Below, in pieces: positions 1 to 61,066 of a stretch of DNA of 61,066 bases (positions within the stretch are counted from its first letter, which is position 1; each line of letters begins with the position of its first letter). The stretch spans positions 1 through 61,066 of IMG/VR virus record IMGVR_UViG_3300007734_000736, one strand, 5' to 3'. The position numbers and the translations under genes were made by a program. The notes beneath the pieces are model-generated. The model was not told where the DNA came from, searched no databases, and was given only the letters and a program-made list of their open reading frames with translations. The DNA comes from a virus (taxonomy: Duplodnaviria; Caudoviricetes).

Positions 1-127
1 GCGCCGTGTCGGTGAGTGATTACAGATGGGTGTACTGAGATGTATCCAGTCTTGCCTTTGTGCAGCTCTTTTTGACGCCAGAAGTACGTGCCTCCGCCTT
101 CGTAGTCGTCATTCAAAGCAAGCACCA
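1..127. repeat. 127-bp exact terminal overlap (copy 1); marks a circular assembly
   Basis: 1-127 is identical to 60940-61066 and lies inside a CDS that reads in frame across the junction. 127 is a common assembler k-mer size. Confidence 0.95.
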
Positions 128-2276
128 TAGAGATGGATGCACTATCGTGGTGAAGAGCCAAATGACCTTGGATAGCCTCATCGTATTTGATGATGAAGTT
201 TTCGCTTGACATGTTGGTCCACTCCTGTCCTTCTAGTGCCCATTTTTTAATGGCCACTGGATATACATACTCCTCAAGAATGCGCTGGTAGTGCTCCTGA
301 AGTCCGAGCTCATTGATGAGCATGTCACAGGTCGGATAGAAATAGTGACGATTGCGAGTCCAACGACCAGAGTCTTCCGCTTGCTGGATGAGCAAGCTAC
401 AGAACTCTTCCGTAAAGAGCGGGAACACAAATACGTCATTGATGGGCTCATCAACGATAAGCTCCCATTCTTTCGTGCGCGCAGAGTAGGTCACAAAGCG
501 CTGAACAAACTCCTCGTAGGAATAGTTAGATAGATTCATTTCAATTGATTTTGGTTGGTTTTCGGTAGTGGATGTCTCCTTGGTGCTGCTCTGACCGAAC
601 ACCGCTGGAGTTAGCGCAAGGGCCTTGCTGTCTTTCCAAATCCATGAAAGGTCTTTCCGAGGGTGGTCGCAGAACGTAGCACTCAAGAACTCGTCAAGCG
701 GAATGATTGACTTGTCAAAGTTCTGCTCAAGCAGCAAGCGACAGCCTTCGTTTGTGAGCATGTATGCGTGGGTGGTGTACGTGTAGTCTGGCTCTACCAC
801 GCTGTCCGAAATCCTTCTCTTTGGCTGGCGCACAAAGCTGTGGCCCAAGTACAGGATGGTCCATGGCTCTTGGATGGCATCAACCTCAATTGAATTGAAT
901 TGGCGCAGTACGGTGAAGTCCTCCTCCAGGATTAGGATTCGCTTGTATCCATTCTCATAGGCGTCCTTCCATACGCGCCAGTGAGACACGGCACAGCCAA
1001 TCTCTCCCGGAAGAACATCTCGGTTCCACCAGCTGTTGTCGCTGGCAATCTTCCAGTCCTTCCACACGTTGATGCCCGGGGGCATTAGCGAACCAGTATA
1101 GCCGTTTGTGGCATCAAAGATTGTCATGCCTCCAGACTTCACCCCAGAGCCAATGAATCGCTCCAAAAGCTCAAAACGAATCTGAGAGTCTGGGTTGAGT
1201 GATATGATGTAGGTATGGTCTACATCCAAATACTTGTAGTCTCCAGAGGATGGAGTCTTAATGGCGGTGAAGCCACTAAGCTGCTCAAGCGGTATATCAA
1301 CTGTATTTACCATTGTTTTTGATTGAAGTTTGTAAAATAGTGATTTCCATTCATTTACGACGTTGCTCCACCATCTGGTCATAACGTATTCATTTACACA
1401 TTTCCAACAGCTGATGTCGTAAGCAAATTCGCTTAGCGTATCTGCAAGTCCAGCTATTGGGTTGACAATGGGCCTGACCCTGTGTGCAAGCATTTCAATT
1501 GCCGTTATGCAATAAGTCTCATTGTAGCTTGTCGGATAATACCAGTGTTCCATTTGACTGAGCAGCTTATAGAGCTGCTCCGTCTCAAGGGAACCGTGGT
1601 ACTTGATTGACTTGTTGCGCAATACTCTGTCAAGGAAGTTGACATTGAAGTAGTCAACTCCATACTCTGGAGTGGCAATGTGCAGTGTTCCCGTTATCTT
1701 GCCAGACTCAAAGTCATCAAGCACTTTGCCTAGGCCTCTCTCCGCGTGAGACGTATACACATAGGAGTCCTTAATTTTTTTGACTGGATTATGGATTTTG
1801 TGCTGGTCTATGCCGTTTCCAATCACATCAACTTTCTCGGCATCTATGTTGTATCTAGATAGAAAGTCGTTCTTGTGCCATCTGGTAAGGCAAACGATTG
1901 AATCTGAGAGGTCAAAAGCTTCTTGTATGTCATGGTCGGACATCCGCTCTCCATTTAGCCACATGTACGGCTCCTCATTGTGAAGCCAGAATATGCGATG
2001 CTTTACGCTTGAGCCGTCAAACAGTTTGACGTAGTGTAGGTATCCAACGCCGATGAGTATGTCTATCGAATCAGGAAGCAAATCGCGCCGCTCAAACGGC
2101 GCGTATTGCACCGAATCATAGTTGCCCTCTAAGACGTTACCAAACACAAACACATTGTGTCCGGCCACCGACAGCTGATAAGACAAGTTGACCACGCATT
2201 GCTCAGTGCCACCTGGAATCTTTGTGCTCGAGTTCCATGGCTTCGCAAAGTAGCCAACATGAAAGACAATGTTCAT
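1..2276 (-). CDS. Three-domain fusion: GT4 glycosyltransferase + GT25 (COLGALT-like) glycosyltransferase + PLOD-like lysyl hydroxylase, 778 aa; continues at 60939..60879
   Basis: Hand translation from ATG 2276, which overlaps the upstream stop (ATGA). GT4 motifs: GGTE, HNEE, YPTSYNETYCITAIE (E-X7-E). GT25 motifs: GEIGCAVSHWRVWKD, ILILEED, WTILYLG, YTYTTHAY, IIPLDEFL. Hydroxylase motifs: DVFVFPLFTEEFC, YPTCD, LHHDSASIS, YEGGG, HP..ITHRHG..RFVLVSF. The frame matches ORF 60879..61064. Confidence 0.92.
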   Translation of the reverse strand, partial: MNIVFHVGYFAKPWNSSTKIPGGTEQCVVNLSYQLSVAGHNVFVFGNVLEGNYDSVQYAPFERRDLLPDSIDILIGVGYLHYVKLFDGSSVKHRIFWLHNEEPYMWLNGERMSDHDIQEAFDLSDSIVCLTRWHKNDFLSRYNIDAEKVDVIGNGIDQHKIHNPVKKIKDSYVYTSHAERGLGKVLDDFESGKITGTLHIATPEYGVDYFNVNFLDRVLRNKSIKYHGSLETEQLYKLLSQMEHWYYPTSYNETYCITAIEMLAHRVRPIVNPIAGLADTLSEFAYDISCWKCVNEYVMTRWWSNVVNEWKSLFYKLQSKTMVNTVDIPLEQLSGFTAIKTPSSGDYKYLDVDHTYIISLNPDSQIRFELLERFIGSGVKSGGMTIFDATNGYTGSLMPPGINVWKDWKIASDNSWWNRDVLPGEIGCAVSHWRVWKDAYENGYKRILILEEDFTVLRQFNSIEVDAIQEPWTILYLGHSFVRQPKRRISDSVVEPDYTYTTHAYMLTNEGCRLLLEQNFDKSIIPLDEFLSATFCDHPRKDLSWIWKDSKALALTPAVFGQSSTKETSTTENQPKSIEMNLSNYSYEEFVQRFVTYSARTKEWELIVDEPINDVFVFPLFTEEFCSLLIQQAEDSGRWTRNRHYFYPTCDMLINELGLQEHYQRILEEYVYPVAIKKWALEGQEWTNMSSENFIIKYDEAIQGHLALHHDSASISMVLALNDDYEGGGTYFWRQKELHKGKTGYISVHPSVITHRHG

Positions 2277-2833
2277 CGCTCGGTTGAGAAAAAGAACGTC
2301 TGGAAAAGCCTGCCGTTCTCCTTGCTGTTCCCAAAATAGTCAAGTGACGTATGGAATTGCTTACCCTGGTATAAAATCAAACGATTGTAGACGTTCCCAA
2401 CAGACGAAACTAACTCCCATTTGGTCATGTCTTGAGAGTCGTTATTCCACGTCCCCTTGCCTCCATTATCAGACCACATGAGACCAGTACTCTTATGTTT
2501 GAAGAATCCAGTACCGCTAGACAGTGGGGCGTTGGGAGTTAGGTATACCACGCCGGCCCACTTGGTGCCATGGTCAGCGTGAATCCAAGACCTATCTCTA
2601 GCTGTTGTTATCTGGAATGCGCCATTGTAGTCATCGGTTGGGAAGTAGTTAATCTTTCCCGCAAATGGCTCTACAATGTGCTGTAGCGTATCAAACACGC
2701 TTTGATTGAACTCTGGCTTAGTCCTTGCTCCTGGAAAATTCCCAGTAACAGGAAAATCCTGCGCTAGGGCAAACTCCCTAACCTCGTCTGGATTGTTGTA
2801 GAAACCATCTACAACGAACGCACTCATTACCAT
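2273..2833 (-). CDS. 2OG-Fe(II) oxygenase (DUF6445-like)
   Basis: WIHAD (HxD), WAGVVYL, YNRLILY..FH, GRLFQTFF. Confidence 0.8.
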   Translation of the reverse strand: MVMSAFVVDGFYNNPDEVREFALAQDFPVTGNFPGARTKPEFNQSVFDTLQHIVEPFAGKINYFPTDDYNGAFQITTARDRSWIHADHGTKWAGVVYLTPNAPLSSGTGFFKHKSTGLMWSDNGGKGTWNNDSQDMTKWELVSSVGNVYNRLILYQGKQFHTSLDYFGNSKENGRLFQTFFFSTER

Positions 2834-2852
2834 TCAATTAAGTCTTATGACT

Positions 2853-2860
2853 CAAATGTA
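2853..2860 (-). promoter_or_regulatory. Bacteroidota-type -7 box (TACATTTG) for the oxygenase/glycosyltransferase operon
   Basis: Matches TAnnTTTG about 20 nt upstream of ATG 2833. Confidence 0.65.
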
Positions 2861-2875
2861 CGTCACAGAGTTGAG

Positions 2876-2906
2876 GAAAACAAACGGGGCGCTTTTGGGC
2901 GCCCCG
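2876..2906 (-). terminator. Intrinsic terminator after the collagen gene
   Basis: CGGGGCGC/GCGCCCCG stem followed by TTTGTTTT on the - strand. Confidence 0.7.
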
Positions 2907-2912
2907 CATGTT

Positions 2913-5900
2913 TTAGGTCCAAATTGGGAAGTAGTAGTCTGTTCCTCCAACTCCAACCTTTCCCCATCCATACGTTGTTTTACCGGTATCGTCTGGGACC
3001 TCTGCGTTAAATCCACATGCCCCACATGTCACGCTAGACGCAGCGACGTTGACACTTCCAGTAGCTCCTTTCTGTCCTTTAGGACCTTGTGAGCCAGTGG
3101 GTCCAGTTGCGCCGGTTGGGCCAGTTGGGCCAGTTGGTCCAGCAGGTCCTTGAGCTCCAGTGTTACCTTTTGCTCCCTGGGGTCCAGTAGGACCAGCAGG
3201 TCCTTGAGGTCCCGTGGCTCCCTGAGCGCCAGTGTTGCCCTTCGCTCCCTGAGGTCCGGTTGGGCCAGTGGCTCCAGTATTTCCCTTCGCTCCCTGTGGT
3301 CCAGTTGGTCCGGTAGGTCCGGTAGGTCCAGTAGGACCAGTTGCTCCGGTGTTTCCTTTTGCTCCTTGAGGACCAGTGGGTCCGGCAGGTCCTTGAGGTC
3401 CAAGAGGGCCCGTAGGTCCGGTGGGACCCTGGGGTCCAGTAGCACCAGTTGCGCCTTTTTGGCCCTTTGTTCCTTGAGCTCCAGTTGGACCAGTGGGTCC
3501 GGCAGGTCCTTGAGGTCCAAGAGGGCCCGTAGGTCCGATGGGACCCTGGGGTCCAGTAGGTCCTTGCGCTCCAGTAACTCCCTTTTGCCCCTTTGCGCCT
3601 TGAGGTCCAGTAGCGCCAGTTGGGCCAGTGGGCCCAGTGGCTCCTTGAGGACCGGTTGGTCCCTGGGCTCCAGTTACACCTTTTTGACCCTTTGCTCCCT
3701 GGGGACCAGTAGGTCCAGTGGCTCCTTGAGGACCGGTTGGTCCCTGCGGTCCAGTCGGTCCTTGAGCTCCAGTAACTCCCTTCTGGCCTTTAGCGCCCTG
3801 GGGCCCAGTAGGCCCAGTAGGACCGGTAGGACCTTGGGCTCCTTGCGCTCCCTTTTGCCCCTGAGCACCCTGAGGACCAGTTGGTCCAGTTGCACCTTGG
3901 GGTCCAGCTGCTCCAGTGTTACCCTTGGCACCCTGGGGCCCGGTAGGTCCCGCGGGTCCTTGTGGCCCAAGAGGACCAGTAGGCCCAGTAGGACCTGTTG
4001 GCCCAGTTGCGCCTTGAGGTCCAGTTACACCTTTTTGACCTTTTGAGCCCTGAGCACCAGTGGCCCCCTGAGGTCCAGTAGGTCCGGTTGGTCCAGTAGC
4101 TCCAGTTGCACCTTTTTGACCCTTAGGTCCTTGGTCTCCAGTTGGACCCATGTCGCCCTTGTCTCCCTTTCCGCCTTTTTCTCCCTGAGCTCCAGTAGCA
4201 CCAGTGGCTCCCTGAGCACCAGTATTTCCCTTGGGGCCCTGGGGTCCAGTAGGACCAGTGGGCCCAGTGGCTCCTTGAGGACCAGTAGCACCAATCTCAC
4301 CCTTTTGTCCCTTCGGGCCCTGAGGTCCGGTTGGTCCAGTGGGACCAGTAGCGCCCTGCGGGCCAGTAGCACCTTGAGCACCGGTATCGCCCTTAGGACC
4401 CTGTGAGCCATCACGGCCTTTGTTTCCCTGGTCGCCCTTGGTTCCCTTGTCTCCAACTGGGCCAACAGGTCCGGTCGGACCAGTCGGGCCCGTAGCTCCT
4501 TGGGCACCAGTGTTTCCCTTCGCTCCCTGCGGACCAGTTGGTCCTTGGGCACCAGTATTACCCTTTGCTCCCTGCGGACCAGTTGGTCCCTGGGGACCAG
4601 TGGGCCCAATGTCTCCTTTGGGTCCCTGGGGACCAGTGGGTCCAACATCTCCCTTGGGGCCTTGGGCTCCAGTGGGTCCGGTAGGACCAGTAGGTCCAGT
4701 GGGTCCCTGGGCTCCAGTTACACCTTTTTGACCTTTTGCGCCCTGAGCACCAGTTGGGCCAGTGGGGCCAGTAGGACCGGTTGCGCCCTGTGGGCCTGTT
4801 GCGCCAGTGTCGCCTTTGGGCCCCTGTGAGCCATCACGGCCCTTTTGGCCTTGGTCTCCTTTAGTCCCCTTGTCTCCAGTAGGGCCGGTAGGACCAGTAG
4901 GACCGGTAGGCCCAGTAGCACCCTGGGGGCCAACATCACCTTTCGGACCTTGGGCACCAGTAGGACCAGTAGGTCCAGTGGGACCAGTGGCTCCCGTGGC
5001 ACCTTTTGTTCCCTGAGGGCCGGTAGGGCCGGTAGGTCCAGTGGGGCCCTGGGCTCCAGTATCACCCTTAGGCCCTTGAGAACCATCGCGGCCCTTATTG
5101 CCCTGGTCTCCCTTGTTCCCTTGAGGACCAGTTGGACCAGTAGGGCCGGTGGGTCCGGTAGCCCCTTGAGCACCAGTATCTCCTTTTGGACCAGTAGGAC
5201 CAGTAGGACCAGTGGGGCCAAGGTCTCCTTTAGGGCCCTGCGCTCCAGTTGGACCAGTGGGTCCAGTAGGACCAGTGGGGCCAAGGTCTCCTTTTGGTCC
5301 TTGGGCACCGGTATCGCCCTTAGGACCCTGAGAACCATCACGACCTTTTTGGCCCTGGTCTCCCTTGTTCCCTTGAGGACCAGTTGGACCAGTAGGACCA
5401 GTAGGCCCAGTGGCTCCTTGGGCTCCAGTATCTCCTTTTGGACCAGTAGGTCCGGTAGGACCAGTTGCTCCTTGGGGACCGGTATCGCCTTTGGGCCCCT
5501 GGGAGCCATCACGGCCTTTTTGACCTTGGTCGCCCTTATCGCCCTGTGGCCCGGTAGGTCCAGTGGGTCCTGTGGGGCCAGTAGGTCCAGTAGCACCTTG
5601 AGGACCGAGGTCTCCTTTAGGACCCCGGTCTCCTTTAGGGCCCTGGTCTCCTTTTGGTCCTTGAACTCCGTCTCGACCCTTTTCTCCTTTTAAGCCCTGT
5701 TCTCCTTGCGGTCCGGCAGGTCCAGTGGGGCCTGTGGGTCCTGTGGGCCCTTGAGGACCAAGGTCGCCCTTGGGGCCCTGGGCTCCAGTGTTGCCCTTGG
5801 GTCCAATGTCTCCTTGCGGTCCAGTTGCTCCAGTCGCACCTTTTTGACCCTGGTCTCCTTTGGGACCAACGTCTCCTTTGGGGCCTTGGTCTCCTTTAGG

Positions 5901-7142
5901 GCCTTGGTCTCCCTTAGGACCTTGGTCTCCTTTTGGTCCAGTGGCCCCATCACGACCTTTTTCTCCTTTTGAACCCTGGTAGCCCTTATCGCCCTGAGGT
6001 CCGGTTGGACCAGTGGGACCGGTAGGTCCGGTAGGTCCAGTTGCTCCAGTTACACCCTTTTGGCCCTGGTCTCCCTTGGGACCCTGGTCGCCTTTAGGAC
6101 CTTGAACCCCATCACGACCTTTTTCTCCTTTTGAGCCCTGGTCGCCCTTTTCTCCTTGAGGTCCGGCAGCGCCAGTATTTCCCTTTGCTCCGGTAGGACC
6201 CTGAGGACCAAGGCCTCCCTTAGGACCTTGAGGTCCAATGTCGCCCTTGGGACCAATGTCTCCTTGAGGGCCAGTTGCTCCTTTAGGACCAGTAGCTCCA
6301 TCACGACCTTTTTCACCCTTTCCTCCCTGGTCTCCCTTATCTCCCTGAGGCCCGGTGGGTCCAGTGGGACCAGTGGCACCTTGGGGGCCAAGGTCTCCTT
6401 TGGGACCTTGAGCCCCGGTGTCCCCCTTGGGACCTTGAATTCCAGTATCTCCTTTCTGTCCTTTAGGACCTTGTGAGCCAGTGGGTCCAGTTGCGCCGGT
6501 TGGGCCAGTTGGGCCAGTTGGGCCAGTTGGTCCAGCAGGCCCTTGAGCTCCAGTGTTACCTTTTGCTCCCTGTGGTCCCTGAGGCCCTGTTGGTCCGGTA
6601 GGTCCAGCGGGTCCTTGAGCTCCAGTGTTACCTTTTGCTCCCTTGGGTCCTTGAGGACCAGTTGGTCCAGTAGGTCCAAGCGGTCCCTCTCTTCCTTTCT
6701 CGCCCTTCGAGCCTTGAGGTCCAGTTGGTCCAGTTGGACCAGCGGGCCCTTGAGGTCCTGTGGCTCCCTGAGCTCCGGTATTACCCTTCGCTCCCTGAGG
6801 TCCGGTTGGGCCAGTGGCTCCAGTATTTCCCTTCGCTCCCTGTGCTCCAGTTGGTCCGGTAGGTCCGGTAGGTCCAGTAGGACCAGTTGCTCCGGTGTTT
6901 CCTTTTGCTCCTTGAGGACCAGTGGGTCCGGCAGGTCCTTGACTTCCAGTATCTCCCTTTGGGCCAGAAGGACCAGCAGGACCAGTAGCTCCGGGGGCAC
7001 CCTTGTCTCCTTTTGCAGAAGCACCTCCAGATGCACCCTTAGCTCCCTTGGTTCCTTTTGAACCAGGGAGCTGCTGAACTCCATTATTGGTAATCTCTAC
7101 AGAGGATGGGCCAGGAAGGTTGATGTCAATTTCTAATGCCAT
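2913..7142 (-). CDS. Very long collagen-like fibre protein (1409 aa)
   Basis: About 446 Gly-X-Y triplets with one Gly->Ser break near the N-terminus; 26-aa N-terminal and ~45-aa C-terminal non-helical ends. Confidence 0.97.
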
Positions 7143-7143
7143 A

Positions 7144-7527
7144 CTAGTTTACAGTAATATCTTGAGTAATAGTAAATTGACCATACATGTAGGTAGTAAC
7201 TACGTCTGGGTTCGGGGTTGGATTAGTAGCTTGAATTTCATAAACAAACGTACCAGCGTTTACCAACATATTAGGGGCACTAATAGTAACAGTAAGAACC
7301 CCAAGAGCTGTTCCGGTTACAGTGATGTTTGAACTTGCAATTACAATAGGACCAGTGTCATATTCACGGACTTCCATCTTCCAGGTGAACACGCTAAGGT
7401 CTACGGCCGTACCGTTTGCGTCCTTGATGGTGGCAATCAAAACAAATGTGTCTCCGCGCCAACAAACGATGTCTACGCGAGTGGCAATACTTACGACTGC
7501 TGTAGGGGTTGTATCACAACACGACAT
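7144..7527 (-). CDS. Small beta-sandwich virion protein (BppU/LtfC-like fibre adaptor candidate)
   Basis: [28 protein letters not shown] pattern; stop codon lies 1 bp upstream of the collagen start. Confidence 0.55.
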
Positions 7528-7536
7528 AGCGCAAAT

Positions 7537-9975
7537 TTACTGGTTAGTTAGTGCATCCATTAGACCCGAGTTGAAGGCTGGAGCCTCTTCGCCTTTGCGC
7601 TGAGAAATCAATTTAGACTGAGCTTCAGCCTGTTTGTTGATTCGAGCGTCCTTTCTGTTTTCCTTCATCGCATCAGTCATTTCTTGTGTCTGACCACGAA
7701 CAGCTTGAGACTCGACCATACCCTGATTTTTTAGCTGTTGAAGCTCCATCTCATACGAGTATTGAAGCTGCATTAACTGGGCTTTTGCTTCGGTTTCAAG
7801 TTGGATTTTTTGAGCTTCAAGTTGTGCCTTCAACTGCTCTGCTTGCATCGTAGACTGAGCAGCAACTTGAGCAGCCTGTGCATTAGCTTCAGCTTGGAAC
7901 TGAGCCTGCTGCTGAGCTTCATCCATGCGCTGCTTCATGCGCTTTTTGCGGCGAACAACCAGAAGGCGCTCCGCTTGCTCTGGGTCGCGGAGCTGACGGA
8001 TAGCAATAGCGTCCTCAAGGTCAATCTCTTTTTGAGATAGGGCCATGTTGATGTTTTGCTCCAGGTAGATTTTGGAGCGGTCGTCCATTTCTCCCATTAC
8101 GATGACGCCAAAGTTGTACATCGAGAGGTTATCAAACGAACTCAGGATGGCCATGTTGGTCTCCCCAATGGCGTTGGTGTAAACCTTGTAGATGATGCTC
8201 TTGGGCGGGATTACCTGCAAGCAGCGCACGATGTCCTCACAGACCTTCTTGTAAAGGACCTGTGCGGCGTGAGTGATGTCGTAGGTTGCGTTGTTTGAAG
8301 CGGCAATGGCCTGCTCGCGAACGCCCACAAGCGCATCTGCCTTTGGGGTGCTTGCGTCAACTACCTCATTGATTCCCGTTGCGTCGCGAATCATGCGCAG
8401 GTAGTGGTTGTACAATGCGACCAACTCTTGGATGTTGCGGATGGCATTGCCAATCTCCCGCACCGGCGGGTTTTGGAACCCGCCTTCGGGATTCTTAGAG
8501 CGGTAGTAGAATACACCAGTTTGCTCGTAGATGTCCTGAATCTCCAGAGGCTGCAGTTCTCCACCCCGTCCGAGCTGTACGTTCTCCAGGCCTTCGATAT
8601 CGATGATGAGTCCATCAGGCTTAGCCTTGGCAATGGACTGCTGAATCTTCAAGTGAGTGATTTGAAGCATGTCTCCAAATCCAATCACACTTGACACCAT
8701 TGACTTCGGAATCATACCGCGAAGGTTCGTGGCTACGCAAGAGTATGAAAGGCGAGCGCGAGCAATATCATGTACGTTCTTCGGGATGTTCTTCTGAACT
8801 CCGTAGTTGTACATCAGCTCAGTACCAATTACGTACACGCCACCGTAGACGGTAGCGTTCTTCATGTACACAGCCTCGCGGTCGAATACTGATTGCTGCG
8901 GGGCGTTGTAGCTGTGGCCTTTGTAGTAGAACCCGATGTTGCCAAACTTGGACTCTTTCTTTTCGAACACGATGTCGTCTACCGACATGAATTCAAACTC
9001 CATGATTTGGACCTTGTACTCGTCGTATCCGTAGCGGTAGCGGTTGCTGATGGTCTCGTAGTTGTAGCCTTGGGTAGCGTAGCGCAGCGGGTCATTTCCG
9101 TAACGGTTCATTACCGTTTGGGCAATCTGTTGGTACTGCTCTTCGGTAAACTGATTTCCTGCAAGACGCTTGAGCTCCATGATGGTTACCGTACGGAAGT
9201 GACCAGCGTAGGTCAGGTCCGCCATGTTGGGGTCGTCCGTGTAGTTGTGGATGAAGTATGCCGGGTCTACGTACTGCTCACGAATGCCGTAGTTAGGGTC
9301 ATTGGTGCGCTTGGTAATGGCGATGCCGCACGTAACGAGGTCCTCAACGCAGCGGCGGTAGATGCCGTCGTCGAAGTCGTTCCACGTAAGAGTCATTTCC
9401 GTGGCCAGCTGTGCAGCAATCTCTGCATCAGTTTTCACGTTCGTGTCCAGGAAGATTTCCGTTTCCTCGGGAGTGTCCGGAAGCGAGTCCGGGTCAACGC
9501 GCACGTTCAAGCCAAGAGCCTTTGCCTCTTGGAGCATCTCCTTGTTTTCGATGTGAAGGATGGTGGCGTTCTTCTTTTTGTCTTTCTCGCTGCGTGACAA
9601 CGGGTCAACAGCCTGTACTTGTGGGTAGGGCTTGCGAGACAGAATCTTGTTTACGACGATGCGAACAAACTTGGGAATGATGGGAACTGGAGTGTAGTCC
9701 AGCGTAAGCATCGTTCCGTCTCCGTTGTTGGCATCCAGTGAGCTCAAGATTTGCCGATAGATGGACGTGTCTTGAGTTCCTTGAGCATAGTCTCGGTTGT
9801 TCTGCATTTCATTGAACCGACGACCATACAATGAATTGTTGTAGTCAACCCCAATCCACTGAGCATACATGGCCTTAGCATACTGAAGGCCATAGGATTG
9901 CGACATCTTTTCTTCCGTACTCGCTAGCGGGTCCGGGAACGTAGATTGACCTTTTGCTGTATAATCTCTTTGCAT
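7537..9975 (-). CDS. Portal protein
   Basis: 812 aa next to TerL; YAQGTQD, PVPIIPKFV, IRDATGINE motifs; Q-rich coiled-coil C-terminus. Confidence 0.88.
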   Translation of the reverse strand: MQRDYTAKGQSTFPDPLASTEEKMSQSYGLQYAKAMYAQWIGVDYNNSLYGRRFNEMQNNRDYAQGTQDTSIYRQILSSLDANNGDGTMLTLDYTPVPIIPKFVRIVVNKILSRKPYPQVQAVDPLSRSEKDKKKNATILHIENKEMLQEAKALGLNVRVDPDSLPDTPEETEIFLDTNVKTDAEIAAQLATEMTLTWNDFDDGIYRRCVEDLVTCGIAITKRTNDPNYGIREQYVDPAYFIHNYTDDPNMADLTYAGHFRTVTIMELKRLAGNQFTEEQYQQIAQTVMNRYGNDPLRYATQGYNYETISNRYRYGYDEYKVQIMEFEFMSVDDIVFEKKESKFGNIGFYYKGHSYNAPQQSVFDREAVYMKNATVYGGVYVIGTELMYNYGVQKNIPKNVHDIARARLSYSCVATNLRGMIPKSMVSSVIGFGDMLQITHLKIQQSIAKAKPDGLIIDIEGLENVQLGRGGELQPLEIQDIYEQTGVFYYRSKNPEGGFQNPPVREIGNAIRNIQELVALYNHYLRMIRDATGINEVVDASTPKADALVGVREQAIAASNNATYDITHAAQVLYKKVCEDIVRCLQVIPPKSIIYKVYTNAIGETNMAILSSFDNLSMYNFGVIVMGEMDDRSKIYLEQNINMALSQKEIDLEDAIAIRQLRDPEQAERLLVVRRKKRMKQRMDEAQQQAQFQAEANAQAAQVAAQSTMQAEQLKAQLEAQKIQLETEAKAQLMQLQYSYEMELQQLKNQGMVESQAVRGQTQEMTDAMKENRKDARINKQAEAQSKLISQRKGEEAPAFNSGLMDALTNQ

Positions 9976-10014
9976 AATCCACTATGGGCTAATATGCAAA
10001 TATACTTATTTGAT

Positions 10015-12117
10015 TCAGCGTAAGATGACCCGACCAGGGCGGAAGAACTTCTTTACATCAAAGTTGGTTTTCTCTTTCTTGACCGTCGCTCCTTGCGCTG
10101 CTAAAAGCGCAAGGCCGCTGGAGATGGAAAGGTCAAATGCAGTACGGTCGTCAACCTTGAAGTTAATCCAATCTTCAAGGGTTCGGTCAAAATACATCTT
10201 CCCAAATTCCATGGTCTCTTCGTTCACTCCAACGTGAGAATGGATGAACGCTTCAATGGCTTGAGCATGTGCCTGAATGATGTCCTGCGAGTTCGACGGA
10301 ATACCCTTTGTTTTGCTTCCTCCTCCATATCCAGAACCAAGGTGTTCAGGCCTGTTCATCAGGTAGTTATCGTATCCGCGCTGCTCAAAATATCGTGCGA
10401 TTCCATACTTGTTGTTCTCAATCAGAATTGAGTATCCATAGAACTTCGCCGCCATTAGAACGTCCTCATAGAATATCTTGGCCAGCGGAGGACGTGAAGC
10501 ATACTCTGCAACAAACATGTTTGCCGGATACTGCAGGTTGAACTTGTTGTACAGATGGCACGCGCCCTTAGAGCCGCGGCCATCTACGGTAGCATCAATG
10601 TCGTAGGAGTCAACTCCACCCACACCGAGCCATTCGTTCTGTGGACCCTGTTTGTTTCTGAGCTCATACGGGGGCATCCAAGCCACTCTCCAGCGTCCAT
10701 TTGCATCCGGCTTGAAGTAGACCTCAGTGTCTTGCTTTCCGTCCTTCCAGACAAAGTTTCCGACAAGGATTGGGTTTGGGTACAAGTCCTGGTTGTACTG
10801 AATCTGTTCGTATATCTTCTGGACGTTGAACACCGAGGCCTTGGCGCTGTCACGAAATGCCTCTGCCTCGCTGAAAGGGAACTGGCGAATCACCTCGTTG
10901 AGTTCGTAGCTGTCGTTCACTAGGGCCTTTCTCTCGTTCTTCAGGAATGTCTTGGCTCCGATGGTGACCATATTCCCGTCGATACCAAGGATTGGCACCT
11001 CTGGGTCTTCAACTATAGGATGACCGTAGACATCGAAGAATCCCTCTAGCGACTCATAGGCAGGCATGAACAGCCTGTAGAGACCGCTCTTGGTGCGTCC
11101 GTTTTCGTTTCGTTCGTTTGGGTTGCTGCTGTACACCAGGTCCCGGAACTGTCGGCCCCCTTTGTCAAGGGGGTTTACCGTGCTTCCTACGATAGCCTTT
11201 CCTACGATGTTTCTACCAACCAACAGACAGGTGCGATGAATTCGCCAAGACTCGCGAATGTCGCTTGGCTTCTCCCACTTGCCAGCCTCATCCATGTACA
11301 GGATATGAAGTTTCTCACCGTCATAAGCGTTGTTTGTTGTGTTCTTCCAGTTGATTACCGTGTTGAGGGCGTCTCCTCGGGTGGCCGTCTTGACCTTCTT
11401 GGTGATTCGCTTTGATGGCTCGCGAAATGCAAGCTCCATGCGCGGGTTGGTGGTACCGTCCTGGATGGGCTTGAAGAAGAATGGCAGCGACTTGTAGATT
11501 GGCATTACCTTCTTCATGAAGATGTTCTCCTGCGCATCACCACCCGTCTTGGACATGATACCCAACAGCTTGTCTTTTACCTGAGAACCCTCGTTAACCA
11601 GCACTGAAGAGGTCATCTGCGTATATCCGGAACGACGGCACTTGACGTACACCTGGCCAAGGCATCTGTCGTCCACAGCACAGGCTTCCATGTGCAGGAA
11701 CAGCGTTCTCTGGAAGCTCAAGAACTCAGGATAGCCGATATCAATCTTGGCCCACTGAAGAAAGAAGTAGTGATTTCCAGTTATGTACGTTGGAACACCG
11801 TTGTTGTAGAACCACACGCCTTTTCTCCTGCGCTCAAACTCCTGAGATATGTAGCCCATGTAGCGCTTCTTGAACTCCTCTGGCATGGCGGCCCACTCGT
11901 CCATAGTCTTAATGCGCTGGATGTCGTCCGGTAGCTCAAGTCGAGTCCATCGTTGCTCGTGCTGAGGAAGGTCGTGAAAAAGGATTTTCTTCTTGTCTGG
12001 CTGCTTTGGAAGCTGGATTGGCAAATCGCCAATCACCTCGACATCCCCCATGGTTCCGTCGTGGCAAATACTGACAACCTGCCCAGTATAATCCTTATGT
12101 TCAACAAGACCAGCCAT
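10015..12117 (-). CDS. terL: Terminase large subunit
   Basis: Walker A-like KCRRSGYT, Walker B YMDEAGKW, GST coupling motif, nuclease GVDSYD. Confidence 0.9.
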   Translation of the reverse strand: MAGLVEHKDYTGQVVSICHDGTMGDVEVIGDLPIQLPKQPDKKKILFHDLPQHEQRWTRLELPDDIQRIKTMDEWAAMPEEFKKRYMGYISQEFERRRKGVWFYNNGVPTYITGNHYFFLQWAKIDIGYPEFLSFQRTLFLHMEACAVDDRCLGQVYVKCRRSGYTQMTSSVLVNEGSQVKDKLLGIMSKTGGDAQENIFMKKVMPIYKSLPFFFKPIQDGTTNPRMELAFREPSKRITKKVKTATRGDALNTVINWKNTTNNAYDGEKLHILYMDEAGKWEKPSDIRESWRIHRTCLLVGRNIVGKAIVGSTVNPLDKGGRQFRDLVYSSNPNERNENGRTKSGLYRLFMPAYESLEGFFDVYGHPIVEDPEVPILGIDGNMVTIGAKTFLKNERKALVNDSYELNEVIRQFPFSEAEAFRDSAKASVFNVQKIYEQIQYNQDLYPNPILVGNFVWKDGKQDTEVYFKPDANGRWRVAWMPPYELRNKQGPQNEWLGVGGVDSYDIDATVDGRGSKGACHLYNKFNLQYPANMFVAEYASRPPLAKIFYEDVLMAAKFYGYSILIENNKYGIARYFEQRGYDNYLMNRPEHLGSGYGGGSKTKGIPSNSQDIIQAHAQAIEAFIHSHVGVNEETMEFGKMYFDRTLEDWINFKVDDRTAFDLSISSGLALLAAQGATVKKEKTNFDVKKFFRPGRVILR

Positions 12118-12174
12118 TACTCTTCTTTATCCTCCTCTGGAGTGGTATCATCCCAATATATGAAAACCCAGTTG

Positions 12175-12471
12175 TCACCGAGCGTGTTGCTCTGCGAGCC
12201 CTCCGGAGTAGTCTTTTTCTTCTGAGATTTCTCCATTTTCGTGAAGTTGTTTTACGAGAAGCTGAAGCTTCTCTCGTTCCACAATAAGCTCTTTGGCGTC
12301 AATAGCCGTTTGCTTGATGGCCTGGAGCTCTGCCTTTCTCTGCGAGCCAGACAGCTCCTGGTCTACCGGCTTTTGAATCTCCTGAATCATGTTCTCTATG
12401 GCTATCTCCATAGCGGCCATGAGGCGATTGGCGGTGCCTACGTTATCGAAGCTACTCTTGGACTTGCGCAT
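12175..12471 (-). CDS. Putative terminase small subunit
   Basis: Small helical protein immediately upstream of TerL; positional inference only. Confidence 0.45.
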   Translation of the reverse strand: MRKSKSSFDNVGTANRLMAAMEIAIENMIQEIQKPVDQELSGSQRKAELQAIKQTAIDAKELIVEREKLQLLVKQLHENGEISEEKDYSGGLAEQHAR

Positions 12472-13087
12472 AGATGTGGGTCAATAGAACGCGATACAAG
12501 CGCTCTCCGTTAATCTCCATTTCGTAGTCCGCGTTCTTCTGGATGAACACCTTATCTCCGGGCTTGAGGCCAAGCTCATCAAGCTTGGCTGAGCCGTAAC
12601 GTATGTATCCGTACTGGTTGTAGCTCTTCTTGCTCTGCACGAGCTCGAGGACATCGCTTTTGAGCTCGTCCTCTTGCTCTGCTGGGGTTAGAAATATCCA
12701 GTCTCCCAGAAGTCGCACCTCTCCGGTCTCTTTGCTCTTGTGGGCATAGGCCTGGCAACTGAATGGGTCATATCCTCCATCCCAGGTGACATAGTACAGG
12801 TTCTCGTTTCCGTAAACAAATTGTCCGCGCCTGTCTGCTTCATTTAGCTGTTTGTTGCCGTAGACCATGTGGTTTCCCCCAAGCACTACGTGGTGATGGA
12901 AGTACAGCGTGTCTCCAACAGAGACGCCGGTCTTGTAGCGCTGAGGTACGCCCATCACCTCTCCCTCGAATGCACGGTGTGCAAACTCGTTGAACCGGGT
13001 GTCCAGGTACATCTCCTGGCCGGCCACCTTAATGGTGTCGTTTACGGCTTTGTCTACTTTGACAATGAAGTATCGTATCGGTTTCAT
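12452..13087 (-). CDS. Co-chaperonin GroES-like protein with two GroES-like repeats
   Basis: GEVMGVP..VSVGDTLYF and GDWIFL..GLKPGDKVFI..EINGERLY; start 13087 overlaps the upstream stop. Confidence 0.65.
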   Translation of the reverse strand: MKPIRYFIVKVDKAVNDTIKVAGQEMYLDTRFNEFAHRAFEGEVMGVPQRYKTGVSVGDTLYFHHHVVLGGNHMVYGNKQLNEADRRGQFVYGNENLYYVTWDGGYDPFSCQAYAHKSKETGEVRLLGDWIFLTPAEQEDELKSDVLELVQSKKSYNQYGYIRYGSAKLDELGLKPGDKVFIQKNADYEMEINGERLYRVLLTHIYAQVQE

Positions 13088-13323
13088 CAGAAGTCGCAAT
13101 CGTGTTCAATCAAACAAGGCATGTCGTCAATCGTCTTCCAGAGCATGGTGCCTTTGTCTGGATTGAAGATGTAGACAAGGTACCTGCGAATCCCATACAC
13201 AGAAAGGGCTCGCTCGTCCTGAACGATTGAATCAACTACCGCGTCTCCGGTTTTTTGGCCCACGAAATAGGCCATAGCGTCTTTGGGGTTTTGCCCCACA
13301 ATGATTTTTCTAATAAGTTCCAT
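13087..13323 (-). CDS. Hypothetical protein
   Basis: ORF coupled to its neighbours. Confidence 0.7.
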   Translation of the reverse strand: MELIRKIIVGQNPKDAMAYFVGQKTGDAVVDSIVQDERALSVYGIRRYLVYIFNPDKGTMLWKTIDDMPCLIEHDCDF

Positions 13324-13333
13324 TTCAATTCTA

Positions 13334-13648
13334 TTATTTCTTTAACCAGTATTCAATTGAGTTCGTGGGTTCATCGTCGTCGTCATCCTCTTCCTCTTGA
13401 ACTTGGAAGCTGTGGGCAACTACGTTGAACATCATATTGAGTTCGTCGTTGTCGTCTACGCTGTAGCCGGCTAGGAACTCATAACTTTCGGGATATTCGT
13501 CGTCTTTCATTCCCTCGTCGCACGCAAGACCAAAGCAATAGGTGGTCATGAAGTCCTTTGCCGCATCATTTTCCTTGATGATGTCGGCAATCTCCTCCAT
13601 CTTCTCCCTTATGAGAATGAAGACCTCAATTCTCTTTTCTCTTGTCAC
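13334..13648 (-). CDS. Acidic hypothetical protein
   Basis: D/E-rich ORF within the operon. Confidence 0.65.
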   Translation of the reverse strand: MTREKRIEVFILIREKMEEIADIIKENDAAKDFMTTYCFGLACDEGMKDDEYPESYEFLAGYSVDDNDELNMMFNVVAHSFQVQEEEDDDDDEPTNSIEYWLKK

Positions 13649-13649
13649 G

Positions 13650-14615
13650 TTACGCGGGCAATGATATTTGGCCCAAGTTAGTAACAGAAACGCTAGTATT
13701 CTTCGTGAGTATTACTGCAGAAGTGGAACTACACCTTAGCGCTATGTCATACGGAACACTGGAGTCTGCGTAGTAATAATAGCTAAGATTCACCGTATGC
13801 TTCCCTGCCTTTGTACTTTCCAAGTCTTCAATAAGAACTACACTGCTCGCTCCATCGTTGATGTACAGCTGGGTGGTAATGTCAGGAGTTCCGGCAGAAA
13901 TTGAATACTCAACACATGCTTCTATCAGGTACATCGATTCAGTGTTAAGCCGAATGTTGTCACGGATTCCAACTGCGCTAACAAGAGAAATACTAGCGCT
14001 GGCGCCACCAAAAGCTACCGATGAAGTGGCCGGGTCAACAGCTCCAGTAGCCGATGCACTGTAGAGCTCAGCAAACGGAATCATAACTGCAGCCGTGCCT
14101 ACTGAGGTGGTAGCCTGTGGCTTAGCCACAAACATATTGGGCAATACGGTTGCACCGATGTTTACCACGTAATCAGAAAGGTTGACCAGATTGATGTACT
14201 TGTAGGCGCTTGCTGATTCATCCCAAATGAGAAACTTGTCTGAGTTGGAAGCTGTTGCCTGCGTAAGTTGCGTAAGTGAGCTAGCGGGTAGGACTCCAAT
14301 TGTGCTGCCCGTGGCGCTCAACGGAGAGTTGGCCGTGACCGAGGCGGTGCCAATCGGATTGGTGCTGAGGTTTCGTTTGACAAATACGCCCGTTGAGCTA
14401 AGCATAAGCGCCTGCACATCGGTTGTGGATGTGGCCATTGTGCCAGTGCACTTGAAATCACCCGTTGACTCTACCGTGTCTGTGGAGAGCTTCAATGCAG
14501 TTGCATTGCCCTGGCCATCCTGCACGACCTGCTCAGACGCAGACACCGTAGAGGTAGCCAGCTTCAAAAGAAGGCCGAAGGTGTCTTTAATTTTGGTTCC
14601 GCTAAGACTTCCCAT
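13650..14615 (-). CDS. Putative virion fibre/decoration protein
   Basis: S/T/A-rich; N-terminal LSGTKIKDTF..LLK..DGQGN motif; beta-rich C-terminal head; TATCTTTG box at 14632-14639. Confidence 0.55.
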   Translation of the reverse strand: MGSLSGTKIKDTFGLLLKLATSTVSASEQVVQDGQGNATALKLSTDTVESTGDFKCTGTMATSTTDVQALMLSSTGVFVKRNLSTNPIGTASVTANSPLSATGSTIGVLPASSLTQLTQATASNSDKFLIWDESASAYKYINLVNLSDYVVNIGATVLPNMFVAKPQATTSVGTAAVMIPFAELYSASATGAVDPATSSVAFGGASASISLVSAVGIRDNIRLNTESMYLIEACVEYSISAGTPDITTQLYINDGASSVVLIEDLESTKAGKHTVNLSYYYYADSSVPYDIALRCSSTSAVILTKNTSVSVTNLGQISLPA

Positions 14616-14644
14616 ATTAGTACTTTTGAAACAAAGATACTGAT

Positions 14645-15112
14645 ATGCCGAAAAGTAGGGTTAGCCGAAAGAAGCTATTCAGGGAATTCTCTAAAATTGA
14701 CCCCAAGTTTATTCAGAGGAACGACCTGAAGTACATTACGTTCCTGTACCGAGACATGAGTGAGAACTTCGGTCTGGGTGCCGCAGAGGTAGAAATACTG
14801 CTGTTCACCTACGACCTGGAGTTTTGGACCATTGACTACCTGGCTGAGGGCATGATGCGCAGCGCAGTACAGCTCAAGAAGAAGAACATCTACAAGATGC
14901 TGCGCGAGGGACTGATATACCCGCACTTTGACCGTCTCACGCCGCACAACAGCGAGCTAGCTGCTGGATTCTTCCGGGAGGAGAACAAGTTCAACTACCG
15001 CATACGCTACGCCCTGACGCAGAAAGCGCGCCTTTTGGTGGCGCGCATGTACAGGAAACTGTATGGAGAGGAACCGTTTAGGATTTCTTCACCTTCCGCA
15101 GGGCAAGAGTAG
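14645..15112 (+). CDS. Putative winged-helix DNA-binding protein
   Basis: Basic, MarR-like layout ending RYALTQKAR; divergent from 14615. Confidence 0.5.
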   Translation: MPKSRVSRKKLFREFSKIDPKFIQRNDLKYITFLYRDMSENFGLGAAEVEILLFTYDLEFWTIDYLAEGMMRSAVQLKKKNIYKMLREGLIYPHFDRLTPHNSELAAGFFREENKFNYRIRYALTQKARLLVARMYRKLYGEEPFRISSPSAGQE

Positions 15113-15305
15113 CCATCCGCTCTTTGGTATCGCCTGGTTTATCGTGAGTTACCACGCGAAATGGCGCCTCAAGGCTTGCGTTTGGGTGCTTGACAAACTT
15201 GCCGGAGTGCTTCATTAGGTAGAAGCGACCCTTTCCGTCGTTCATCCAGTGGTAGCCCTCCGGGGCCTTCACCATTACGTTCTTACTGAGCTTCTTGAGT
15301 TCCAT
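15078..15305 (-). CDS. Small basic hypothetical protein
   Basis: ORF overlapping the methyltransferase stop. Confidence 0.6.
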   Translation of the reverse strand: MELKKLSKNVMVKAPEGYHWMNDGKGRFYLMKHSGKFVKHPNASLEAPFRVVTHDKPGDTKERMATLALRKVKKS

Positions 15306-15897
15306 CTTTTCGGGTGATTTCTAGAATCATATCGTCAGAACGGTTCTTGTTCTTACGAAAGTCAAATCTACGGAACTCCGTGGAGAATTCTGGGCTGACT
15401 TCTCGCTCCAGCTTCTCGAACCAGTCGTAGTTCTGGATGTCTTCGATGACCAGTTTGCCCCCTGGCTTGACTTTCGGTAGCCATTTTTGGATGGCTACCT
15501 TCATGCTCTCGATGCTGTGGGGTCCGTCGTCGATGATGTAGTCGTAAAAGCTGTCGGGGTACTCGGCAATGACCGGATTCGCGTATCCGTCTTGAATGCG
15601 TATCTCTACATTAGGGTATTCGCGGGTTCCGCGCATGTCATTGTAGTGCGAAGGCACCCCTTCATAGATGTCAAGTCCAACAATCTTGGCGTTTGGGAAC
15701 CATTCGCTCCACAGCATGAGGCTTCCGCCCCACTGCACCCCTAATTCGAGTACATTTTGCACGGTTTCGCGCTTGTCCTTGAACTCGTGGGTGTAGTATC
15801 CCTTGATGTAGTCGTGGTCAGCCCCTTTGTCGGAGGTATAGAAGCCCGGGCGCCCAGGATAGGCGCACACAGAGCGGTACATTTCGTCTAATGTCAT
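15283..15897 (-). CDS. Class I SAM-dependent methyltransferase (sugar/small-molecule O-methyltransferase-like)
   Basis: VLELGVQWGGS, GLDI, DYIIDDGPH, LPKVKPGGKLVIEDI. Confidence 0.85.
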   Translation of the reverse strand: MTLDEMYRSVCAYPGRPGFYTSDKGADHDYIKGYYTHEFKDKRETVQNVLELGVQWGGSLMLWSEWFPNAKIVGLDIYEGVPSHYNDMRGTREYPNVEIRIQDGYANPVIAEYPDSFYDYIIDDGPHSIESMKVAIQKWLPKVKPGGKLVIEDIQNYDWFEKLEREVSPEFSTEFRRFDFRKNKNRSDDMILEITRKDGTQEAQ

Positions 15898-15900
15898 GGC

Positions 15901-16005
15901 TTAGCTGCCGCAGGCTTCGCAGTCTTCTGGGTTGTCGATGTTGCAGGTGGGCTGCTTTGCCTCTTCGAGCTGTTCGAGCCAGTCTTCAAACTCTCCTCCG
16001 GTCAT
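15901..16005 (-). CDS. 34-aa acidic CxxC peptide MTGGEFEDWLEQLEEAKQPTCNIDNPEDCEACGS
   Basis: Hand translated; ATGA overlap with the upstream stop; ends 3 bp before the next ATG. Confidence 0.7.
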   Translation of the reverse strand: MTGGEFEDWLEQLEEAKQPTCNIDNPEDCEACGS

Positions 16006-16136
16006 TTCTTTCTGAATTTTTTGGTCTTTACCACTTTGAGCTTTCCGTCCTCTTCATATACGCGCATGCCGGCTTCTTCGGCCTGGCGCTTCATGGAGTT
16101 GAACTTCTGGGTTACTGTAAGCTTATTTGTTTTCAC
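16002..16136 (-). CDS. Small basic hypothetical protein (start uncertain)
   Basis: 3' part of ORF 16002..16208; GTG at 16136. Confidence 0.45.
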   Translation of the reverse strand: MKTNKLTVTQKFNSMKRQAEEAGMRVYEEDGKLKVVKTKKFRKK

Positions 16137-16245
16137 TGAGCTTATTGAGGATTTTGAAGTTTGACTGACCTTGTGCCGTGCGGTCTTTGCTGACCTTCTT
16201 CTGGCCAACGACAGCTCCTGCTCGTTTCTTGGTGCTCTTTGCCAT
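16123..16245 (-). CDS. 40-aa basic peptide (MAKSTKKRAG...)
   Basis: Hand translated; TAATG overlap with the upstream gene. Confidence 0.5.
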   Translation of the reverse strand: MAKSTKKRAGAVVGQKKVSKDRTAQGQSNFKILNKLSENK

Positions 16246-16463
16246 TATTTTTTAGCTCTATTGCGTTTTGCAGGAATCATGCGGCGCTCGTCGTGGTCGT
16301 AGTCTTTCCCGTCGCCGTTACCGTAGGTTCCGGCGTCGCGGTTCTTCTTGTTCAGCTCTGCGCGGTACTTCTTGCGCTCACGGGTGGAGTGATATTCGGT
16401 ATCGTACTCCGCCTTCTTGGCGCGGGCAGCCGCGTTGCCAGCGTAGTACTTGCTCGTCTTCAT
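16245..16463 (-). CDS. Small basic protein with a degenerate HNH-like motif
   Basis: DGKDYDH...RNR C-terminus. Confidence 0.5.
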   Translation of the reverse strand: MKTSKYYAGNAAARAKKAEYDTEYHSTRERKKYRAELNKKNRDAGTYGNGDGKDYDHDERRMIPAKRNRAKK

Positions 16464-16642
16464 TCCTCCTCGCTGTAGTAGCAGGCCTTGACCTTGTAGT
16501 GCATGGGAGCCTTACCGGCTGCCTTTACGGCTGCCTGGATTTGCTTAACGGCCATCATCAGGTCGGGATTCATGACCTCAATTTCCTGCTCTGACTCCAT
16601 CTTGCCTCCGTATTCGTAGGCTTTTGCTCGGTACTTTTTCAT
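16460..16642 (-). CDS. Small protein with a YxxGG motif
   Basis: MKKYRAKAYEYGG start; TAAATTTG box at 16675-16682. Confidence 0.6.
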   Translation of the reverse strand: MKKYRAKAYEYGGKMESEQEIEVMNPDLMMAVKQIQAAVKAAGKAPMHYKVKACYYSEEE

Positions 16643-16758
16643 AATCTTCCTAAAGGAAAGGGTTTGACTTACCACAAATTTAGAAATTTTTTCACCTTGG
16701 GACTTGACTGACGTTTTTCGTTTTCGTAGTATTGCCTCTCAATTCAAAACCAACCAGA

Positions 16759-17076
16759 ATGAAAATCATCATCTTATCTTTTGCTGCGCTGCTTTCTTTC
16801 AGTGCCTTTTCTCAGGAGCCACCAAAGTTTCTAGAGAACTTCAGTTACCGGACCGAAATGGTTACTTCTGAAGATGGAGAAACCTTTGAGTGCTACATCG
16901 TCTCTGCTAGAAACAACGACCAGTTCAAGGCATTGAACAAGGTGTTTCGCAAGATGAAGTACCAGGAGACTTGGCGTGAGGACGGAGTGGTATACTCTGC
17001 TCGAAGCAACGGCAAGCACACGATGGTCCGAGGGTGGGCCTGGGGCTTTCGGGCGTTCAGCGTGTACGCAAATTAA
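16759..17076 (+). CDS. Secreted protein with a Sec signal peptide; stand-alone opposite-strand gene
   Basis: MKIIILSFAALLSFSAFS-Q signal peptide; followed by its own terminator. Confidence 0.7.
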   Translation: MKIIILSFAALLSFSAFSQEPPKFLENFSYRTEMVTSEDGETFECYIVSARNNDQFKALNKVFRKMKYQETWREDGVVYSARSNGKHTMVRGWAWGFRAFSVYAN

Positions 17077-17077
17077 G

Positions 17078-17102
17078 AAGGGGGCTTTCGGCCCCCTTTT
17101 TT
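17078..17102. terminator. Intrinsic terminator between convergent genes
   Basis: AAGGGGGC-TTTCG-GCCCCCTT plus T-run. Confidence 0.8.
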
Positions 17103-17730
17103 ATTTCTTCTTCTTTGGCATCATGCCGCCGTACTTGAGCTTTAGCCCTCGTCTACGTGCATCTTCCATTGTGAAAGTCATTGCTTGCTTTCCAAGTTCT
17201 GCTGAACGTGCTTTACCGGCTTCAATGCGGCGCTGCATCTCTGCTGAGACAGCTGGAGCCGGAGTAGGAACTCCGCTCTTCTGTACACCACGGCTTGGCG
17301 TATCTGCGTTAGCGGTAAATCCAGCACCACGGCTTATTTCTCGTCCTGGAGCGTACCCAAGGGTCTCTCCCTTTAAGTAAATAGGCTGTTCCTTCTGACC
17401 TCTAAATTGCTCTGCGAGCTCTCCGCGGCTGTATCTGTTGTAGGGGTTCCCATCGCGATTACTTCCGGTGAGCCGTTCCGACTTAGCTTCGGACAGATTT
17501 CTGCTATATACCGGACGAGGCTGCGATTCGTATGTCTTTGCTGCTCCGACTCTGCTGGTTATGCCCTTTTTGATGTTCTCAGCAATCTTGAGGTCTTCGG
17601 CGCGGCGTGCTCCGACCATCTTAGCCTCTTCTACTTCTTGCGCGCGGGTTTTGGCAATGGGCTTGGCTGCTGCCTTGCTCTTTGGGTTAGTCCCGCCGTT
17701 AGCGTATGATTTGGTGCGATACTTTTTCAT
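17101..17730 (-). CDS. Basic low-complexity protein with YxxGG motifs (internal virion cargo candidate)
   Basis: YANGG near the N-terminus, KYGG near the C-terminus. Confidence 0.65.
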   Translation of the reverse strand: MKKYRTKSYANGGTNPKSKAAAKPIAKTRAQEVEEAKMVGARRAEDLKIAENIKKGITSRVGAAKTYESQPRPVYSRNLSEAKSERLTGSNRDGNPYNRYSRGELAEQFRGQKEQPIYLKGETLGYAPGREISRGAGFTANADTPSRGVQKSGVPTPAPAVSAEMQRRIEAGKARSAELGKQAMTFTMEDARRRGLKLKYGGMMPKKKK

Positions 17731-17909
17731 TTCTTAAAGCTTCTAAGTGTGAGTGCTAAGTTAGCCATTTTTGCAACTTTTCCTTTGGCTGAAGCTGCGG
17801 CCTTCAATTTGCTTACTGGAATCTTCTCTCCCTTCTTCACCCCGAGCGCTTTGTGAAGCGCTCCGGGCTTATGGTCGGCCAGTGCCTTTTGAATCCACTG
17901 CTTTGCCAT
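17727..17909 (-). CDS. Small basic phage protein
   Basis: WIQKA..KPGALHKALGV..KIP..LALTL. Confidence 0.7.
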   Translation of the reverse strand: MAKQWIQKALADHKPGALHKALGVKKGEKIPVSKLKAAASAKGKVAKMANLALTLRSFKK

Positions 17910-17910
17910 C

Positions 17911-18801
17911 TTACTTGTTCTTGGGGCTTACGCCGGTGAAGTACATCATGGCTTGACGCAGAGCGTCCATCTGCTTCTTAACGGCTGGACTCATGTCCAC
18001 TGCGTTAGAGATGTAGCTGTTGTTGTCTTTGGTCGGGTTCAAGGGGTTCGGTGCTCCCGGCTTCTTGAGCTTGCCGCCTTTTGCGTACATCATGTCCAGC
18101 TTGCCGCCGCCCATCATGTATCCCATCTTGTTGCGCACTTCGGTGGGGAGTTTGGCGAGTCCTTTCTTTCCTGCGGGGACCGGCTTGAGCGAACCTCCTG
18201 CAGCATATTTCTTGGGTTTCATAATTTCTACTTCTTGTAGTTGAACAGTTTTGGGGGTTGTGGTTTCATCTACACCTATTCCAATGGCACCGGTTCGTCC
18301 GGTGTTGGCTGGGTCTAGTTTCTTGTCAATCTTTTTGGCTAGGGTCTTTACCTTATCCATGGGTGTCACCTTGCGGTACTGGCGTGCAATCTCGTCGCGC
18401 ACCATTTGCTGTTGGCGCTGGGTGAGCTTGCCGATGTCTTCAAGCACGCTCTTGTCCTTCTCGGCGTAGCGGCGTGCCATGTCGGCAATCTCTTTGCTGT
18501 TGACTGGCCTAACGGCTCCACGAAGTCCCATCTCGCGTGACGCGGTGTTGATTGACTTGATGCCTTTGATTAGGGTTTCTTGAAACGAGTCGATTGCTTT
18601 TCGTTCTGCTGCTGCGCGGGCCATGTATCGTCCCAGGGCTCCTAGGCCTGCTTTGGCGCCCATGGCTCCCATTTCAGGATACACCTCTTCAATGGACTCC
18701 TTACGGCGGTTTGCTGCCATTTTAGGGGCCTGAGCACGGAGGTTGCGCTCCATGGCTGGAGTCATTCCTGCTGGGCGCTTGGGGGGTTTGCTGTTTCTCA
18801 T
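17911..18801 (-). CDS. Basic protein with repeated YxxGG motifs
   Basis: YAAGG, YMMGG, YAKGG; TAACTTTG box at 18818-18825. Confidence 0.65.
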   Translation of the reverse strand: MRNSKPPKRPAGMTPAMERNLRAQAPKMAANRRKESIEEVYPEMGAMGAKAGLGALGRYMARAAAERKAIDSFQETLIKGIKSINTASREMGLRGAVRPVNSKEIADMARRYAEKDKSVLEDIGKLTQRQQQMVRDEIARQYRKVTPMDKVKTLAKKIDKKLDPANTGRTGAIGIGVDETTTPKTVQLQEVEIMKPKKYAAGGSLKPVPAGKKGLAKLPTEVRNKMGYMMGGGKLDMMYAKGGKLKKPGAPNPLNPTKDNNSYISNAVDMSPAVKKQMDALRQAMMYFTGVSPKNK

Positions 18802-18858
18802 AGCTATCTCAGGGAAACAAAGTTAGTATTTTTACCCTCGAACATAACCCCTGAAAAA

Positions 18859-18996
18859 ATGGCTGCAAAGAAGTCCATTCAAGCTGTTGTAAAGTATGTA
18901 AGCAAGAGCAAGAAGCGCGGCAAGCATTCTAAGAGTGCTTCGTCGAACAAGGCATCTAAGAACTACGTTAAACCCTACAATTCACAAGGACGATGA
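18859..18996 (+). CDS. 45-aa Lys-rich peptide ending KPYNSQGR
   Basis: Hand translated; stop overlaps the endolysin ATG. Confidence 0.6.
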   Translation: MAAKKSIQAVVKYVSKSKKRGKHSKSASSNKASKNYVKPYNSQGR

Positions 18997-19616
18997 GCTT
19001 GAAGAAACTACAAGAGAAGATTGGTGTCGGCGCTGATGGCGCCTTTGGCCCTGGTACCATCAACGCAGCGGCCAAGCACTTTGGATTGTCTGACGTACGT
19101 GCGGCCCACTTCTTCGGACAGACGGCGCACGAGACGGGCGGTTTTAAGGCTTTCTCTGAGAACCTGAACTACTCAGCTAAGGGGTTGATGACTACGTTCA
19201 AGAAGTACTTTCCTGATGCAGCTGTTGCGGCCAAGTACGAGCGCAATCCAGAGAAGATAGCCAACAAGGTGTACGCCTCACGCATGGGCAACGGTGATGA
19301 GGCTTCTGGAGACGGATGGAAGTACCGCGGTCGTGGTGCGTTACAGTTGACTGGTAAGAGCAACTACGAGGCGTTCGCCAAGTGGCTTGGAAAGCCTGAG
19401 GTTCTTTCCAACCCGGACCTGGTAGCCACGGAGTATGCATTTGACAGTGCACGCTTCTTCTTCGACAGAAACAAGCTGTGGGATATCTGCGACAAGGGAG
19501 TCAACGATGAGACCATCTTGCTGCTTACTCGGCGCATCAATGGCGGCACGCACGGTCTTGAGGACCGCGCTAGCCGCACCAGACAGTACCATAAGTGGCT
19601 GATGGAGCGGGACTAG
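18993..19616 (+). CDS. Endolysin, glycoside hydrolase family 19, with a short N-terminal peptidoglycan-binding segment
   Basis: AHFFGQTAHETGGF, ENLNYSA, YRGRGALQLTG, INGGTHGLEDR; N-terminal ADGAFGPGT. Confidence 0.92.
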   Translation: MSLKKLQEKIGVGADGAFGPGTINAAAKHFGLSDVRAAHFFGQTAHETGGFKAFSENLNYSAKGLMTTFKKYFPDAAVAAKYERNPEKIANKVYASRMGNGDEASGDGWKYRGRGALQLTGKSNYEAFAKWLGKPEVLSNPDLVATEYAFDSARFFFDRNKLWDICDKGVNDETILLLTRRINGGTHGLEDRASRTRQYHKWLMERD

Positions 19617-19883
19617 AGAAAGTTTTTGCAAATAATGCAAATCCATGGTTTAGCTCTTGATTGTCTGGGAAAAAAACGCTACCTTCGCCTAGGTCGAAAG
19701 ACGTCTAGAAGAAATACTATCAGAGCCGCCGCCTAAGCGTCGCCCCTGCTAAACAGGGGCAGAGCACCGAAGATTCTACCACGAGCGACCGCGCAATCGG
19801 GGCGTACTATGCTCAGATTTTTCCTCTTCTTTTTTCTTGACATTGCACCCATCTTAGGTCGCTAACAGCTACCTTAGGCTTCC

Positions 19884-20291
19884 ATGAAACGCTGTGGAGG
19901 CTGTGGTACTACCCAACCACTGACCAACTTCTCGAAGAACAGAGCTAAGAAAGATGGCCTGCAAGCCATGTGCAAGAGCTGTTGTGCCGCTAGCTCATCG
20001 AAGTGGTACAAGAAGTCACCACAGACACGCGTAATCCAAAATCAACAGCAACGTAATCGCAACAAAGCATTCGTGGACCGCTACAAGCGCATCCACGGCA
20101 AATGCACCGACTGCGGTACCACAGACCACCGCGTCCTCCAGTTCGACCACATCGACAGCAAACGCAAGAACGTGTCCGACATGATATACGCAGGTAACTC
20201 CATCCACATCATCAAGACCGAAATACGCAAGTGCCAAATACGCTGTGCCAACTGCCACACCATCATCACCGCAGAGCGGCGTAACAGCTAA
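19884..20291 (+). CDS. HNH endonuclease with N-terminal Zn finger
   Basis: CxxC pairs; CTDCG..LQFDH..CANCH. Confidence 0.85.
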   Translation: MKRCGGCGTTQPLTNFSKNRAKKDGLQAMCKSCCAASSSKWYKKSPQTRVIQNQQQRNRNKAFVDRYKRIHGKCTDCGTTDHRVLQFDHIDSKRKNVSDMIYAGNSIHIIKTEIRKCQIRCANCHTIITAERRNS

Positions 20292-20759
20292 TCTAGAATC
20301 ATTCTAAATAACAATCTAGAACCGTTCCAAACAACGCAAAATCATCGACAGCTCTTTGGGTACACCGTTTGTACCCTTTGGAAAAATTGGTGAGTTATTT
20401 CTGGAGTGGGGATAACATATACATGGGGACGTGGGCACGCGCGCACCGGAACGCGCAGCACGCGCATACGGGGGTGTCCGCACGCGACAATCGCGCACAC
20501 ATTCTGGCGTTTTGCGCTCGCATCACGCACCTTGTAGGGCAGGGGTGGTTCGGGGGGTAGGGCACAGGTAGGGGGGCAAAGGTTCGCAGCAGAAATACAG
20601 AGGAGGCGAACAACCCACCCAAACATTCCCCAACCCAAACAACCAAACCCCAAAACCCCTTCGGGGTAGCACTCGCAGGCACGAAGCACGGCGGCGTTAC
20701 GTGCGATTTGCGCGCATATCTCGCGCTCGTTGGGGCGTCATCCAGGAACGCACCCAGGA

Positions 20760-20820
20760 AGCTCGCAGCTCGTAATTTTTGGGAGTCCGCAGCTCGTAGC
20801 TCGCAGCTCGTAGCTCGTAA
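20760..20820. repeat. AGCTCG(C/T) heptamer tandem repeats
   Basis: Blocks of 2 and 4 copies, each followed by AATTTT. Confidence 0.8.
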
Positions 20821-20831
20821 ATTTTGGGCAT

Positions 20832-20854
20832 AAAAAAAGCCCGCCGAAGCGGGC
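20832..20854 (-). terminator. Intrinsic terminator for 20878..21180
   Basis: GCCCGC-TTCG-GCGGGC plus T7 on the - strand. Confidence 0.85.
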
Positions 20855-20877
20855 CTCTTGTCGTGGTGTTATGCGGT

Positions 20878-21180
20878 TCAGTCCTCGCGGGCAAGCATCG
20901 CAAGGTGGTGAACTATGGCGGCGCATCGTTTTTTCCCGATTTCCTTCGCGGCACGCTCGGAGGTAGAGTACATATCCGCAAGGTCGAGCAGTTCGCACGT
21001 GAGGACTGATAGTCCGTCGGGGTATTCCTCGTCCATCTCCTCCTCGTACATATCCCCGTGCAGTCCGCGCAGTTCCGCGCCCAACTCCCACGCCATCTCA
21101 AGCGCGTCCTTTGCGCTCGTCTGTTCGCACACAAAAGCATCGTAGATGCTCAAAAATTCTTCTTTGGTTTCTTGGTTCAT
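20878..21180 (-). CDS. Acidic early protein, monocistronic
   Basis: Own TAAC-array promoter and terminator. Confidence 0.75.
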   Translation of the reverse strand: MNQETKEEFLSIYDAFVCEQTSAKDALEMAWELGAELRGLHGDMYEEEMDEEYPDGLSVLTCELLDLADMYSTSERAAKEIGKKRCAAIVHHLAMLARED

Positions 21181-21204
21181 CGTTTTGTGGTTTTGATTAG
21201 TTCA

Positions 21205-21262
21205 GCAAACCTAAAGAGGCAATGTTATCCCAGCGTTAAGCCCAAATTATCTTTTCGTTAAG
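21205..21262 (-). promoter_or_regulatory. Early promoter with 11-bp-periodic TAAC array (copy 1)
   Basis: Reverse complement CTTAACGAAAAGATAATTTGGGCTTAACGCTGGGATAACATTG...TAGGTTTGC. Confidence 0.8.
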
Positions 21263-21271
21263 CCATCCCCT

Positions 21272-21908
21272 ATACGTGTGTGTGCGCTCGTGTGTGTGCG
21301 TGTGTGTGCGCCTACGCGCGCCCGTGCAGGTACGTACGCGCTGCCGTACGGGTACGTACGCGCTGCCGCGCGCACATGGTTGGGAAGATAAAAGATAATA
21401 GGGGGAGGGTATCACCCTCCCTGCGCGCGTGCGCCCGTGTGTGTGTGCGCCTGTGCCTGCGCCCACACGTAGGCCCGTGTACGCACGAGATTCGTGTTCC
21501 AACATCCATGTTCCAACGCCGTTTCCAATGTTACCAAATCGTTATCATTCCGTTAAATTTTCGGTTTGGGTTTGGATATGTCATTTTTTTTTAGTTTATT
21601 ACCCTCCTTTCCGTAGGGAAGGAGGGATACTAAACTATTTTCTCGGGGTGGGCTGTATGGTTGCCCCAAAACCACCCCAAACGTCGGCAAATCGTCTAAA
21701 AAGGGGCTTAAATCGGGCCTCACTTTGGTAACATTCCCGTAACATTGCCTTCGGCAATCAACGCGCGCACCTGCGCCTTACCCGTGCGCTTTCGCAGCCT
21801 ATGGCTGCTCAACGCGCGAAGGGCTTTTCCCCTCCGTTGCCGTGTTCCTGCGTGAGCGGCGGGGCGTGCATACGTACGCGCTATACGTACGCGCTACACG
21901 CGCGCGCA
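21272..21908. repeat. Alternating purine-pyrimidine tracts and four TACGTACGCGCT copies around an AT-rich core
   Basis: Copies at 21331, 21353, 21871 and 21884; (GT)n/(GC)n runs. Confidence 0.75.
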
Positions 21909-21931
21909 GTTGAAATCTTACGAATGTAAGA

Positions 21932-21989
21932 TTTAACGAAAAGATAACTTGGCCTTAACATTCACTTAACATTGGGGTTATACGTTTGC
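21932..21989 (+). promoter_or_regulatory. Early promoter with TAAC array (copy 2)
   Basis: WTAAC at 21933, 21944, 21955, 21966; TACGTTTG at 21981. Confidence 0.82.
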
Positions 21990-22024
21990 ATTGTTCAACC
22001 GACTAACCAAAAACACAACGAGCC

Positions 22025-22291
22025 ATGAACAATAAAATCAAAGCAACCCTCGCAACCCTTGAGCGTACAATGGGCATTGACTTCGTGCTTGACCTCTACG
22101 ACGACTTCCTCAACACCGATGCCTTCGCCTCCTATGCAGGCTTCCGCGACCGCCTCAACGCCGCATACAACGAGCCCTCTCCCGAATGGGCAGACATCAT
22201 CCGGGGACAAGCAAGCGTGTTCTGCGACACTCAAGCGCAAGAGGCAGCGTTTCAGGGAACTACCTACGCCAAAAGTTCGTACTACCGATGA
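22025..22291 (+). CDS. Early hypothetical protein
   Basis: First ORF after the promoter; A-rich leader. Confidence 0.7.
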   Translation: MNNKIKATLATLERTMGIDFVLDLYDDFLNTDAFASYAGFRDRLNAAYNEPSPEWADIIRGQASVFCDTQAQEAAFQGTTYAKSSYYR

Positions 22292-22515
22292 GCCGGTTCG
22301 CAACACGAAGCGACGACAAGGGTCGTGAGTATGTAGTGCGAGTGTCAAGTGCCCCTGCGTTGGATGGGGGCACGGCACTCCGCCGCACCGAGCGCAAAGT
22401 TCGGGGCAAGCGAAAAGCCGACGCCGTGGAACTATTCGTGGCCTCACGTATTGACCGCAAGGTAGAACGTAGCACCGAGCAACGGCTTGAGCGGAGGGCA
22501 AAGCGGGGGCGTTGA
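22288..22515 (+). CDS. Arg-rich early hypothetical protein
   Basis: ATGA overlap with the previous gene. Confidence 0.55.
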   Translation: MSRFATRSDDKGREYVVRVSSAPALDGGTALRRTERKVRGKRKADAVELFVASRIDRKVERSTEQRLERRAKRGR

Positions 22516-22648
22516 GCGCCCCCTCACTTACGGGATATGTGGCGACCACACGTAAAACGGACACGAAGGGGATACCTATGCCCCTACACCAGGGTGTGCT
22601 ACGTGCTATCACCGTGCTCGTAACACGGACACCCACAAGCGGACACGT

Positions 22649-22861
22649 GTGCAGTCCGCCTATGATGCACACACATACAAACGACCTAACTACGACGTGA
22701 TGGCGATAAACGAGATACAGCGCATAAGGCAAGCAACCCACGCCTATATGTATGCAGACGAGCGCAGCGATGCGTTCAAGGACGCGGTGGAGTACCTCAA
22801 AAAGGTACACGACACCTACGGAACGATTAACCCAGTAACAATAGCAGAAATAACACGATGA
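22649..22861 (+). CDS. Early hypothetical protein (start uncertain)
   Basis: ORF track. Confidence 0.5.
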   Translation: MQSAYDAHTYKRPNYDVMAINEIQRIRQATHAYMYADERSDAFKDAVEYLKKVHDTYGTINPVTIAEITR

Positions 22862-23085
22862 AAACAAGAGTTTGGATGTTGGCGATGATATGGAGGGACA
22901 TGTTGAAAGACATTTTTCGTACGTCATACCGCGCCACAGGTACACCAGGGACAAGAAGGGGCTCTCACATCTACAAATAAATGGGTAAGAGATTATGCGT
23001 GGAGGCGGTGGCTGTCGTGGTCGTTGCCGGGATGTTCTTCGTGAGCGTAGTGTTCGCTGCGCTCAAGATAGGACTGGGCTGAAAA

Positions 23086-23143
23086 CTTAACGAAAAGATA
23101 ACCTGACCTTAACATTCAGGTAACATTGCTGTCTAACCTTTGC
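23086..23143 (+). promoter_or_regulatory. Early promoter with TAAC array (copy 3)
   Basis: TAAC units at 23087, 23098, 23109, 23120; AACCTTTG at 23135 with the same 48-bp offset as the other copies. Confidence 0.8.
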
Positions 23144-23145
23144 AG

Positions 23146-23340
23146 CAACGATTTCAGGGAACGAGGTGGCGACCACACCCAAACAACGGACAAGGGGCAC
23201 ACGCCGTATGTGGTTTGGATATGTGTTTGTTGGACATAGCGGCGCGGTGGTTCATGACCATGTGCCCCTCAAAGCCCAAACGTGCAGGGCTTGGTGATGC
23301 ACGAAACACCTTCGCCTATGAGGTGTAATTCATAGGCAAA
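23146..23340 (+). ncRNA. Candidate structured leader RNA with two tandem H-type pseudoknots
   Basis: Pairings 23193-201/23261-269; 23272-77/23287-92 crossed by 23281-86/23298-303; 23306-11/23321-26 crossed by 23314-20/23331-37. Confidence 0.55.
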
Positions 23341-23345
23341 AATGC

Positions 23346-24956
23346 TTGATGTGTATGAGCAATTTTTCAGTAGGCGACTTGGTTCGCATTGACTTCGGTT
23401 CGTTTCAAGACCGAGAGGCATTACGTGGTGTATTCGTACACCCTTCTATGCGCCCATTACAGGGCACTGTGGCGAAGGTCGTTTTGGTGCGCGACTCGTT
23501 GGTCGACGGGGGCAGCGACGACGTAGCGTACAAGCTGTGCGGCACGGACGGCGAGGGCTTTGGATGGACATTCCTGCCGGAGTGGCTTTCATTAGCAGAG
23601 CCAGGGGCAACAGTAACAACGCCAGAGCCTGAAATGATTGAGGACTACGAGGGCAATATGCTTCTTGCGCAAACATGCTTGCAGCTGACCGCACCGAGCG
23701 AGCACGAGGGCCAGTGGGCGCACCGGGCAGTCGTAAGCCGAGTGCGACTTGAGAACGGCAACACCGTGTATCTACTTGACTCCGAGTACCACGACTTGGT
23801 TGTTGAGGTGGAGGGCGAGAACTATCTACGCCAGGACATAGACGAGGGCGACACCGTAGAAGCCTATGGCGGCAATTACGGCGGCCAACTTATTTGGATG
23901 GAAAATTCCATCTTTGCCGAGGACGTGCACGACTACTTCCACGAGAGCGACGCTGGCGAGTACGTATTCTACCACGACAATCGTGATGCGTACTACACAT
24001 ACGAGCCAGAGCAGGGCACGCTTGATTACCACGCGCAGCAATCACGTGGCTACATCCGACGCACTAATGCGGGCACGCTGTACACCATTGGCTTTGAGGT
24101 TGAGAAGGAGGACGGAGATATCCTGCAATCCTACACATCCGACGACACGACCAGCCTGGGTTGGTCGCGTGAACACGACGGCTCACTTGATGAAGACACC
24201 GGCTACGAGTTAGTGTCGCCTATCTACGACTTGTTTGATAGCAAACTTGACGACGAAATTGCCGCATCGCAAACCCTACGCGACCACCTCAACGCCGACT
24301 CAAGCACGCGGTGCGGTGGGCATATCAACTTCGGCAAGGTCGGCACTTCGGGGACGCAACTACTCAAGGAGTGCGCCGCCTTTCTTCCGCTGTTCGTTGC
24401 GCTCTACCGCAAGCGTGTGCTATCACGCTGGGCAAATATGCGTGTGGACATCAACGAGTACGACGGCAGCGACCGATACGTGGCCTTCAATGTGAAGGGC
24501 GAGTACATTGAGTTCCGACTCGTCGCTCGTGTCCACGATGTAGACACCATGCTATGGCGGCGCGACCTGTTCCGCATCATGGCGAGCAACCCCAACATCG
24601 GGGCGGCAAAGGTGCAGCAAATGATGCTTGACCGCCGCAGCGCACTACACAAACTCCTTCGCAAGATGTACACGGAGGAGAAGCTGTTGCGCCTTGCGTG
24701 CTGGTACTCACAATTCGCCGACGCTATGTTTGACACCTTGCAGTTCAGCAAGACCGGACACGGCGTGATGATGGACTTCTTCGTGTCGTCATTGCGACGC
24801 TCAGGCAAGCGTGTCGGCGTGAGCATTGAGGCCGTTGAGGGCTGGGTTGAGGATGTACACTTCATCCTATCACGTGCAAAAGGTGGCGACAAGTACGCCA
24901 ACAACGTGAAGAAACTTGACCGCAAATCGCTCAAATTCTTACAGGTCAAGGGCTAA
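23346..24956 (+). CDS. Putative amidoligase (COOH-NH2 ligase) with acidic N-terminal extension
   Basis: IGFEVE, HDGSL, GYELVSP, CGGHIN, RY.AFN, IEFR. Confidence 0.8.
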   Translation: MMCMSNFSVGDLVRIDFGSFQDREALRGVFVHPSMRPLQGTVAKVVLVRDSLVDGGSDDVAYKLCGTDGEGFGWTFLPEWLSLAEPGATVTTPEPEMIEDYEGNMLLAQTCLQLTAPSEHEGQWAHRAVVSRVRLENGNTVYLLDSEYHDLVVEVEGENYLRQDIDEGDTVEAYGGNYGGQLIWMENSIFAEDVHDYFHESDAGEYVFYHDNRDAYYTYEPEQGTLDYHAQQSRGYIRRTNAGTLYTIGFEVEKEDGDILQSYTSDDTTSLGWSREHDGSLDEDTGYELVSPIYDLFDSKLDDEIAASQTLRDHLNADSSTRCGGHINFGKVGTSGTQLLKECAAFLPLFVALYRKRVLSRWANMRVDINEYDGSDRYVAFNVKGEYIEFRLVARVHDVDTMLWRRDLFRIMASNPNIGAAKVQQMMLDRRSALHKLLRKMYTEEKLLRLACWYSQFADAMFDTLQFSKTGHGVMMDFFVSSLRRSGKRVGVSIEAVEGWVEDVHFILSRAKGGDKYANNVKKLDRKSLKFLQVKG

Positions 24957-24982
24957 TTAGGTTAGCCCTTTGACCTTTTTTT
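24942..24982 (+). terminator. Intrinsic terminator after the amidoligase
   Basis: AGGTCAAGGGCTAA/TTAGCCCTTTGACCT plus T-run. Confidence 0.75.
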
Positions 24983-25007
24983 CTAATCTCTAATACCTAT
25001 CTATACT

Positions 25008-25913
25008 ATGTGCATTGCAATTCTTAACGCTGGTAAGCGTATCACCAAAGACAAACTGTCCAATTCATGGAACAACAACGACGACGGCGCAGGCATTCTA
25101 TACGTTGCCGACGGTACGCTCGTGTCCGAGAAATTCCCTAACACCAACATCGCCGAGAGCGAGGCAAACTTTGAGCGTTTCTATGCCCGATACCTTGACG
25201 TCTACAATCAGTACGGCAACCTTCCGATGCTTTTGCACTTCCGCATTGCAACACACGGACTGACACCCGAATACCTGCACCCATTCTTCGTGTCCGATAC
25301 CGTGGGCTTCGTGCACAACGGCATCATCTACGGACTCGGCAGCAAGGACAAGAGCGACACTTCGGACTTCGCCGACCTGTTGTCTACGCTCATCATACCG
25401 AGCGTGGCTACCCTTGACAACCCCTTCATTGACGAGAGCATCTACCGATTCATTGAGGACAGCAGCAAGCTCATCTTCCTTGACAACACGGGCGAGTACC
25501 GCATCTTCAACGAGGGACTCGGACAGTGGGTTGGCGAGAACTGGTTTTCTAACGGCACACACAACTACAAGCCTATCACCAAGTGGGGCAAGTGGGACGA
25601 CAACTACGGCGCATCCATCAAGACCACACCCTACGCCAAAAAGTACGACAGTCAATACTGGGACGACATTGAGGACGAGCGCATCATGTACCCCTACGAC
25701 ACGGCGTTCGGCAGCGGCTACTCACTTGAGGACTTTGACTTTGACGCGCCATTCTCCGACAAGAAATACAAGTGTCATGACTGCGACACGCAGACACACG
25801 TGAACTACAACGGCGAGTGCATCACGTGCTACTCGTACATCCCGGCGTCTGCCGACGAGGTGATTGACAAGATTGAGAAGCTGGAGAGCGAACCTAAAAA
25901 GTACCTACAATGA
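25008..25913 (+). CDS. Class II (Ntn) glutamine amidotransferase
   Basis: N-terminal MC, NDDGAG, HFRIATHG, HPF, HNG, DT. Confidence 0.88.
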   Translation: MCIAILNAGKRITKDKLSNSWNNNDDGAGILYVADGTLVSEKFPNTNIAESEANFERFYARYLDVYNQYGNLPMLLHFRIATHGLTPEYLHPFFVSDTVGFVHNGIIYGLGSKDKSDTSDFADLLSTLIIPSVATLDNPFIDESIYRFIEDSSKLIFLDNTGEYRIFNEGLGQWVGENWFSNGTHNYKPITKWGKWDDNYGASIKTTPYAKKYDSQYWDDIEDERIMYPYDTAFGSGYSLEDFDFDAPFSDKKYKCHDCDTQTHVNYNGECITCYSYIPASADEVIDKIEKLESEPKKYLQ

Positions 25914-26086
25914 AACTGATTGAACTGAAGGAGATTGTGTTCCCCTTTCCGGAGGACAGTCAGGTGATGATTGAGCTGCCCGGTGGCGAGCAGCTGGGCA
26001 TCATCGCTACCCACGAAACCATACTTGACAGCGAAGGAGAAATCATCGCTTACAAAATTCTATTTCTACCAATTCAAAACACGTAA
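25910..26086 (+). CDS. 58-aa hypothetical protein
   Basis: Hand translated MKLIELKEIVF...; ATGA overlap. Confidence 0.55.
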   Translation: MKLIELKEIVFPFPEDSQVMIELPGGEQLGIIATHETILDSEGEIIAYKILFLPIQNT

Positions 26087-26090
26087 CACC

Positions 26091-26801
26091 ATGTCATTCT
26101 TCAATTTTGATTACGACCCAAACAACCCACGAGTAGGCGACCGAGTGATTGTCGTCGGCGATGAGCGGCTCAGTCAAATGGCTGAAACAAATGAGCGGGC
26201 TGTACCTTGGTTCGTTCAACACAGGGGCGGTGAGTTCTACATCAGCGAGATAGTAGCAGGTAACATATATCTTGCCTCACCGCTTACCAACAGCATTGAT
26301 AACTTTACCTGGAGTCCGAACTGGCTTGAACCTGCGCCCACGATGTTGCAGGAGGGTACTTGCGTTATGGTTCCACACATCAACTTGAACGAACGCTATC
26401 GCAACAGTGGGAATTGGTGCAGCGACATGGACAGATACACACACCAGCCGCTTAAAATTATACATCCTACTTCTAACGGTTATTTTGAGGTATACCGCAA
26501 TGGGTACTCATGGCATCGCGATTGGATGTTCATCATGCCGGAGTCGCAGCGAACAGCGCCGAGAACAAGAGGTGACTTCAAGGTAGGCGACACGGTTATG
26601 GTTTTGAGTGGACACCTGGGAAGCCGCTCGTTCGGCAACAAGGGTGTAATCACTGCTGTTGGCGTTGACCATTGCGCAGTGACGAGTTCAACAAAGCCAA
26701 GAATGAATCATGCAATTAGTTACAGTCGGCTTATGCTCCTTGCGCGAGACGGTAAGCTGACATACGAGCCCAATGATGCGCGACTCCTTAACGAGGCATG
26801 A
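26091..26801 (+). CDS. Hypothetical protein with repeated SH3/KOW-like modules
   Basis: VGDRV, EGTCV and VGDTV starts with W-xx-(N/D)W endings; the amidoligase N-terminus has a similar module. Confidence 0.55.
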   Translation: MSFFNFDYDPNNPRVGDRVIVVGDERLSQMAETNERAVPWFVQHRGGEFYISEIVAGNIYLASPLTNSIDNFTWSPNWLEPAPTMLQEGTCVMVPHINLNERYRNSGNWCSDMDRYTHQPLKIIHPTSNGYFEVYRNGYSWHRDWMFIMPESQRTAPRTRGDFKVGDTVMVLSGHLGSRSFGNKGVITAVGVDHCAVTSSTKPRMNHAISYSRLMLLARDGKLTYEPNDARLLNEA

Positions 26802-26992
26802 CACAGTTCATCAAGTTCACGACGCGGTGGATAGCGGGGAACTTGTCCATACCATTTTGGATGGTTGGGCACGTTCACCTGTCTACCAATGTATATCAAG
26901 ACATCCACGAGGTAGTGGCTTCGCTCGGTATGAATATCATCGTGGGCATCGGCTTCTACCTTGAGTGGAGAGAGCACAAACAAAATCAATAA
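26798..26992 (+). CDS. Small membrane protein
   Basis: Two hydrophobic segments. Confidence 0.65.
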   Translation: MTQFIKFTTRWIAGNLSIPFWMVGHVHLSTNVYQDIHEVVASLGMNIIVGIGFYLEWREHKQNQ

Positions 26993-27351
26993 TCATGGAA
27001 CATCAAGAGCTATCAACCATACCTACGTCTGCATTCAAGCACGACTTTCAGTTCATATCCCTACCGGTAAGCACGGGTGGTCATCCTCGTGTAGCTGTCC
27101 ACGCATCTGCCTTGTTCAACCCTGGCGAGGCGATGACCGCTGGAGAGGCAAGGCGGCGCGCTGCCGAGATTGGCGGAATGAGATACGCTGGGCGTTTGCC
27201 CGCGTACTCATCCGCTGTGTATGCTGGTATTAAGTCCGACTTTGCCGAGGAATACTATGCCTTTAAGCGGTACTCACGCTTCGCATTGCGCCTTGACATC
27301 ATGGATTTGCGCAACAAGTACAAACATAAACCACGAAATAGCATGAAATAG
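26965..27351 (+). CDS. Hypothetical protein
   Basis: ORF track; likely start near 26995. Confidence 0.55.
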   Translation: MERAQTKSIIMEHQELSTIPTSAFKHDFQFISLPVSTGGHPRVAVHASALFNPGEAMTAGEARRRAAEIGGMRYAGRLPAYSSAVYAGIKSDFAEEYYAFKRYSRFALRLDIMDLRNKYKHKPRNSMK

Positions 27352-27478
27352 TACAGTCATAACATCATACATATCAGTAAGTTACGCACTGGGTTGTTTA
27401 ATTCGTATCAATAACCCTTGCTTTTTCTAATTTTTATTTCTAACCTTTGCATAATTCAATTTCAAATTCACATCTAAA

Positions 27479-27994
27479 ATGAAACAATTCGTAATTACCA
27501 TCCCCAATCCAGTACGTGGTAAGGGAGCACGTGGCTTTGACCGCAAGCCCAAGCGCGGTGAACCAACCTTCTCAATCTTCCATTGCTATGCGCAGAGCGA
27601 GAAGCGAGCACGAGAGCTAACAGCTGGCTACTTCTCTATGCGCAAAGTACCCGACGGTACAAAGTTCGTGGAGATTGTGTCCGACCCGCGCGTCAAGCAG
27701 GAGTCGTTCATGGATATGCGACTGATGTCTGCGCCCATCTCGTTGCCCGTAGTTGACGAAGCACCGGCCCTCAAGAAATTTGAACTGGTGGTGGTACAGC
27801 GTGCGGTGCAGCAAGACACGGCTGTCTACGAGATTGAGGCAGCAACGGAGGAGGAGGCGCGAGAGGTGTACGCCAACTTCGTTTCAGCTGGTACGACGGA
27901 CAACATCTCGTTGACCGACACGTATAGCTATTACTGCGACCACGAAACGCCGCAGATATCCGTGGCTGAACTCATCACCGATGGGAACGCCTGA
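27479..27994 (+). CDS. Hypothetical protein
   Basis: AT-rich leader; AACCTTTG box at 27442. Confidence 0.7.
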   Translation: MKQFVITIPNPVRGKGARGFDRKPKRGEPTFSIFHCYAQSEKRARELTAGYFSMRKVPDGTKFVEIVSDPRVKQESFMDMRLMSAPISLPVVDEAPALKKFELVVVQRAVQQDTAVYEIEAATEEEAREVYANFVSAGTTDNISLTDTYSYYCDHETPQISVAELITDGNA

Positions 27995-28312
27995 TTCAAT
28001 CACCTGGTCAGAAGCAATGGAGGTAGAGTTGGCCCGACTTGAGGTCAACCTACACTTCATTGTGGATTACAGCAGCCTTATGCACCTTACTGCGGTGGGC
28101 GTACGAGCCGAGCAGTGCCTGTCAAATATCAAAGAAATCAAACAATACCTACAACTCCATGAGCAATCAAGATGATAAACGATTTGAACGCAAGCGAGCG
28201 CCATTCTACATTGAGGCGTTAGCGTGGCTGGTCCTTCACGTTCCATACTACGCCATCTTCTACTTCAGCGTGCGCATCCTAACGCACCTAATCAAAACAT
28301 ACCTCTGATGCC

Positions 28313-28597
28313 ATGAGCGAGACAATGCTACGGGTAGTGGAGGTACTGAAGGTGAACCAGGACGACGACACAACAAGCATCAATGCCAAGACGGTGGTGC
28401 TTCGTGCAATGCAAGAGCCAAACTTCAAGGACGTATTGGAGATGCCCGCATCTTCACAGGTGCTGTGTTTTGGGGCGAACTCAGACGACATCTTCTTTGA
28501 CGATGAGTATGAGGACGAGGTATACGAAACCATATCTTCGTTTTTGAGAATACTACGGGTAATCAAGGAAATCTATGACGAAGAAGAGCAGCCCTAA
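28313..28597 (+). CDS. Acidic hypothetical protein
   Basis: ORF track. Confidence 0.6.
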   Translation: MSETMLRVVEVLKVNQDDDTTSINAKTVVLRAMQEPNFKDVLEMPASSQVLCFGANSDDIFFDDEYEDEVYETISSFLRILRVIKEIYDEEEQP

Positions 28598-28757
28598 TAC
28601 GGCACAGAAAATCTCATACACCGAGTGGATGATGAAAATCAAATCGGTGTACTACGGATGCGATGTAGAGCTGGACAAGGGCATCGCACGGGACATACAG
28701 TACAACACACCAGCGTCAAAATAAATCACTAACTTTAAGCAACTTAAATTCAAAACT

Positions 28758-29285
28758 ATGGCTTATCAACTCAAGACAACCAACATCAAAGGCAAGGACT
28801 ACGTTCAGGTCAACGAACGCATCATTGCCTTCCGCAAGCTGCCCGACTTCAAGGGCTACTCCATTGAGACCGAGATGGTCGCTATTGATTCCGATATGTG
28901 CGTAATGAAGGCCATCATCCGCGACAGCGATGGGGCTGTCGCTGCTACTGGCTTTGCTCAAGAAGACCGTTCATCATCCATGATTAACAAGACATCGTAC
29001 GTGGAGAACTGCGAAACGTCAGCTGTTGGTCGTGCGCTGGGATTCCTTGGCATTGGCGTAGAGGCATCTATTGCGACCGCAGAGGAGGTTTCTATGGCTA
29101 TCGCGAAGCAGGAGTTACCTGCTCCTGCGAAAGCGGAACTGGATGTAGCTAAAGCAGCCGAGCATATCAAGGCTGGAGCTAACGCACCAGAGCGCAAGAA
29201 GCGCTTTGATGCCGTCATCAAGAAGTACCCAGGGCTGGCCCCGGAGGTATTGGCTTCTCTTCGTGAACTTGTAACTGCTGAGTAA
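28758..29285 (+). CDS. Putative ssDNA-annealing recombinase (Sak/Rad52-like)
   Basis: IKGKDYVQVNERI, ATGFAQE, INKTSYVENCETSAVGRAL. Confidence 0.65.
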   Translation: MAYQLKTTNIKGKDYVQVNERIIAFRKLPDFKGYSIETEMVAIDSDMCVMKAIIRDSDGAVAATGFAQEDRSSSMINKTSYVENCETSAVGRALGFLGIGVEASIATAEEVSMAIAKQELPAPAKAELDVAKAAEHIKAGANAPERKKRFDAVIKKYPGLAPEVLASLRELVTAE

Positions 29286-29671
29286 TGGCGTACCTACAAT
29301 GGGCAGCGTTTACGATGGGGGCTATCCTTGCCGCTGCAATCATCGCGTTCCTCTTGTTCTCTGGCGATAACAGCGACAAGGGATGAAAGTAAGTGGATGG
29401 CACTACCTGTGGGGGACAATCGTGCTCCTCACGCTGTACTGTATGACCGACTGGTGGGAGCTAAGGATGCTGTTGATTTCTCTCGCCGGCGCCTTGGCTA
29501 TCACCTACTCGGCAACCAACGAAGACGAGGAGGAATGAAGATAGAACTCACGATACAGGAGCTGTTGGAAATCATTGACATGATTAAGTACGGCGAACAT
29601 AACGAGGGAGATGACTTCTACTTGATGCAGGACTTCATTGATGGAAAGGATGACCCTAAATCAAAAAAGGA

Positions 29672-29914
29672 ATGAAGACACCAATGCAAGAGTTGATGGA
29701 TGAGTTCGCAAAGAAAGCGGACTCACTACCTGATACGTTAGATGCGAACGTAGCCTACTTGGTATTCCAAGAGTGCTATGATATGGCAAAGTCAATGCTT
29801 GAAAAAGAGAAAGCGGTGATTATGGATGCCTATAGTTCTGGCGAACACCAACAAGGGTTTGAAGGAGAGGCTGAACAATACTACAACGAAACCTTTAACA
29901 CCAAAGAGAAATGA
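29672..29914 (+). CDS. Hypothetical protein
   Basis: EKEK..IMDAY..AEQYYNETF motif shared with 31029..31301. Confidence 0.65.
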   Translation: MKTPMQELMDEFAKKADSLPDTLDANVAYLVFQECYDMAKSMLEKEKAVIMDAYSSGEHQQGFEGEAEQYYNETFNTKEK

Positions 29915-30672
29915 AAACGCTAATCCTGGGTGACACCCACGGGCGCACCAACTGGAAGCAGGCGATTGACGCACATCCAGACGCAGGTCACATCATCTTT
30001 ATGGGTGACTACTTTGATTCGTTTGACATCAGCGGTGTTGAGCAGTTGCACAACTTCAATGAAATCATTCGCTTCAAGGAGTCTACCGACAAGGAGGTTG
30101 TGATGCTCATAGGCAACCACGACCACCACTACCTTGACGTAGGCGAAACCTACAGCGGGTACAAGGCGGCACACAAGTGGGACTTCCAAGATGCGCTGAC
30201 TAAGAATATGCATCACCTTCAGATTGCATACTCTCTTGACGAACTGCTGTTCTCTCACGCAGGCGTAAGCCCTGTGTGGATGGACAAGACGTTTGGTGCA
30301 AAATGGAACGAGGACAACTTGGTTGAACTGCTCAATGAGAAATACAAGCATCAGCCAACTGCATTCAACTTCAGCCCCGACAGCTTTGACCCATACGGAG
30401 ATTCACCGAAGCAGGGTCCGCTTTGGATACGGCCCCGCTCACTGATGGGCTGCAACAAGGGCGAGAACCGACTGAAGAAGAAGTTCATTCAGATTGTCGG
30501 GCACACCCAAGTGAATAGCATCTTTGACAGCATCGTTTCCTGCAACAAGTCTATGGGTGGACGATACTACCTGATTGACGCCATGGAGAAGGATGGATAC
30601 ATCACTTACGAGAACGGAGAGATTACGCCTCACGAACTCTATATCTCGCCAAATGTGCCATCAGAAGCATAG
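29911..30672 (+). CDS. Calcineurin-like metallophosphoesterase
   Basis: GDTHG, GDYFD, GNHD, SHAG, GHT. Confidence 0.92.
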   Translation: MKTLILGDTHGRTNWKQAIDAHPDAGHIIFMGDYFDSFDISGVEQLHNFNEIIRFKESTDKEVVMLIGNHDHHYLDVGETYSGYKAAHKWDFQDALTKNMHHLQIAYSLDELLFSHAGVSPVWMDKTFGAKWNEDNLVELLNEKYKHQPTAFNFSPDSFDPYGDSPKQGPLWIRPRSLMGCNKGENRLKKKFIQIVGHTQVNSIFDSIVSCNKSMGGRYYLIDAMEKDGYITYENGEITPHELYISPNVPSEA

Positions 30673-30772
30673 TTTTGGCAAGTTTGAAAATGCGCCAAGA
30701 CTTATACTGTGAGTATAAATGTGTGAAGAAATGTAAACCAATTCGGATAATTTCCGAGTAACAAAACAAAAT

Positions 30773-31072
30773 ATGGCAAAGAGACTAACGAAAGAGGAGA
30801 AGTGGAGAAAGGCAAGTGAAGACCTCATCAACAAGATGTTTGAGATTGCAGGCCACAACGTAACCTTTGACGACATCAAGGACCGAAAGGACGAATGGTA
30901 CACCGACTGGACTATGACCGTTGCTCAAGCCGAGCAATGGAGGGAATGGGGAATAGAGTACCTACGAAAGAATATGAAGCTAACGAAGCACTACGCCGAG
31001 ATTGAGATGAGAATGTTTAACGTAATGTATGGACTCAAATACAGCGACTGGTATGAACAAACCGAAAATTAG
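30773..31072 (+). CDS. Hypothetical protein
   Basis: ORF with A-rich leader. Confidence 0.65.
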   Translation: MAKRLTKEEKWRKASEDLINKMFEIAGHNVTFDDIKDRKDEWYTDWTMTVAQAEQWREWGIEYLRKNMKLTKHYAEIEMRMFNVMYGLKYSDWYEQTEN

Positions 31073-31301
31073 CCCGCTCTATGACTTGATGGAGCGCATA
31101 GCGCAATACCAAGAGGACTATCAGACACCCATGCCGATATCATTGGTCAAGTCAATCATCATCTGGGAACTGCTTGACAAGGAGAAAGCCATGGTCAAAG
31201 ACGCTTTCAACTTTGGCGGCGAGTACGACGAGAGCTGGGACAAGGCAGCCGAGCAGTTCTACCACGAGAACTACGCAGGGAAAATCAAGTTTGACGAATA
31301 G
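31029..31301 (+). CDS. Hypothetical protein, paralogous to 29672..29914
   Basis: DKEKAMVKDAF..AEQFYHENY. Confidence 0.6.
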   Translation: MDSNTATGMNKPKISPLYDLMERIAQYQEDYQTPMPISLVKSIIIWELLDKEKAMVKDAFNFGGEYDESWDKAAEQFYHENYAGKIKFDE

Positions 31302-31350
31302 CGTCCAAGATTTGGATGTTAACAATTTCTGACCAATCTTTACGGACGAA

Positions 31351-31551
31351 ATGGAAATCAATGAAATCGTATCGCTCATAGCGCTGCTAATCACAGCGAC
31401 TGCTGGAGGCTTTCTGCTTGGCGTTCCGACCATGAAGTCGTACTACCAGCAGAAGCTGGACTTGGAGTCCAGCTCTGCCGAAGAGAAGGCATCACTGGGC
31501 GCAAAGATTCTACGCCTCAAGGCAAAGCTCAAAAGGAAGAAGCGCAAGTAA
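31351..31551 (+). CDS. Small membrane-anchored protein
   Basis: N-terminal TM segment, basic tail. Confidence 0.55.
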   Translation: MEINEIVSLIALLITATAGGFLLGVPTMKSYYQQKLDLESSSAEEKASLGAKILRLKAKLKRKKRK

Positions 31552-31705
31552 TGGAACCAATCAAGACCACACACACCCTTGCGGAGCAGTACCGAAAGGC
31601 ACAGCACAACCGCAACGTATGCCTGTACAGCCGACGCGACACGGAGGCCAAATACTGGGAGGGCTACGTTAACGCCCTGAGTTTAGTAATTGAATCACAA
31701 AAGAA

Positions 31706-31960
31706 ATGAATCCATCCGAACACCTTGAGTACTTCAAGGAGCACCCGCACATCAAGAAGAAAGAGGCCGAGCGCACAGCACGCCTAATCCTATCCAACTT
31801 TGGCACTACGTACAGCCGCCCCGCAATGGTGCAAGCGATGGACGAAATCGACAAGGCAGTCAGCATCCTGGACATGATTGAAAGCGACAGCTCAAAGGAG
31901 CTGTCTGACCTCCTGCAGGGCGCATATCAAATCCTTCACTACAAATTCCACAACGAGTAA
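31706..31960 (+). CDS. Hypothetical protein
   Basis: TAATG-coupled to the nuclease. Confidence 0.65.
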   Translation: MNPSEHLEYFKEHPHIKKKEAERTARLILSNFGTTYSRPAMVQAMDEIDKAVSILDMIESDSSKELSDLLQGAYQILHYKFHNE

Positions 31961-32742
31961 TGGCAAAGAAGAAGGACTGGCTGTCTCACATGATTGAGCA
32001 CACCGGAAAACCATACTTATCGTACAGCTCTATCAAGTACGCACTGCAAGACATGGCGCTGTTTGAGCTGTACATGATGGGCAAGCTCAAGAAGGACAGC
32101 GAGGCGCTGCAATTCGGCAGCGCTTACGACTGCATGCTGTTCACCCCCGAAGTGTTCAGCGAAAGGTTCTTCGTGCTTGACGATTCGGAAATCTATGCCA
32201 AACTGATAGGCGACGGGGCAAAGAGCCCCCGCTCAACAGCCATCTACAAGGAGTGGAAGGCGGAGCAGGACGCATCAATTGGAGAGCGCGCCGTATTGGC
32301 TCCTGAAGACCATCAGCAAATCATTGATATGATTTCACGGCTTGACGACTGCGGCATCATAGACATCTACCTGGCAGGAAGCTATCAGGTTGAGTTCAAC
32401 GAGAAGGTAGACGGAATCCCTTTCCGGGGATTCCTGGACTGCAAGGGGAGCGGGTTCATCTCCGATTCCAAAACAACGCGTTCAATTTCAGGCTTCAAGT
32501 CTGATGTAAGATGGTTGGGGTATGATATTCAAGCGTACCTTTACTGTAAGGTCTTCGGCTATGAGGACTTCTACTGGGTCGTCCAGGAGAAATCCTTTCC
32601 GTACGTGCCAGCAGTATACAAAGCAACGGAGCAAACCCTTCGCTTCGGTGAGGAGAAGTTCAATCGGGCGGTCAACACCATCCGAGAGCACTTTGAGAAG
32701 AACATGCCTTCCAGCACGTTCTACATAGAGGGGGAAATTTAA
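31960..32742 (+). CDS. PD-(D/E)XK exonuclease (RecE/ExoVIII-like)
   Basis: LSYSSIK, FGSAYD, RGFLD, DSKTT, YDIQAYLY, VQEK. Confidence 0.82.
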   Translation: MAKKKDWLSHMIEHTGKPYLSYSSIKYALQDMALFELYMMGKLKKDSEALQFGSAYDCMLFTPEVFSERFFVLDDSEIYAKLIGDGAKSPRSTAIYKEWKAEQDASIGERAVLAPEDHQQIIDMISRLDDCGIIDIYLAGSYQVEFNEKVDGIPFRGFLDCKGSGFISDSKTTRSISGFKSDVRWLGYDIQAYLYCKVFGYEDFYWVVQEKSFPYVPAVYKATEQTLRFGEEKFNRAVNTIREHFEKNMPSSTFYIEGEI

Positions 32743-32754
32743 TTGTCAATCAAA

Positions 32755-33030
32755 ATGGAAAAGAAAGACATCTACATCGGGTACGTGGGCGAGCTCAAGA
32801 CCTATGACTCAGGCGTACGCAAGTACTCAATCTCGTTCCGCTCGGAGCAGCTTGACGAACTCAAGCAATACCTTACCCAGCGTGGTAGCGTGAACATTGA
32901 TTTCGTAATCAAGACCGACGACTCGGCGTTCATGAGTGTGTTCAACCCGAACGCTGCAAAGCCGGCTGGACAAGGTGGCAAGCCTGCCGCCAAGAAGGTT
33001 ACCGCTAACGACGACGACCTGCCGTTCTAA
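32755..33030 (+). CDS. Putative single-stranded DNA-binding protein
   Basis: Small beta-rich protein ending DDDLPF. Confidence 0.7.
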   Translation: MEKKDIYIGYVGELKTYDSGVRKYSISFRSEQLDELKQYLTQRGSVNIDFVIKTDDSAFMSVFNPNAAKPAGQGGKPAAKKVTANDDDLPF

Positions 33031-33140
33031 GCGAGGAGAAAGGACAGCAGCAAGTTGGTTACCCTATGCAGTAGGTTGTTCCGGTGGGGCATAGGGGCTG
33101 TCTCTTTCTTCTTTCACTATCATCTCTTTCTTCTTTTGTG

Positions 33141-33539
33141 ATGGAATACAATTCCGATTTTCGTCATGACTTGCGCATCGGTTTGATGGGCGAACTGCTG
33201 CTTGGCAAACTGCTCAGCAACACAACCGTGGAAGTCAAGCTGGACTTCGGGACGCATCGCACAGGAAACTTCTACATAGAGTACGCATCGCGCAACAAGC
33301 CTTCGGGCATTGCAACCACCGAAGCGGACTACTGGGTCTTGATTGCGGCATCCGAGAAGGGATGCCGCCACAAGGACAACGAGGTTTTCATGGAAGAAGA
33401 CGACATCTTATACCTTGTAACCATCTCAACGAATCGACTCAAGGAGTTGTGCCGAACCAAGTATGAGCGCAAGGGTGTACCGGGCGGCGACGAGAATACG
33501 TCGCTTGGAATTCTTATCAAAGCAGTAGACTTACTATGA
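33141..33539 (+). CDS. Putative PD-(D/E)XK endonuclease
   Basis: EVKLD..TGNFYIEY..PSGI.TTEADYW. Confidence 0.6.
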   Translation: MEYNSDFRHDLRIGLMGELLLGKLLSNTTVEVKLDFGTHRTGNFYIEYASRNKPSGIATTEADYWVLIAASEKGCRHKDNEVFMEEDDILYLVTISTNRLKELCRTKYERKGVPGGDENTSLGILIKAVDLL

Positions 33540-33877
33540 CACTTTACGACTTACACAAGTTCTTTTCCAAGGACGACGAGCAAGAGATGGAGCAGTTCAT
33601 GCGCATCGCTATGGCTCGATTGCAAACGACATACAAATTCAAGCCTCAGCGGGTAGCTGTTGCGGCCAAGATGTATTCGCAATGGAAAAAGCGAAAAGAC
33701 CATGGACATGCCAAAGCGTAGTAGTATGTTCTACCAACAGTACCAAATCCGGTACGATTCAAATTCAAATCAATGGAAACTAACATGGGACGGGAATCCA
33801 ATTATGAGCGGAACAAAAGAGTATCTAGAATACTATCTGAGTCTGCTATCGAACAACGGGAACATAATGTTCTAGAC

Positions 33878-34237
33878 ATGGACATAGCTGTTGCCGTCTA
33901 TGGAACCCTCAAAAGCGGCTATGGCAACAACTTTCTGCTGGAAGATGCAACACTGGTGGGCAAGGGCCGAACCACCGATAAATACCCCCTAATCATCCGA
34001 CAAGGAGGACTTCCGTTCCTTCTCAACAAGAAGAACATTGGATACAACGTGGAGGTCGAGGTATACCTTGTGGACAAGAAGATTCTGCGCCGCTTGGACA
34101 TCCTTGAGGGGCATCCGGAATGGTATTGCCGCCGAGAGATAAGCGTGACCATTGATGAGATTGATACTCCGATTAGGGCGTGGACATACTTCGGCCCATC
34201 TGAATACGACAACCTGACCTACCATGAGCGATACTAA
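33878..34237 (+). CDS. Gamma-glutamylcyclotransferase (AIG2-like)
   Basis: VAVYGTLKSG..N, EVYLVD, LDILEG, Y.R. Confidence 0.88.
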   Translation: MDIAVAVYGTLKSGYGNNFLLEDATLVGKGRTTDKYPLIIRQGGLPFLLNKKNIGYNVEVEVYLVDKKILRRLDILEGHPEWYCRREISVTIDEIDTPIRAWTYFGPSEYDNLTYHERY

Positions 34238-34781
34238 ATTCTTCATTGAGATTGGCAGTTGTGACTTCGGTACGCTGAACCACCTTGCCAACCACGGATG
34301 GCACGGCATGATTGTAGAGCCGGTAGAGAAGTACCTTAATCGACTTGAGCGTATGCCTGGAGTTCACTACATCAACAAGGCCATTGACATCACCAATGCA
34401 ACCAAGGAAATGTACGTGTACAAGGACAGCGTATGTGAGAACGACCGCGACTTCAGCGGAATGAGCTCGTTTGGCGAGTATGTGATTGACCAGAACCGGG
34501 CTCTTGTGGAGCCGGTTCTCGTGTCTACCATTACCTATGCGGAGCTGATGTACGCGCACGATGTGAAGCGTGTGGACTTCCTGAAGATTGACACCGAGGG
34601 ACACGACTGGGTTATCCTCCAGCTGGTAATCTACGCGGGGCCGATGCGCCCAAAGCTCATCAAGGCGGAAACCAAACACCTTGGAGAAAACCTTGAGAAA
34701 GCCATCAAGTTTCTTGAGGAACGAAAGTACCTGGTGTACCAAGAGAAAGAAGACCTTTATGCAATTGATTTACTACCATGA
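34224..34781 (+). CDS. FkbM-family methyltransferase
   Basis: FIEIGSCD, GWHGMIVEP, DFLKIDTEGHD. Confidence 0.88.
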   Translation: MSDTKFFIEIGSCDFGTLNHLANHGWHGMIVEPVEKYLNRLERMPGVHYINKAIDITNATKEMYVYKDSVCENDRDFSGMSSFGEYVIDQNRALVEPVLVSTITYAELMYAHDVKRVDFLKIDTEGHDWVILQLVIYAGPMRPKLIKAETKHLGENLEKAIKFLEERKYLVYQEKEDLYAIDLLP

Positions 34782-35281
34782 AACGAGAAGAACTAATCCA
34801 AAAAACCATTGAGACCTTTTGTGACATAAATGAGGTGTCGCGAGACACCTTGAGCATGAAGGTTCGCAACAGAAGCGTTGTGGACTGTAGGCGCATGATT
34901 TGGGCATACCTGAGAGAAAACACAAGCATGACGCTCCTTGAGCTCGCCCACATCATTGACTTTGAGAACCACGCAACAATTCTCTACCATTGCAAGCAGC
35001 ACCAGGAACTTATCACAAAGACCGAGCGAGGCAAGTGGATGTACCCAAGCTATGGACCATACTATGAGCAAGGTGCTACACAGCTAAACGCAATGGTCCG
35101 AGTATTCAAGATGAACCAGAAGTTTCAAAACTATGCACTTGAGTATCGCCGAACGGAGGATGGACACGAGGCCAAGTACGTGGTGAATTCTCTGTCGCTT
35201 CTTGACGCCGTGTACCAACACGAAACAATGACATCTATGGCTGGATATGAGCTGATATCCGTAAAGCTCAAGGAGTCATGA
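34778..35281 (+). CDS. Protein with a DnaA domain IV-like HTH
   Basis: R.R.VVDCRRM..YL....MTLLELA....NHATILY. Confidence 0.7.
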   Translation: MKREELIQKTIETFCDINEVSRDTLSMKVRNRSVVDCRRMIWAYLRENTSMTLLELAHIIDFENHATILYHCKQHQELITKTERGKWMYPSYGPYYEQGATQLNAMVRVFKMNQKFQNYALEYRRTEDGHEAKYVVNSLSLLDAVYQHETMTSMAGYELISVKLKES

Positions 35282-35928
35282 TTATCTCCGACAAGTATCG
35301 GTGCATCTTCATCCGCATACCCAAGACTGGTAGTACCACGATTGAGAATCTGTTGATTGCGGCCGACCCGGACTGCTTGAGCTCGGACAACTCAACTCCG
35401 CCATACGGACACCACGGATGGCCGGAGGTAAGGGATATGGCTGGTGAGCGCTGGGACACCTACTTCAAGTTTGCGTTCGTTAGGAATCCATACAGCTGGT
35501 TTCTAAGCAATTACTCAGACCACATGAAGTACAGCCTTGAGGATGTGTGGGGAGTGCATGAGATACTGAACGAGAAACACCAGCTGCCAGCACCCTGGAA
35601 CTTCATCATTGATGCCCCAAGAGTTATGGCCTTGGCTTCGATGATTCAGTTCTGGTATCACGGAGACTACCTGGGTGGCAAGCATAACAGAATCGTTACA
35701 CAGTCGGCATGGGTTCCGCCGGGAATAGACTTCGTTGGAAAGATGGAATCGTTTGACGAAGACCTTGAGATTGTAGCAGAAGCCATAGGCCTTGAGCTGA
35801 CCGAGAAAGCACCACAGGAAAACAAGAGCAATTCAGAAAGGCTCATGCTTGACAAGACTGGCGCACGATTACTAACCGCATTGTACGACGAAGACTTTGA
35901 ACGATTCGGTTATGAGCGAAAAGGATGA
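35278..35928 (+). CDS. Sulfotransferase (Sulfotransfer_2-like)
   Basis: 5'-PSB IPKTGSTT, 3'-PB FVRNPY..FLS, DFVGKME, DFERFGY. Confidence 0.88.
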   Translation: MIISDKYRCIFIRIPKTGSTTIENLLIAADPDCLSSDNSTPPYGHHGWPEVRDMAGERWDTYFKFAFVRNPYSWFLSNYSDHMKYSLEDVWGVHEILNEKHQLPAPWNFIIDAPRVMALASMIQFWYHGDYLGGKHNRIVTQSAWVPPGIDFVGKMESFDEDLEIVAEAIGLELTEKAPQENKSNSERLMLDKTGARLLTALYDEDFERFGYERKG

Positions 35929-36217
35929 GGGTCAGATGATATACCTGCACTCGGTGCAGGTTTTTTGGCACACCAAACTCGCCAAGAAACTCATCTCGCA
36001 TACCAAGGGAACAGCTGATTCGCCGATACGATTTGTTTCAAGAGCCAAGGATGCCTTGGCGATAAACAAGTCTGAGCCGGTTCTAAGCTCTCTCAAAGAC
36101 GCAGTGGTTGGCGGCAAAGCCGTGCACAACTTTAGGGTGGTAAAAATCTACGAAAGCAAACCAATATCTCGTTCCTTCCACTACAAAGAGAAGGACTATG
36201 ACGCAGAATTCAAATGA
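35897..36217 (+). CDS. Hypothetical protein
   Basis: ORF coupled to the primase-helicase. Confidence 0.6.
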   Translation: MNDSVMSEKDEGQMIYLHSVQVFWHTKLAKKLISHTKGTADSPIRFVSRAKDALAINKSEPVLSSLKDAVVGGKAVHNFRVVKIYESKPISRSFHYKEKDYDAEFK

Positions 36218-37998
36218 GCACGATTACGATGTTTCAATCCGTCACTAAGACGGACGAGCCGCACCACATAGATGTCAAGTCAGCGTTAGAGCGCATATCG
36301 TCAGGCAGAAGCCAGGATAACATCATGGCCATACGTGCCGGTAACAGCGAGCTCAAGAAGATGCTTCCTGTGGCGCTTTTCTCCGGAAAGTTCAGCACGC
36401 GAAAGGACGACGCGCTTGAGGAGCACAGCGGTTTAATCGTGCTTGATTTCGACCACGTAAACGCAGAGGCATCAAAGGCTCTTCTCTCCACCGACGAGTA
36501 CGTATACGCATGCTGGGTATCTCCATCAGGAGAGGGCCTAAAAGCCCTCGTACGAATAACCAATCCAGAACGCCACAGAGAGCACTTCAGGGCGCTTCAG
36601 AGTTACTTTGACAGCACGTATGGACTATGTGCCGACCCATCAGGAATAAACGAATCTAGGGCCTGTTTTGAGAGTTATGACCCAGAGCTTGTGCTCAATG
36701 AGAACAGCAAGTCGTTTGGGGGAATGCTTCGTGAGCAGCAGGAACACCAGGTAGCACAAATCCAAGAGATACATACCGACTACGAGAAGCTCAACATCGT
36801 AGCGAAGATGGTGCGCCGAGCACAGGATGGAGAGAAGCACACTACGCTGCTTCGTGCCGCCATTCTATGTGGCGGCTACATCGCAGCTGGACGCATGGAA
36901 GAGGAAGAAGCAGAGCGCGTTCTGCTTCGGGAAATCCAGAAGAAAGAAAACGTAGCAGACCTAAGCAACGCAAAGGCTACCATCCGGGACGGAATCAATG
37001 AAGGCAAGAGCATGCCAATACGCGAGGTCATTGAGGACGAATCTCGCATACGGAAAGAGATGCAGATTAACGACGGAGATATGTCGTTTATCTCGTCTGA
37101 TGACACCGACTACAACTGGATTGAGAAGTACGCACGAGGAGAGATTGTGCGCGGACTCAGCACTGGCTTTGAATGGCTTGACCGACACTTCTTGTTCAAG
37201 AAAGAGCTTACCATCATCAACGGACACAGCAACGTGGGAAAGACCACAATGGCGCAGTTCCTAATGGTCTCTTCAGCTGTTCTGCACGGTTGGCGCTGGG
37301 TTGTCTACTCCAGCGAAAACAAGACTGCATCATTCAAGATGCGGCTTATGGAGTTCTTGCTTGATAAGCCCATCGACACGATGAATTACGACGAGCGGAC
37401 GGTAGCATTCAAGTGGGTGAACAAACACTTCACCATCATCAGCAACGCACAGGTGTACAGCTATTCTGACCTGATGATATTCGCCGAGAAGCTGGTTCGT
37501 CAGGAGCGGTACGATGGATATCTAATCGACCCATACAACAGCCTCAAGGTGAGCATGAGCAAGAATAGCCCTGGCCTTAGCTCTCACGAATACCACTACG
37601 AGGCTGCGTCGGAGTTCCTCACGTTCACTACGCAGAACGACATGGCGCTGTGGGTGAATGCGCACGCCATAACAGAAGCTGTTCGTCGCAAGGGGGCCGA
37701 TGGCTTGCCGGTAGCGCCGATGGCCGAGGACACCGAAGGAGGAGGAAAATGGGTCAACCGTGCCGACTCCGTACTCACATTTCACAGGAAGGTCCAGCAT
37801 CCCGAAGAAGATGTGCGATTCAGAACCGAGATTCACGTAAGGAAGATTCGAAATACAGAGACCGGAGGAGGCAATACGCCATTCGACCAGCCGGTTCTTT
37901 TTGAGCTGAACCATACGCGAACAGGCATGAATCCAATGTTCGGCAAAAAAACTTTCAGCCCCATGTATTTGGATTCCAGCCGCATTGACCTATCTTAG
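36214..37998 (+). CDS. Primase-helicase (VirE-N/BT4734-like primase-polymerase domain + SF4 DnaB-like helicase)
   Basis: SGLIVLDFD, SPSGEGLK, RACFESYD; Walker A GHSNVGKT, LIDPYN. Confidence 0.85.
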   Translation: MSTITMFQSVTKTDEPHHIDVKSALERISSGRSQDNIMAIRAGNSELKKMLPVALFSGKFSTRKDDALEEHSGLIVLDFDHVNAEASKALLSTDEYVYACWVSPSGEGLKALVRITNPERHREHFRALQSYFDSTYGLCADPSGINESRACFESYDPELVLNENSKSFGGMLREQQEHQVAQIQEIHTDYEKLNIVAKMVRRAQDGEKHTTLLRAAILCGGYIAAGRMEEEEAERVLLREIQKKENVADLSNAKATIRDGINEGKSMPIREVIEDESRIRKEMQINDGDMSFISSDDTDYNWIEKYARGEIVRGLSTGFEWLDRHFLFKKELTIINGHSNVGKTTMAQFLMVSSAVLHGWRWVVYSSENKTASFKMRLMEFLLDKPIDTMNYDERTVAFKWVNKHFTIISNAQVYSYSDLMIFAEKLVRQERYDGYLIDPYNSLKVSMSKNSPGLSSHEYHYEAASEFLTFTTQNDMALWVNAHAITEAVRRKGADGLPVAPMAEDTEGGGKWVNRADSVLTFHRKVQHPEEDVRFRTEIHVRKIRNTETGGGNTPFDQPVLFELNHTRTGMNPMFGKKTFSPMYLDSSRIDLS

Positions 37999-38465
37999 TG
38001 GTAGTGAGCGATGAGAACATTCAAATCATTTTACCAAAGCCGCCCAGCCTTAACGCGTATTATGCGGGTCGCCACTTCATGGTCCGTAAAAAACATAAGG
38101 AAGTCTATTGGCGCTACATCGCAGCAGCGCTTGCGCCGTTTGGCAAATTTCGTCTGGAACGATTTTCTATTGCTGTGCGCTACAATTGCCGCTACGACGT
38201 TGATAATGCTATATGTTGTAGTAAATTCCTTGCTGATTATCTACGAAATCATGGCCATGTGCCTGACGACACTCCGAAATACTATCTATCGCAAGAAACA
38301 AGGTTCGACGCCTCGCTCCCCAAAGAACAATTCCTAGTAAGCATCATCCCACATGGACAAAGAGGAACTGAGCCGGACCTACTTCCTAGCGACGTCAAGG
38401 ATATCGAATGCAGCAACGAGCCTTTACGAAAGCCTGCACGACGAGGCCGGAAGCCCAAGAGTTGA
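37998..38465 (+). CDS. RusA-like Holliday junction resolvase
   Basis: LPKPPSLN, DVDN, K..AD.L, DD. Confidence 0.7.
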   Translation: MVVSDENIQIILPKPPSLNAYYAGRHFMVRKKHKEVYWRYIAAALAPFGKFRLERFSIAVRYNCRYDVDNAICCSKFLADYLRNHGHVPDDTPKYYLSQETRFDASLPKEQFLVSIIPHGQRGTEPDLLPSDVKDIECSNEPLRKPARRGRKPKS

Positions 38466-38580
38466 TGCCGACCGACTTCACAACACTATACGCAAATTCA
38501 AACGAGACATCGACGGCGAATTCGATATGATTCGCGCGGCGCTGCTGGAATACTACGATGATAACATTGATATTCCTTGA
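38353..38580 (+). CDS. Hypothetical protein
   Basis: Helical ORF overlapping the resolvase tail. Confidence 0.55.
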   Translation: MDKEELSRTYFLATSRISNAATSLYESLHDEAGSPRVDADRLHNTIRKFKRDIDGEFDMIRAALLEYYDDNIDIP

Positions 38581-39523
38581 TGGCCTAAACGGCATCAACT
38601 ACCACCGCCTAATGACTCCCTTTCTCCGCCTCAAAGCGGAGGAGGGAGTCAACATCCATTTCTTCTCCAGCTTTGACGAGCTGAAGCAGTTTGACATGAC
38701 CAAGGTTGGGTCTGTTGTGGTGTCTCGGCGCTGCACGGTGTCCAACTATGCGGAGTTCAAGAAGTGGCTCAAGAAATACAAGGTGAAGCTCATCCTGGAT
38801 AACGACGACTTCTGGGAGCTGCCAGATGATAACCCAGCTCAGGAGATTTACAAGAAGCAGGTGTCGCGCGAGATTCTAGCCAGCATCCGTATCGCAGACG
38901 AGATATGGACGCCATCTCCCACGTTGGCGCACAAGATGAAGAAGGTAAACAAAAATATACCTTACCGAATCATCCCCAACACCATCTACGAGAAAGAAGA
39001 GCAATGGGTCAACCAAGAGAAGGACCCCAACCCGAAAGGGCTTGTGCGGTTTGGATATACCGGTGCCAACGGACACCGCAACGACATCCTGTCCATGGGT
39101 ATGACCTTTGAGAACCATGAGCTCTACTGCATGAACCTGATGGACTATCCAGACATCATGCGAGCCAAGTACACGATGTACCCACTTGACATCCACCTAT
39201 ATGCGCAGCTCTACCGACACTTTGATGTGTCGTTAGCGCCGCTGCTGAACAATAAGTTCAACCGCTGCAAGTCCGAGCTGAAGGTGGTAGAAGCTGGCTA
39301 TACCAAGACAGCCATTATCGCATCGAACACTACGCCATACAAGGAGACCATCATTCACAACAAGACAGGAATCCTCTGCTCCAGTCCTGACGACTGGAGA
39401 AAGGCCGTGAACGAAATGACGTTGGAGAAGGCAAAGAATCTTGCCGGGGAGCTATATGAGTTCTGCAAGAAGAACTACGACATCTCCCAAATCAACAAGG
39501 AGCGACTCAAGGGCTTAGTATAG
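38558..39523 (+). CDS. Glycosyltransferase (GT-B, GT4-like)
   Basis: G..YHRL..P, DNDD, DVSLAPL..NKFNRCKSELKVVEAG. Confidence 0.85.
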   Translation: MITLIFLDGLNGINYHRLMTPFLRLKAEEGVNIHFFSSFDELKQFDMTKVGSVVVSRRCTVSNYAEFKKWLKKYKVKLILDNDDFWELPDDNPAQEIYKKQVSREILASIRIADEIWTPSPTLAHKMKKVNKNIPYRIIPNTIYEKEEQWVNQEKDPNPKGLVRFGYTGANGHRNDILSMGMTFENHELYCMNLMDYPDIMRAKYTMYPLDIHLYAQLYRHFDVSLAPLLNNKFNRCKSELKVVEAGYTKTAIIASNTTPYKETIIHNKTGILCSSPDDWRKAVNEMTLEKAKNLAGELYEFCKKNYDISQINKERLKGLV

Positions 39524-39760
39524 CTCGTTGCAGCCGCACCTCTCTGCGAAGTACGCATCTATCTTGGCAATCTTCCGCAAGATTTCTTTCTCAAACTTAC
39601 GAGCTTCAGAGCGCGCTCCCTCGGTAGATTCGCAATTCGCGAAGCGCGAAGCAGCCTGCTGCAACAGCTCGTCAATCTGTTGCTTCTTGCTCGGATTGGT
39701 GTAGTATTCCCATTCCATTGGTAGTTTCTTTTTGGCAATAGCCGTTACTTCCTGATTCAA
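39515..39760 (-). CDS. Hypothetical protein (start probably near 39720)
   Basis: TACCTTTG box at 39758-39765. Confidence 0.55.
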   Translation of the reverse strand: MNQEVTAIAKKKLPMEWEYYTNPSKKQQIDELLQQAASRFANCESTEGARSEARKFEKEILRKIAKIDAYFAERCGCNELY

Positions 39761-39780
39761 AGGTAGTTATATTTTTTGGA

Positions 39781-40224
39781 TTACAGAATGGACGAGCGAA
39801 GACGCTGCAGTGCGGCAAGCAACAGCAGTATGACAAAGATGAAGAACGACACCTTGTACACCTTATAGTACCAAGGGATGTCCAACAGTTTGACCTGAGG
39901 AGGGCACTCTACATGTATGTAGTGAGGCACCTTTAGGAGCTTGGTATTGGCGCTTACGGCAAGCTTCTTCTTGCCGTCGGCGCCAACTACAGTCTTGATT
40001 TTTACGCTTAGCGAATCGTTCTCAATAACGGCGCTGTCGCCTACGGCCGGAATTTCCAGCGTGTCCAGTATCGTAATCGGCGGCATCGTAATCGTGTCCC
40101 ATCTCGTAACAACCGTGGGCTCCGACAATAGCGCCGGGTTCTTTTGAATGGCTTTTTTCATGTGCCATTCTGCTGAACACCCAGCGAGAAACAGGATTAC
40201 GAAAGCCGGCAAGAACCATTTCAC
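39781..40224 (-). CDS. Lipoprotein with C-terminal TM helix (u-spanin-like)
   Basis: Lipobox LAGC at residue 16; C-terminal hydrophobic helix. Confidence 0.6.
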   Translation of the reverse strand: MKWFLPAFVILFLAGCSAEWHMKKAIQKNPALLSEPTVVTRWDTITMPPITILDTLEIPAVGDSAVIENDSLSVKIKTVVGADGKKKLAVSANTKLLKVPHYIHVECPPQVKLLDIPWYYKVYKVSFFIFVILLLLAALQRLRSSIL

Positions 40225-40589
40225 AGCGTCAAATACAATAGGGCTGACGAAAATAGCACAAAATAGGCAGACATCAAAACGTCTGTCTGTGTCATTTTTC
40301 GGAACGTCGGCTTGATAAGTAGCTGTCGATTGAGGTCACCAATGATTGAATCTTGGCGAGCCACAGTTTGGTTTGCCTGGTGATACTGATGATACTTGAG
40401 TTTGTAAGCTTCATTGTATGCTTTGATTGTAGAATCCATAGAAAGAAAGCGCTTGTTCATGGCAACCGCCTGCGCCTTGGTCATCACAACAACGGTGTCG
40501 TTATTTTCCACTCGCTGTATCGGATACACCGATTGCGAGTACGTCAAAAGGCTGTGCAGTAGCAGCAGACTTAACAGCAACGATTTCAT
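40221..40589 (-). CDS. Signal peptide + coiled coil + C-terminal TM; lysis-cluster protein
   Basis: Hydrophobic termini. Confidence 0.55.
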   Translation of the reverse strand: MKSLLLSLLLLHSLLTYSQSVYPIQRVENNDTVVVMTKAQAVAMNKRFLSMDSTIKAYNEAYKLKYHQYHQANQTVARQDSIIGDLNRQLLIKPTFRKMTQTDVLMSAYFVLFSSALLYLTL

Positions 40590-40845
40590 CTTGCATGACC
40601 TTTACTTGTTCGACCAATTGTTCTTTCTCCTCTTCGAGCACCTGGATGGTCTCTTTCATTTTGCCAATACTGACCGCCACCTGAGCATCTGCCTTCGCGG
40701 AGACAGCGGCTGCCTTGCGCATCGTTTGATTGGACTTTTCGATTATGAGGTCAACTGGGTCAGCAGACTTCTTCGGAGCTTCCTGCTTTGCGATGATGGC
40801 ACCAGTAGTAATTCCTACTATCAGTATGGCGATTGAGCGTGTCAT
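40501..40845 (-). CDS. N-anchored coiled-coil protein (i-spanin-like)
   Basis: N-terminal TM segment and heptad pattern. Confidence 0.5.
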   Translation of the reverse strand: MTRSIAILIVGITTGAIIAKQEAPKKSADPVDLIIEKSNQTMRKAAAVSAKADAQVAVSIGKMKETIQVLEEEKEQLVEQVKVMQDEIVAVKSAATAQPFDVLAIGVSDTASGK

Positions 40846-41093
40846 TTGGTCTGGATGAGCATTTCGTTTTTAGCACTAGTGTAGGCAAGGGCTGAATCAA
40901 GTCGACGAATATGCTCAACATACTTGTCCACCTTCACCTCAAGCTCTGTGACTCGAGTCTGGCAACGGTCATCTATCTTTCCGTTGGTCATCTTCTGGTC
41001 GACGTAAAGATATCCGATTGCAACAAGTGCAATGAAGGCGATTGCGGCGACCGGGTTCTTTTGGAACTGGTCGAATGAGACAGGCATTTTCAC
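40842..41093 (-). CDS. Membrane protein (holin/lysis candidate)
   Basis: Single TM segment plus coiled coil. Confidence 0.5.
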   Translation of the reverse strand: MKMPVSFDQFQKNPVAAIAFIALVAIGYLYVDQKMTNGKIDDRCQTRVTELEVKVDKYVEHIRRLDSALAYTSAKNEMLIQTK

Positions 41094-41311
41094 GACTTAG
41101 CAAACTTCTCTATGCCCGAAATGCCAAAGCACCCCAGCGTTACTATAACGAAACTGTTATACACATACTCGTTGAGCGGCAAATGAGTGCCCATGACACC
41201 AGTCACAAGGTCCGTAATCATAACCGCTACCATGACTCCAAACGAAAGCGCGCCAAGCACGTTCTTTTCGTCGTAGTCGTTACTCTTCTTGAAAATCTCC
41301 GTCCATCCCAT
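41090..41311 (-). CDS. Two-TM holin candidate
   Basis: Two hydrophobic segments; TATTTTTG box 4 nt before the ATG. Confidence 0.55.
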   Translation of the reverse strand: MGWTEIFKKSNDYDEKNVLGALSFGVMVAVMITDLVTGVMGTHLPLNEYVYNSFVIVTLGCFGISGIEKFAKS

Positions 41312-41353
41312 GCAGCAAAAATACATGGGCAGAATGGAGATATTCAGCGTGAA

Positions 41354-44300
41354 TTACTCAGGCAATGGGATGTCGTACATGATGTACAACAGCGCATCTT
41401 CATCGTCTCTGAATGAACGAGTTAGGTTCTTCTCTGCGTTGTTTTGCAGGTCGTAGTTCTCGAAATGCTCGCCGTACTGAACGATAGTCTGATACGCCTC
41501 ACGAACCTGGTCAAGTCGCGCGCGTCGATTCGCGCGCTCTGTCTCGCCAAGCTCAACCCACGGCTCGTCATCTTCAAACTTCTGGTCCTTGAGGTTGTAG
41601 TAGAACTGCTGTCCAATGTTGACCGGATAGTCCCTGAACACCAAATTGGTAGACAACTGAATTGCGGTCTCTAGCGGCTTCAAGTCCAAATCTGGGTCTT
41701 CCTTCTTCCGCTCATAAGCCTTGTAAAGTTCGCGACCAATGAAGTCTATGTTGGTAGGAACAAAGTATTGCCGACCTATATACATTGCCTGACCAAGCTT
41801 CTTGGCGAGCCAAGACGCGTCCTTGTTGTCAATGATTGGCTTTCCGTAGTTGTCCTTGCCCTCGATAATATTGTACCAAAGCTTAACAGAAATGTTGGGC
41901 TCGGCAAAGTTTGAAAGAATTGAGTTCAAGCTTTCAGAACGACTGATTCCTTCTCGGCCAAAAATCAACGAAGTGATTTCGTCGTACGGGTCTTCAGAGC
42001 TGATGTTGATGTAGCGAATTGTTCCGTCTGGATTCATGGATATAGGAACCACATTTGAACCCTTCATCCAATCCGGCATCAAGAACGGGACTTCGCGCAT
42101 CTTTGCGGCCAAAATCTTCTCTTCCTCATCGTCAAAGAATGACTTAGCAATGGTCAAGTACCCGATATTGGACATCGTAGCCTGAGTAATCAGGGCAACC
42201 AGTGAGGTCATGCCATCAACAAAGTATGCTTGCCGCTGTGAGGCGGATAGGTTCCCATTGCTTACGGCCTCATTGACATCCGAAATCGCATTTTGAAAGA
42301 CTCCAAAGTAAGACCGGAATGCTTCAAGGCGAAACGAAAGGAAGTCTCCAAAGGGCAGCTTTGAGATTTGGCGGAACGAAGGATGCAAGCGCGACATCGT
42401 TGGGAAGTTCTGCTTGATGCGTTCTGCAGTCATCTTACGAACTTCTTCCTGCTGTTCTGCATTCAGTTCAGCATAGGACTTTCCTTCAGGATTTGATGCA
42501 ATACGCTTGGCGAAGTTTTCACGCTTCGCCAAGTATGCAATCATCTTGGTGTAGTCGTCGATGGCACCATACTGGTATCCTATGCGGGCACCTCTGGTAT
42601 TCATGCGGTTAAGCCAAGACCATGCCTTATTTGGCGGCGTGTCTTGGTACATCTGCATGTAGCTGTTGTTTATCTCGCCAAGAAGACCTGCGTTAATCGA
42701 AGCACTAAGTAGACCATATTGCCCCATTTCTTCAAAGACGGCCTGCGTTTCTGGGTCAAATTCTCCGGTTTTCCACTTCTTGAGTCGGTTACCAAGGTCC
42801 TTAAACAACGTAAGCCCACCCCTAGCGCTGTTGTATGGAAGGACGCCATTGGCAAACAAGAAGTACCATCCTCCCATGATGTTCTTACGCCACGTAGGAA
42901 GGTTGTACAAGACTCGAATCCGACGCAGCTGGAGTAGCTGTTTGTAGTACAGTTTAAGAATCTTGTTGTTTGAATCGTATAGCGGTGTTTGCTGAAACAA
43001 GGACAAAAAGTCATTTGAAACCCACTTCCCGTACATGGGAGACTTGGTTTCGGTCACCTCGGTATAGTCAGAGCGCAGCTTCTCAAGAATCTTGTTGCGA
43101 AGGTCCTTTGACGTGGTTTTGTATGTTTCGCCTACAGGAATTATACCCATTTGCTGTCCGAGCGAAATCATATTGTTTCTGCTGAGCTTTTCTTTCTTTA
43201 GGGCCTGAATGACCGGACGAGGGATGATAAGGGAACTAAGTCCAGAATTCCTTGCGGCCTGGTTAACCCGGTCAACAAGTGTGTATCGCTGAATGATAGA
43301 TGTCAAGTTGGCAACAGTTTGACTGAACTTGACAAATGGGTTTGTCTCCTCGCCCATCAATACACGAAGGCTCTCAGGCAGGTCTCCTCGTTTCCCGAAC
43401 TGCTTAACCGGGACACGAAGCTCTCCAAGCTTTGCCTCGCCAAGCGATTTGTTTCTACCCTGAAGAGCAAGAATTTTGTCTACTCGAGCACGAACGGAGT
43501 CAGAAATTTTCACCCCTTGCTTTCGCTGGATGTAGTCCATGTAGTCGGCCTCATCTGGGTCGTCAATCACGTCTCCCTTCCAGTCCGTAATTTCCTCTCC
43601 ATCGAAGAACATGTTCTCTGCCCGGTCATTGATTTCAAGCTGAATCAAGTCATTTATGGCCTGCTCCTTGAGATTTGTGTCAACCTTGAACTTTGGGTCG
43701 GTAAATAGGCGGTACGTACGAGTGCCATAGTACTGATTTCGAGTCTTGATGGTCTCGCGAAGAACGTCGCTCAGATTGTCAAATGCCGTACTGTTAATCA
43801 AGGTGTCTTGAAGAGTGTCTCGGATAGCAATCAAGATTGAGATTTCCGAAGCAATCTTCTTCTGCGCGTCGGTTCCGTTTCTCAATTCCTTAATGGCCGT
43901 TGCGCGGACGTTATCGTCTTCAGAAAACAAAGCGTCGGTGGTAAGCTTCTCAATTTGAACCTGCTCTTCACGAGGAAGCTTGTTTAGCTGCTTCCTGATG
44001 CGGCTCATGGTCAAAAACAACCGGTTTTCAATTTCAACATTCATTGATTCCGCCACTTCCATGGCTTGAAGAATTGCCTTGGGTATGCCGCGAAGTCGGT
44101 CTGATTTCAAGAACTTTTCGATGCTCAAAAGAACATCGTCTTTGATTTTTCCAATCTTCTTGAAAAGCACCTCGTCAGAGCGGAGCTCGCGCTCATAGGA
44201 GCGCGGCTCCTGGCGACCGGCCATGTTCTCATAGCGCATATCAATCAATGCACCATCGGGCGCAAAAGTGCTCTTGTTTGCGCGTTTGAACCGGTCGGTC

Positions 44301-47143
44301 TGAAGTCGCTTTGACCGGGGAACAGCAGAGATGTTTGCGCCCGTACGAATGGCCTGAGAGACACCGCTCATGTAAGCCGCAATGTCCTTGGCCAGAGCAG
44401 CGTCCTCAAAAATCTGCACACGCTGGCCCGTAAGCTTAGCTACAATGTTGTTCAAAAATGCCTTCATTTCCTCAAGGAAGTTCTTCTCAAAGGTGACCTG
44501 CTCATCGGCTAGGAGTGCGCCAAGGTCAACCATGAATTCCTCAGACTTGTACGCACCGCCGTATCCCGGAGTTTCCCTTTCCTCATATAGGTTAGCGAAG
44601 TCATTAAGCTTTCTTACGTCGCTTTCTTTAAGACGGCGTATAACCAGCTCACGAAGCTGATTGAAGTCAATTTCATTCTTGTCGAAGTGTGAAGCAAATA
44701 CATTGTGCCACACCTCGTGTGCCGCAGTCTTGAATGGATTGTATTGTCCCTTGTATCCAACGCCAGATACGTTCTCCTTTTGAGGAGTAAACATGACAAG
44801 CACTTGGTTACCTGGCTGACGAGTTCCTGCCGGTCCGGAAGTTTGAGTAACACCAAGACTTCCTTTGACATCAAATCCGGTACGACGACCAATTCGGGCA
44901 TATCCTTTGGGACCGAATCCTACACCAAACGTAATAACGTCTGGGGACACTTGCTTGTACGCTTCGTATGCCAGCAATACCTTTTCCATCTCACGGCGCA
45001 GCGATGGAGTTTGAGACTCCATCTCGCGCACATAGATTATGCGGTCGCGAGGCTCTGCCAAATTCAAGAATTCGTTCTTTGCAAAGTCCTCAGTGCCGCC
45101 CTTGATGTATTGTTCAAAGTAGCCTTTCTGCTCTTCTGACAACAACGAAATGGGGTCTTCCGACTCCGCAACCATCTTGCGTATTTCTGCACTTCTACGT
45201 TCCCCTTGTTCTGGAGTTTTTATGACCGTTCCGTCTGGCTGCCTCCCGAATATACGCTTCTCAAGTAAAGTATTGACTATTTCTCTTTGAGCGTCTTGAA
45301 GTACTCGACTTGGAGCAGTCGGCGCTTGGCCTCCTCTTGGCTTGAATACTCCCCCAGGCTCTTGCCCGACTTGCTGAGCACTCTGTACTTCTTGGGCGAC
45401 AGTTTCTGTATCACTTGGCTGTGGTGTTGGTTGTTCTACCTTACGAGACGCAGCAGCGTTATCGTAAATCTGTTGCAGCTGTTGGGCTGCGGAATTGAAC
45501 TGCTCTTCAATAGCAGTGCGCTCGGCCTCTGACAGGTCGGGGTTCTTCTTCAGTACGTCCTGCGCGTTGATGATGTCACCCACAAGCGTGTTTGCCGCAT
45601 CAATCTCCTCATCAGACAATACGCCCAAGAGGTCTTCTTGGATTGTGCGCATGCGAGAGTACTTCTGCTCCACCAGCTGCTGAATCTTGGTGTCGATTGC
45701 TTTGCGCTCTGGGCGACCCTCTTCAATGCGGCTACGCTTGAGGTCCGTTATCTGGTCGTCAATGTTTGCAATCTCTGCGTTGTTTACGGCAAACGTGAGG
45801 TTGCGAATGGCAGAAAGACGACGCTGGTCTTGCTGAGAAGCAAAGTCGATGTAGTCTCGCTCAGGCTGCGTTAGAGCGCTTTCTTTGGCCAGGTTGTATG
45901 CAGTAGATATTCCGGGGGTCAAAACCTCAGCAGCGGCCTCTAATGCGATGTCACGGGGTCTAATCTCCTCGCCAGCTGCAACCTGGCCAGCAGTTTCGCC
46001 ACCAGCACCAAGAGCGGCCTGAACGCCAGCCTCCTTGGCCACCTGTTTTGCTACTTCGCGAGCGGGCTGACGAGCCGCCAGTGCGGGCGCTGCGAAGCGC
46101 CCTCCAACCATACCAGCAACAGCATCAAATGCGGCAACCGGAACGGCCCGCTTCAGTCCCTTTTCACGAGCCTTAGCCATAAGCTTTTCGTCCGCAAAGG
46201 CCTTATTAAGTGCTTCCGGGTCAGTCACATCAACACCGGACTCCACCAGAATCTCGTTGACCTTGTTTCCGTATTCCATCGCCAACGAAGTGGCACCAGA
46301 GAATCCACCCATGGCCCCAACTCCAGCGCCTCCAGCAGCAGTTACTGCGGCAAGCGGTCCGCCAATAGCACCAAGTCCAGCGCCAACACCTGCGCCAGCT
46401 CCTGCGCCAGCAACAGCCCCAGCGATTCCAACCGGAGATGCAGCAACTTGCGATATCAAGCTCTCTGCGCCTGCCCGGATTACATCCAGGATAAAAGAGG
46501 GAGAGCCTGCAAGCGTTCCGGGCGCTGCGGCCAGATAGTCGCTAGGACGCGCAGCATCTCGCTGCTCAATGTAGTTGAGGTACGCAAGGTCTTCAATGCG
46601 CTGTCCAGGGCGGCTGATTCCAGCCATGATTTGGCCGCGTAGACCGCGGGCAACAGCTCGGTTGTACAGTCGCTGAATCTCGTTGGGAGATTCATCTACG
46701 AGAACATCTTTGGGTGCGGCGAATTGAGGCTTGCCCTCAACGGCAGCCTCAAGGCGCGCAAGTGGCTTTTCCTCTTGCAGCGCATGAAAGAACGGATACG
46801 TGTGCTTCTCGTCGGCCTTAAAGGGCGTAGCTCCGTATGCCGAAGTCGGGGACTTCAGCAGCTGGGGGACATCACCAAAGATTGCAGGGACTTCCTTCCT
46901 GGGAGTCTCATACAAATCTTTCCACGAAGAACCCGCAAGAGAATCCTCCGATAGTAATGGAGATTCGCCAGTACTTTTTTTTTTAGGCTCTTCTAGGGCA
47001 GCAGCAGGCTTTCCGAATTCACCAACGAATCGTTGTGAAAACATATCAATGACCTGCTGAGGCTCGTTGTTTGCGCGCATCTTCTGAAGCGCAGCATTGA
47101 GTTTCGCCTGGTCTGCCGGAGATAGAATGAGTTCGTCTTCCAT
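41354..47143 (-). CDS. Large internal virion/ejection protein with an HExxH motif
   Basis: 1929 aa; Gly/Ala-rich hydrophobic stretch; AAHEVWH; last of three genes after the tail genes. Confidence 0.65.
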   Translation of the reverse strand: MEDELILSPADQAKLNAALQKMRANNEPQQVIDMFSQRFVGEFGKPAAALEEPKKKSTGESPLLSEDSLAGSSWKDLYETPRKEVPAIFGDVPQLLKSPTSAYGATPFKADEKHTYPFFHALQEEKPLARLEAAVEGKPQFAAPKDVLVDESPNEIQRLYNRAVARGLRGQIMAGISRPGQRIEDLAYLNYIEQRDAARPSDYLAAAPGTLAGSPSFILDVIRAGAESLISQVAASPVGIAGAVAGAGAGAGVGAGLGAIGGPLAAVTAAGGAGVGAMGGFSGATSLAMEYGNKVNEILVESGVDVTDPEALNKAFADEKLMAKAREKGLKRAVPVAAFDAVAGMVGGRFAAPALAARQPAREVAKQVAKEAGVQAALGAGGETAGQVAAGEEIRPRDIALEAAAEVLTPGISTAYNLAKESALTQPERDYIDFASQQDQRRLSAIRNLTFAVNNAEIANIDDQITDLKRSRIEEGRPERKAIDTKIQQLVEQKYSRMRTIQEDLLGVLSDEEIDAANTLVGDIINAQDVLKKNPDLSEAERTAIEEQFNSAAQQLQQIYDNAAASRKVEQPTPQPSDTETVAQEVQSAQQVGQEPGGVFKPRGGQAPTAPSRVLQDAQREIVNTLLEKRIFGRQPDGTVIKTPEQGERRSAEIRKMVAESEDPISLLSEEQKGYFEQYIKGGTEDFAKNEFLNLAEPRDRIIYVREMESQTPSLRREMEKVLLAYEAYKQVSPDVITFGVGFGPKGYARIGRRTGFDVKGSLGVTQTSGPAGTRQPGNQVLVMFTPQKENVSGVGYKGQYNPFKTAAHEVWHNVFASHFDKNEIDFNQLRELVIRRLKESDVRKLNDFANLYEERETPGYGGAYKSEEFMVDLGALLADEQVTFEKNFLEEMKAFLNNIVAKLTGQRVQIFEDAALAKDIAAYMSGVSQAIRTGANISAVPRSKRLQTDRFKRANKSTFAPDGALIDMRYENMAGRQEPRSYERELRSDEVLFKKIGKIKDDVLLSIEKFLKSDRLRGIPKAILQAMEVAESMNVEIENRLFLTMSRIRKQLNKLPREEQVQIEKLTTDALFSEDDNVRATAIKELRNGTDAQKKIASEISILIAIRDTLQDTLINSTAFDNLSDVLRETIKTRNQYYGTRTYRLFTDPKFKVDTNLKEQAINDLIQLEINDRAENMFFDGEEITDWKGDVIDDPDEADYMDYIQRKQGVKISDSVRARVDKILALQGRNKSLGEAKLGELRVPVKQFGKRGDLPESLRVLMGEETNPFVKFSQTVANLTSIIQRYTLVDRVNQAARNSGLSSLIIPRPVIQALKKEKLSRNNMISLGQQMGIIPVGETYKTTSKDLRNKILEKLRSDYTEVTETKSPMYGKWVSNDFLSLFQQTPLYDSNNKILKLYYKQLLQLRRIRVLYNLPTWRKNIMGGWYFLFANGVLPYNSARGGLTLFKDLGNRLKKWKTGEFDPETQAVFEEMGQYGLLSASINAGLLGEINNSYMQMYQDTPPNKAWSWLNRMNTRGARIGYQYGAIDDYTKMIAYLAKRENFAKRIASNPEGKSYAELNAEQQEEVRKMTAERIKQNFPTMSRLHPSFRQISKLPFGDFLSFRLEAFRSYFGVFQNAISDVNEAVSNGNLSASQRQAYFVDGMTSLVALITQATMSNIGYLTIAKSFFDDEEEKILAAKMREVPFLMPDWMKGSNVVPISMNPDGTIRYINISSEDPYDEITSLIFGREGISRSESLNSILSNFAEPNISVKLWYNIIEGKDNYGKPIIDNKDASWLAKKLGQAMYIGRQYFVPTNIDFIGRELYKAYERKKEDPDLDLKPLETAIQLSTNLVFRDYPVNIGQQFYYNLKDQKFEDDEPWVELGETERANRRARLDQVREAYQTIVQYGEHFENYDLQNNAEKNLTRSFRDDEDALLYIMYDIPLPE

Positions 47144-47150
47144 GTAATTT

Positions 47151-48569
47151 TTATTGTCCTAAGTAGGTTTGCTTATACTGGTCGTAGTCAAAGTTAAGCA
47201 TGGGGGGCAATCCTTGTGGTTGCTGCAGCTGTTCCCTCATCTCTCTTCCGGCGCGGTTGAACTGCCCAGCAGGACTGTTTGTCCACTCATTGTACGTTTG
47301 ATTCAGCTGTTCAAATGCAGCACGGATTAGGCCTGCCGTCTTAGCATTGCTCAATGAAGACAGAATTTCCTCAGTGGCCGGAATAGCTTCGCTAACGACG
47401 CGCTGCTGACCAGTACCAGTTCGGACGCTGTAAGTGGCAACAAGCATAGGTTCTCCAGCAGCATTGACTCCGGCATAGTTGACCGTATACTTCCTATTGT
47501 TTTCTGGGTCTACATAGCTTGGCTTTTCTCCAGAAACCGGGTAGTTGAATATCAATCCAGCATTCTCCTTGGTCACGCCCGTGGCTACTGGAGCTTTGGT
47601 TTCGCTACCAGGAGCAATCTTTGGTCTCAAAACGGGAACGTCTGAAGCAAAAAGATTGAATACTGGTGCTGGCTTTCCATCAGTTTTCTGTGAGAAGCGC
47701 TGCTGCATAATCAACTTGGCACGATACAGAGCCAACTCCTTGTTGTTCTTCTCGGTCTCCGTTTCGATGTTGTTGCGCAACGAGTTCTCGAGGGCCCTGT
47801 TAACCATTTCCTCAAAGCGATTGAGCGTCTCAATAGACGTCTGGTCGTCAATGTTGGCGATTTTAGAGATGTCTTCAAAAGAATCAGTTAGCGCCCCATC
47901 CTTACGCATCACGTAGGCAAGAGCTTGCTGCTGCTCGTCTTCCGTTAGGCCGTTTGCTGCAAAGTAGTTCTTAGTAATGTCTCTTAGCTTTTTGGAGTCA
48001 AGCTGTCCAGTATTGGAGTCATATATGTCCTGCAGTCCTCCGCCAGAAGAAAGGCGCTCCATGATTGTTGTAGCAATAGCGCCAGGAGTCATTTCCTTGG
48101 CTTGGTAACGAAGGAACTTAGAAAGCGACGGCAGAGAGGATATTGCGGCAGGGATACCAACAGCGTCAACCGGGCGCATGCGGTCTTGCTCAAGCGCCTT
48201 GAGTAGGGTTGCTGGGTCCTTGTACAACGTGGGGTTGGACAAGATAGTAGCCTCTCGGTCATCAAGCTCACGAGTCCAATCAATTGCGTCAGCGGCGAGC
48301 GACTTGTATTGGCTGTAAAGCGCCTGACGTTGCTTTTTGGCCTCAAACGACATATCCCCAGAGGCAAGGTTGTCCTGGAGCTGGTTCCACAACTTCTCTA
48401 CCTCGGGACGTACGCCCTCAGCGATGCGTCCCCTGGTTTGCTGGAACTGATTTAGGTACTCTAGCTTGCGTAGCTCAGACTCTTCACGGCGGGCCTTTGC
48501 TGCCTCATATTGGGCACCAAGGTCCAGCACCGGAAGCTGGGCTACTGGCATGTATTCTGCGTTGCGCAT
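47151..48569 (-). CDS. Putative internal virion/ejection protein
   Basis: Position and helical composition. Confidence 0.55.
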   Translation of the reverse strand: MRNAEYMPVAQLPVLDLGAQYEAAKARREESELRKLEYLNQFQQTRGRIAEGVRPEVEKLWNQLQDNLASGDMSFEAKKQRQALYSQYKSLAADAIDWTRELDDREATILSNPTLYKDPATLLKALEQDRMRPVDAVGIPAAISSLPSLSKFLRYQAKEMTPGAIATTIMERLSSGGGLQDIYDSNTGQLDSKKLRDITKNYFAANGLTEDEQQQALAYVMRKDGALTDSFEDISKIANIDDQTSIETLNRFEEMVNRALENSLRNNIETETEKNNKELALYRAKLIMQQRFSQKTDGKPAPVFNLFASDVPVLRPKIAPGSETKAPVATGVTKENAGLIFNYPVSGEKPSYVDPENNRKYTVNYAGVNAAGEPMLVATYSVRTGTGQQRVVSEAIPATEEILSSLSNAKTAGLIRAAFEQLNQTYNEWTNSPAGQFNRAGREMREQLQQPQGLPPMLNFDYDQYKQTYLGQ

Positions 48570-49432
48570 TACTTGAATTGGCGTTTACTTAGCAAATCAC
48601 GTACAAACTTATGCAGTGCCGAGTTGCCCCCCGCTGATAAGCTTTTGAGTTTCTCGGACTGCTTTGGGTTGAAGATGTACTCTCCGCCAGTCATCTCCGC
48701 AATTTTCTTTCCGTCCTTGATTACGTCAATCGGGTTGGTCTTGTGAGAGAAAGCGCCTGGAGTCTTGATAGCCCCTCCATTTTTAGCCAGTCCAATCTGC
48801 TGAGTGTAGGCGTCGGCATAAGAACCGGCCTCATCGCTTCCAAACTCTCCCACGGTAGAGCCCTTGAGTTTGCCTTTGGTAGTCACTTTACCTTGCTTTT
48901 CTTCTTGGCTCTTGGGACCAATCCCTCCAGCTACTTCAGCAAGGCCGCCAGCAAGCATGCCAAGGCTCGTGAGCGCGCCCTGTCTTGCAGCATCAGCGGC
49001 AGCCATAAGGTTTTGACGCTGAGGCGCGGTACGCGCGCGGCTGGCCATAATGGTATCCGCATCGCTTTGCGCAGAAAGCCGTGCTCCGGTTTCCCCAATG
49101 CCCTGCAAAAGGTTGGCGCTAGTCTCTGCTTCAGTTCTAGCGGCAATCGGTGAGATTGCCTGAACAGCACGCGAGCCACCGGCCTCCTGCGCCGCCTTGA
49201 GGGCGGCTGCAGTAGACCTTGCTGCTGCGTCCGTAGCAAACTGCGCTTGGCTTTCCTGACGAGCGATACGACGACGTGCTGCTTCCGACAGAATAGCTCC
49301 AGATTCGGCCTGGTCCAACTGCGCAAGTTCTCGTCTTGCCTTGCGCTCCTGAAGCATGGAGTAGGCACCTCCGGCGAGTCCGGCCCCCACATTCAGGAGA
49401 CCACCAACTATGAATTTCTTAGGCTTGCCCAT
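48569..49432 (-). CDS. Putative internal virion/ejection protein
   Basis: Gly-rich hydrophobic N-terminus, Ala-rich body, KNGG..TPG.FSH..GGEYIF. Confidence 0.6.
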   Translation of the reverse strand: MGKPKKFIVGGLLNVGAGLAGGAYSMLQERKARRELAQLDQAESGAILSEAARRRIARQESQAQFATDAAARSTAAALKAAQEAGGSRAVQAISPIAARTEAETSANLLQGIGETGARLSAQSDADTIMASRARTAPQRQNLMAAADAARQGALTSLGMLAGGLAEVAGGIGPKSQEEKQGKVTTKGKLKGSTVGEFGSDEAGSYADAYTQQIGLAKNGGAIKTPGAFSHKTNPIDVIKDGKKIAEMTGGEYIFNPKQSEKLKSLSAGGNSALHKFVRDLLSKRQFK

Positions 49433-49451
49433 ATTACAAAAATAGCGTTTT

Positions 49452-52400
49452 TTACTGACCTTGTTGGTTGTGTAGATTAGACTTGGAGTATATCAAGTTG
49501 ATTGCGTACAACTCGTGAGGAGTGGTAAGAGAGTTTGTAAGCGTAACCTGAAGGTAGTAGTCGCGTAACGGGTCGCCTTCAATGGATGGCGTAGCTACCA
49601 ATACCACCACGTCGTTTTGCACCAGACCAGAGGCCGTAGCATTACAGGTTATCTGCTTCTCTCCGCTCTTGCTGTTTGCACGGTAGCCCAAAGGCTCCAG
49701 GCGGTTGCTTGCCACATTGAGCTTGTAGAGCGCCGTAGTGCTTCCAACCGGGAAAGGAATGTTGTTGATTGCGTTCTTGAAGTTGATTACACTACCGCTC
49801 GCAGAGTTGACCACGCCGAGAGAGAAGAACTGGGAAGTTCCGTCGACCGACGTAATGTTAGCTGTTGAAGTAGTGGACACGGCCCCCATCGTTGAGTCCT
49901 GGTGGATTGGCGCGTAGTAGAACCCTTCTTTGTCCTGCCAGATGCTGCTAGCCAGTGCAGAGGTTTGATTTGAGTTGTTCAAAGTACAAGACCATGCGCC
50001 GCTATTTCCCTCAAGGCTGATTGCCTCGTAGACCTTAATCATCGAAGGGTTGAAATTTGAAATGACCTCTACGATACTTGGGGCAGCCGTACCATAGAAG
50101 GTGTTTCTGGGTACGGTTGGATTGTGCTCGTAAATGATTCCATTCTTGAACGTGTAGAGCGCGTCAGACAGCGATACAATCTGCTCAGGGATGTATGAAT
50201 AACGAGTGCTCCAGAAGTTCTCACGAATGTCGTACGCGATGGTGAAAGCTGGAAGCGTTTCGGTTGTTTGGGATATAACGCCAGTTGACTCTGCCGTATC
50301 GGTAAGCGTCAGCTGGGTAGTTTGCTGGCTGAAAGTAGACAGCATGAACGCGTTGAACGAAGAGTTTGCGACGGCTACCGGAACAGCAGCGGTTAGTGCT
50401 CCGTTTTGGTATGCTGGAGAATAGCTCTCAGCCAAAGCCACGATTGGCTGATTGGTCAACTGATTGGTAATGATGAGTCCAGCACCAGAGGTATCAAAGT
50501 CATCTTGGTTCACGTCAAAGTCGCGAGGGTCGCTCTCAAAGTTGAACGTAAGGCTATCGTCGTACACCGGTACAGAATTTATCACCGTGGCTGCGCTGTT
50601 AGTAGAGCCAAATCCGATTGCCTCATTTCCAGTAAGCGTATCGTCAACAAGTATCTGAGAAGTATACAGGGCCTCTGCGCTGATGATGTACTCCGTGTTC
50701 TCTTTGTCTATGCCGCCAATGTATCGGCGGTTCGTTGCAGTAGTCTCAGTAGAGTACAGATTGCTCTCAAAGAACGCATCTACCAGCTGTTCGCTGATGA
50801 CCTCAATGCCAGAATCAAAGCCAATGCGGCAAACCTTAGCGGCAAGAGCGTCAATGAAGAATACATAGCCTCGGTACGAAGCAACAGACTCTGGGTTGTT
50901 GTTGACGCCAAATTCTCCAGTGTAGTATTTGACCGGACCAAGAATGAGGTTTGATGCCACAAGAGACTCTCCAACGTCTGCGGTTATCACATTGCGGCCT
51001 ACCGGGATTATTCCAGCACGGCGCTCATGAATGACGTACATCAACTCGTTATATGGGACAAGACTACGGATTGAGCCGTAGTCGTATGCCAGGTCTTTGT
51101 AGTTAATCTTTGTGAGGTTAAACGAAGAAAGCCCTAACGTAGTGTTCTCCGTGTTGAATGGGTCAGACCACGTGATTGAGCCAACTCGCTTGTATGTCCT
51201 TGCGTCTGGAAGGAACGGGAATGAGCGACCAAGAGACTGGTAATCAGACTCATAGAAGTCACTAACTCGGTAGTCCTCAACAAAGTCAACAATGTTGTTC
51301 TGTGCAAATGCAATCTGGGTATTGCTTGGAATGCTTTGGTTGGTTGCTCCAGCACCAACCAAAAGAGTACGCAATCTGAAATACGAGTCTCCATTGTTGA
51401 GCAACAGAACCGCATCGGGGTTTTGAACTGTGAAGTTCGCGGTAGATGGGACCGTGAAGTTTGCAACCGTCACCCCATAGAACAGATAATTGAATCCGGT
51501 TTCTGCCGTACTTGGTGTTACGTTGCCAACCGTTATTTGTTTGCCGGAGCCATCTTGAATGATGTCTCCTTTGTATATCTGAGCAGCAGCATACCCGGTA
51601 ACCTGGTTGCCAGACTGCGCAGTAATCTTGACGCTAGTGGTTAGCGTGGTGCGCTCTGAATCATGAACTCCACCAGTTATGCCCAGGTTTGTTCCAATTT
51701 CGTAGTAAAGAAGCGTGTCAAACGAGCGATTCTCTCGGTATATCTCAATGACGCATTCATCATTCCAGTTTGTTGAACCATTGCTAATGCTATCCGCATT
51801 GAATCCGACAGCCTTAGGGTTATCTTCAATCACCAAGAATGTTCCAGTCGTATTTTGAACTGCAGCTCGAGAACTTCTGTCTAGCAATGGGTTCAGTAGC
51901 TGGTCATCTATTAAGTTCACCGTCTTGACAACCTTGAACACGTATTGAGTTTTTTGGTTGTTGCTATACCTTACAATGCGCACCTTATCGCCTACCGCAA
52001 ATCCATATTCAATAAGTGCCCCAAACTGGTTTGTGTATGAGTTCTCTTTGCTCTGAAGCGTATTGAGCGAAAGATATATGCTTTGGTTTGCACCAAATGA
52101 ACCTTGGTTCGACTGGTCGTTGAATGCCAAGTATGCACCGCCAACACTGTACTGGACTTTGTTGATGATGGAGCCCTGTCCAGCATATACGGGCGAGTAT
52201 CGCTTAGCCCAAACCGGAGGAGTATGCTTGATGCGCATTACCACGTTTGCAAAGCCGTCTAAGTCGTTTTGAGAGCTTCTGTCGTTGGTATGAAGGATAT
52301 CTGCAGCGCCCACCTTTTGAACGCCTCCAGCGCGGCCTCGGTCGTCAAAATAGACGATTCCAAGCTGGTGCATGGAGCCAGACTTGAAACAGCGATTGCC

Positions 52401-54485
52401 GTCCATCTTGTCACTGGCAATCATGAAACATCCTGCCGCAGTTACAGAAGGATTTGTTCTAGTAGTTGCACCAAATCTTTCGATGTATCCGTTCTTCTGG
52501 GCTCCATCAAATTGTGGATTGAGGGCGGTGTTGTTTATTTTAACCCTTTGACCTCTTCCATTTTCCTGAAAGCCATTGATTCTTATGACGTTGTTTTGAT
52601 TCTTGGAGTTGGCTGGACCCTCAATGAAATCAAATTGGGCCGTTGGTGAGTCTGGGTCAACAATGTCACACTGCTTACTATCAAACACCATCTTGTCTAC
52701 GGAAATGGTAAGCAAGTCAATCAACACACGGTATTCCTGGACGTTTCCAATAGATGAAATTCTTCTCACATAGCTATAACCTTTGCCTCGGAAAGCAGCG
52801 GATTCTACTCCGCCAGGAGTTTCTCCTCCAGTAGTGAATATGCTGAATCCACCGTTTCCTGGTTGCGGATTAGCAAGCAAGGGATATCTTCCGATGATTT
52901 CAGTAGTGACAAGCTCCATTATCTGTGCGCGAGTCATGCCTTTCAAAATGTCAATGCGCTTGCGTATTTGAAGTCCACTAGTCAACAGATTGATGCCCTT
53001 TTTGATTTCAAGAATTGGCACCTCTCTGTCTATGGTTTCGCTTGTGTTTTTCTGAACTATAAACCTAATTGTTGGCGGACAGTTGAGTGTTCCATCTGCT
53101 GCGTTTGGACCACAACCAAGGCCACTCGTGGTAGTTCTCATTCCAGATATGGCCGTAAGTTTTTCAGTACCACTTTCTGATGGAAATACCTCTACCTCTC
53201 CACCTTGGCCTGCAAAAAACCGGTATCCGTTCTGCAGGCCTCCAGACATGGGGTTATTTAGGTTCAAAAAACCATAGTCATACGAGAAAGATAGAAACAG
53301 TGAGCAGTCTTCAGTGGCTGTTGCCGGTATGCCAGAATAATCTATCAAAAATCCTCTCCCATTTTCTGAGAGTGTGACATCAATATCAAAAACTGATGGC
53401 TTCTGGTTGTAATTCGGAGTGACAGAAGTGCCGTCTACTGACAGGTTCGGATATCCCTCGGTATATCCACCATAGAACAATCGACCACTGCAGATGGCTT
53501 GAGAGTCAGCAACCTGAGGTACGTTGTCGTATCGTTTGTCTTGAATCTCCGGAGCTAAAGCAATGTAGCTTTGGTCATCACGAAAATTCACCGTTGATGT
53601 CCCAGTAGACGGATTGTTCAGGATGCTAGAAATCAAAAAGAAAGGCGTGTCCTTGTCTCCGCGACGACCATACACATTGATTTTTCTCACGTCTCCCTTG
53701 CTGTTGTTTACGGAGATGTTTATCTGGTTCAGCGTATTGCGGTCCGCATTGTTGATGAATCCATCCTTGAGCTGAAACTCCGTAACGCTCAGCTCCGAAT
53801 ACGGGCTGAGCGCAGACTGCTCCCCATCCATGTACTCATACTGGTAGGCAAACTGGAAGTTCTTCTCAAAGATGTCGTTCTGGGGGTAGTTTGCGTTGTT
53901 GGTAAACGAGATGGTCGGAGGCTCTAACGGGGGCTGCTTGGCAACCGTGATGTAGAGAAGTTTTTCCTCGTTGGTTCCGTTCAAGAACGGTGAAGGATAT
54001 CCTCCATTGCCCGTGAAACTCTGCTCTGCCTTTGTGGCGTTTATCTTCTTGGGAGGAGTCAAGCTGTCGTTGAGGTACAGCAGGATATCCGTATTGGAAT
54101 TGCGTACTACCGACATCTGAACGAAGGAGTCCTGAGAGAACTGCAGAACAGAACTCTGGTAGACCTTGTACGCCTTCTTTCCGTTGGCATCGTATCGGAT
54201 AATCAGGTGGCTTCCGTTGCTGTTGTATACGGCAAAGTATATCTGGTTGGTGGTCTCATCCGCAACAGAACCAATGGTCTTGTTCGTTCCGGCAGGCATG
54301 GAGCCGTTCTCCAGCGTGCTAGAACGCGCTACGTTTCCATAAGCATTTTTGATTACAAGCGCATCACGTTCAACGTCAACCGAAACGCGCAAGTTCTGCG
54401 CGTCGGTCATCTCTACGTTTTTTACCAGGCGCTCATCATCATCGGTGTTGAGATAGCGCGGGATGAGCTTATCAATCGAAGGCAT
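49452..54485 (-). CDS. Tail nozzle/stabilisation (muzzle-like) protein
   Basis: 1677 aa, beta-rich; FAYQYEY.DGE.S, RLFYGGY, GIVYFDDRGR, NPES motifs typical of podovirus nozzle proteins. Confidence 0.7.
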   Translation of the reverse strand: MPSIDKLIPRYLNTDDDERLVKNVEMTDAQNLRVSVDVERDALVIKNAYGNVARSSTLENGSMPAGTNKTIGSVADETTNQIYFAVYNSNGSHLIIRYDANGKKAYKVYQSSVLQFSQDSFVQMSVVRNSNTDILLYLNDSLTPPKKINATKAEQSFTGNGGYPSPFLNGTNEEKLLYITVAKQPPLEPPTISFTNNANYPQNDIFEKNFQFAYQYEYMDGEQSALSPYSELSVTEFQLKDGFINNADRNTLNQINISVNNSKGDVRKINVYGRRGDKDTPFFLISSILNNPSTGTSTVNFRDDQSYIALAPEIQDKRYDNVPQVADSQAICSGRLFYGGYTEGYPNLSVDGTSVTPNYNQKPSVFDIDVTLSENGRGFLIDYSGIPATATEDCSLFLSFSYDYGFLNLNNPMSGGLQNGYRFFAGQGGEVEVFPSESGTEKLTAISGMRTTTSGLGCGPNAADGTLNCPPTIRFIVQKNTSETIDREVPILEIKKGINLLTSGLQIRKRIDILKGMTRAQIMELVTTEIIGRYPLLANPQPGNGGFSIFTTGGETPGGVESAAFRGKGYSYVRRISSIGNVQEYRVLIDLLTISVDKMVFDSKQCDIVDPDSPTAQFDFIEGPANSKNQNNVIRINGFQENGRGQRVKINNTALNPQFDGAQKNGYIERFGATTRTNPSVTAAGCFMIASDKMDGNRCFKSGSMHQLGIVYFDDRGRAGGVQKVGAADILHTNDRSSQNDLDGFANVVMRIKHTPPVWAKRYSPVYAGQGSIINKVQYSVGGAYLAFNDQSNQGSFGANQSIYLSLNTLQSKENSYTNQFGALIEYGFAVGDKVRIVRYSNNQKTQYVFKVVKTVNLIDDQLLNPLLDRSSRAAVQNTTGTFLVIEDNPKAVGFNADSISNGSTNWNDECVIEIYRENRSFDTLLYYEIGTNLGITGGVHDSERTTLTTSVKITAQSGNQVTGYAAAQIYKGDIIQDGSGKQITVGNVTPSTAETGFNYLFYGVTVANFTVPSTANFTVQNPDAVLLLNNGDSYFRLRTLLVGAGATNQSIPSNTQIAFAQNNIVDFVEDYRVSDFYESDYQSLGRSFPFLPDARTYKRVGSITWSDPFNTENTTLGLSSFNLTKINYKDLAYDYGSIRSLVPYNELMYVIHERRAGIIPVGRNVITADVGESLVASNLILGPVKYYTGEFGVNNNPESVASYRGYVFFIDALAAKVCRIGFDSGIEVISEQLVDAFFESNLYSTETTATNRRYIGGIDKENTEYIISAEALYTSQILVDDTLTGNEAIGFGSTNSAATVINSVPVYDDSLTFNFESDPRDFDVNQDDFDTSGAGLIITNQLTNQPIVALAESYSPAYQNGALTAAVPVAVANSSFNAFMLSTFSQQTTQLTLTDTAESTGVISQTTETLPAFTIAYDIRENFWSTRYSYIPEQIVSLSDALYTFKNGIIYEHNPTVPRNTFYGTAAPSIVEVISNFNPSMIKVYEAISLEGNSGAWSCTLNNSNQTSALASSIWQDKEGFYYAPIHQDSTMGAVSTTSTANITSVDGTSQFFSLGVVNSASGSVINFKNAINNIPFPVGSTTALYKLNVASNRLEPLGYRANSKSGEKQITCNATASGLVQNDVVVLVATPSIEGDPLRDYYLQVTLTNSLTTPHELYAINLIYSKSNLHNQQGQ

Positions 54486-54488
54486 AGA

Positions 54489-55238
54489 TTATGCTTTAGG
54501 GCTAAGACGGTAGTTGCGGCGGATGATTTGCAAAGCATCATCCTTACTGAACGACTTCAGTCGGGAGTTGGCCAGTCGCAGCTGGTTGTAGTACTCTGCA
54601 CGTGCACGCTGCTTTTCCCCCATCGGTACCGTTGCCTTGCGCTCTAGCGTCTTGTAGTATATGTAAGCTCTCAGGGCTTCTTCTGCAGCGGTCGGTACAC
54701 ATGGGTTTTCGCATTTAGCTTCGTCAGAAATGTACTCAATAACGACTTGCGTGGTGTCGGACAGCATCGAAATCTCAATGCGGTTCTCGTTCCAGTTCAT
54801 CCGGTATTCCCCTGCGCCTTGACCTCCGCCCATGCCGTAGAGACGACCTACAGTCGTCTCAAAGATGAAGTTGCGGAACACGTATGAGTCAAAACCAAGA
54901 AGGTAGTCCGGAACGTCCGCGGCCGGCTGGTTCTTCAGCAGGTTCATGTTCTTGTTCTCTGCGAACACGTATATCAGGCCGTCGTTTCCAAGCTGTCCAA
55001 TCTTCGTAAGAGCAAGCAGGTCTGATGGTATCTCCACATACCCGTACTGCTCGTTTACCGTGAGCAGCGTGCTCTTGATGTTGGCAGAGATGTCCATGCC
55101 AAACTCGCGGATACCGCGAAGCGCGTATTGACGGATTTGATAGTCAGATACATTGGACGCGTAATCGTCCTCCTGCATCGCGATGATGTAGTCGTTGATT
55201 ACCTGGTCCAGAGGGATGAATGCGTATGATGTAGCCAT
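54489..55238 (-). CDS. Tail ring/adaptor protein
   Basis: Position and size; IPSDL..LTKIG, IEYISD. Confidence 0.6.
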   Translation of the reverse strand: MATSYAFIPLDQVINDYIIAMQEDDYASNVSDYQIRQYALRGIREFGMDISANIKSTLLTVNEQYGYVEIPSDLLALTKIGQLGNDGLIYVFAENKNMNLLKNQPAADVPDYLLGFDSYVFRNFIFETTVGRLYGMGGGQGAGEYRMNWNENRIEISMLSDTTQVVIEYISDEAKCENPCVPTAAEEALRAYIYYKTLERKATVPMGEKQRARAEYYNQLRLANSRLKSFSKDDALQIIRRNYRLSPKA

Positions 55239-55990
55239 TATTTAGCTTCGTCTTTAGCGGTTTCTGTTGCGCCGTAATTGAACACATCGTTGTCGCGAAG
55301 ATTGACTCCCACGAGCGTAAGAATCTCCGTTACAATCTCAGCAAAAAGCTGTTCGGGCAGCTCAAAGTCAACGCTGTTGGCTGCAGAGTACAGTTCCACT
55401 CCGGGCACCGCTGAGGTGTATCCGTAGGTTGGCGCAGAGGTGGTTTTGGCTCCCGTAGTGGGTACGATGCCCTGGGGCAGCTTGTAGTACCGAAGCACGA
55501 TGGAGGTAACGCTTGTGTTTACGTTCGGAAACACCTCAATCTTATCCCCAATCAATGCAACAGGAGCAGTGCTTGTAGGCTTGGAAAGGTCGCTGTTGAG
55601 AATGCGGTCGATGTGCTCGGTGTTGTACACTACCTGTACCTGATACTGCTGGTACTGACCAAGCACATATCGTCCAGGAGTCGTAATCGAAATAACGCGA
55701 GCAAAGTCTGCTGGCTTATCGACTACCCCAGATGCGAGAGCCAGGGTTGCTTTCTTGGAAAAAACAGAAAGGTCTTCCTCTGTGATTTTTGCCTTTCCGA
55801 ATTGGCGCGCAGCGTCAGAACCGCTGCGACGCATGCGAACAGAAAGGCCCATGTCCTCAAACAAACGGTTGTACACGTTCATTTGAGCGATGCCAGCGAA
55901 CTCATTGAAAATGGCCGGCGTGATGAATCCACGCTGGTCTTTGTTCGCGATGTCCTTTACTGCTCGGTATACTCTTTCTACACTTGCCAT
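55238..55990 (-). CDS. Tail ring/head-tail connector protein
   Basis: NKDQRGFITP..FN, DFELP. Confidence 0.6.
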   Translation of the reverse strand: MASVERVYRAVKDIANKDQRGFITPAIFNEFAGIAQMNVYNRLFEDMGLSVRMRRSGSDAARQFGKAKITEEDLSVFSKKATLALASGVVDKPADFARVISITTPGRYVLGQYQQYQVQVVYNTEHIDRILNSDLSKPTSTAPVALIGDKIEVFPNVNTSVTSIVLRYYKLPQGIVPTTGAKTTSAPTYGYTSAVPGVELYSAANSVDFELPEQLFAEIVTEILTLVGVNLRDNDVFNYGATETAKDEAK

Positions 55991-56023
55991 AGTCTTTGGC
56001 TTTGAAGCAAATATACAAAAAGA

Positions 56024-56044
56024 AAAAGGGGGCCTAAGCCCCCA
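56024..56044 (-). terminator. Intrinsic terminator
   Basis: GGGGGC-TTAG-GCCCCC plus T-run on the - strand. Confidence 0.75.
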
Positions 56045-56102
56045 GTTTGCCGAACCATTGATACCAACCAGATTGGTCCGACGCTTGATGTGTAGAGCAA
56101 AT

Positions 56103-56924
56103 TTACGACAATTTCTCTAATCGTGAAACAAGTTCCTCATATACAGGCGCTCCCTTCTCGGTGAGGCAGAAACGAACCATGATGTCGGTGGGGTCTTGTC
56201 CGGCAGGAACAGACAGAATTAAGCGACCGCTATCAAACCAGTATACTCCGTCAGGACGAAGCGAAATAATTTGAAAGTCATTTCCTTGGATGACGGCAGA
56301 CCGACACTTGACACGGGGGTCATCGAACATCTTGATGAATGCGTCAGGATTCGCCTTAGCTTCGTTGAGAAGCTCGCGGCGAATCTCAATAGTCTTCTGT
56401 TGGATGTTGATGCCAAGTGCTACGGCAACAGCTAGAAGCTCGTCAAGTTCTTTGTTGCGCACCAATGCAACTGCATCGTGCAGCAAGAATTCGCGGTCAA
56501 CTTGCTCTTGTACGTTACGGCTGCGCTCAACAACAACAAACAGCTCGCCGCCGTTAGCGCGATTCTGTGGGTGTAGGTCCAAGAAGTTAGCCAGGTTCGG
56601 CTTATTCTCTGGGACAATAAGCATTCCGTTGCGGAAGATGATATGCTCACGACGGGCATTGTGGCTTTGCTCATCCATGTATACGCTGGGCTCGTTCGGA
56701 CAGTAGCGAATTCCGCGCACTTGACGAGTCTCTGGGTCGTATACGGTAGCTTCAGATTTGATTTTACAAACGATGCCGCCTCCGTATGGAATCTCATAGA
56801 TTTTCTGTAGGCTGGCGGCTTGTTCGCGCTTTACTACGGGAACGCTTCGCTTGACTGTGGGGGTTGTTGCCTCGATGACTCGAGGACCGCGCTTGGCGGG
56901 TGCAGGGGTTTGTTCAGTGCTCAT
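56103..56924 (-). CDS. Hypothetical protein downstream of the major capsid gene
   Basis: Clean ORF with AT-rich leader. Confidence 0.75.
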   Translation of the reverse strand: MSTEQTPAPAKRGPRVIEATTPTVKRSVPVVKREQAASLQKIYEIPYGGGIVCKIKSEATVYDPETRQVRGIRYCPNEPSVYMDEQSHNARREHIIFRNGMLIVPENKPNLANFLDLHPQNRANGGELFVVVERSRNVQEQVDREFLLHDAVALVRNKELDELLAVAVALGINIQQKTIEIRRELLNEAKANPDAFIKMFDDPRVKCRSAVIQGNDFQIISLRPDGVYWFDSGRLILSVPAGQDPTDIMVRFCLTEKGAPVYEELVSRLEKLS

Positions 56925-56947
56925 TATTAAATGAAATTAAGAGAAAG

Positions 56948-56979
56948 AAAAAGAGGAGGGGGCCGAAGCCCCCTTCCTC
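56948..56979 (-). terminator. Intrinsic terminator after the major capsid gene
   Basis: GAGGAAGGGGC-TTCG-GCCCCCTCCTC plus T-run. Confidence 0.85.
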
Positions 56980-56992
56980 AGGTTTCCAAGGT

Positions 56993-58387
56993 TTAGGCCT
57001 TGATAAGGATGTGCTGGTTGGCGGCACGCGTAACCAGAGCGCACTCCGAACGGTAGTTGAACTGCAGTGAGTCCTCGTTCGTGTTAGCAACGCCCAGGAT
57101 AGAACCGGTCATCCAGTGCTCCATTTCACGGCTGTAGCCGTTCGTGTCCTTGTAGTTAAGCTCCAAGGCAGCGGCGCGGTTGCCGGTCTTGGGGTCAACA
57201 ACAGTAGTCATCGGAATCATCACACCGAGGTACTTAGAACCAGACAACAAGGTCGGGTCGTTCAGAAGCTTCCAAGAGTGCTTGTGGAACGTGTAAGAAC
57301 CACGAGAGAATGATTTGAATCCGAGCATAGCGGCTTCGTTTACTTTACCACCGAAGGCGTTAACACCAATGGTAGCGCTACCGAATCCAGCAGCTCCGTT
57401 CAACGAGGCAACCATGTCGTCGATGTCCAGGTCTTGAGCCGTATTGACGTACATGGCGTACTCGGGAGCAGCGCCTTGCTTGTCAAGTTCAGCAACCAAG
57501 ATGTCCATTTCAGCAAGGCTGTCGATGAGGCCAGACTGTACGATACCGCGGTTTTCGATGGCAGAGAAGTAGCCTTCGCCAGCCGTAGGAAGACCTCCGA
57601 TGTTCGTAGTGGTCAGGGTGTTGCTGATGCTTTGACCAAGCAACAACATCATTTCACGCTTATCGAGGAAACGAGCACGAGTGTCCATTTCGCCCTTAAC
57701 GTACCAGCGGTAGTCGCCGTTACCTACGTTAACCCAGCCAATGTTGGTGGCTTGAGAACCGGTAACCTTGAATACTTCCTTGATGATGCTGTAAGCGTTG
57801 GTACGCTTGATTACGTTAGACTCCAAGTATCCGTTGTTCTGGTCAGAACCTTGAGCAAACAGGTTTCCGATAACCGGAAGGTTAACAGAAGCCGTGCTTA
57901 CAGAAGCGGTCAAACCAGAGCTAGAAAGAGCCTGGAAGGTGTAGTTAGCGGTAGCGTTGTTTGCGATTTCACCGGTCGGGCTGATGGCCGTAACGATGAA
58001 GCGGTCTTGACCACCAACAAGAACTACGTCATTCAAACGAAGAACAGAAGCGTCGCTGGTTGCCTTTGCTCCTACGAAGGTCGTAGCGGCGGCAGCGGCA
58101 GAAGCCGTGGGAGCTACGGTAGCGTAGGCATGCAAGCGGGTTTCTTCCCAGTACTGAACCTCATCGGCGGTACCGTTTCCGCGTACTGCGCCTGTAAGGT
58201 TTAGGAACCCCGTAAGACCTCCGCTGATTTGCTGGTAACCGTAGGTCTTAACCAGTTGGTCGCGGTTGTCCGGAGCGTTTACTTCGTCGATGTAGTCGGC
58301 CAAGGAGGTGTACTTGGTCGGGTCAAGGCGGCGGAATACTGCTGCCTTGTTATCATTATACACGGGAGGTGCACTAGATGTAGCCAT
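56993..58387 (-). CDS. Major capsid protein
   Basis: 464 aa; follows the scaffold gene and precedes a strong terminator; VQYWEE, I.KE.F.VTGS, EG.F.AIE.RG. Confidence 0.82.
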   Translation of the reverse strand: MATSSAPPVYNDNKAAVFRRLDPTKYTSLADYIDEVNAPDNRDQLVKTYGYQQISGGLTGFLNLTGAVRGNGTADEVQYWEETRLHAYATVAPTASAAAAATTFVGAKATSDASVLRLNDVVLVGGQDRFIVTAISPTGEIANNATANYTFQALSSSGLTASVSTASVNLPVIGNLFAQGSDQNNGYLESNVIKRTNAYSIIKEVFKVTGSQATNIGWVNVGNGDYRWYVKGEMDTRARFLDKREMMLLLGQSISNTLTTTNIGGLPTAGEGYFSAIENRGIVQSGLIDSLAEMDILVAELDKQGAAPEYAMYVNTAQDLDIDDMVASLNGAAGFGSATIGVNAFGGKVNEAAMLGFKSFSRGSYTFHKHSWKLLNDPTLLSGSKYLGVMIPMTTVVDPKTGNRAAALELNYKDTNGYSREMEHWMTGSILGVANTNEDSLQFNYRSECALVTRAANQHILIKA

Positions 58388-58395
58388 GATTTATG

Positions 58396-59499
58396 CTAGA
58401 TTTTGAAAGTTAGAGTTTGCTGCCGGCCGAGCGCATCTAAGATTTGCTCAGCTAAGGCACTTTTTTGATTTTGTACTGGTGCAACCGGGCTAGAGGCGTC
58501 CACGTTGGCAGCGCGTTCAACGATTGCTCGCTGACCATCGCTAAGCCCCTGCTGGTAGATACTCTGCAAGATGTTCGGAAGATTATCCGTTACCGTGCGG
58601 TGCATGTTCCATAGGTCGTGGTCCCAATTACCCTGGTCGTCCATGTACTTATCGAAGAACTTTTCCATCTGCACATTCTCCTGAAACAGTTCGTTGCGGT
58701 AGGATTCGGGGACACCAAAGTTGAACTCTTTTCCATTGGGCAGGTCAAAAGAAATCTGTCCAAGTTCACCAAGAGACTGGTGCATTCCACGAAGCCAACC
58801 CTCATCGAATGGATTTTCGAATGATTCGACGGATTGTTGTCCTTCGAACTCAGGCATCTGAAACTGCTCACGGAGCTGTTCCATTTGCGTACGAGCTTTT
58901 GTAGCGTCAAGCTTTAGCTGGAGGGTACCGAGGCGAATATCATCTTCGCTGTAAATCGAATCGTCCAAGCGATACTTGCTTGAAAGAAGAAGATTTACCT
59001 CTTCGCTGGAAAGGTTAGGATATTCACTGGCGATATTGATTCGTACCGCGGTCAAGTCATCCATTTCGGATGGGTCTAGTGCCTGGTAGCGGAACCAATC
59101 TTCAGGAGAACGTCCTGTCTTAGCAACAAAGTCTGCGATAACCTGAATCCGAGGGTCAAGTTGAGCATACATGTCAGAGAAGTCTTCATCACTCATTTCT
59201 GAGAAGTCATCCGCAGGCGTTTCGCCGAAGATGTCGTCTGGAAACGGCATGAATCCTTCGCTGGTAGAAGGTTCTGTCAAAGAACTCGGCTCACTTTCCG
59301 GTTGCCCCTGAGCTTGAGGCTCAGGTGCCGCCGCAGGCTGAGTCGATTCCTGCGCTTGCGGAGCTGCCTCGGTTTGAGCCGGGGCAGGCTCCGTAAATTG
59401 TTCACCGGCATCATTCATCAGGGCTGCGGGCGGAGTATCCGACACCGTAAATCCCGCACTTGTGAGTGCCTGCTCCATTTGTGATTCAACTGATTGCAT
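58396..59499 (-). CDS. Capsid scaffolding protein
   Basis: Acidic, P/E/Q-rich N-terminus, directly upstream of the capsid gene; TACATTTG box at 59525. Confidence 0.7.
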   Translation of the reverse strand: MQSVESQMEQALTSAGFTVSDTPPAALMNDAGEQFTEPAPAQTEAAPQAQESTQPAAAPEPQAQGQPESEPSSLTEPSTSEGFMPFPDDIFGETPADDFSEMSDEDFSDMYAQLDPRIQVIADFVAKTGRSPEDWFRYQALDPSEMDDLTAVRINIASEYPNLSSEEVNLLLSSKYRLDDSIYSEDDIRLGTLQLKLDATKARTQMEQLREQFQMPEFEGQQSVESFENPFDEGWLRGMHQSLGELGQISFDLPNGKEFNFGVPESYRNELFQENVQMEKFFDKYMDDQGNWDHDLWNMHRTVTDNLPNILQSIYQQGLSDGQRAIVERAANVDASSPVAPVQNQKSALAEQILDALGRQQTLTFKI

Positions 59500-59551
59500 A
59501 GTAAATTTCTTTTAATGGTTTATGCAAATGTATAGAAGTGTGCGCGTTACA

Positions 59552-59941
59552 TCACGAGCGAAACTTCTTTGTCTTCTTTGCTATTGATTTTGGCTGAGGC
59601 ACAAACTGCTTTCCTTGCCTGCTACCCTCGCGTTTAGCGCGAGTGGTAGCTGCGTATTCTGCTGGTGTTAAGGACTTTATGGCTTTTTCCGGCAGGTAGC
59701 GCTCTCCAGTTTCCTTGGACGGCTTACCACTTTTTGTACGCCAGTTCTGCTGGGTCCACTTTGACAGAGATGTCGAACGCTTGGGGCCCGCGTAAGACCC
59801 TCCGGCTTTCTTGTATAACGAAACGGCTAATTGGGCTTTCCTCGCACTCCACTGACCAGGGTTTCCACCCTTGCTTCCAGCCTTCACTCTGGCAACTATT
59901 TGTTTCCAAAGCGCGGGGTTTTTCTTTTGAGCTGTTGCCAT
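59552..59941 (-). CDS. Basic phage protein (DUF5872-like)
   Basis: GGNPGQWSARKAQL, YKKAGG, RYLP, GKQFV. Confidence 0.7.
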   Translation of the reverse strand: MATAQKKNPALWKQIVARVKAGSKGGNPGQWSARKAQLAVSLYKKAGGSYAGPKRSTSLSKWTQQNWRTKSGKPSKETGERYLPEKAIKSLTPAEYAATTRAKREGSRQGKQFVPQPKSIAKKTKKFRS

Positions 59942-60261
59942 CAGATTCCACGTGTATACTTCTGAGACTTCGGTGGCATCTTCTTGTCTGCACTTGGGCC
60001 TCCCCAGAAAAACTTATTAGCCCAGTAGGCTGCGCTAGACGGACCTTTTGCAATGTTCTTTGCGTGACGGGTCTTGAATGCCTTGCGAGCCTCTGGGCTA
60101 TAGTTGTGACCCATTTTCTGGTCACCAAATCGAATGATACGTGGACGACCATCAATCTTGACCGCCACGATACCTTTCTTCGTAGGATGCGATGGAGTCT
60201 TCTTGGGCTTGCTGAAGCCAGAAAGACCGTAGCGCTTTAGGAAGTCTGCATCGTTTGCCAT
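59941..60261 (-). CDS. Basic phage protein
   Basis: IIRFG, RKAFKTRH, SAAYWA; TATCTTTG box at 60267. Confidence 0.7.
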   Translation of the reverse strand: MANDADFLKRYGLSGFSKPKKTPSHPTKKGIVAVKIDGRPRIIRFGDQKMGHNYSPEARKAFKTRHAKNIAKGPSSAAYWANKFFWGGPSADKKMPPKSQKYTRGI

Positions 60262-60279
60262 ATAGGCAAAGATAGCAAA

Positions 60280-60879
60280 CTACTTATAGCTATTCCCCCC
60301 CGCCCAAAGGACCAAGGACTCACGCACTCCGCTAGTTACAGGAGTAACTCTGTGTAACAAATATGATGGAAAAATTATCACCGTGCCCTGGGCTTTTGAA
60401 GCTGTTGCCTCGCCAGAACCTGAGCGAATCTCTAGTTCTCCGCCCTGGTAATCATTTGGGTCGCTAAGCTGAACCACGAGAGAAATCTTACGAAAGGCAA
60501 GCTCATTAGGCCCAATGTCCATGTGCCAATTGTAGAAGCCTTTCTCAGTTGCCTCGTACTGGGTGTACTGAATTGAATCTTGAATGGACTGCAGGTCGAA
60601 CTGCCACATGTTATCATTGGCGATAGTCATGTAGTTCATCAGTCGGTCGTACAGCCAACCGTGGGGGTTGGCTCGGGGAATCCACTTGATGTTTGACTTA
60701 CGCACTTGATTGAGCGCTTCGTCTTCAAAATTGGCAGCTACTTGCCCACGAGAGATGGGAATTACGCTTGCCTCCTTCTTGATTTTGGCAATCTCCTCCT
60801 TGTTGAAAGCAGAGTCAAAGTAGTACCAGCCAGTCATATCGCGGCCTTTGCCGCGGTCAAATGTTGGATTGAGGTTCAT
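60280..60879 (-). CDS. 2OG-Fe(II) oxygenase (PKHD/prolyl-hydroxylase-like)
   Basis: RKS, YNWHMD, RKISL.VQLS, YQGGEL, FPSYLLHRVTPVTSGVR.SLV.W. Confidence 0.9.
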   Translation of the reverse strand: MNLNPTFDRGKGRDMTGWYYFDSAFNKEEIAKIKKEASVIPISRGQVAANFEDEALNQVRKSNIKWIPRANPHGWLYDRLMNYMTIANDNMWQFDLQSIQDSIQYTQYEATEKGFYNWHMDIGPNELAFRKISLVVQLSDPNDYQGGELEIRSGSGEATASKAQGTVIIFPSYLLHRVTPVTSGVRESLVLWAGGNSYK

Positions 60880-61066
60880 TATTTATTTCGGTTACAGAAT
60901 GAAACAAGTACAAAGCGCTTACCCTTGGTTACTGCACGTGCGCCGTGTCGGTGAGTGATTACAGATGGGTGTACTGAGATGTATCCAGTCTTGCCTTTGT
61001 GCAGCTCTTTTTGACGCCAGAAGTACGTGCCTCCGCCTTCGTAGTCGTCATTCAAAGCAAGCACCA
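60879..61066 (-). CDS. 3' end of the GT4-GT25-lysyl hydroxylase fusion (continues from 1..2276)
   Basis: In frame across the 127-bp overlap; TAATG overlap with the next gene. Confidence 0.92.
   Translation of the reverse strand, partial: VLALNDDYEGGGTYFWRQKELHKGKTGYISVHPSVITHRHGARAVTKGKRFVLVSFCNRNK
60940..61066. repeat. 127-bp terminal overlap (copy 2)
   Basis: Identical to 1-127. Confidence 0.95.

Follow-up and report, generated by a model that had tools for sequence, protein, structure and literature searches.

A putative hydroxylysine glycosylation cassette behind a giant collagen fibre gene in an uncultured marine phage

Does a phage that encodes a giant collagen fibre also encode the enzymes that decorate it? 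The window analysed here, a stretch of 61,066 nt from an uncultured marine short-tailed phage, raises this question by its gene order. Both of its ends carry the same 127 bases in an end-to-end comparison, and this exact terminal repeat implies a circular contig of ~60,939 bp (about 60.9 kb). The minus strand carries, in this order, a 127-aa ORF, the collagen gene, a hairpin, a DUF6445 gene, a GT4-GT25-lysyl hydroxylase (LH) fusion gene running across the contig junction, and the gene of a PF13640 oxygenase. The ORF calls agreed with all gene positions given in an earlier note on this DNA, and with the overlapping start and stop codons claimed there (ATGA at 2276/2273 and TAATG at 60881-60877). 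The collagen/enzyme block is inserted between the portal and scaffold genes, and its genes sit within the late structural operon.

The presumed substrate is a collagen fibre protein of 1409 aa (2913..7142, minus strand; Pfam Collagen, E 3.4e-198), made of a 26-aa N-terminal attachment segment, 445 Gly-X-Y triplets, of which 440 are uninterrupted, and a 45-aa C-terminal tip. The collagen helix rises ~0.29 nm per residue, and with about 0.29 nm for each of 1320 helical residues the trimeric fibre would be very long, about 380 nm. Position X is occupied by P in 216 triplets, A in 95, D in 46 and Lys in none, so that all 101 Lys stand at Y, together with 181 T, 112 Q and a single Pro. The same placement is seen in all 37 distinct linked collagens, in which Lys makes up 16-66% of Y and 0-1% of X, while Pro, Thr and Gln vary widely. 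Since Lys favouring Y and acidic residues favouring X are a general habit of collagens, the position of Lys alone proves little.

The fusion enzyme provides one line of evidence. Its first 758 residues are encoded at 1..2276 (minus strand; Pfam Glyco_transf_4, Glyco_transf_25 and OGFOD2-like, all above cut-offs) and the last 61 by an ORF at 60879..61066 on the same strand, 41 of these 61 repeating the window start owing to the 127-nt overlap. The full length is therefore 778 aa (758 plus about 20, ending at 60879), in line with the 775-781 aa of intact relatives, and comprises GT4 (about 1-320), a linker, GT25 (about 350-545) and LH (about 585 to the end); the C-terminal 61 residues hold the distal His and the 2-oxoglutarate-binding Arg. 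A PDB sequence search matched residues 597-757 to human LH3/PLOD3 (E 1.3e-17) and to the LH domain of mimivirus L230 (1.3e-15), and residues 415-542 to human COLGALT1 (1.6e-15), and returned no enzyme families besides these types. A related fusion with a complete C-terminus (L001) aligns to the very ends of both LH3 and L230 (1.8e-21 each). In the model of a full-length relative 90% identical to the window fusion (P0002; pLDDT 86.9), the LH domain superposes on L230 (6ax6) with a TM of 0.83, an rmsd of 2.0 A and 30% identity, the fold search ranks full-length LH3 and COLGALT1 first, and the N-terminal domain matches retaining GT4 enzymes, including MshA and an alpha-1,2-glucosyltransferase. 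Thus, sequence and fold searches confirmed all the homologies that had been guessed, namely to PLOD, L230 and COLGALT1.

The catalytic residues are kept as well. The HxD...H triad and the Arg of the LH domain are invariant in 29 sequences, and R767, S772 and F773 of the fusion C-terminus in alignment A2. In the GT25 domain, a 'GEIGC' stretch aligns with the helix of COLGALT1 that holds the uridine, and a 'LEED' stretch with its unusual Glu-Asp-Asp Mn2+ motif, both described in PMC12003778. Among the best 120 relatives, HHD is kept in 120 and the acidic motif in 116, and an EX7E-like motif is kept in the GT4 domain of 80 of their 83 long forms. Pfam GT_PLOD, the LH3-type GT domain, was not found in the window fusion.

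Gene order ties this enzyme to collagen. In IMG/VR loci with fusion relatives, a collagen ORF lies directly upstream on the same strand in 51 of 80, directly upstream in 50 of the 64 informative ones (at least 3 kb of upstream sequence), and downstream in none. Such adjacency recurs in 7 of 10 clusters (70% identity); most of the 51 linked loci come from one podovirus family with conserved synteny and so do not represent 51 independent events. In one split form (L102), collagen is followed by PF13640, a separate GT4 gene and then GT25-LH. In two clusters (14 informative loci), collagen is absent up to 10 kb from the enzyme; their records contain collagen frames elsewhere in 4 of 5 cases, which is weak evidence because Pfam Collagen also matches in 4 of 14 control bacterial genomes. 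Cultured phages repeat the arrangement: in roseophage CRP-6 the gene two positions ahead of gp58 encodes the collagen fibre gp60 (97 triplets, 26 Lys at Y), and in the cyanomyoviruses S-PRM1, S-CAM9 and S-8S55 the gene three positions ahead of a 614-aa enzyme encodes a tail fibre that contains a collagen run of 59 triplets with 22-23 Lys at Y. This enzyme joins COLGALT1-like (E 7e-23), LH3-GT/R699-like (4e-33 / 3e-31) and L230-like LH (1e-9) parts. No collagen other than the adjacent fibre occurs in the genomes of CRP-6, S-PRM1 and S-CAM9. Moreover, MW202828 and Flavobacterium phage elemoF share the portal-scaffold-capsid order of the window, with the scaffold and capsid genes directly after the portal, and have neither the enzymes nor a collagen over the cut-off. 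The co-occurrence test proposed in the earlier note is hence positive, through the 50 of 64 informative loci, the three unrelated groups of cultured phages and the joint absence in the nearest enzyme-less phages.

The genes, their homologies, the kept catalytic residues and the linkage are observed; the chemistry of the cassette (hydroxylation and glycosylation of Lys), which we derive from homology and gene order, is inferred, as are the sugars involved and the location of the fibre on the virion. We consider hydroxylysine O-glycosylation of the phage's own collagen fibre to be its most likely function. Among the alternatives, the LH domain could make hydroxylysine on the collagen while one or both transferases glycosylate the Thr of the G-P-T/G-A-T repeats or another virion protein. 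The window collagen would lend itself to this, with Thr as its commonest Y residue (181 of 445) and 107 GPT triplets; BclA has a G-P-T repeat whose Thr is glycosylated. Bacillus exosporium BclA has been described as a glycosylated bacterial collagen, and the titles of the fold-search matches indicate very diverse acceptors for GT4 enzymes. However, GT25 is fused to LH in all of the best 120 relatives and retains the special Mn2+ motif of COLGALT1, many collagens linked to a full GT4-GT25-LH have Thr at only 0-5% of Y and Lys at 30-66%, and an LH3/R699-type domain, with Gal-Hyl as its known acceptor, takes the place of GT4 in the cyanophages and CRP-6, so that we regard this alternative as unlikely.

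The enzymes could also be auxiliary genes acting on host or other phage molecules (LPS, capsule sugars, Lys of host proteins, DNA) and merely adjoin the fibre gene. Pfam labels the GT25 family 'LPS biosynthesis protein', DUF6445 occurs in many more clusters than the fusion (2307 versus 197), and the 14 informative loci without adjacent collagen point the same way. Bacteria, too, have GT4-LH proteins: in Aliishimia, Granulosicoccaceae and a Chromatiales symbiont their chromosomal genes sit amid housekeeping genes, in a neighbourhood that contains no collagen gene, and relatives of the fusion can therefore have other substrates; it is the kind of observation that the earlier note had listed as refuting its reading. 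Nevertheless, we hold the auxiliary role to be very improbable for the phage cassette: the nearest solved structures are specifically those of collagen enzymes and not of LPS transferases or nucleic-acid oxygenases, the same collagen linkage recurs in unrelated phage types, comparison with MW202828 and the elemo phages shows joint gain or loss of enzymes and collagen, and the genes lie with overlapping stop and start codons in a late structural operon. Finally, a hydroxylysine serving mainly covalent cross-linking or stabilisation, with inactive or structural GT domains, would recall the cross-linking role of animal hydroxylysines noted in a review and the non-catalytic GT-like domains of COLGALT1 (GT1) and LH3 (accessory domain) (PMC12003778), but is most improbable, as the phage GT25 is the counterpart of the catalytic GT2 of COLGALT1 with metal and uridine residues kept, the GT4 motif is conserved in the long forms, and a Pfam scan of the 34 other window proteins revealed no lysyl oxidase-like gene.

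For glycosylation of hydroxylysine on the fibre, we propose a model in which the block would be a self-contained fibre-making module. The fusion would act in the host cytoplasm before the three collagen chains zip up, its C-terminal LH domain hydroxylating Y-position Lys (X-Lys-Gly) with Fe2+, 2-oxoglutarate and O2. The GT25 domain, as counterpart of the COLGALT1 catalytic domain, would then transfer a first hexose to the newly made hydroxyl group by an inverting mechanism, and the GT4 domain, a retaining GT-B, would attach a second sugar, filling the slot of the LH3/R699-type glucosyltransferase domain of the animal, mimivirus and cyanophage/roseophage versions. Relatives share a conserved collagen N-terminus but differ by exchange of the C-terminal tip, and for this reason we see the modified fibre as most likely virion-attached and receptor-seeking. 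If true, the phage probably sugar-coats its own fibre with relatives of the collagen enzymes of animals and mimivirus.

Among the closest known systems is Acanthamoeba polyphaga mimivirus L230 (LH domain PDB 6ax6, 9nev), together with R699. L230 is described as a bifunctional collagen lysyl hydroxylase/hydroxylysyl glucosyltransferase that acts on the Lys-rich, Pro-poor collagens of the virus itself, and likewise has a GLT25D1-like transferase followed by an LH domain at its C-terminus (PMC9614988), to the last residue of which the phage LH domain aligns. As L230 transfers Glc, not Gal (PMC9614988), the identity of the sugar cannot be read from homology. The window phage differs in its bacterial rather than amoebal host, in the extra N-terminal GT4 (GT-B) domain and in having the enzyme gene immediately after that of its presumed substrate, within an operon; moreover, the activity of L230 is demonstrated, whereas the phage enzyme is known here from sequence and predicted fold. 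Human LH3/PLOD3 and COLGALT1/GLT25D1 (PDB 6fxk, 8zgc, 9evj) carry out the three steps predicted for the fusion, i.e., hydroxylation of Lys followed by an inverting and then a retaining glycosylation (PMC12003778), and share with it the LH triad and Arg, the acidic Mn2+ motif and the GxxGC helix. In the phage, however, one polypeptide stands in place of two proteins and lacks both the non-catalytic GT1 domain of COLGALT1 and the LH3 accessory domain, the retaining step would fall to the GT-B domain whereas LH3 uses a GT-A domain, and the setting has no ER, signal peptide context or animal chaperones.

The nearest phage counterparts are the 614-aa proteins of S-PRM1, S-CAM9 and S-8S55 and the 589-aa gp58 of CRP-6, annotated 'hypothetical' or '2OG-Fe(II) oxygenase', with GT25 and LH domains homologous to those of the window (about 30% identity). 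Their genes, too, closely follow one for a fibre with collagen, with two PF13640 oxygenases in between in the cyanophages, but the proteins have an LH3/R699-type middle GT (Pfam GT_PLOD) and no GT4, and their collagen is a short tail-fibre segment of 59-97 triplets rather than a 440-triplet rod. The words collagen, hydroxylase and glycosyltransferase were absent from the CRP-6 paper (PMC6918029) in a term search, and our literature searches found no description of a phage system for collagen lysyl hydroxylation/glycosylation. Iyer, Abhiman, de Souza and Aravind (2010; PMC2938197) predicted prokaryotic collagen-like/tail-collar proteins to be substrates of co-encoded 2OG dioxygenases, with further modification of the resulting hydroxyl, bacterial collagen-like proteins being hydroxylated and then sulfated; in the part of that paper devoted to these proteins, the systems are bacterial, not phage, and without PLOD-type LH or GT25.

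Two stand-alone oxygenases flank the fusion, and would probably hydroxylate other abundant residues. The DUF6445 protein (186 aa; 2273..2833, minus strand; Pfam DUF6445, E 2.1e-12) is a prolyl-hydroxylase-like 2-oxoglutarate/Fe(II) oxygenase with H85, D87, H161 and R175 invariant in 20 sequences, and the best Foldseek matches of its AlphaFold model (pLDDT 80.4) are OGFOD1, PHD2 and a bacterial P4H (E about 1e-5). The other, of 199 aa (60280..60879, minus strand; Pfam 2OG-FeII_Oxy_3, E 2.8e-14), is a P4H/PKHD-type 2OG-Fe(II) oxygenase of the PF13640 family, with 3dkq and PiuC, both PKHD-type hydroxylases, as its nearest matches in the PDB, and is a candidate prolyl hydroxylase for X-position Pro. 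The presence of PF13640 tracks the X-position Pro of the neighbouring collagen, as a trend only. Some cassette variants carry a sulfotransferase or an FkbM methyltransferase.

A terminator followed by a new promoter had been claimed after the collagen gene. The terminator is borne out by a strong intrinsic-terminator-like hairpin right after the collagen stop (2884..2907, minus strand; a stem of 9 pairs including 8 G-C, with a T run behind it), which has equivalents in relatives L001, L003, L006 and L009; the intergenic stretch has a fold energy of -32.8 kcal/mol. Regarding the promoter, the intergenic stretch between hairpin and DUF6445 gene contains no sigma-70-type promoter; it does contain TAnnTTTG (2853..2860, minus strand), 20 nt upstream of the DUF6445 start and at the same place in these four relatives and L020, a candidate Bacteroidota-type -7 element that matches the Bacteroidota promoter consensus. 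The window has 34 such motifs, and 11 of them are on the coding strand with a start codon 5-35 nt downstream; random placement (2000 trials) averages 0.85 and never exceeds 5, and five scrambled motifs give 0-2. Terminator and downstream motif together could yield much structural protein and little enzyme.

The 127-aa protein (7144..7527, minus strand), whose stop is separated from the collagen start by 1 nt, had been labelled an adaptor. A role as head-tail adaptor was rejected, as the SU10-adaptor homologue is encoded at 55990-55238. It matches phrog_1084, a function-unknown family, and had no match in Pfam or PDB searches; its nearest ESM Atlas clusters are viral hypothetical proteins, and the presence of LtfC/BppU-N in 11% of the members of one cluster is no more than a lead. 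In nearly all podovirus loci the collagen gene has a homologue of this protein ahead of it, relatives without the cassette lack one, and the protein may be an anchor or partner of the fibre. Two small basic proteins of 106 and 129 aa (59552..60261, minus strand; phrog_7595 and phrog_14910) complete the portal-scaffold insert, and their homologues come after the enzymes in most podovirus loci.

The first and last 127 nt of the window (1-127 and 60940-61066) are identical, and since such an exact terminal repeat is the trace that assemblers leave on circular contigs, we read the contig as a circle of ~60,939 bp; genes crossing the repeat are split in the linear record. On the minus strand, the portal gene (9975-7537; phrog_6547, E = 1e-182) is followed by a 127-aa ORF (7527-7144), a collagen gene of 1409 aa (7142-2913; Pfam Collagen, E = 3.4e-198), a 79-nt spacer, a DUF6445 gene (2833-2273, 186 aa), the gene for the GT4-GT25-lysyl hydroxylase (LH) fusion, which begins at 2276 and continues past base 1 and over the junction to 60879 (758 + 20 residues; 775 to 781 aa in intact relatives), a PF13640 oxygenase gene (60879-60280, 199 aa), two genes for small basic proteins (60261-59552), and then the scaffold and major capsid genes. 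As the earlier note had claimed, the last three enzyme genes overlap by their start and stop codons, in the forms ATGA and TAATG. The same note took the 127-aa protein for an adaptor, a label that we abandon: a SU10_adaptor homologue lies elsewhere, at 55238-55990 (minus strand). A PDB sequence search with the 127-aa protein returned no match. At 49452-54485 (minus strand) lies the gene for a protein of 1677 aa whose C-terminal domain is of the crAss-phage muzzle type; together with the adaptor homologue, this protein would give this phage a tail that, by sequence likeness, resembles those of SU10- or crAss-like podoviruses.

The collagen comprises 445 Gly-X-Y triplets. Of these, 440 are consecutive (residues 45-1364) and form the long unbroken repeat expected of a collagen triple-helix protein; the triplet region is flanked by 26 N-terminal and 45 C-terminal residues. 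Its Y positions are held mainly by Thr (181), Gln (112) and Lys (101), with a single Pro, and its X positions by Pro (216), Ala (95) and Asp (46), with no Lys at all. Across 37 distinct collagens adjoining enzyme genes, Lys makes up 16 to 66% of Y against 0 to 1% of X, and Arg at Y is near zero. Lys is thus constant while Pro at X (0 to 43%), Thr at Y (0 to 37%) and Gln at Y (0 to 36%) vary, so that a constant enzyme pairs with a constant residue. Thr-linked glycosylation, as in BclA, by one or both of the transferases is a live alternative, as Thr is the most frequent Y residue of the window collagen; among the linked collagens, it falls to zero at Y in places where Lys persists. According to a review (PMC8968730), Thr is usually the dominant Y residue in bacterial collagens. 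We regard the predicted hydroxylysine O-glycosylation of the phage's own collagen fibre as the best explanation of the cassette, and a probable one. Among relatives, the N-terminal segment of the collagen is kept and the C-terminal domain is swapped for unrelated modules, as would be expected if the fibre were anchored to the virion by its N-terminus and varied at its far tip. The distal end is modular. By eye, the collagen C-termini of four of these loci (L023, L029, L038 and L041) have a likeness to endosialidase-type intramolecular chaperones, and a lectin-like Laminin_G_3 protein is encoded between collagen and enzymes in two loci (L025, 8299-9210; L041, 8860-9777).

The enzyme homologies that had been guessed from the sequence were borne out. 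Pfam places GT4, GT25 and an OGFOD2-like oxygenase on the fusion, each above its cut-off, and LH3/PLOD3, mimivirus L230 and COLGALT1 are the only enzyme relatives returned by the PDB sequence search. The LH domain matches human LH3/PLOD3 with E = 1.3e-17 and the LH domain of L230 with 1.3e-15; in the relative at locus L001, which is 70% identical and has a complete C-terminus, the alignment reaches the last residues of both LH3 and L230 (1.8e-21), so that LH domains are the best solved relatives over the whole domain. A structure model (pLDDT 86.9) was made from P0002, a full-length metagenomic homologue that is 90% identical overall to the window fusion and near-identical to it over GT25 and LH. 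Full-length LH3, COLGALT1 and L230 take the top Foldseek ranks, and the modelled LH domain appears as a double-stranded beta-helix that superposes on the solved LH domain of L230 (6ax6_B; TM 0.83, rmsd 2.0 A, 197 columns, 30% identity). All 29 aligned family members share H709, D711, H755/H757 and R767, which match the residues of LH3 and L230, giving the Fe(II) triad and the 2-oxoglutarate Arg of an LH; this Arg (R767) is encoded in the wrap-around ORF at 60879-61064. LH activity is said, from work by Guo and co-workers in 2018, to require an Fe2+-stabilised dimer. When P0002 is set against window 3-2276 (minus strand), the GT4 part is clearly more divergent than the rest, a pattern that suggests recombination within the fusion gene at a domain linker.

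The GT25 domain (Pfam Glyco_transf_25, 46.9 bits against a cut-off of 24) has COLGALT1 as its best solved relative (E = 1.6e-15 in one PDB search and 2.7e-16 in another), aligned to chain residues 360-496, and its counterpart is the catalytic GT2 domain of that enzyme. COLGALT1 carries an unusual Glu-Asp-Asp Mn2+ motif and a Gly/Gly/Cys helix that holds the uridine (PMC12003778). Opposite its 'FEDD' and 'GELGC', the phage domain has 'LEED' and 'GEIGC', with E451, D453, G424 and G427 invariant and C428 nearly so; both metal-binding carboxylates of the motif are kept, though its middle residue is Glu and not Asp. We leave the sugars of the phage enzyme unnamed because the related domain of L230 uses Glc where animals use Gal (PMC9614988).

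The GT4 domain (Pfam Glyco_transf_4, 34.8 bits against a cut-off of 28.5) matches MshA, tll1591, PimA and BshA in Foldseek (P0002 model; TM to target 0.6 to 0.68), with an alpha-1,2-glucosyltransferase among its matches; its structural relatives are retaining enzymes of GT-B fold. EX7E is the defining motif of GT4, and 80 of 83 long relatives carry an EX7E-like motif. The LH3/R699-type transferase domain GT_PLOD is absent from the window fusion in the Pfam search and present in the enzymes of two cultured phages, S-PRM1 (E = 9e-46) and CRP-6 (gp58, 4.5e-28). GT4 occupies the slot that the LH3-type transferase has in these cyanophage and roseophage enzymes, and in one locus (L102) it is a separate gene just upstream of a GT25-LH gene; this shared slot and the split arrangement support a putative role of GT4 as the second-sugar transferase. 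In animals, the second sugar step is a retaining reaction (PMC12003778). Of the 120 best relatives, 83 have the three-domain GT4-GT25-LH form. Among known systems, mimivirus L230 together with R699 and human LH3 together with COLGALT1 come closest. The window enzyme shows every sequence and fold feature of the LH and GT25 families that was tested, and differs from LH3 by lacking the LH3-type GT domain and by the added GT4.

Searched against IMG/VR, the fusion profile gave at least 357 places confirmed by tblastn, of which the best 80 were fetched. A collagen-like ORF lies directly upstream on the same strand in 51 of these 80 best loci (including L047, with only 18 triplets) and downstream in none; 15 of the 29 loci without a collagen have less than 3 kb of upstream sequence. 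The co-occurrence check that had been proposed was carried out on this set and agreed with the proposal: among the 64 best loci with at least 3 kb upstream, 50 have an adjoining collagen and 14 do not. Clustering the enzymes at 70% identity gave 10 clusters, 7 with an adjacent collagen, 1 uninformative and 2 without. For these last two, Pfam Collagen is matched elsewhere in 4 of 5 whole records, in frames with Lys at 15 to 53% of Y and 0 at X, which is weaker evidence because, of 14 bacterial genomes used as controls, 4 are also matched by this model. The gene order is the same in most clusters (portal, ~130-aa protein, collagen, enzymes, scaffold, capsid), which represent one phage family and not independent events.

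Cultured phages lend independent support to the linkage. LH domain matches occur in 52 of 50,697 deposited phage records, and only 13 records (6 phages) cover at least 74% of the domain; the strong matches are in S-PRM1, S-CAM9, CRP-6, S-8S53/55/56 and one single-virus amplicon, and that in S-T4 is weak. The cyanomyoviruses S-PRM1, S-CAM9 and S-8S55 encode a tail fibre (1824-1830 aa as measured in S-PRM1 and S-CAM9) with a run of 59 triplets and 22 or 23 Lys at Y; next in line are a 124-aa protein, a pair of PF13640 oxygenases and an enzyme of 614 aa. This enzyme has one domain like COLGALT1 (E = 7e-23), one like LH3-GT/R699 (4e-33 / 3e-31) and one like the LH domain of L230 (1e-9). The domain build of CRP-6 gp58 is the same, and its gene comes after gp60, a 'putative tail fiber' of 97 triplets with 26 Lys at Y, with a tail assembly chaperone gene in between. 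In CRP-6, S-PRM1 and S-CAM9, the fibre adjacent to the enzyme is the only collagen in the genome. CRP-6 is described as short-tailed (PMC6918029), yet its record lists a putative tape measure protein, and we use it only to represent a lineage whose structural module differs. Conversely, in the closest deposited phages by portal, MW202828 and Flavobacterium phage elemoF, the scaffold and capsid genes directly follow the portal, and neither genome has a fusion homologue or a collagen above the cut-off. This joint absence argues that the 127-aa-to-129-aa block behaves as one inserted module.

Beside the fusion, the accessory genes vary. The DUF6445 protein had been called a 2OG oxygenase, and it is one, since it has an invariant HxD...H...R set and, in its model (pLDDT 80.4), resembles OGFOD1, PHD2 and prolyl hydroxylases of bacteria (E ~1e-5); the PDB sequence search with it gave no match. 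We rejected DUF6445 as a collagen-specific enzyme, as its family counts 2307 clusters against 197 for the fusion. The 199-aa protein matches PF13640, a family of oxygenases like prolyl 4-hydroxylase, with 54.3 bits (cut-off 27), and its best PDB relatives are PKHD-type hydroxylases. PF13640 tends to accompany collagens with much Pro at X, and DUF6445 those with much Gln at Y. On a tree of 29 non-identical fusions, from 49 loci with at least 80 triplets after 20 identical proteins were dropped, the comparison of PF13640 with at least 5% Pro at X gave 4 independent pairs, 2 to 4 in the same direction and 0 opposite (sign test, p = 0.125 to 0.5), and that of DUF6445 with at least 10% Gln at Y gave only 2 pairs, both in the same direction (p = 0.5). 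With so few pairs, both associations are leads only. Besides these two oxygenases, the varying genes encode a sulfotransferase (L052), an FkbM methyltransferase (L013), Laminin_G_3 proteins and DUF7936; the FkbM-type gene (L013, 12578-13126) and the DUF7936 genes (L013, 8871-9215; L020, 8049-8393) stand in place of oxygenases. The PF03567 sulfotransferase lies directly behind the fusion in relatives such as L052 and is 20% identical to that of the window, which is encoded outside the cassette (35278-35928, plus strand), as are a further GT4-like glycosyltransferase (38558-39523, plus strand) and a methyltransferase (15283-15897, minus strand). Such enzymes may further modify the fibre or its sugars. 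A GGACT/AIG2 (gamma-glutamyl cyclotransferase-like) protein is encoded in the early or replication region (33773-34237, plus strand).

LH-type enzymes are also found on chromosomes, as GT4-LH proteins of 556-565 aa in marine Alpha- and Gammaproteobacteria: an Aliishimia MAG, Granulosicoccaceae MAGs and a Chromatiales symbiont (L097, 9992-11662; L099, 9983-11680; L101, 10001-11680). Their neighbours are housekeeping genes (RNase P, mnmC-like, GNAT and aminotransferase), with no collagen gene within 10 kb. Enzymes of this type can thus have other substrates, and that of the chromosomal GT4-LH proteins may be a non-collagen protein.

O-glycosylation of hydroxylysine in collagen is considered an animal trait. 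Full-text searches of the literature outside subscription journals turned up no account of a bacteriophage with lysyl hydroxylation or hydroxylysine glycosylation, and a term search of the CRP-6 paper (PMC6918029) did not return the words collagen, hydroxylase or glycosyltransferase. The 2022 review (PMC8968730) describes most prokaryotic collagens as free of hydroxylation and glycosylation, and Iyer and co-workers (2010, PMC2938197) predicted hydroxylation of bacterial collagen-like proteins by other dioxygenase families. The new points of our study are the three-domain GT4-GT25-LH form, its location among the head genes of a podovirus, its match to carriers in culture and the joint-absence control. 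It places the full enzyme set in bacteriophages, fused in one protein beside its likely substrate, and the enzyme also in cultured phages of Synechococcus and Roseobacter. If the predicted modification of the phage's own fibre is true, it would offer a way to make modified collagen in the bacterial cytoplasm, which is of interest for recombinant collagen, add to the known decorations of phage fibres a new kind with possible effects on host recognition, stickiness or protease resistance, and provide material on the origin of the animal PLOD and COLGALT enzymes. A broader proposal, which we put forward as one joint claim and consider rather unlikely to hold as a whole, is that several unrelated tailed-phage types would run a complete animal-style collagen maturation in the bacterial cytoplasm, that each abundant residue would have its own oxygenase (LH for Lys, PF13640 for Pro at X, DUF6445 for Gln or another residue at Y), that swappable second-sugar modules (GT4 or LH3-type GT) with the sulfotransferase and methyltransferase would tune the glycan coat of a fibre several hundred nm long, and that PLOD-COLGALT chemistry would have first arisen in phages or bacteria and not in animals.

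Between collagen and enzymes, a terminator-like hairpin of 9 pairs (8 of them G-C) with a T run lies directly 3' of the collagen stop codon (2907-2884), and four relatives (L001, L003, L006 and L009) have a hairpin with differing stem sequences at the equivalent site. A sigma-70-like promoter was sought between this hairpin and the DUF6445 gene and not found; the motif TAnnTTTG stands there instead, at 2853-2860 (minus strand), 20 nt 5' of the DUF6445 start. With 34 copies in the window against 28.5 expected, the motif is not in excess over chance, and what is unusual is only its position relative to start codons: 11 of the 34 are on the coding strand 5 to 35 nt 5' of a start codon, where the random mean is 0.85 (maximum 5) and scrambled motifs give 0 to 2. 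Other examples are at 7532-7539, 9997-10004, 14632-14639, 18818-18825, 56008-56015 and 59525-59532 on the minus strand and at 14621-14628 on the plus strand. We take TAnnTTTG to be the -7 element of Bacteroidota promoters, which fits the hosts of the closest cultured relatives by portal, phages of Flavobacterium, Cellulophaga and Tenacibaculum (27 to 31% identity). The host is thus probably a member of the Bacteroidota, with the reservation that a G+C content of 50.7%, as in the window, is high for the Flavobacteriaceae.
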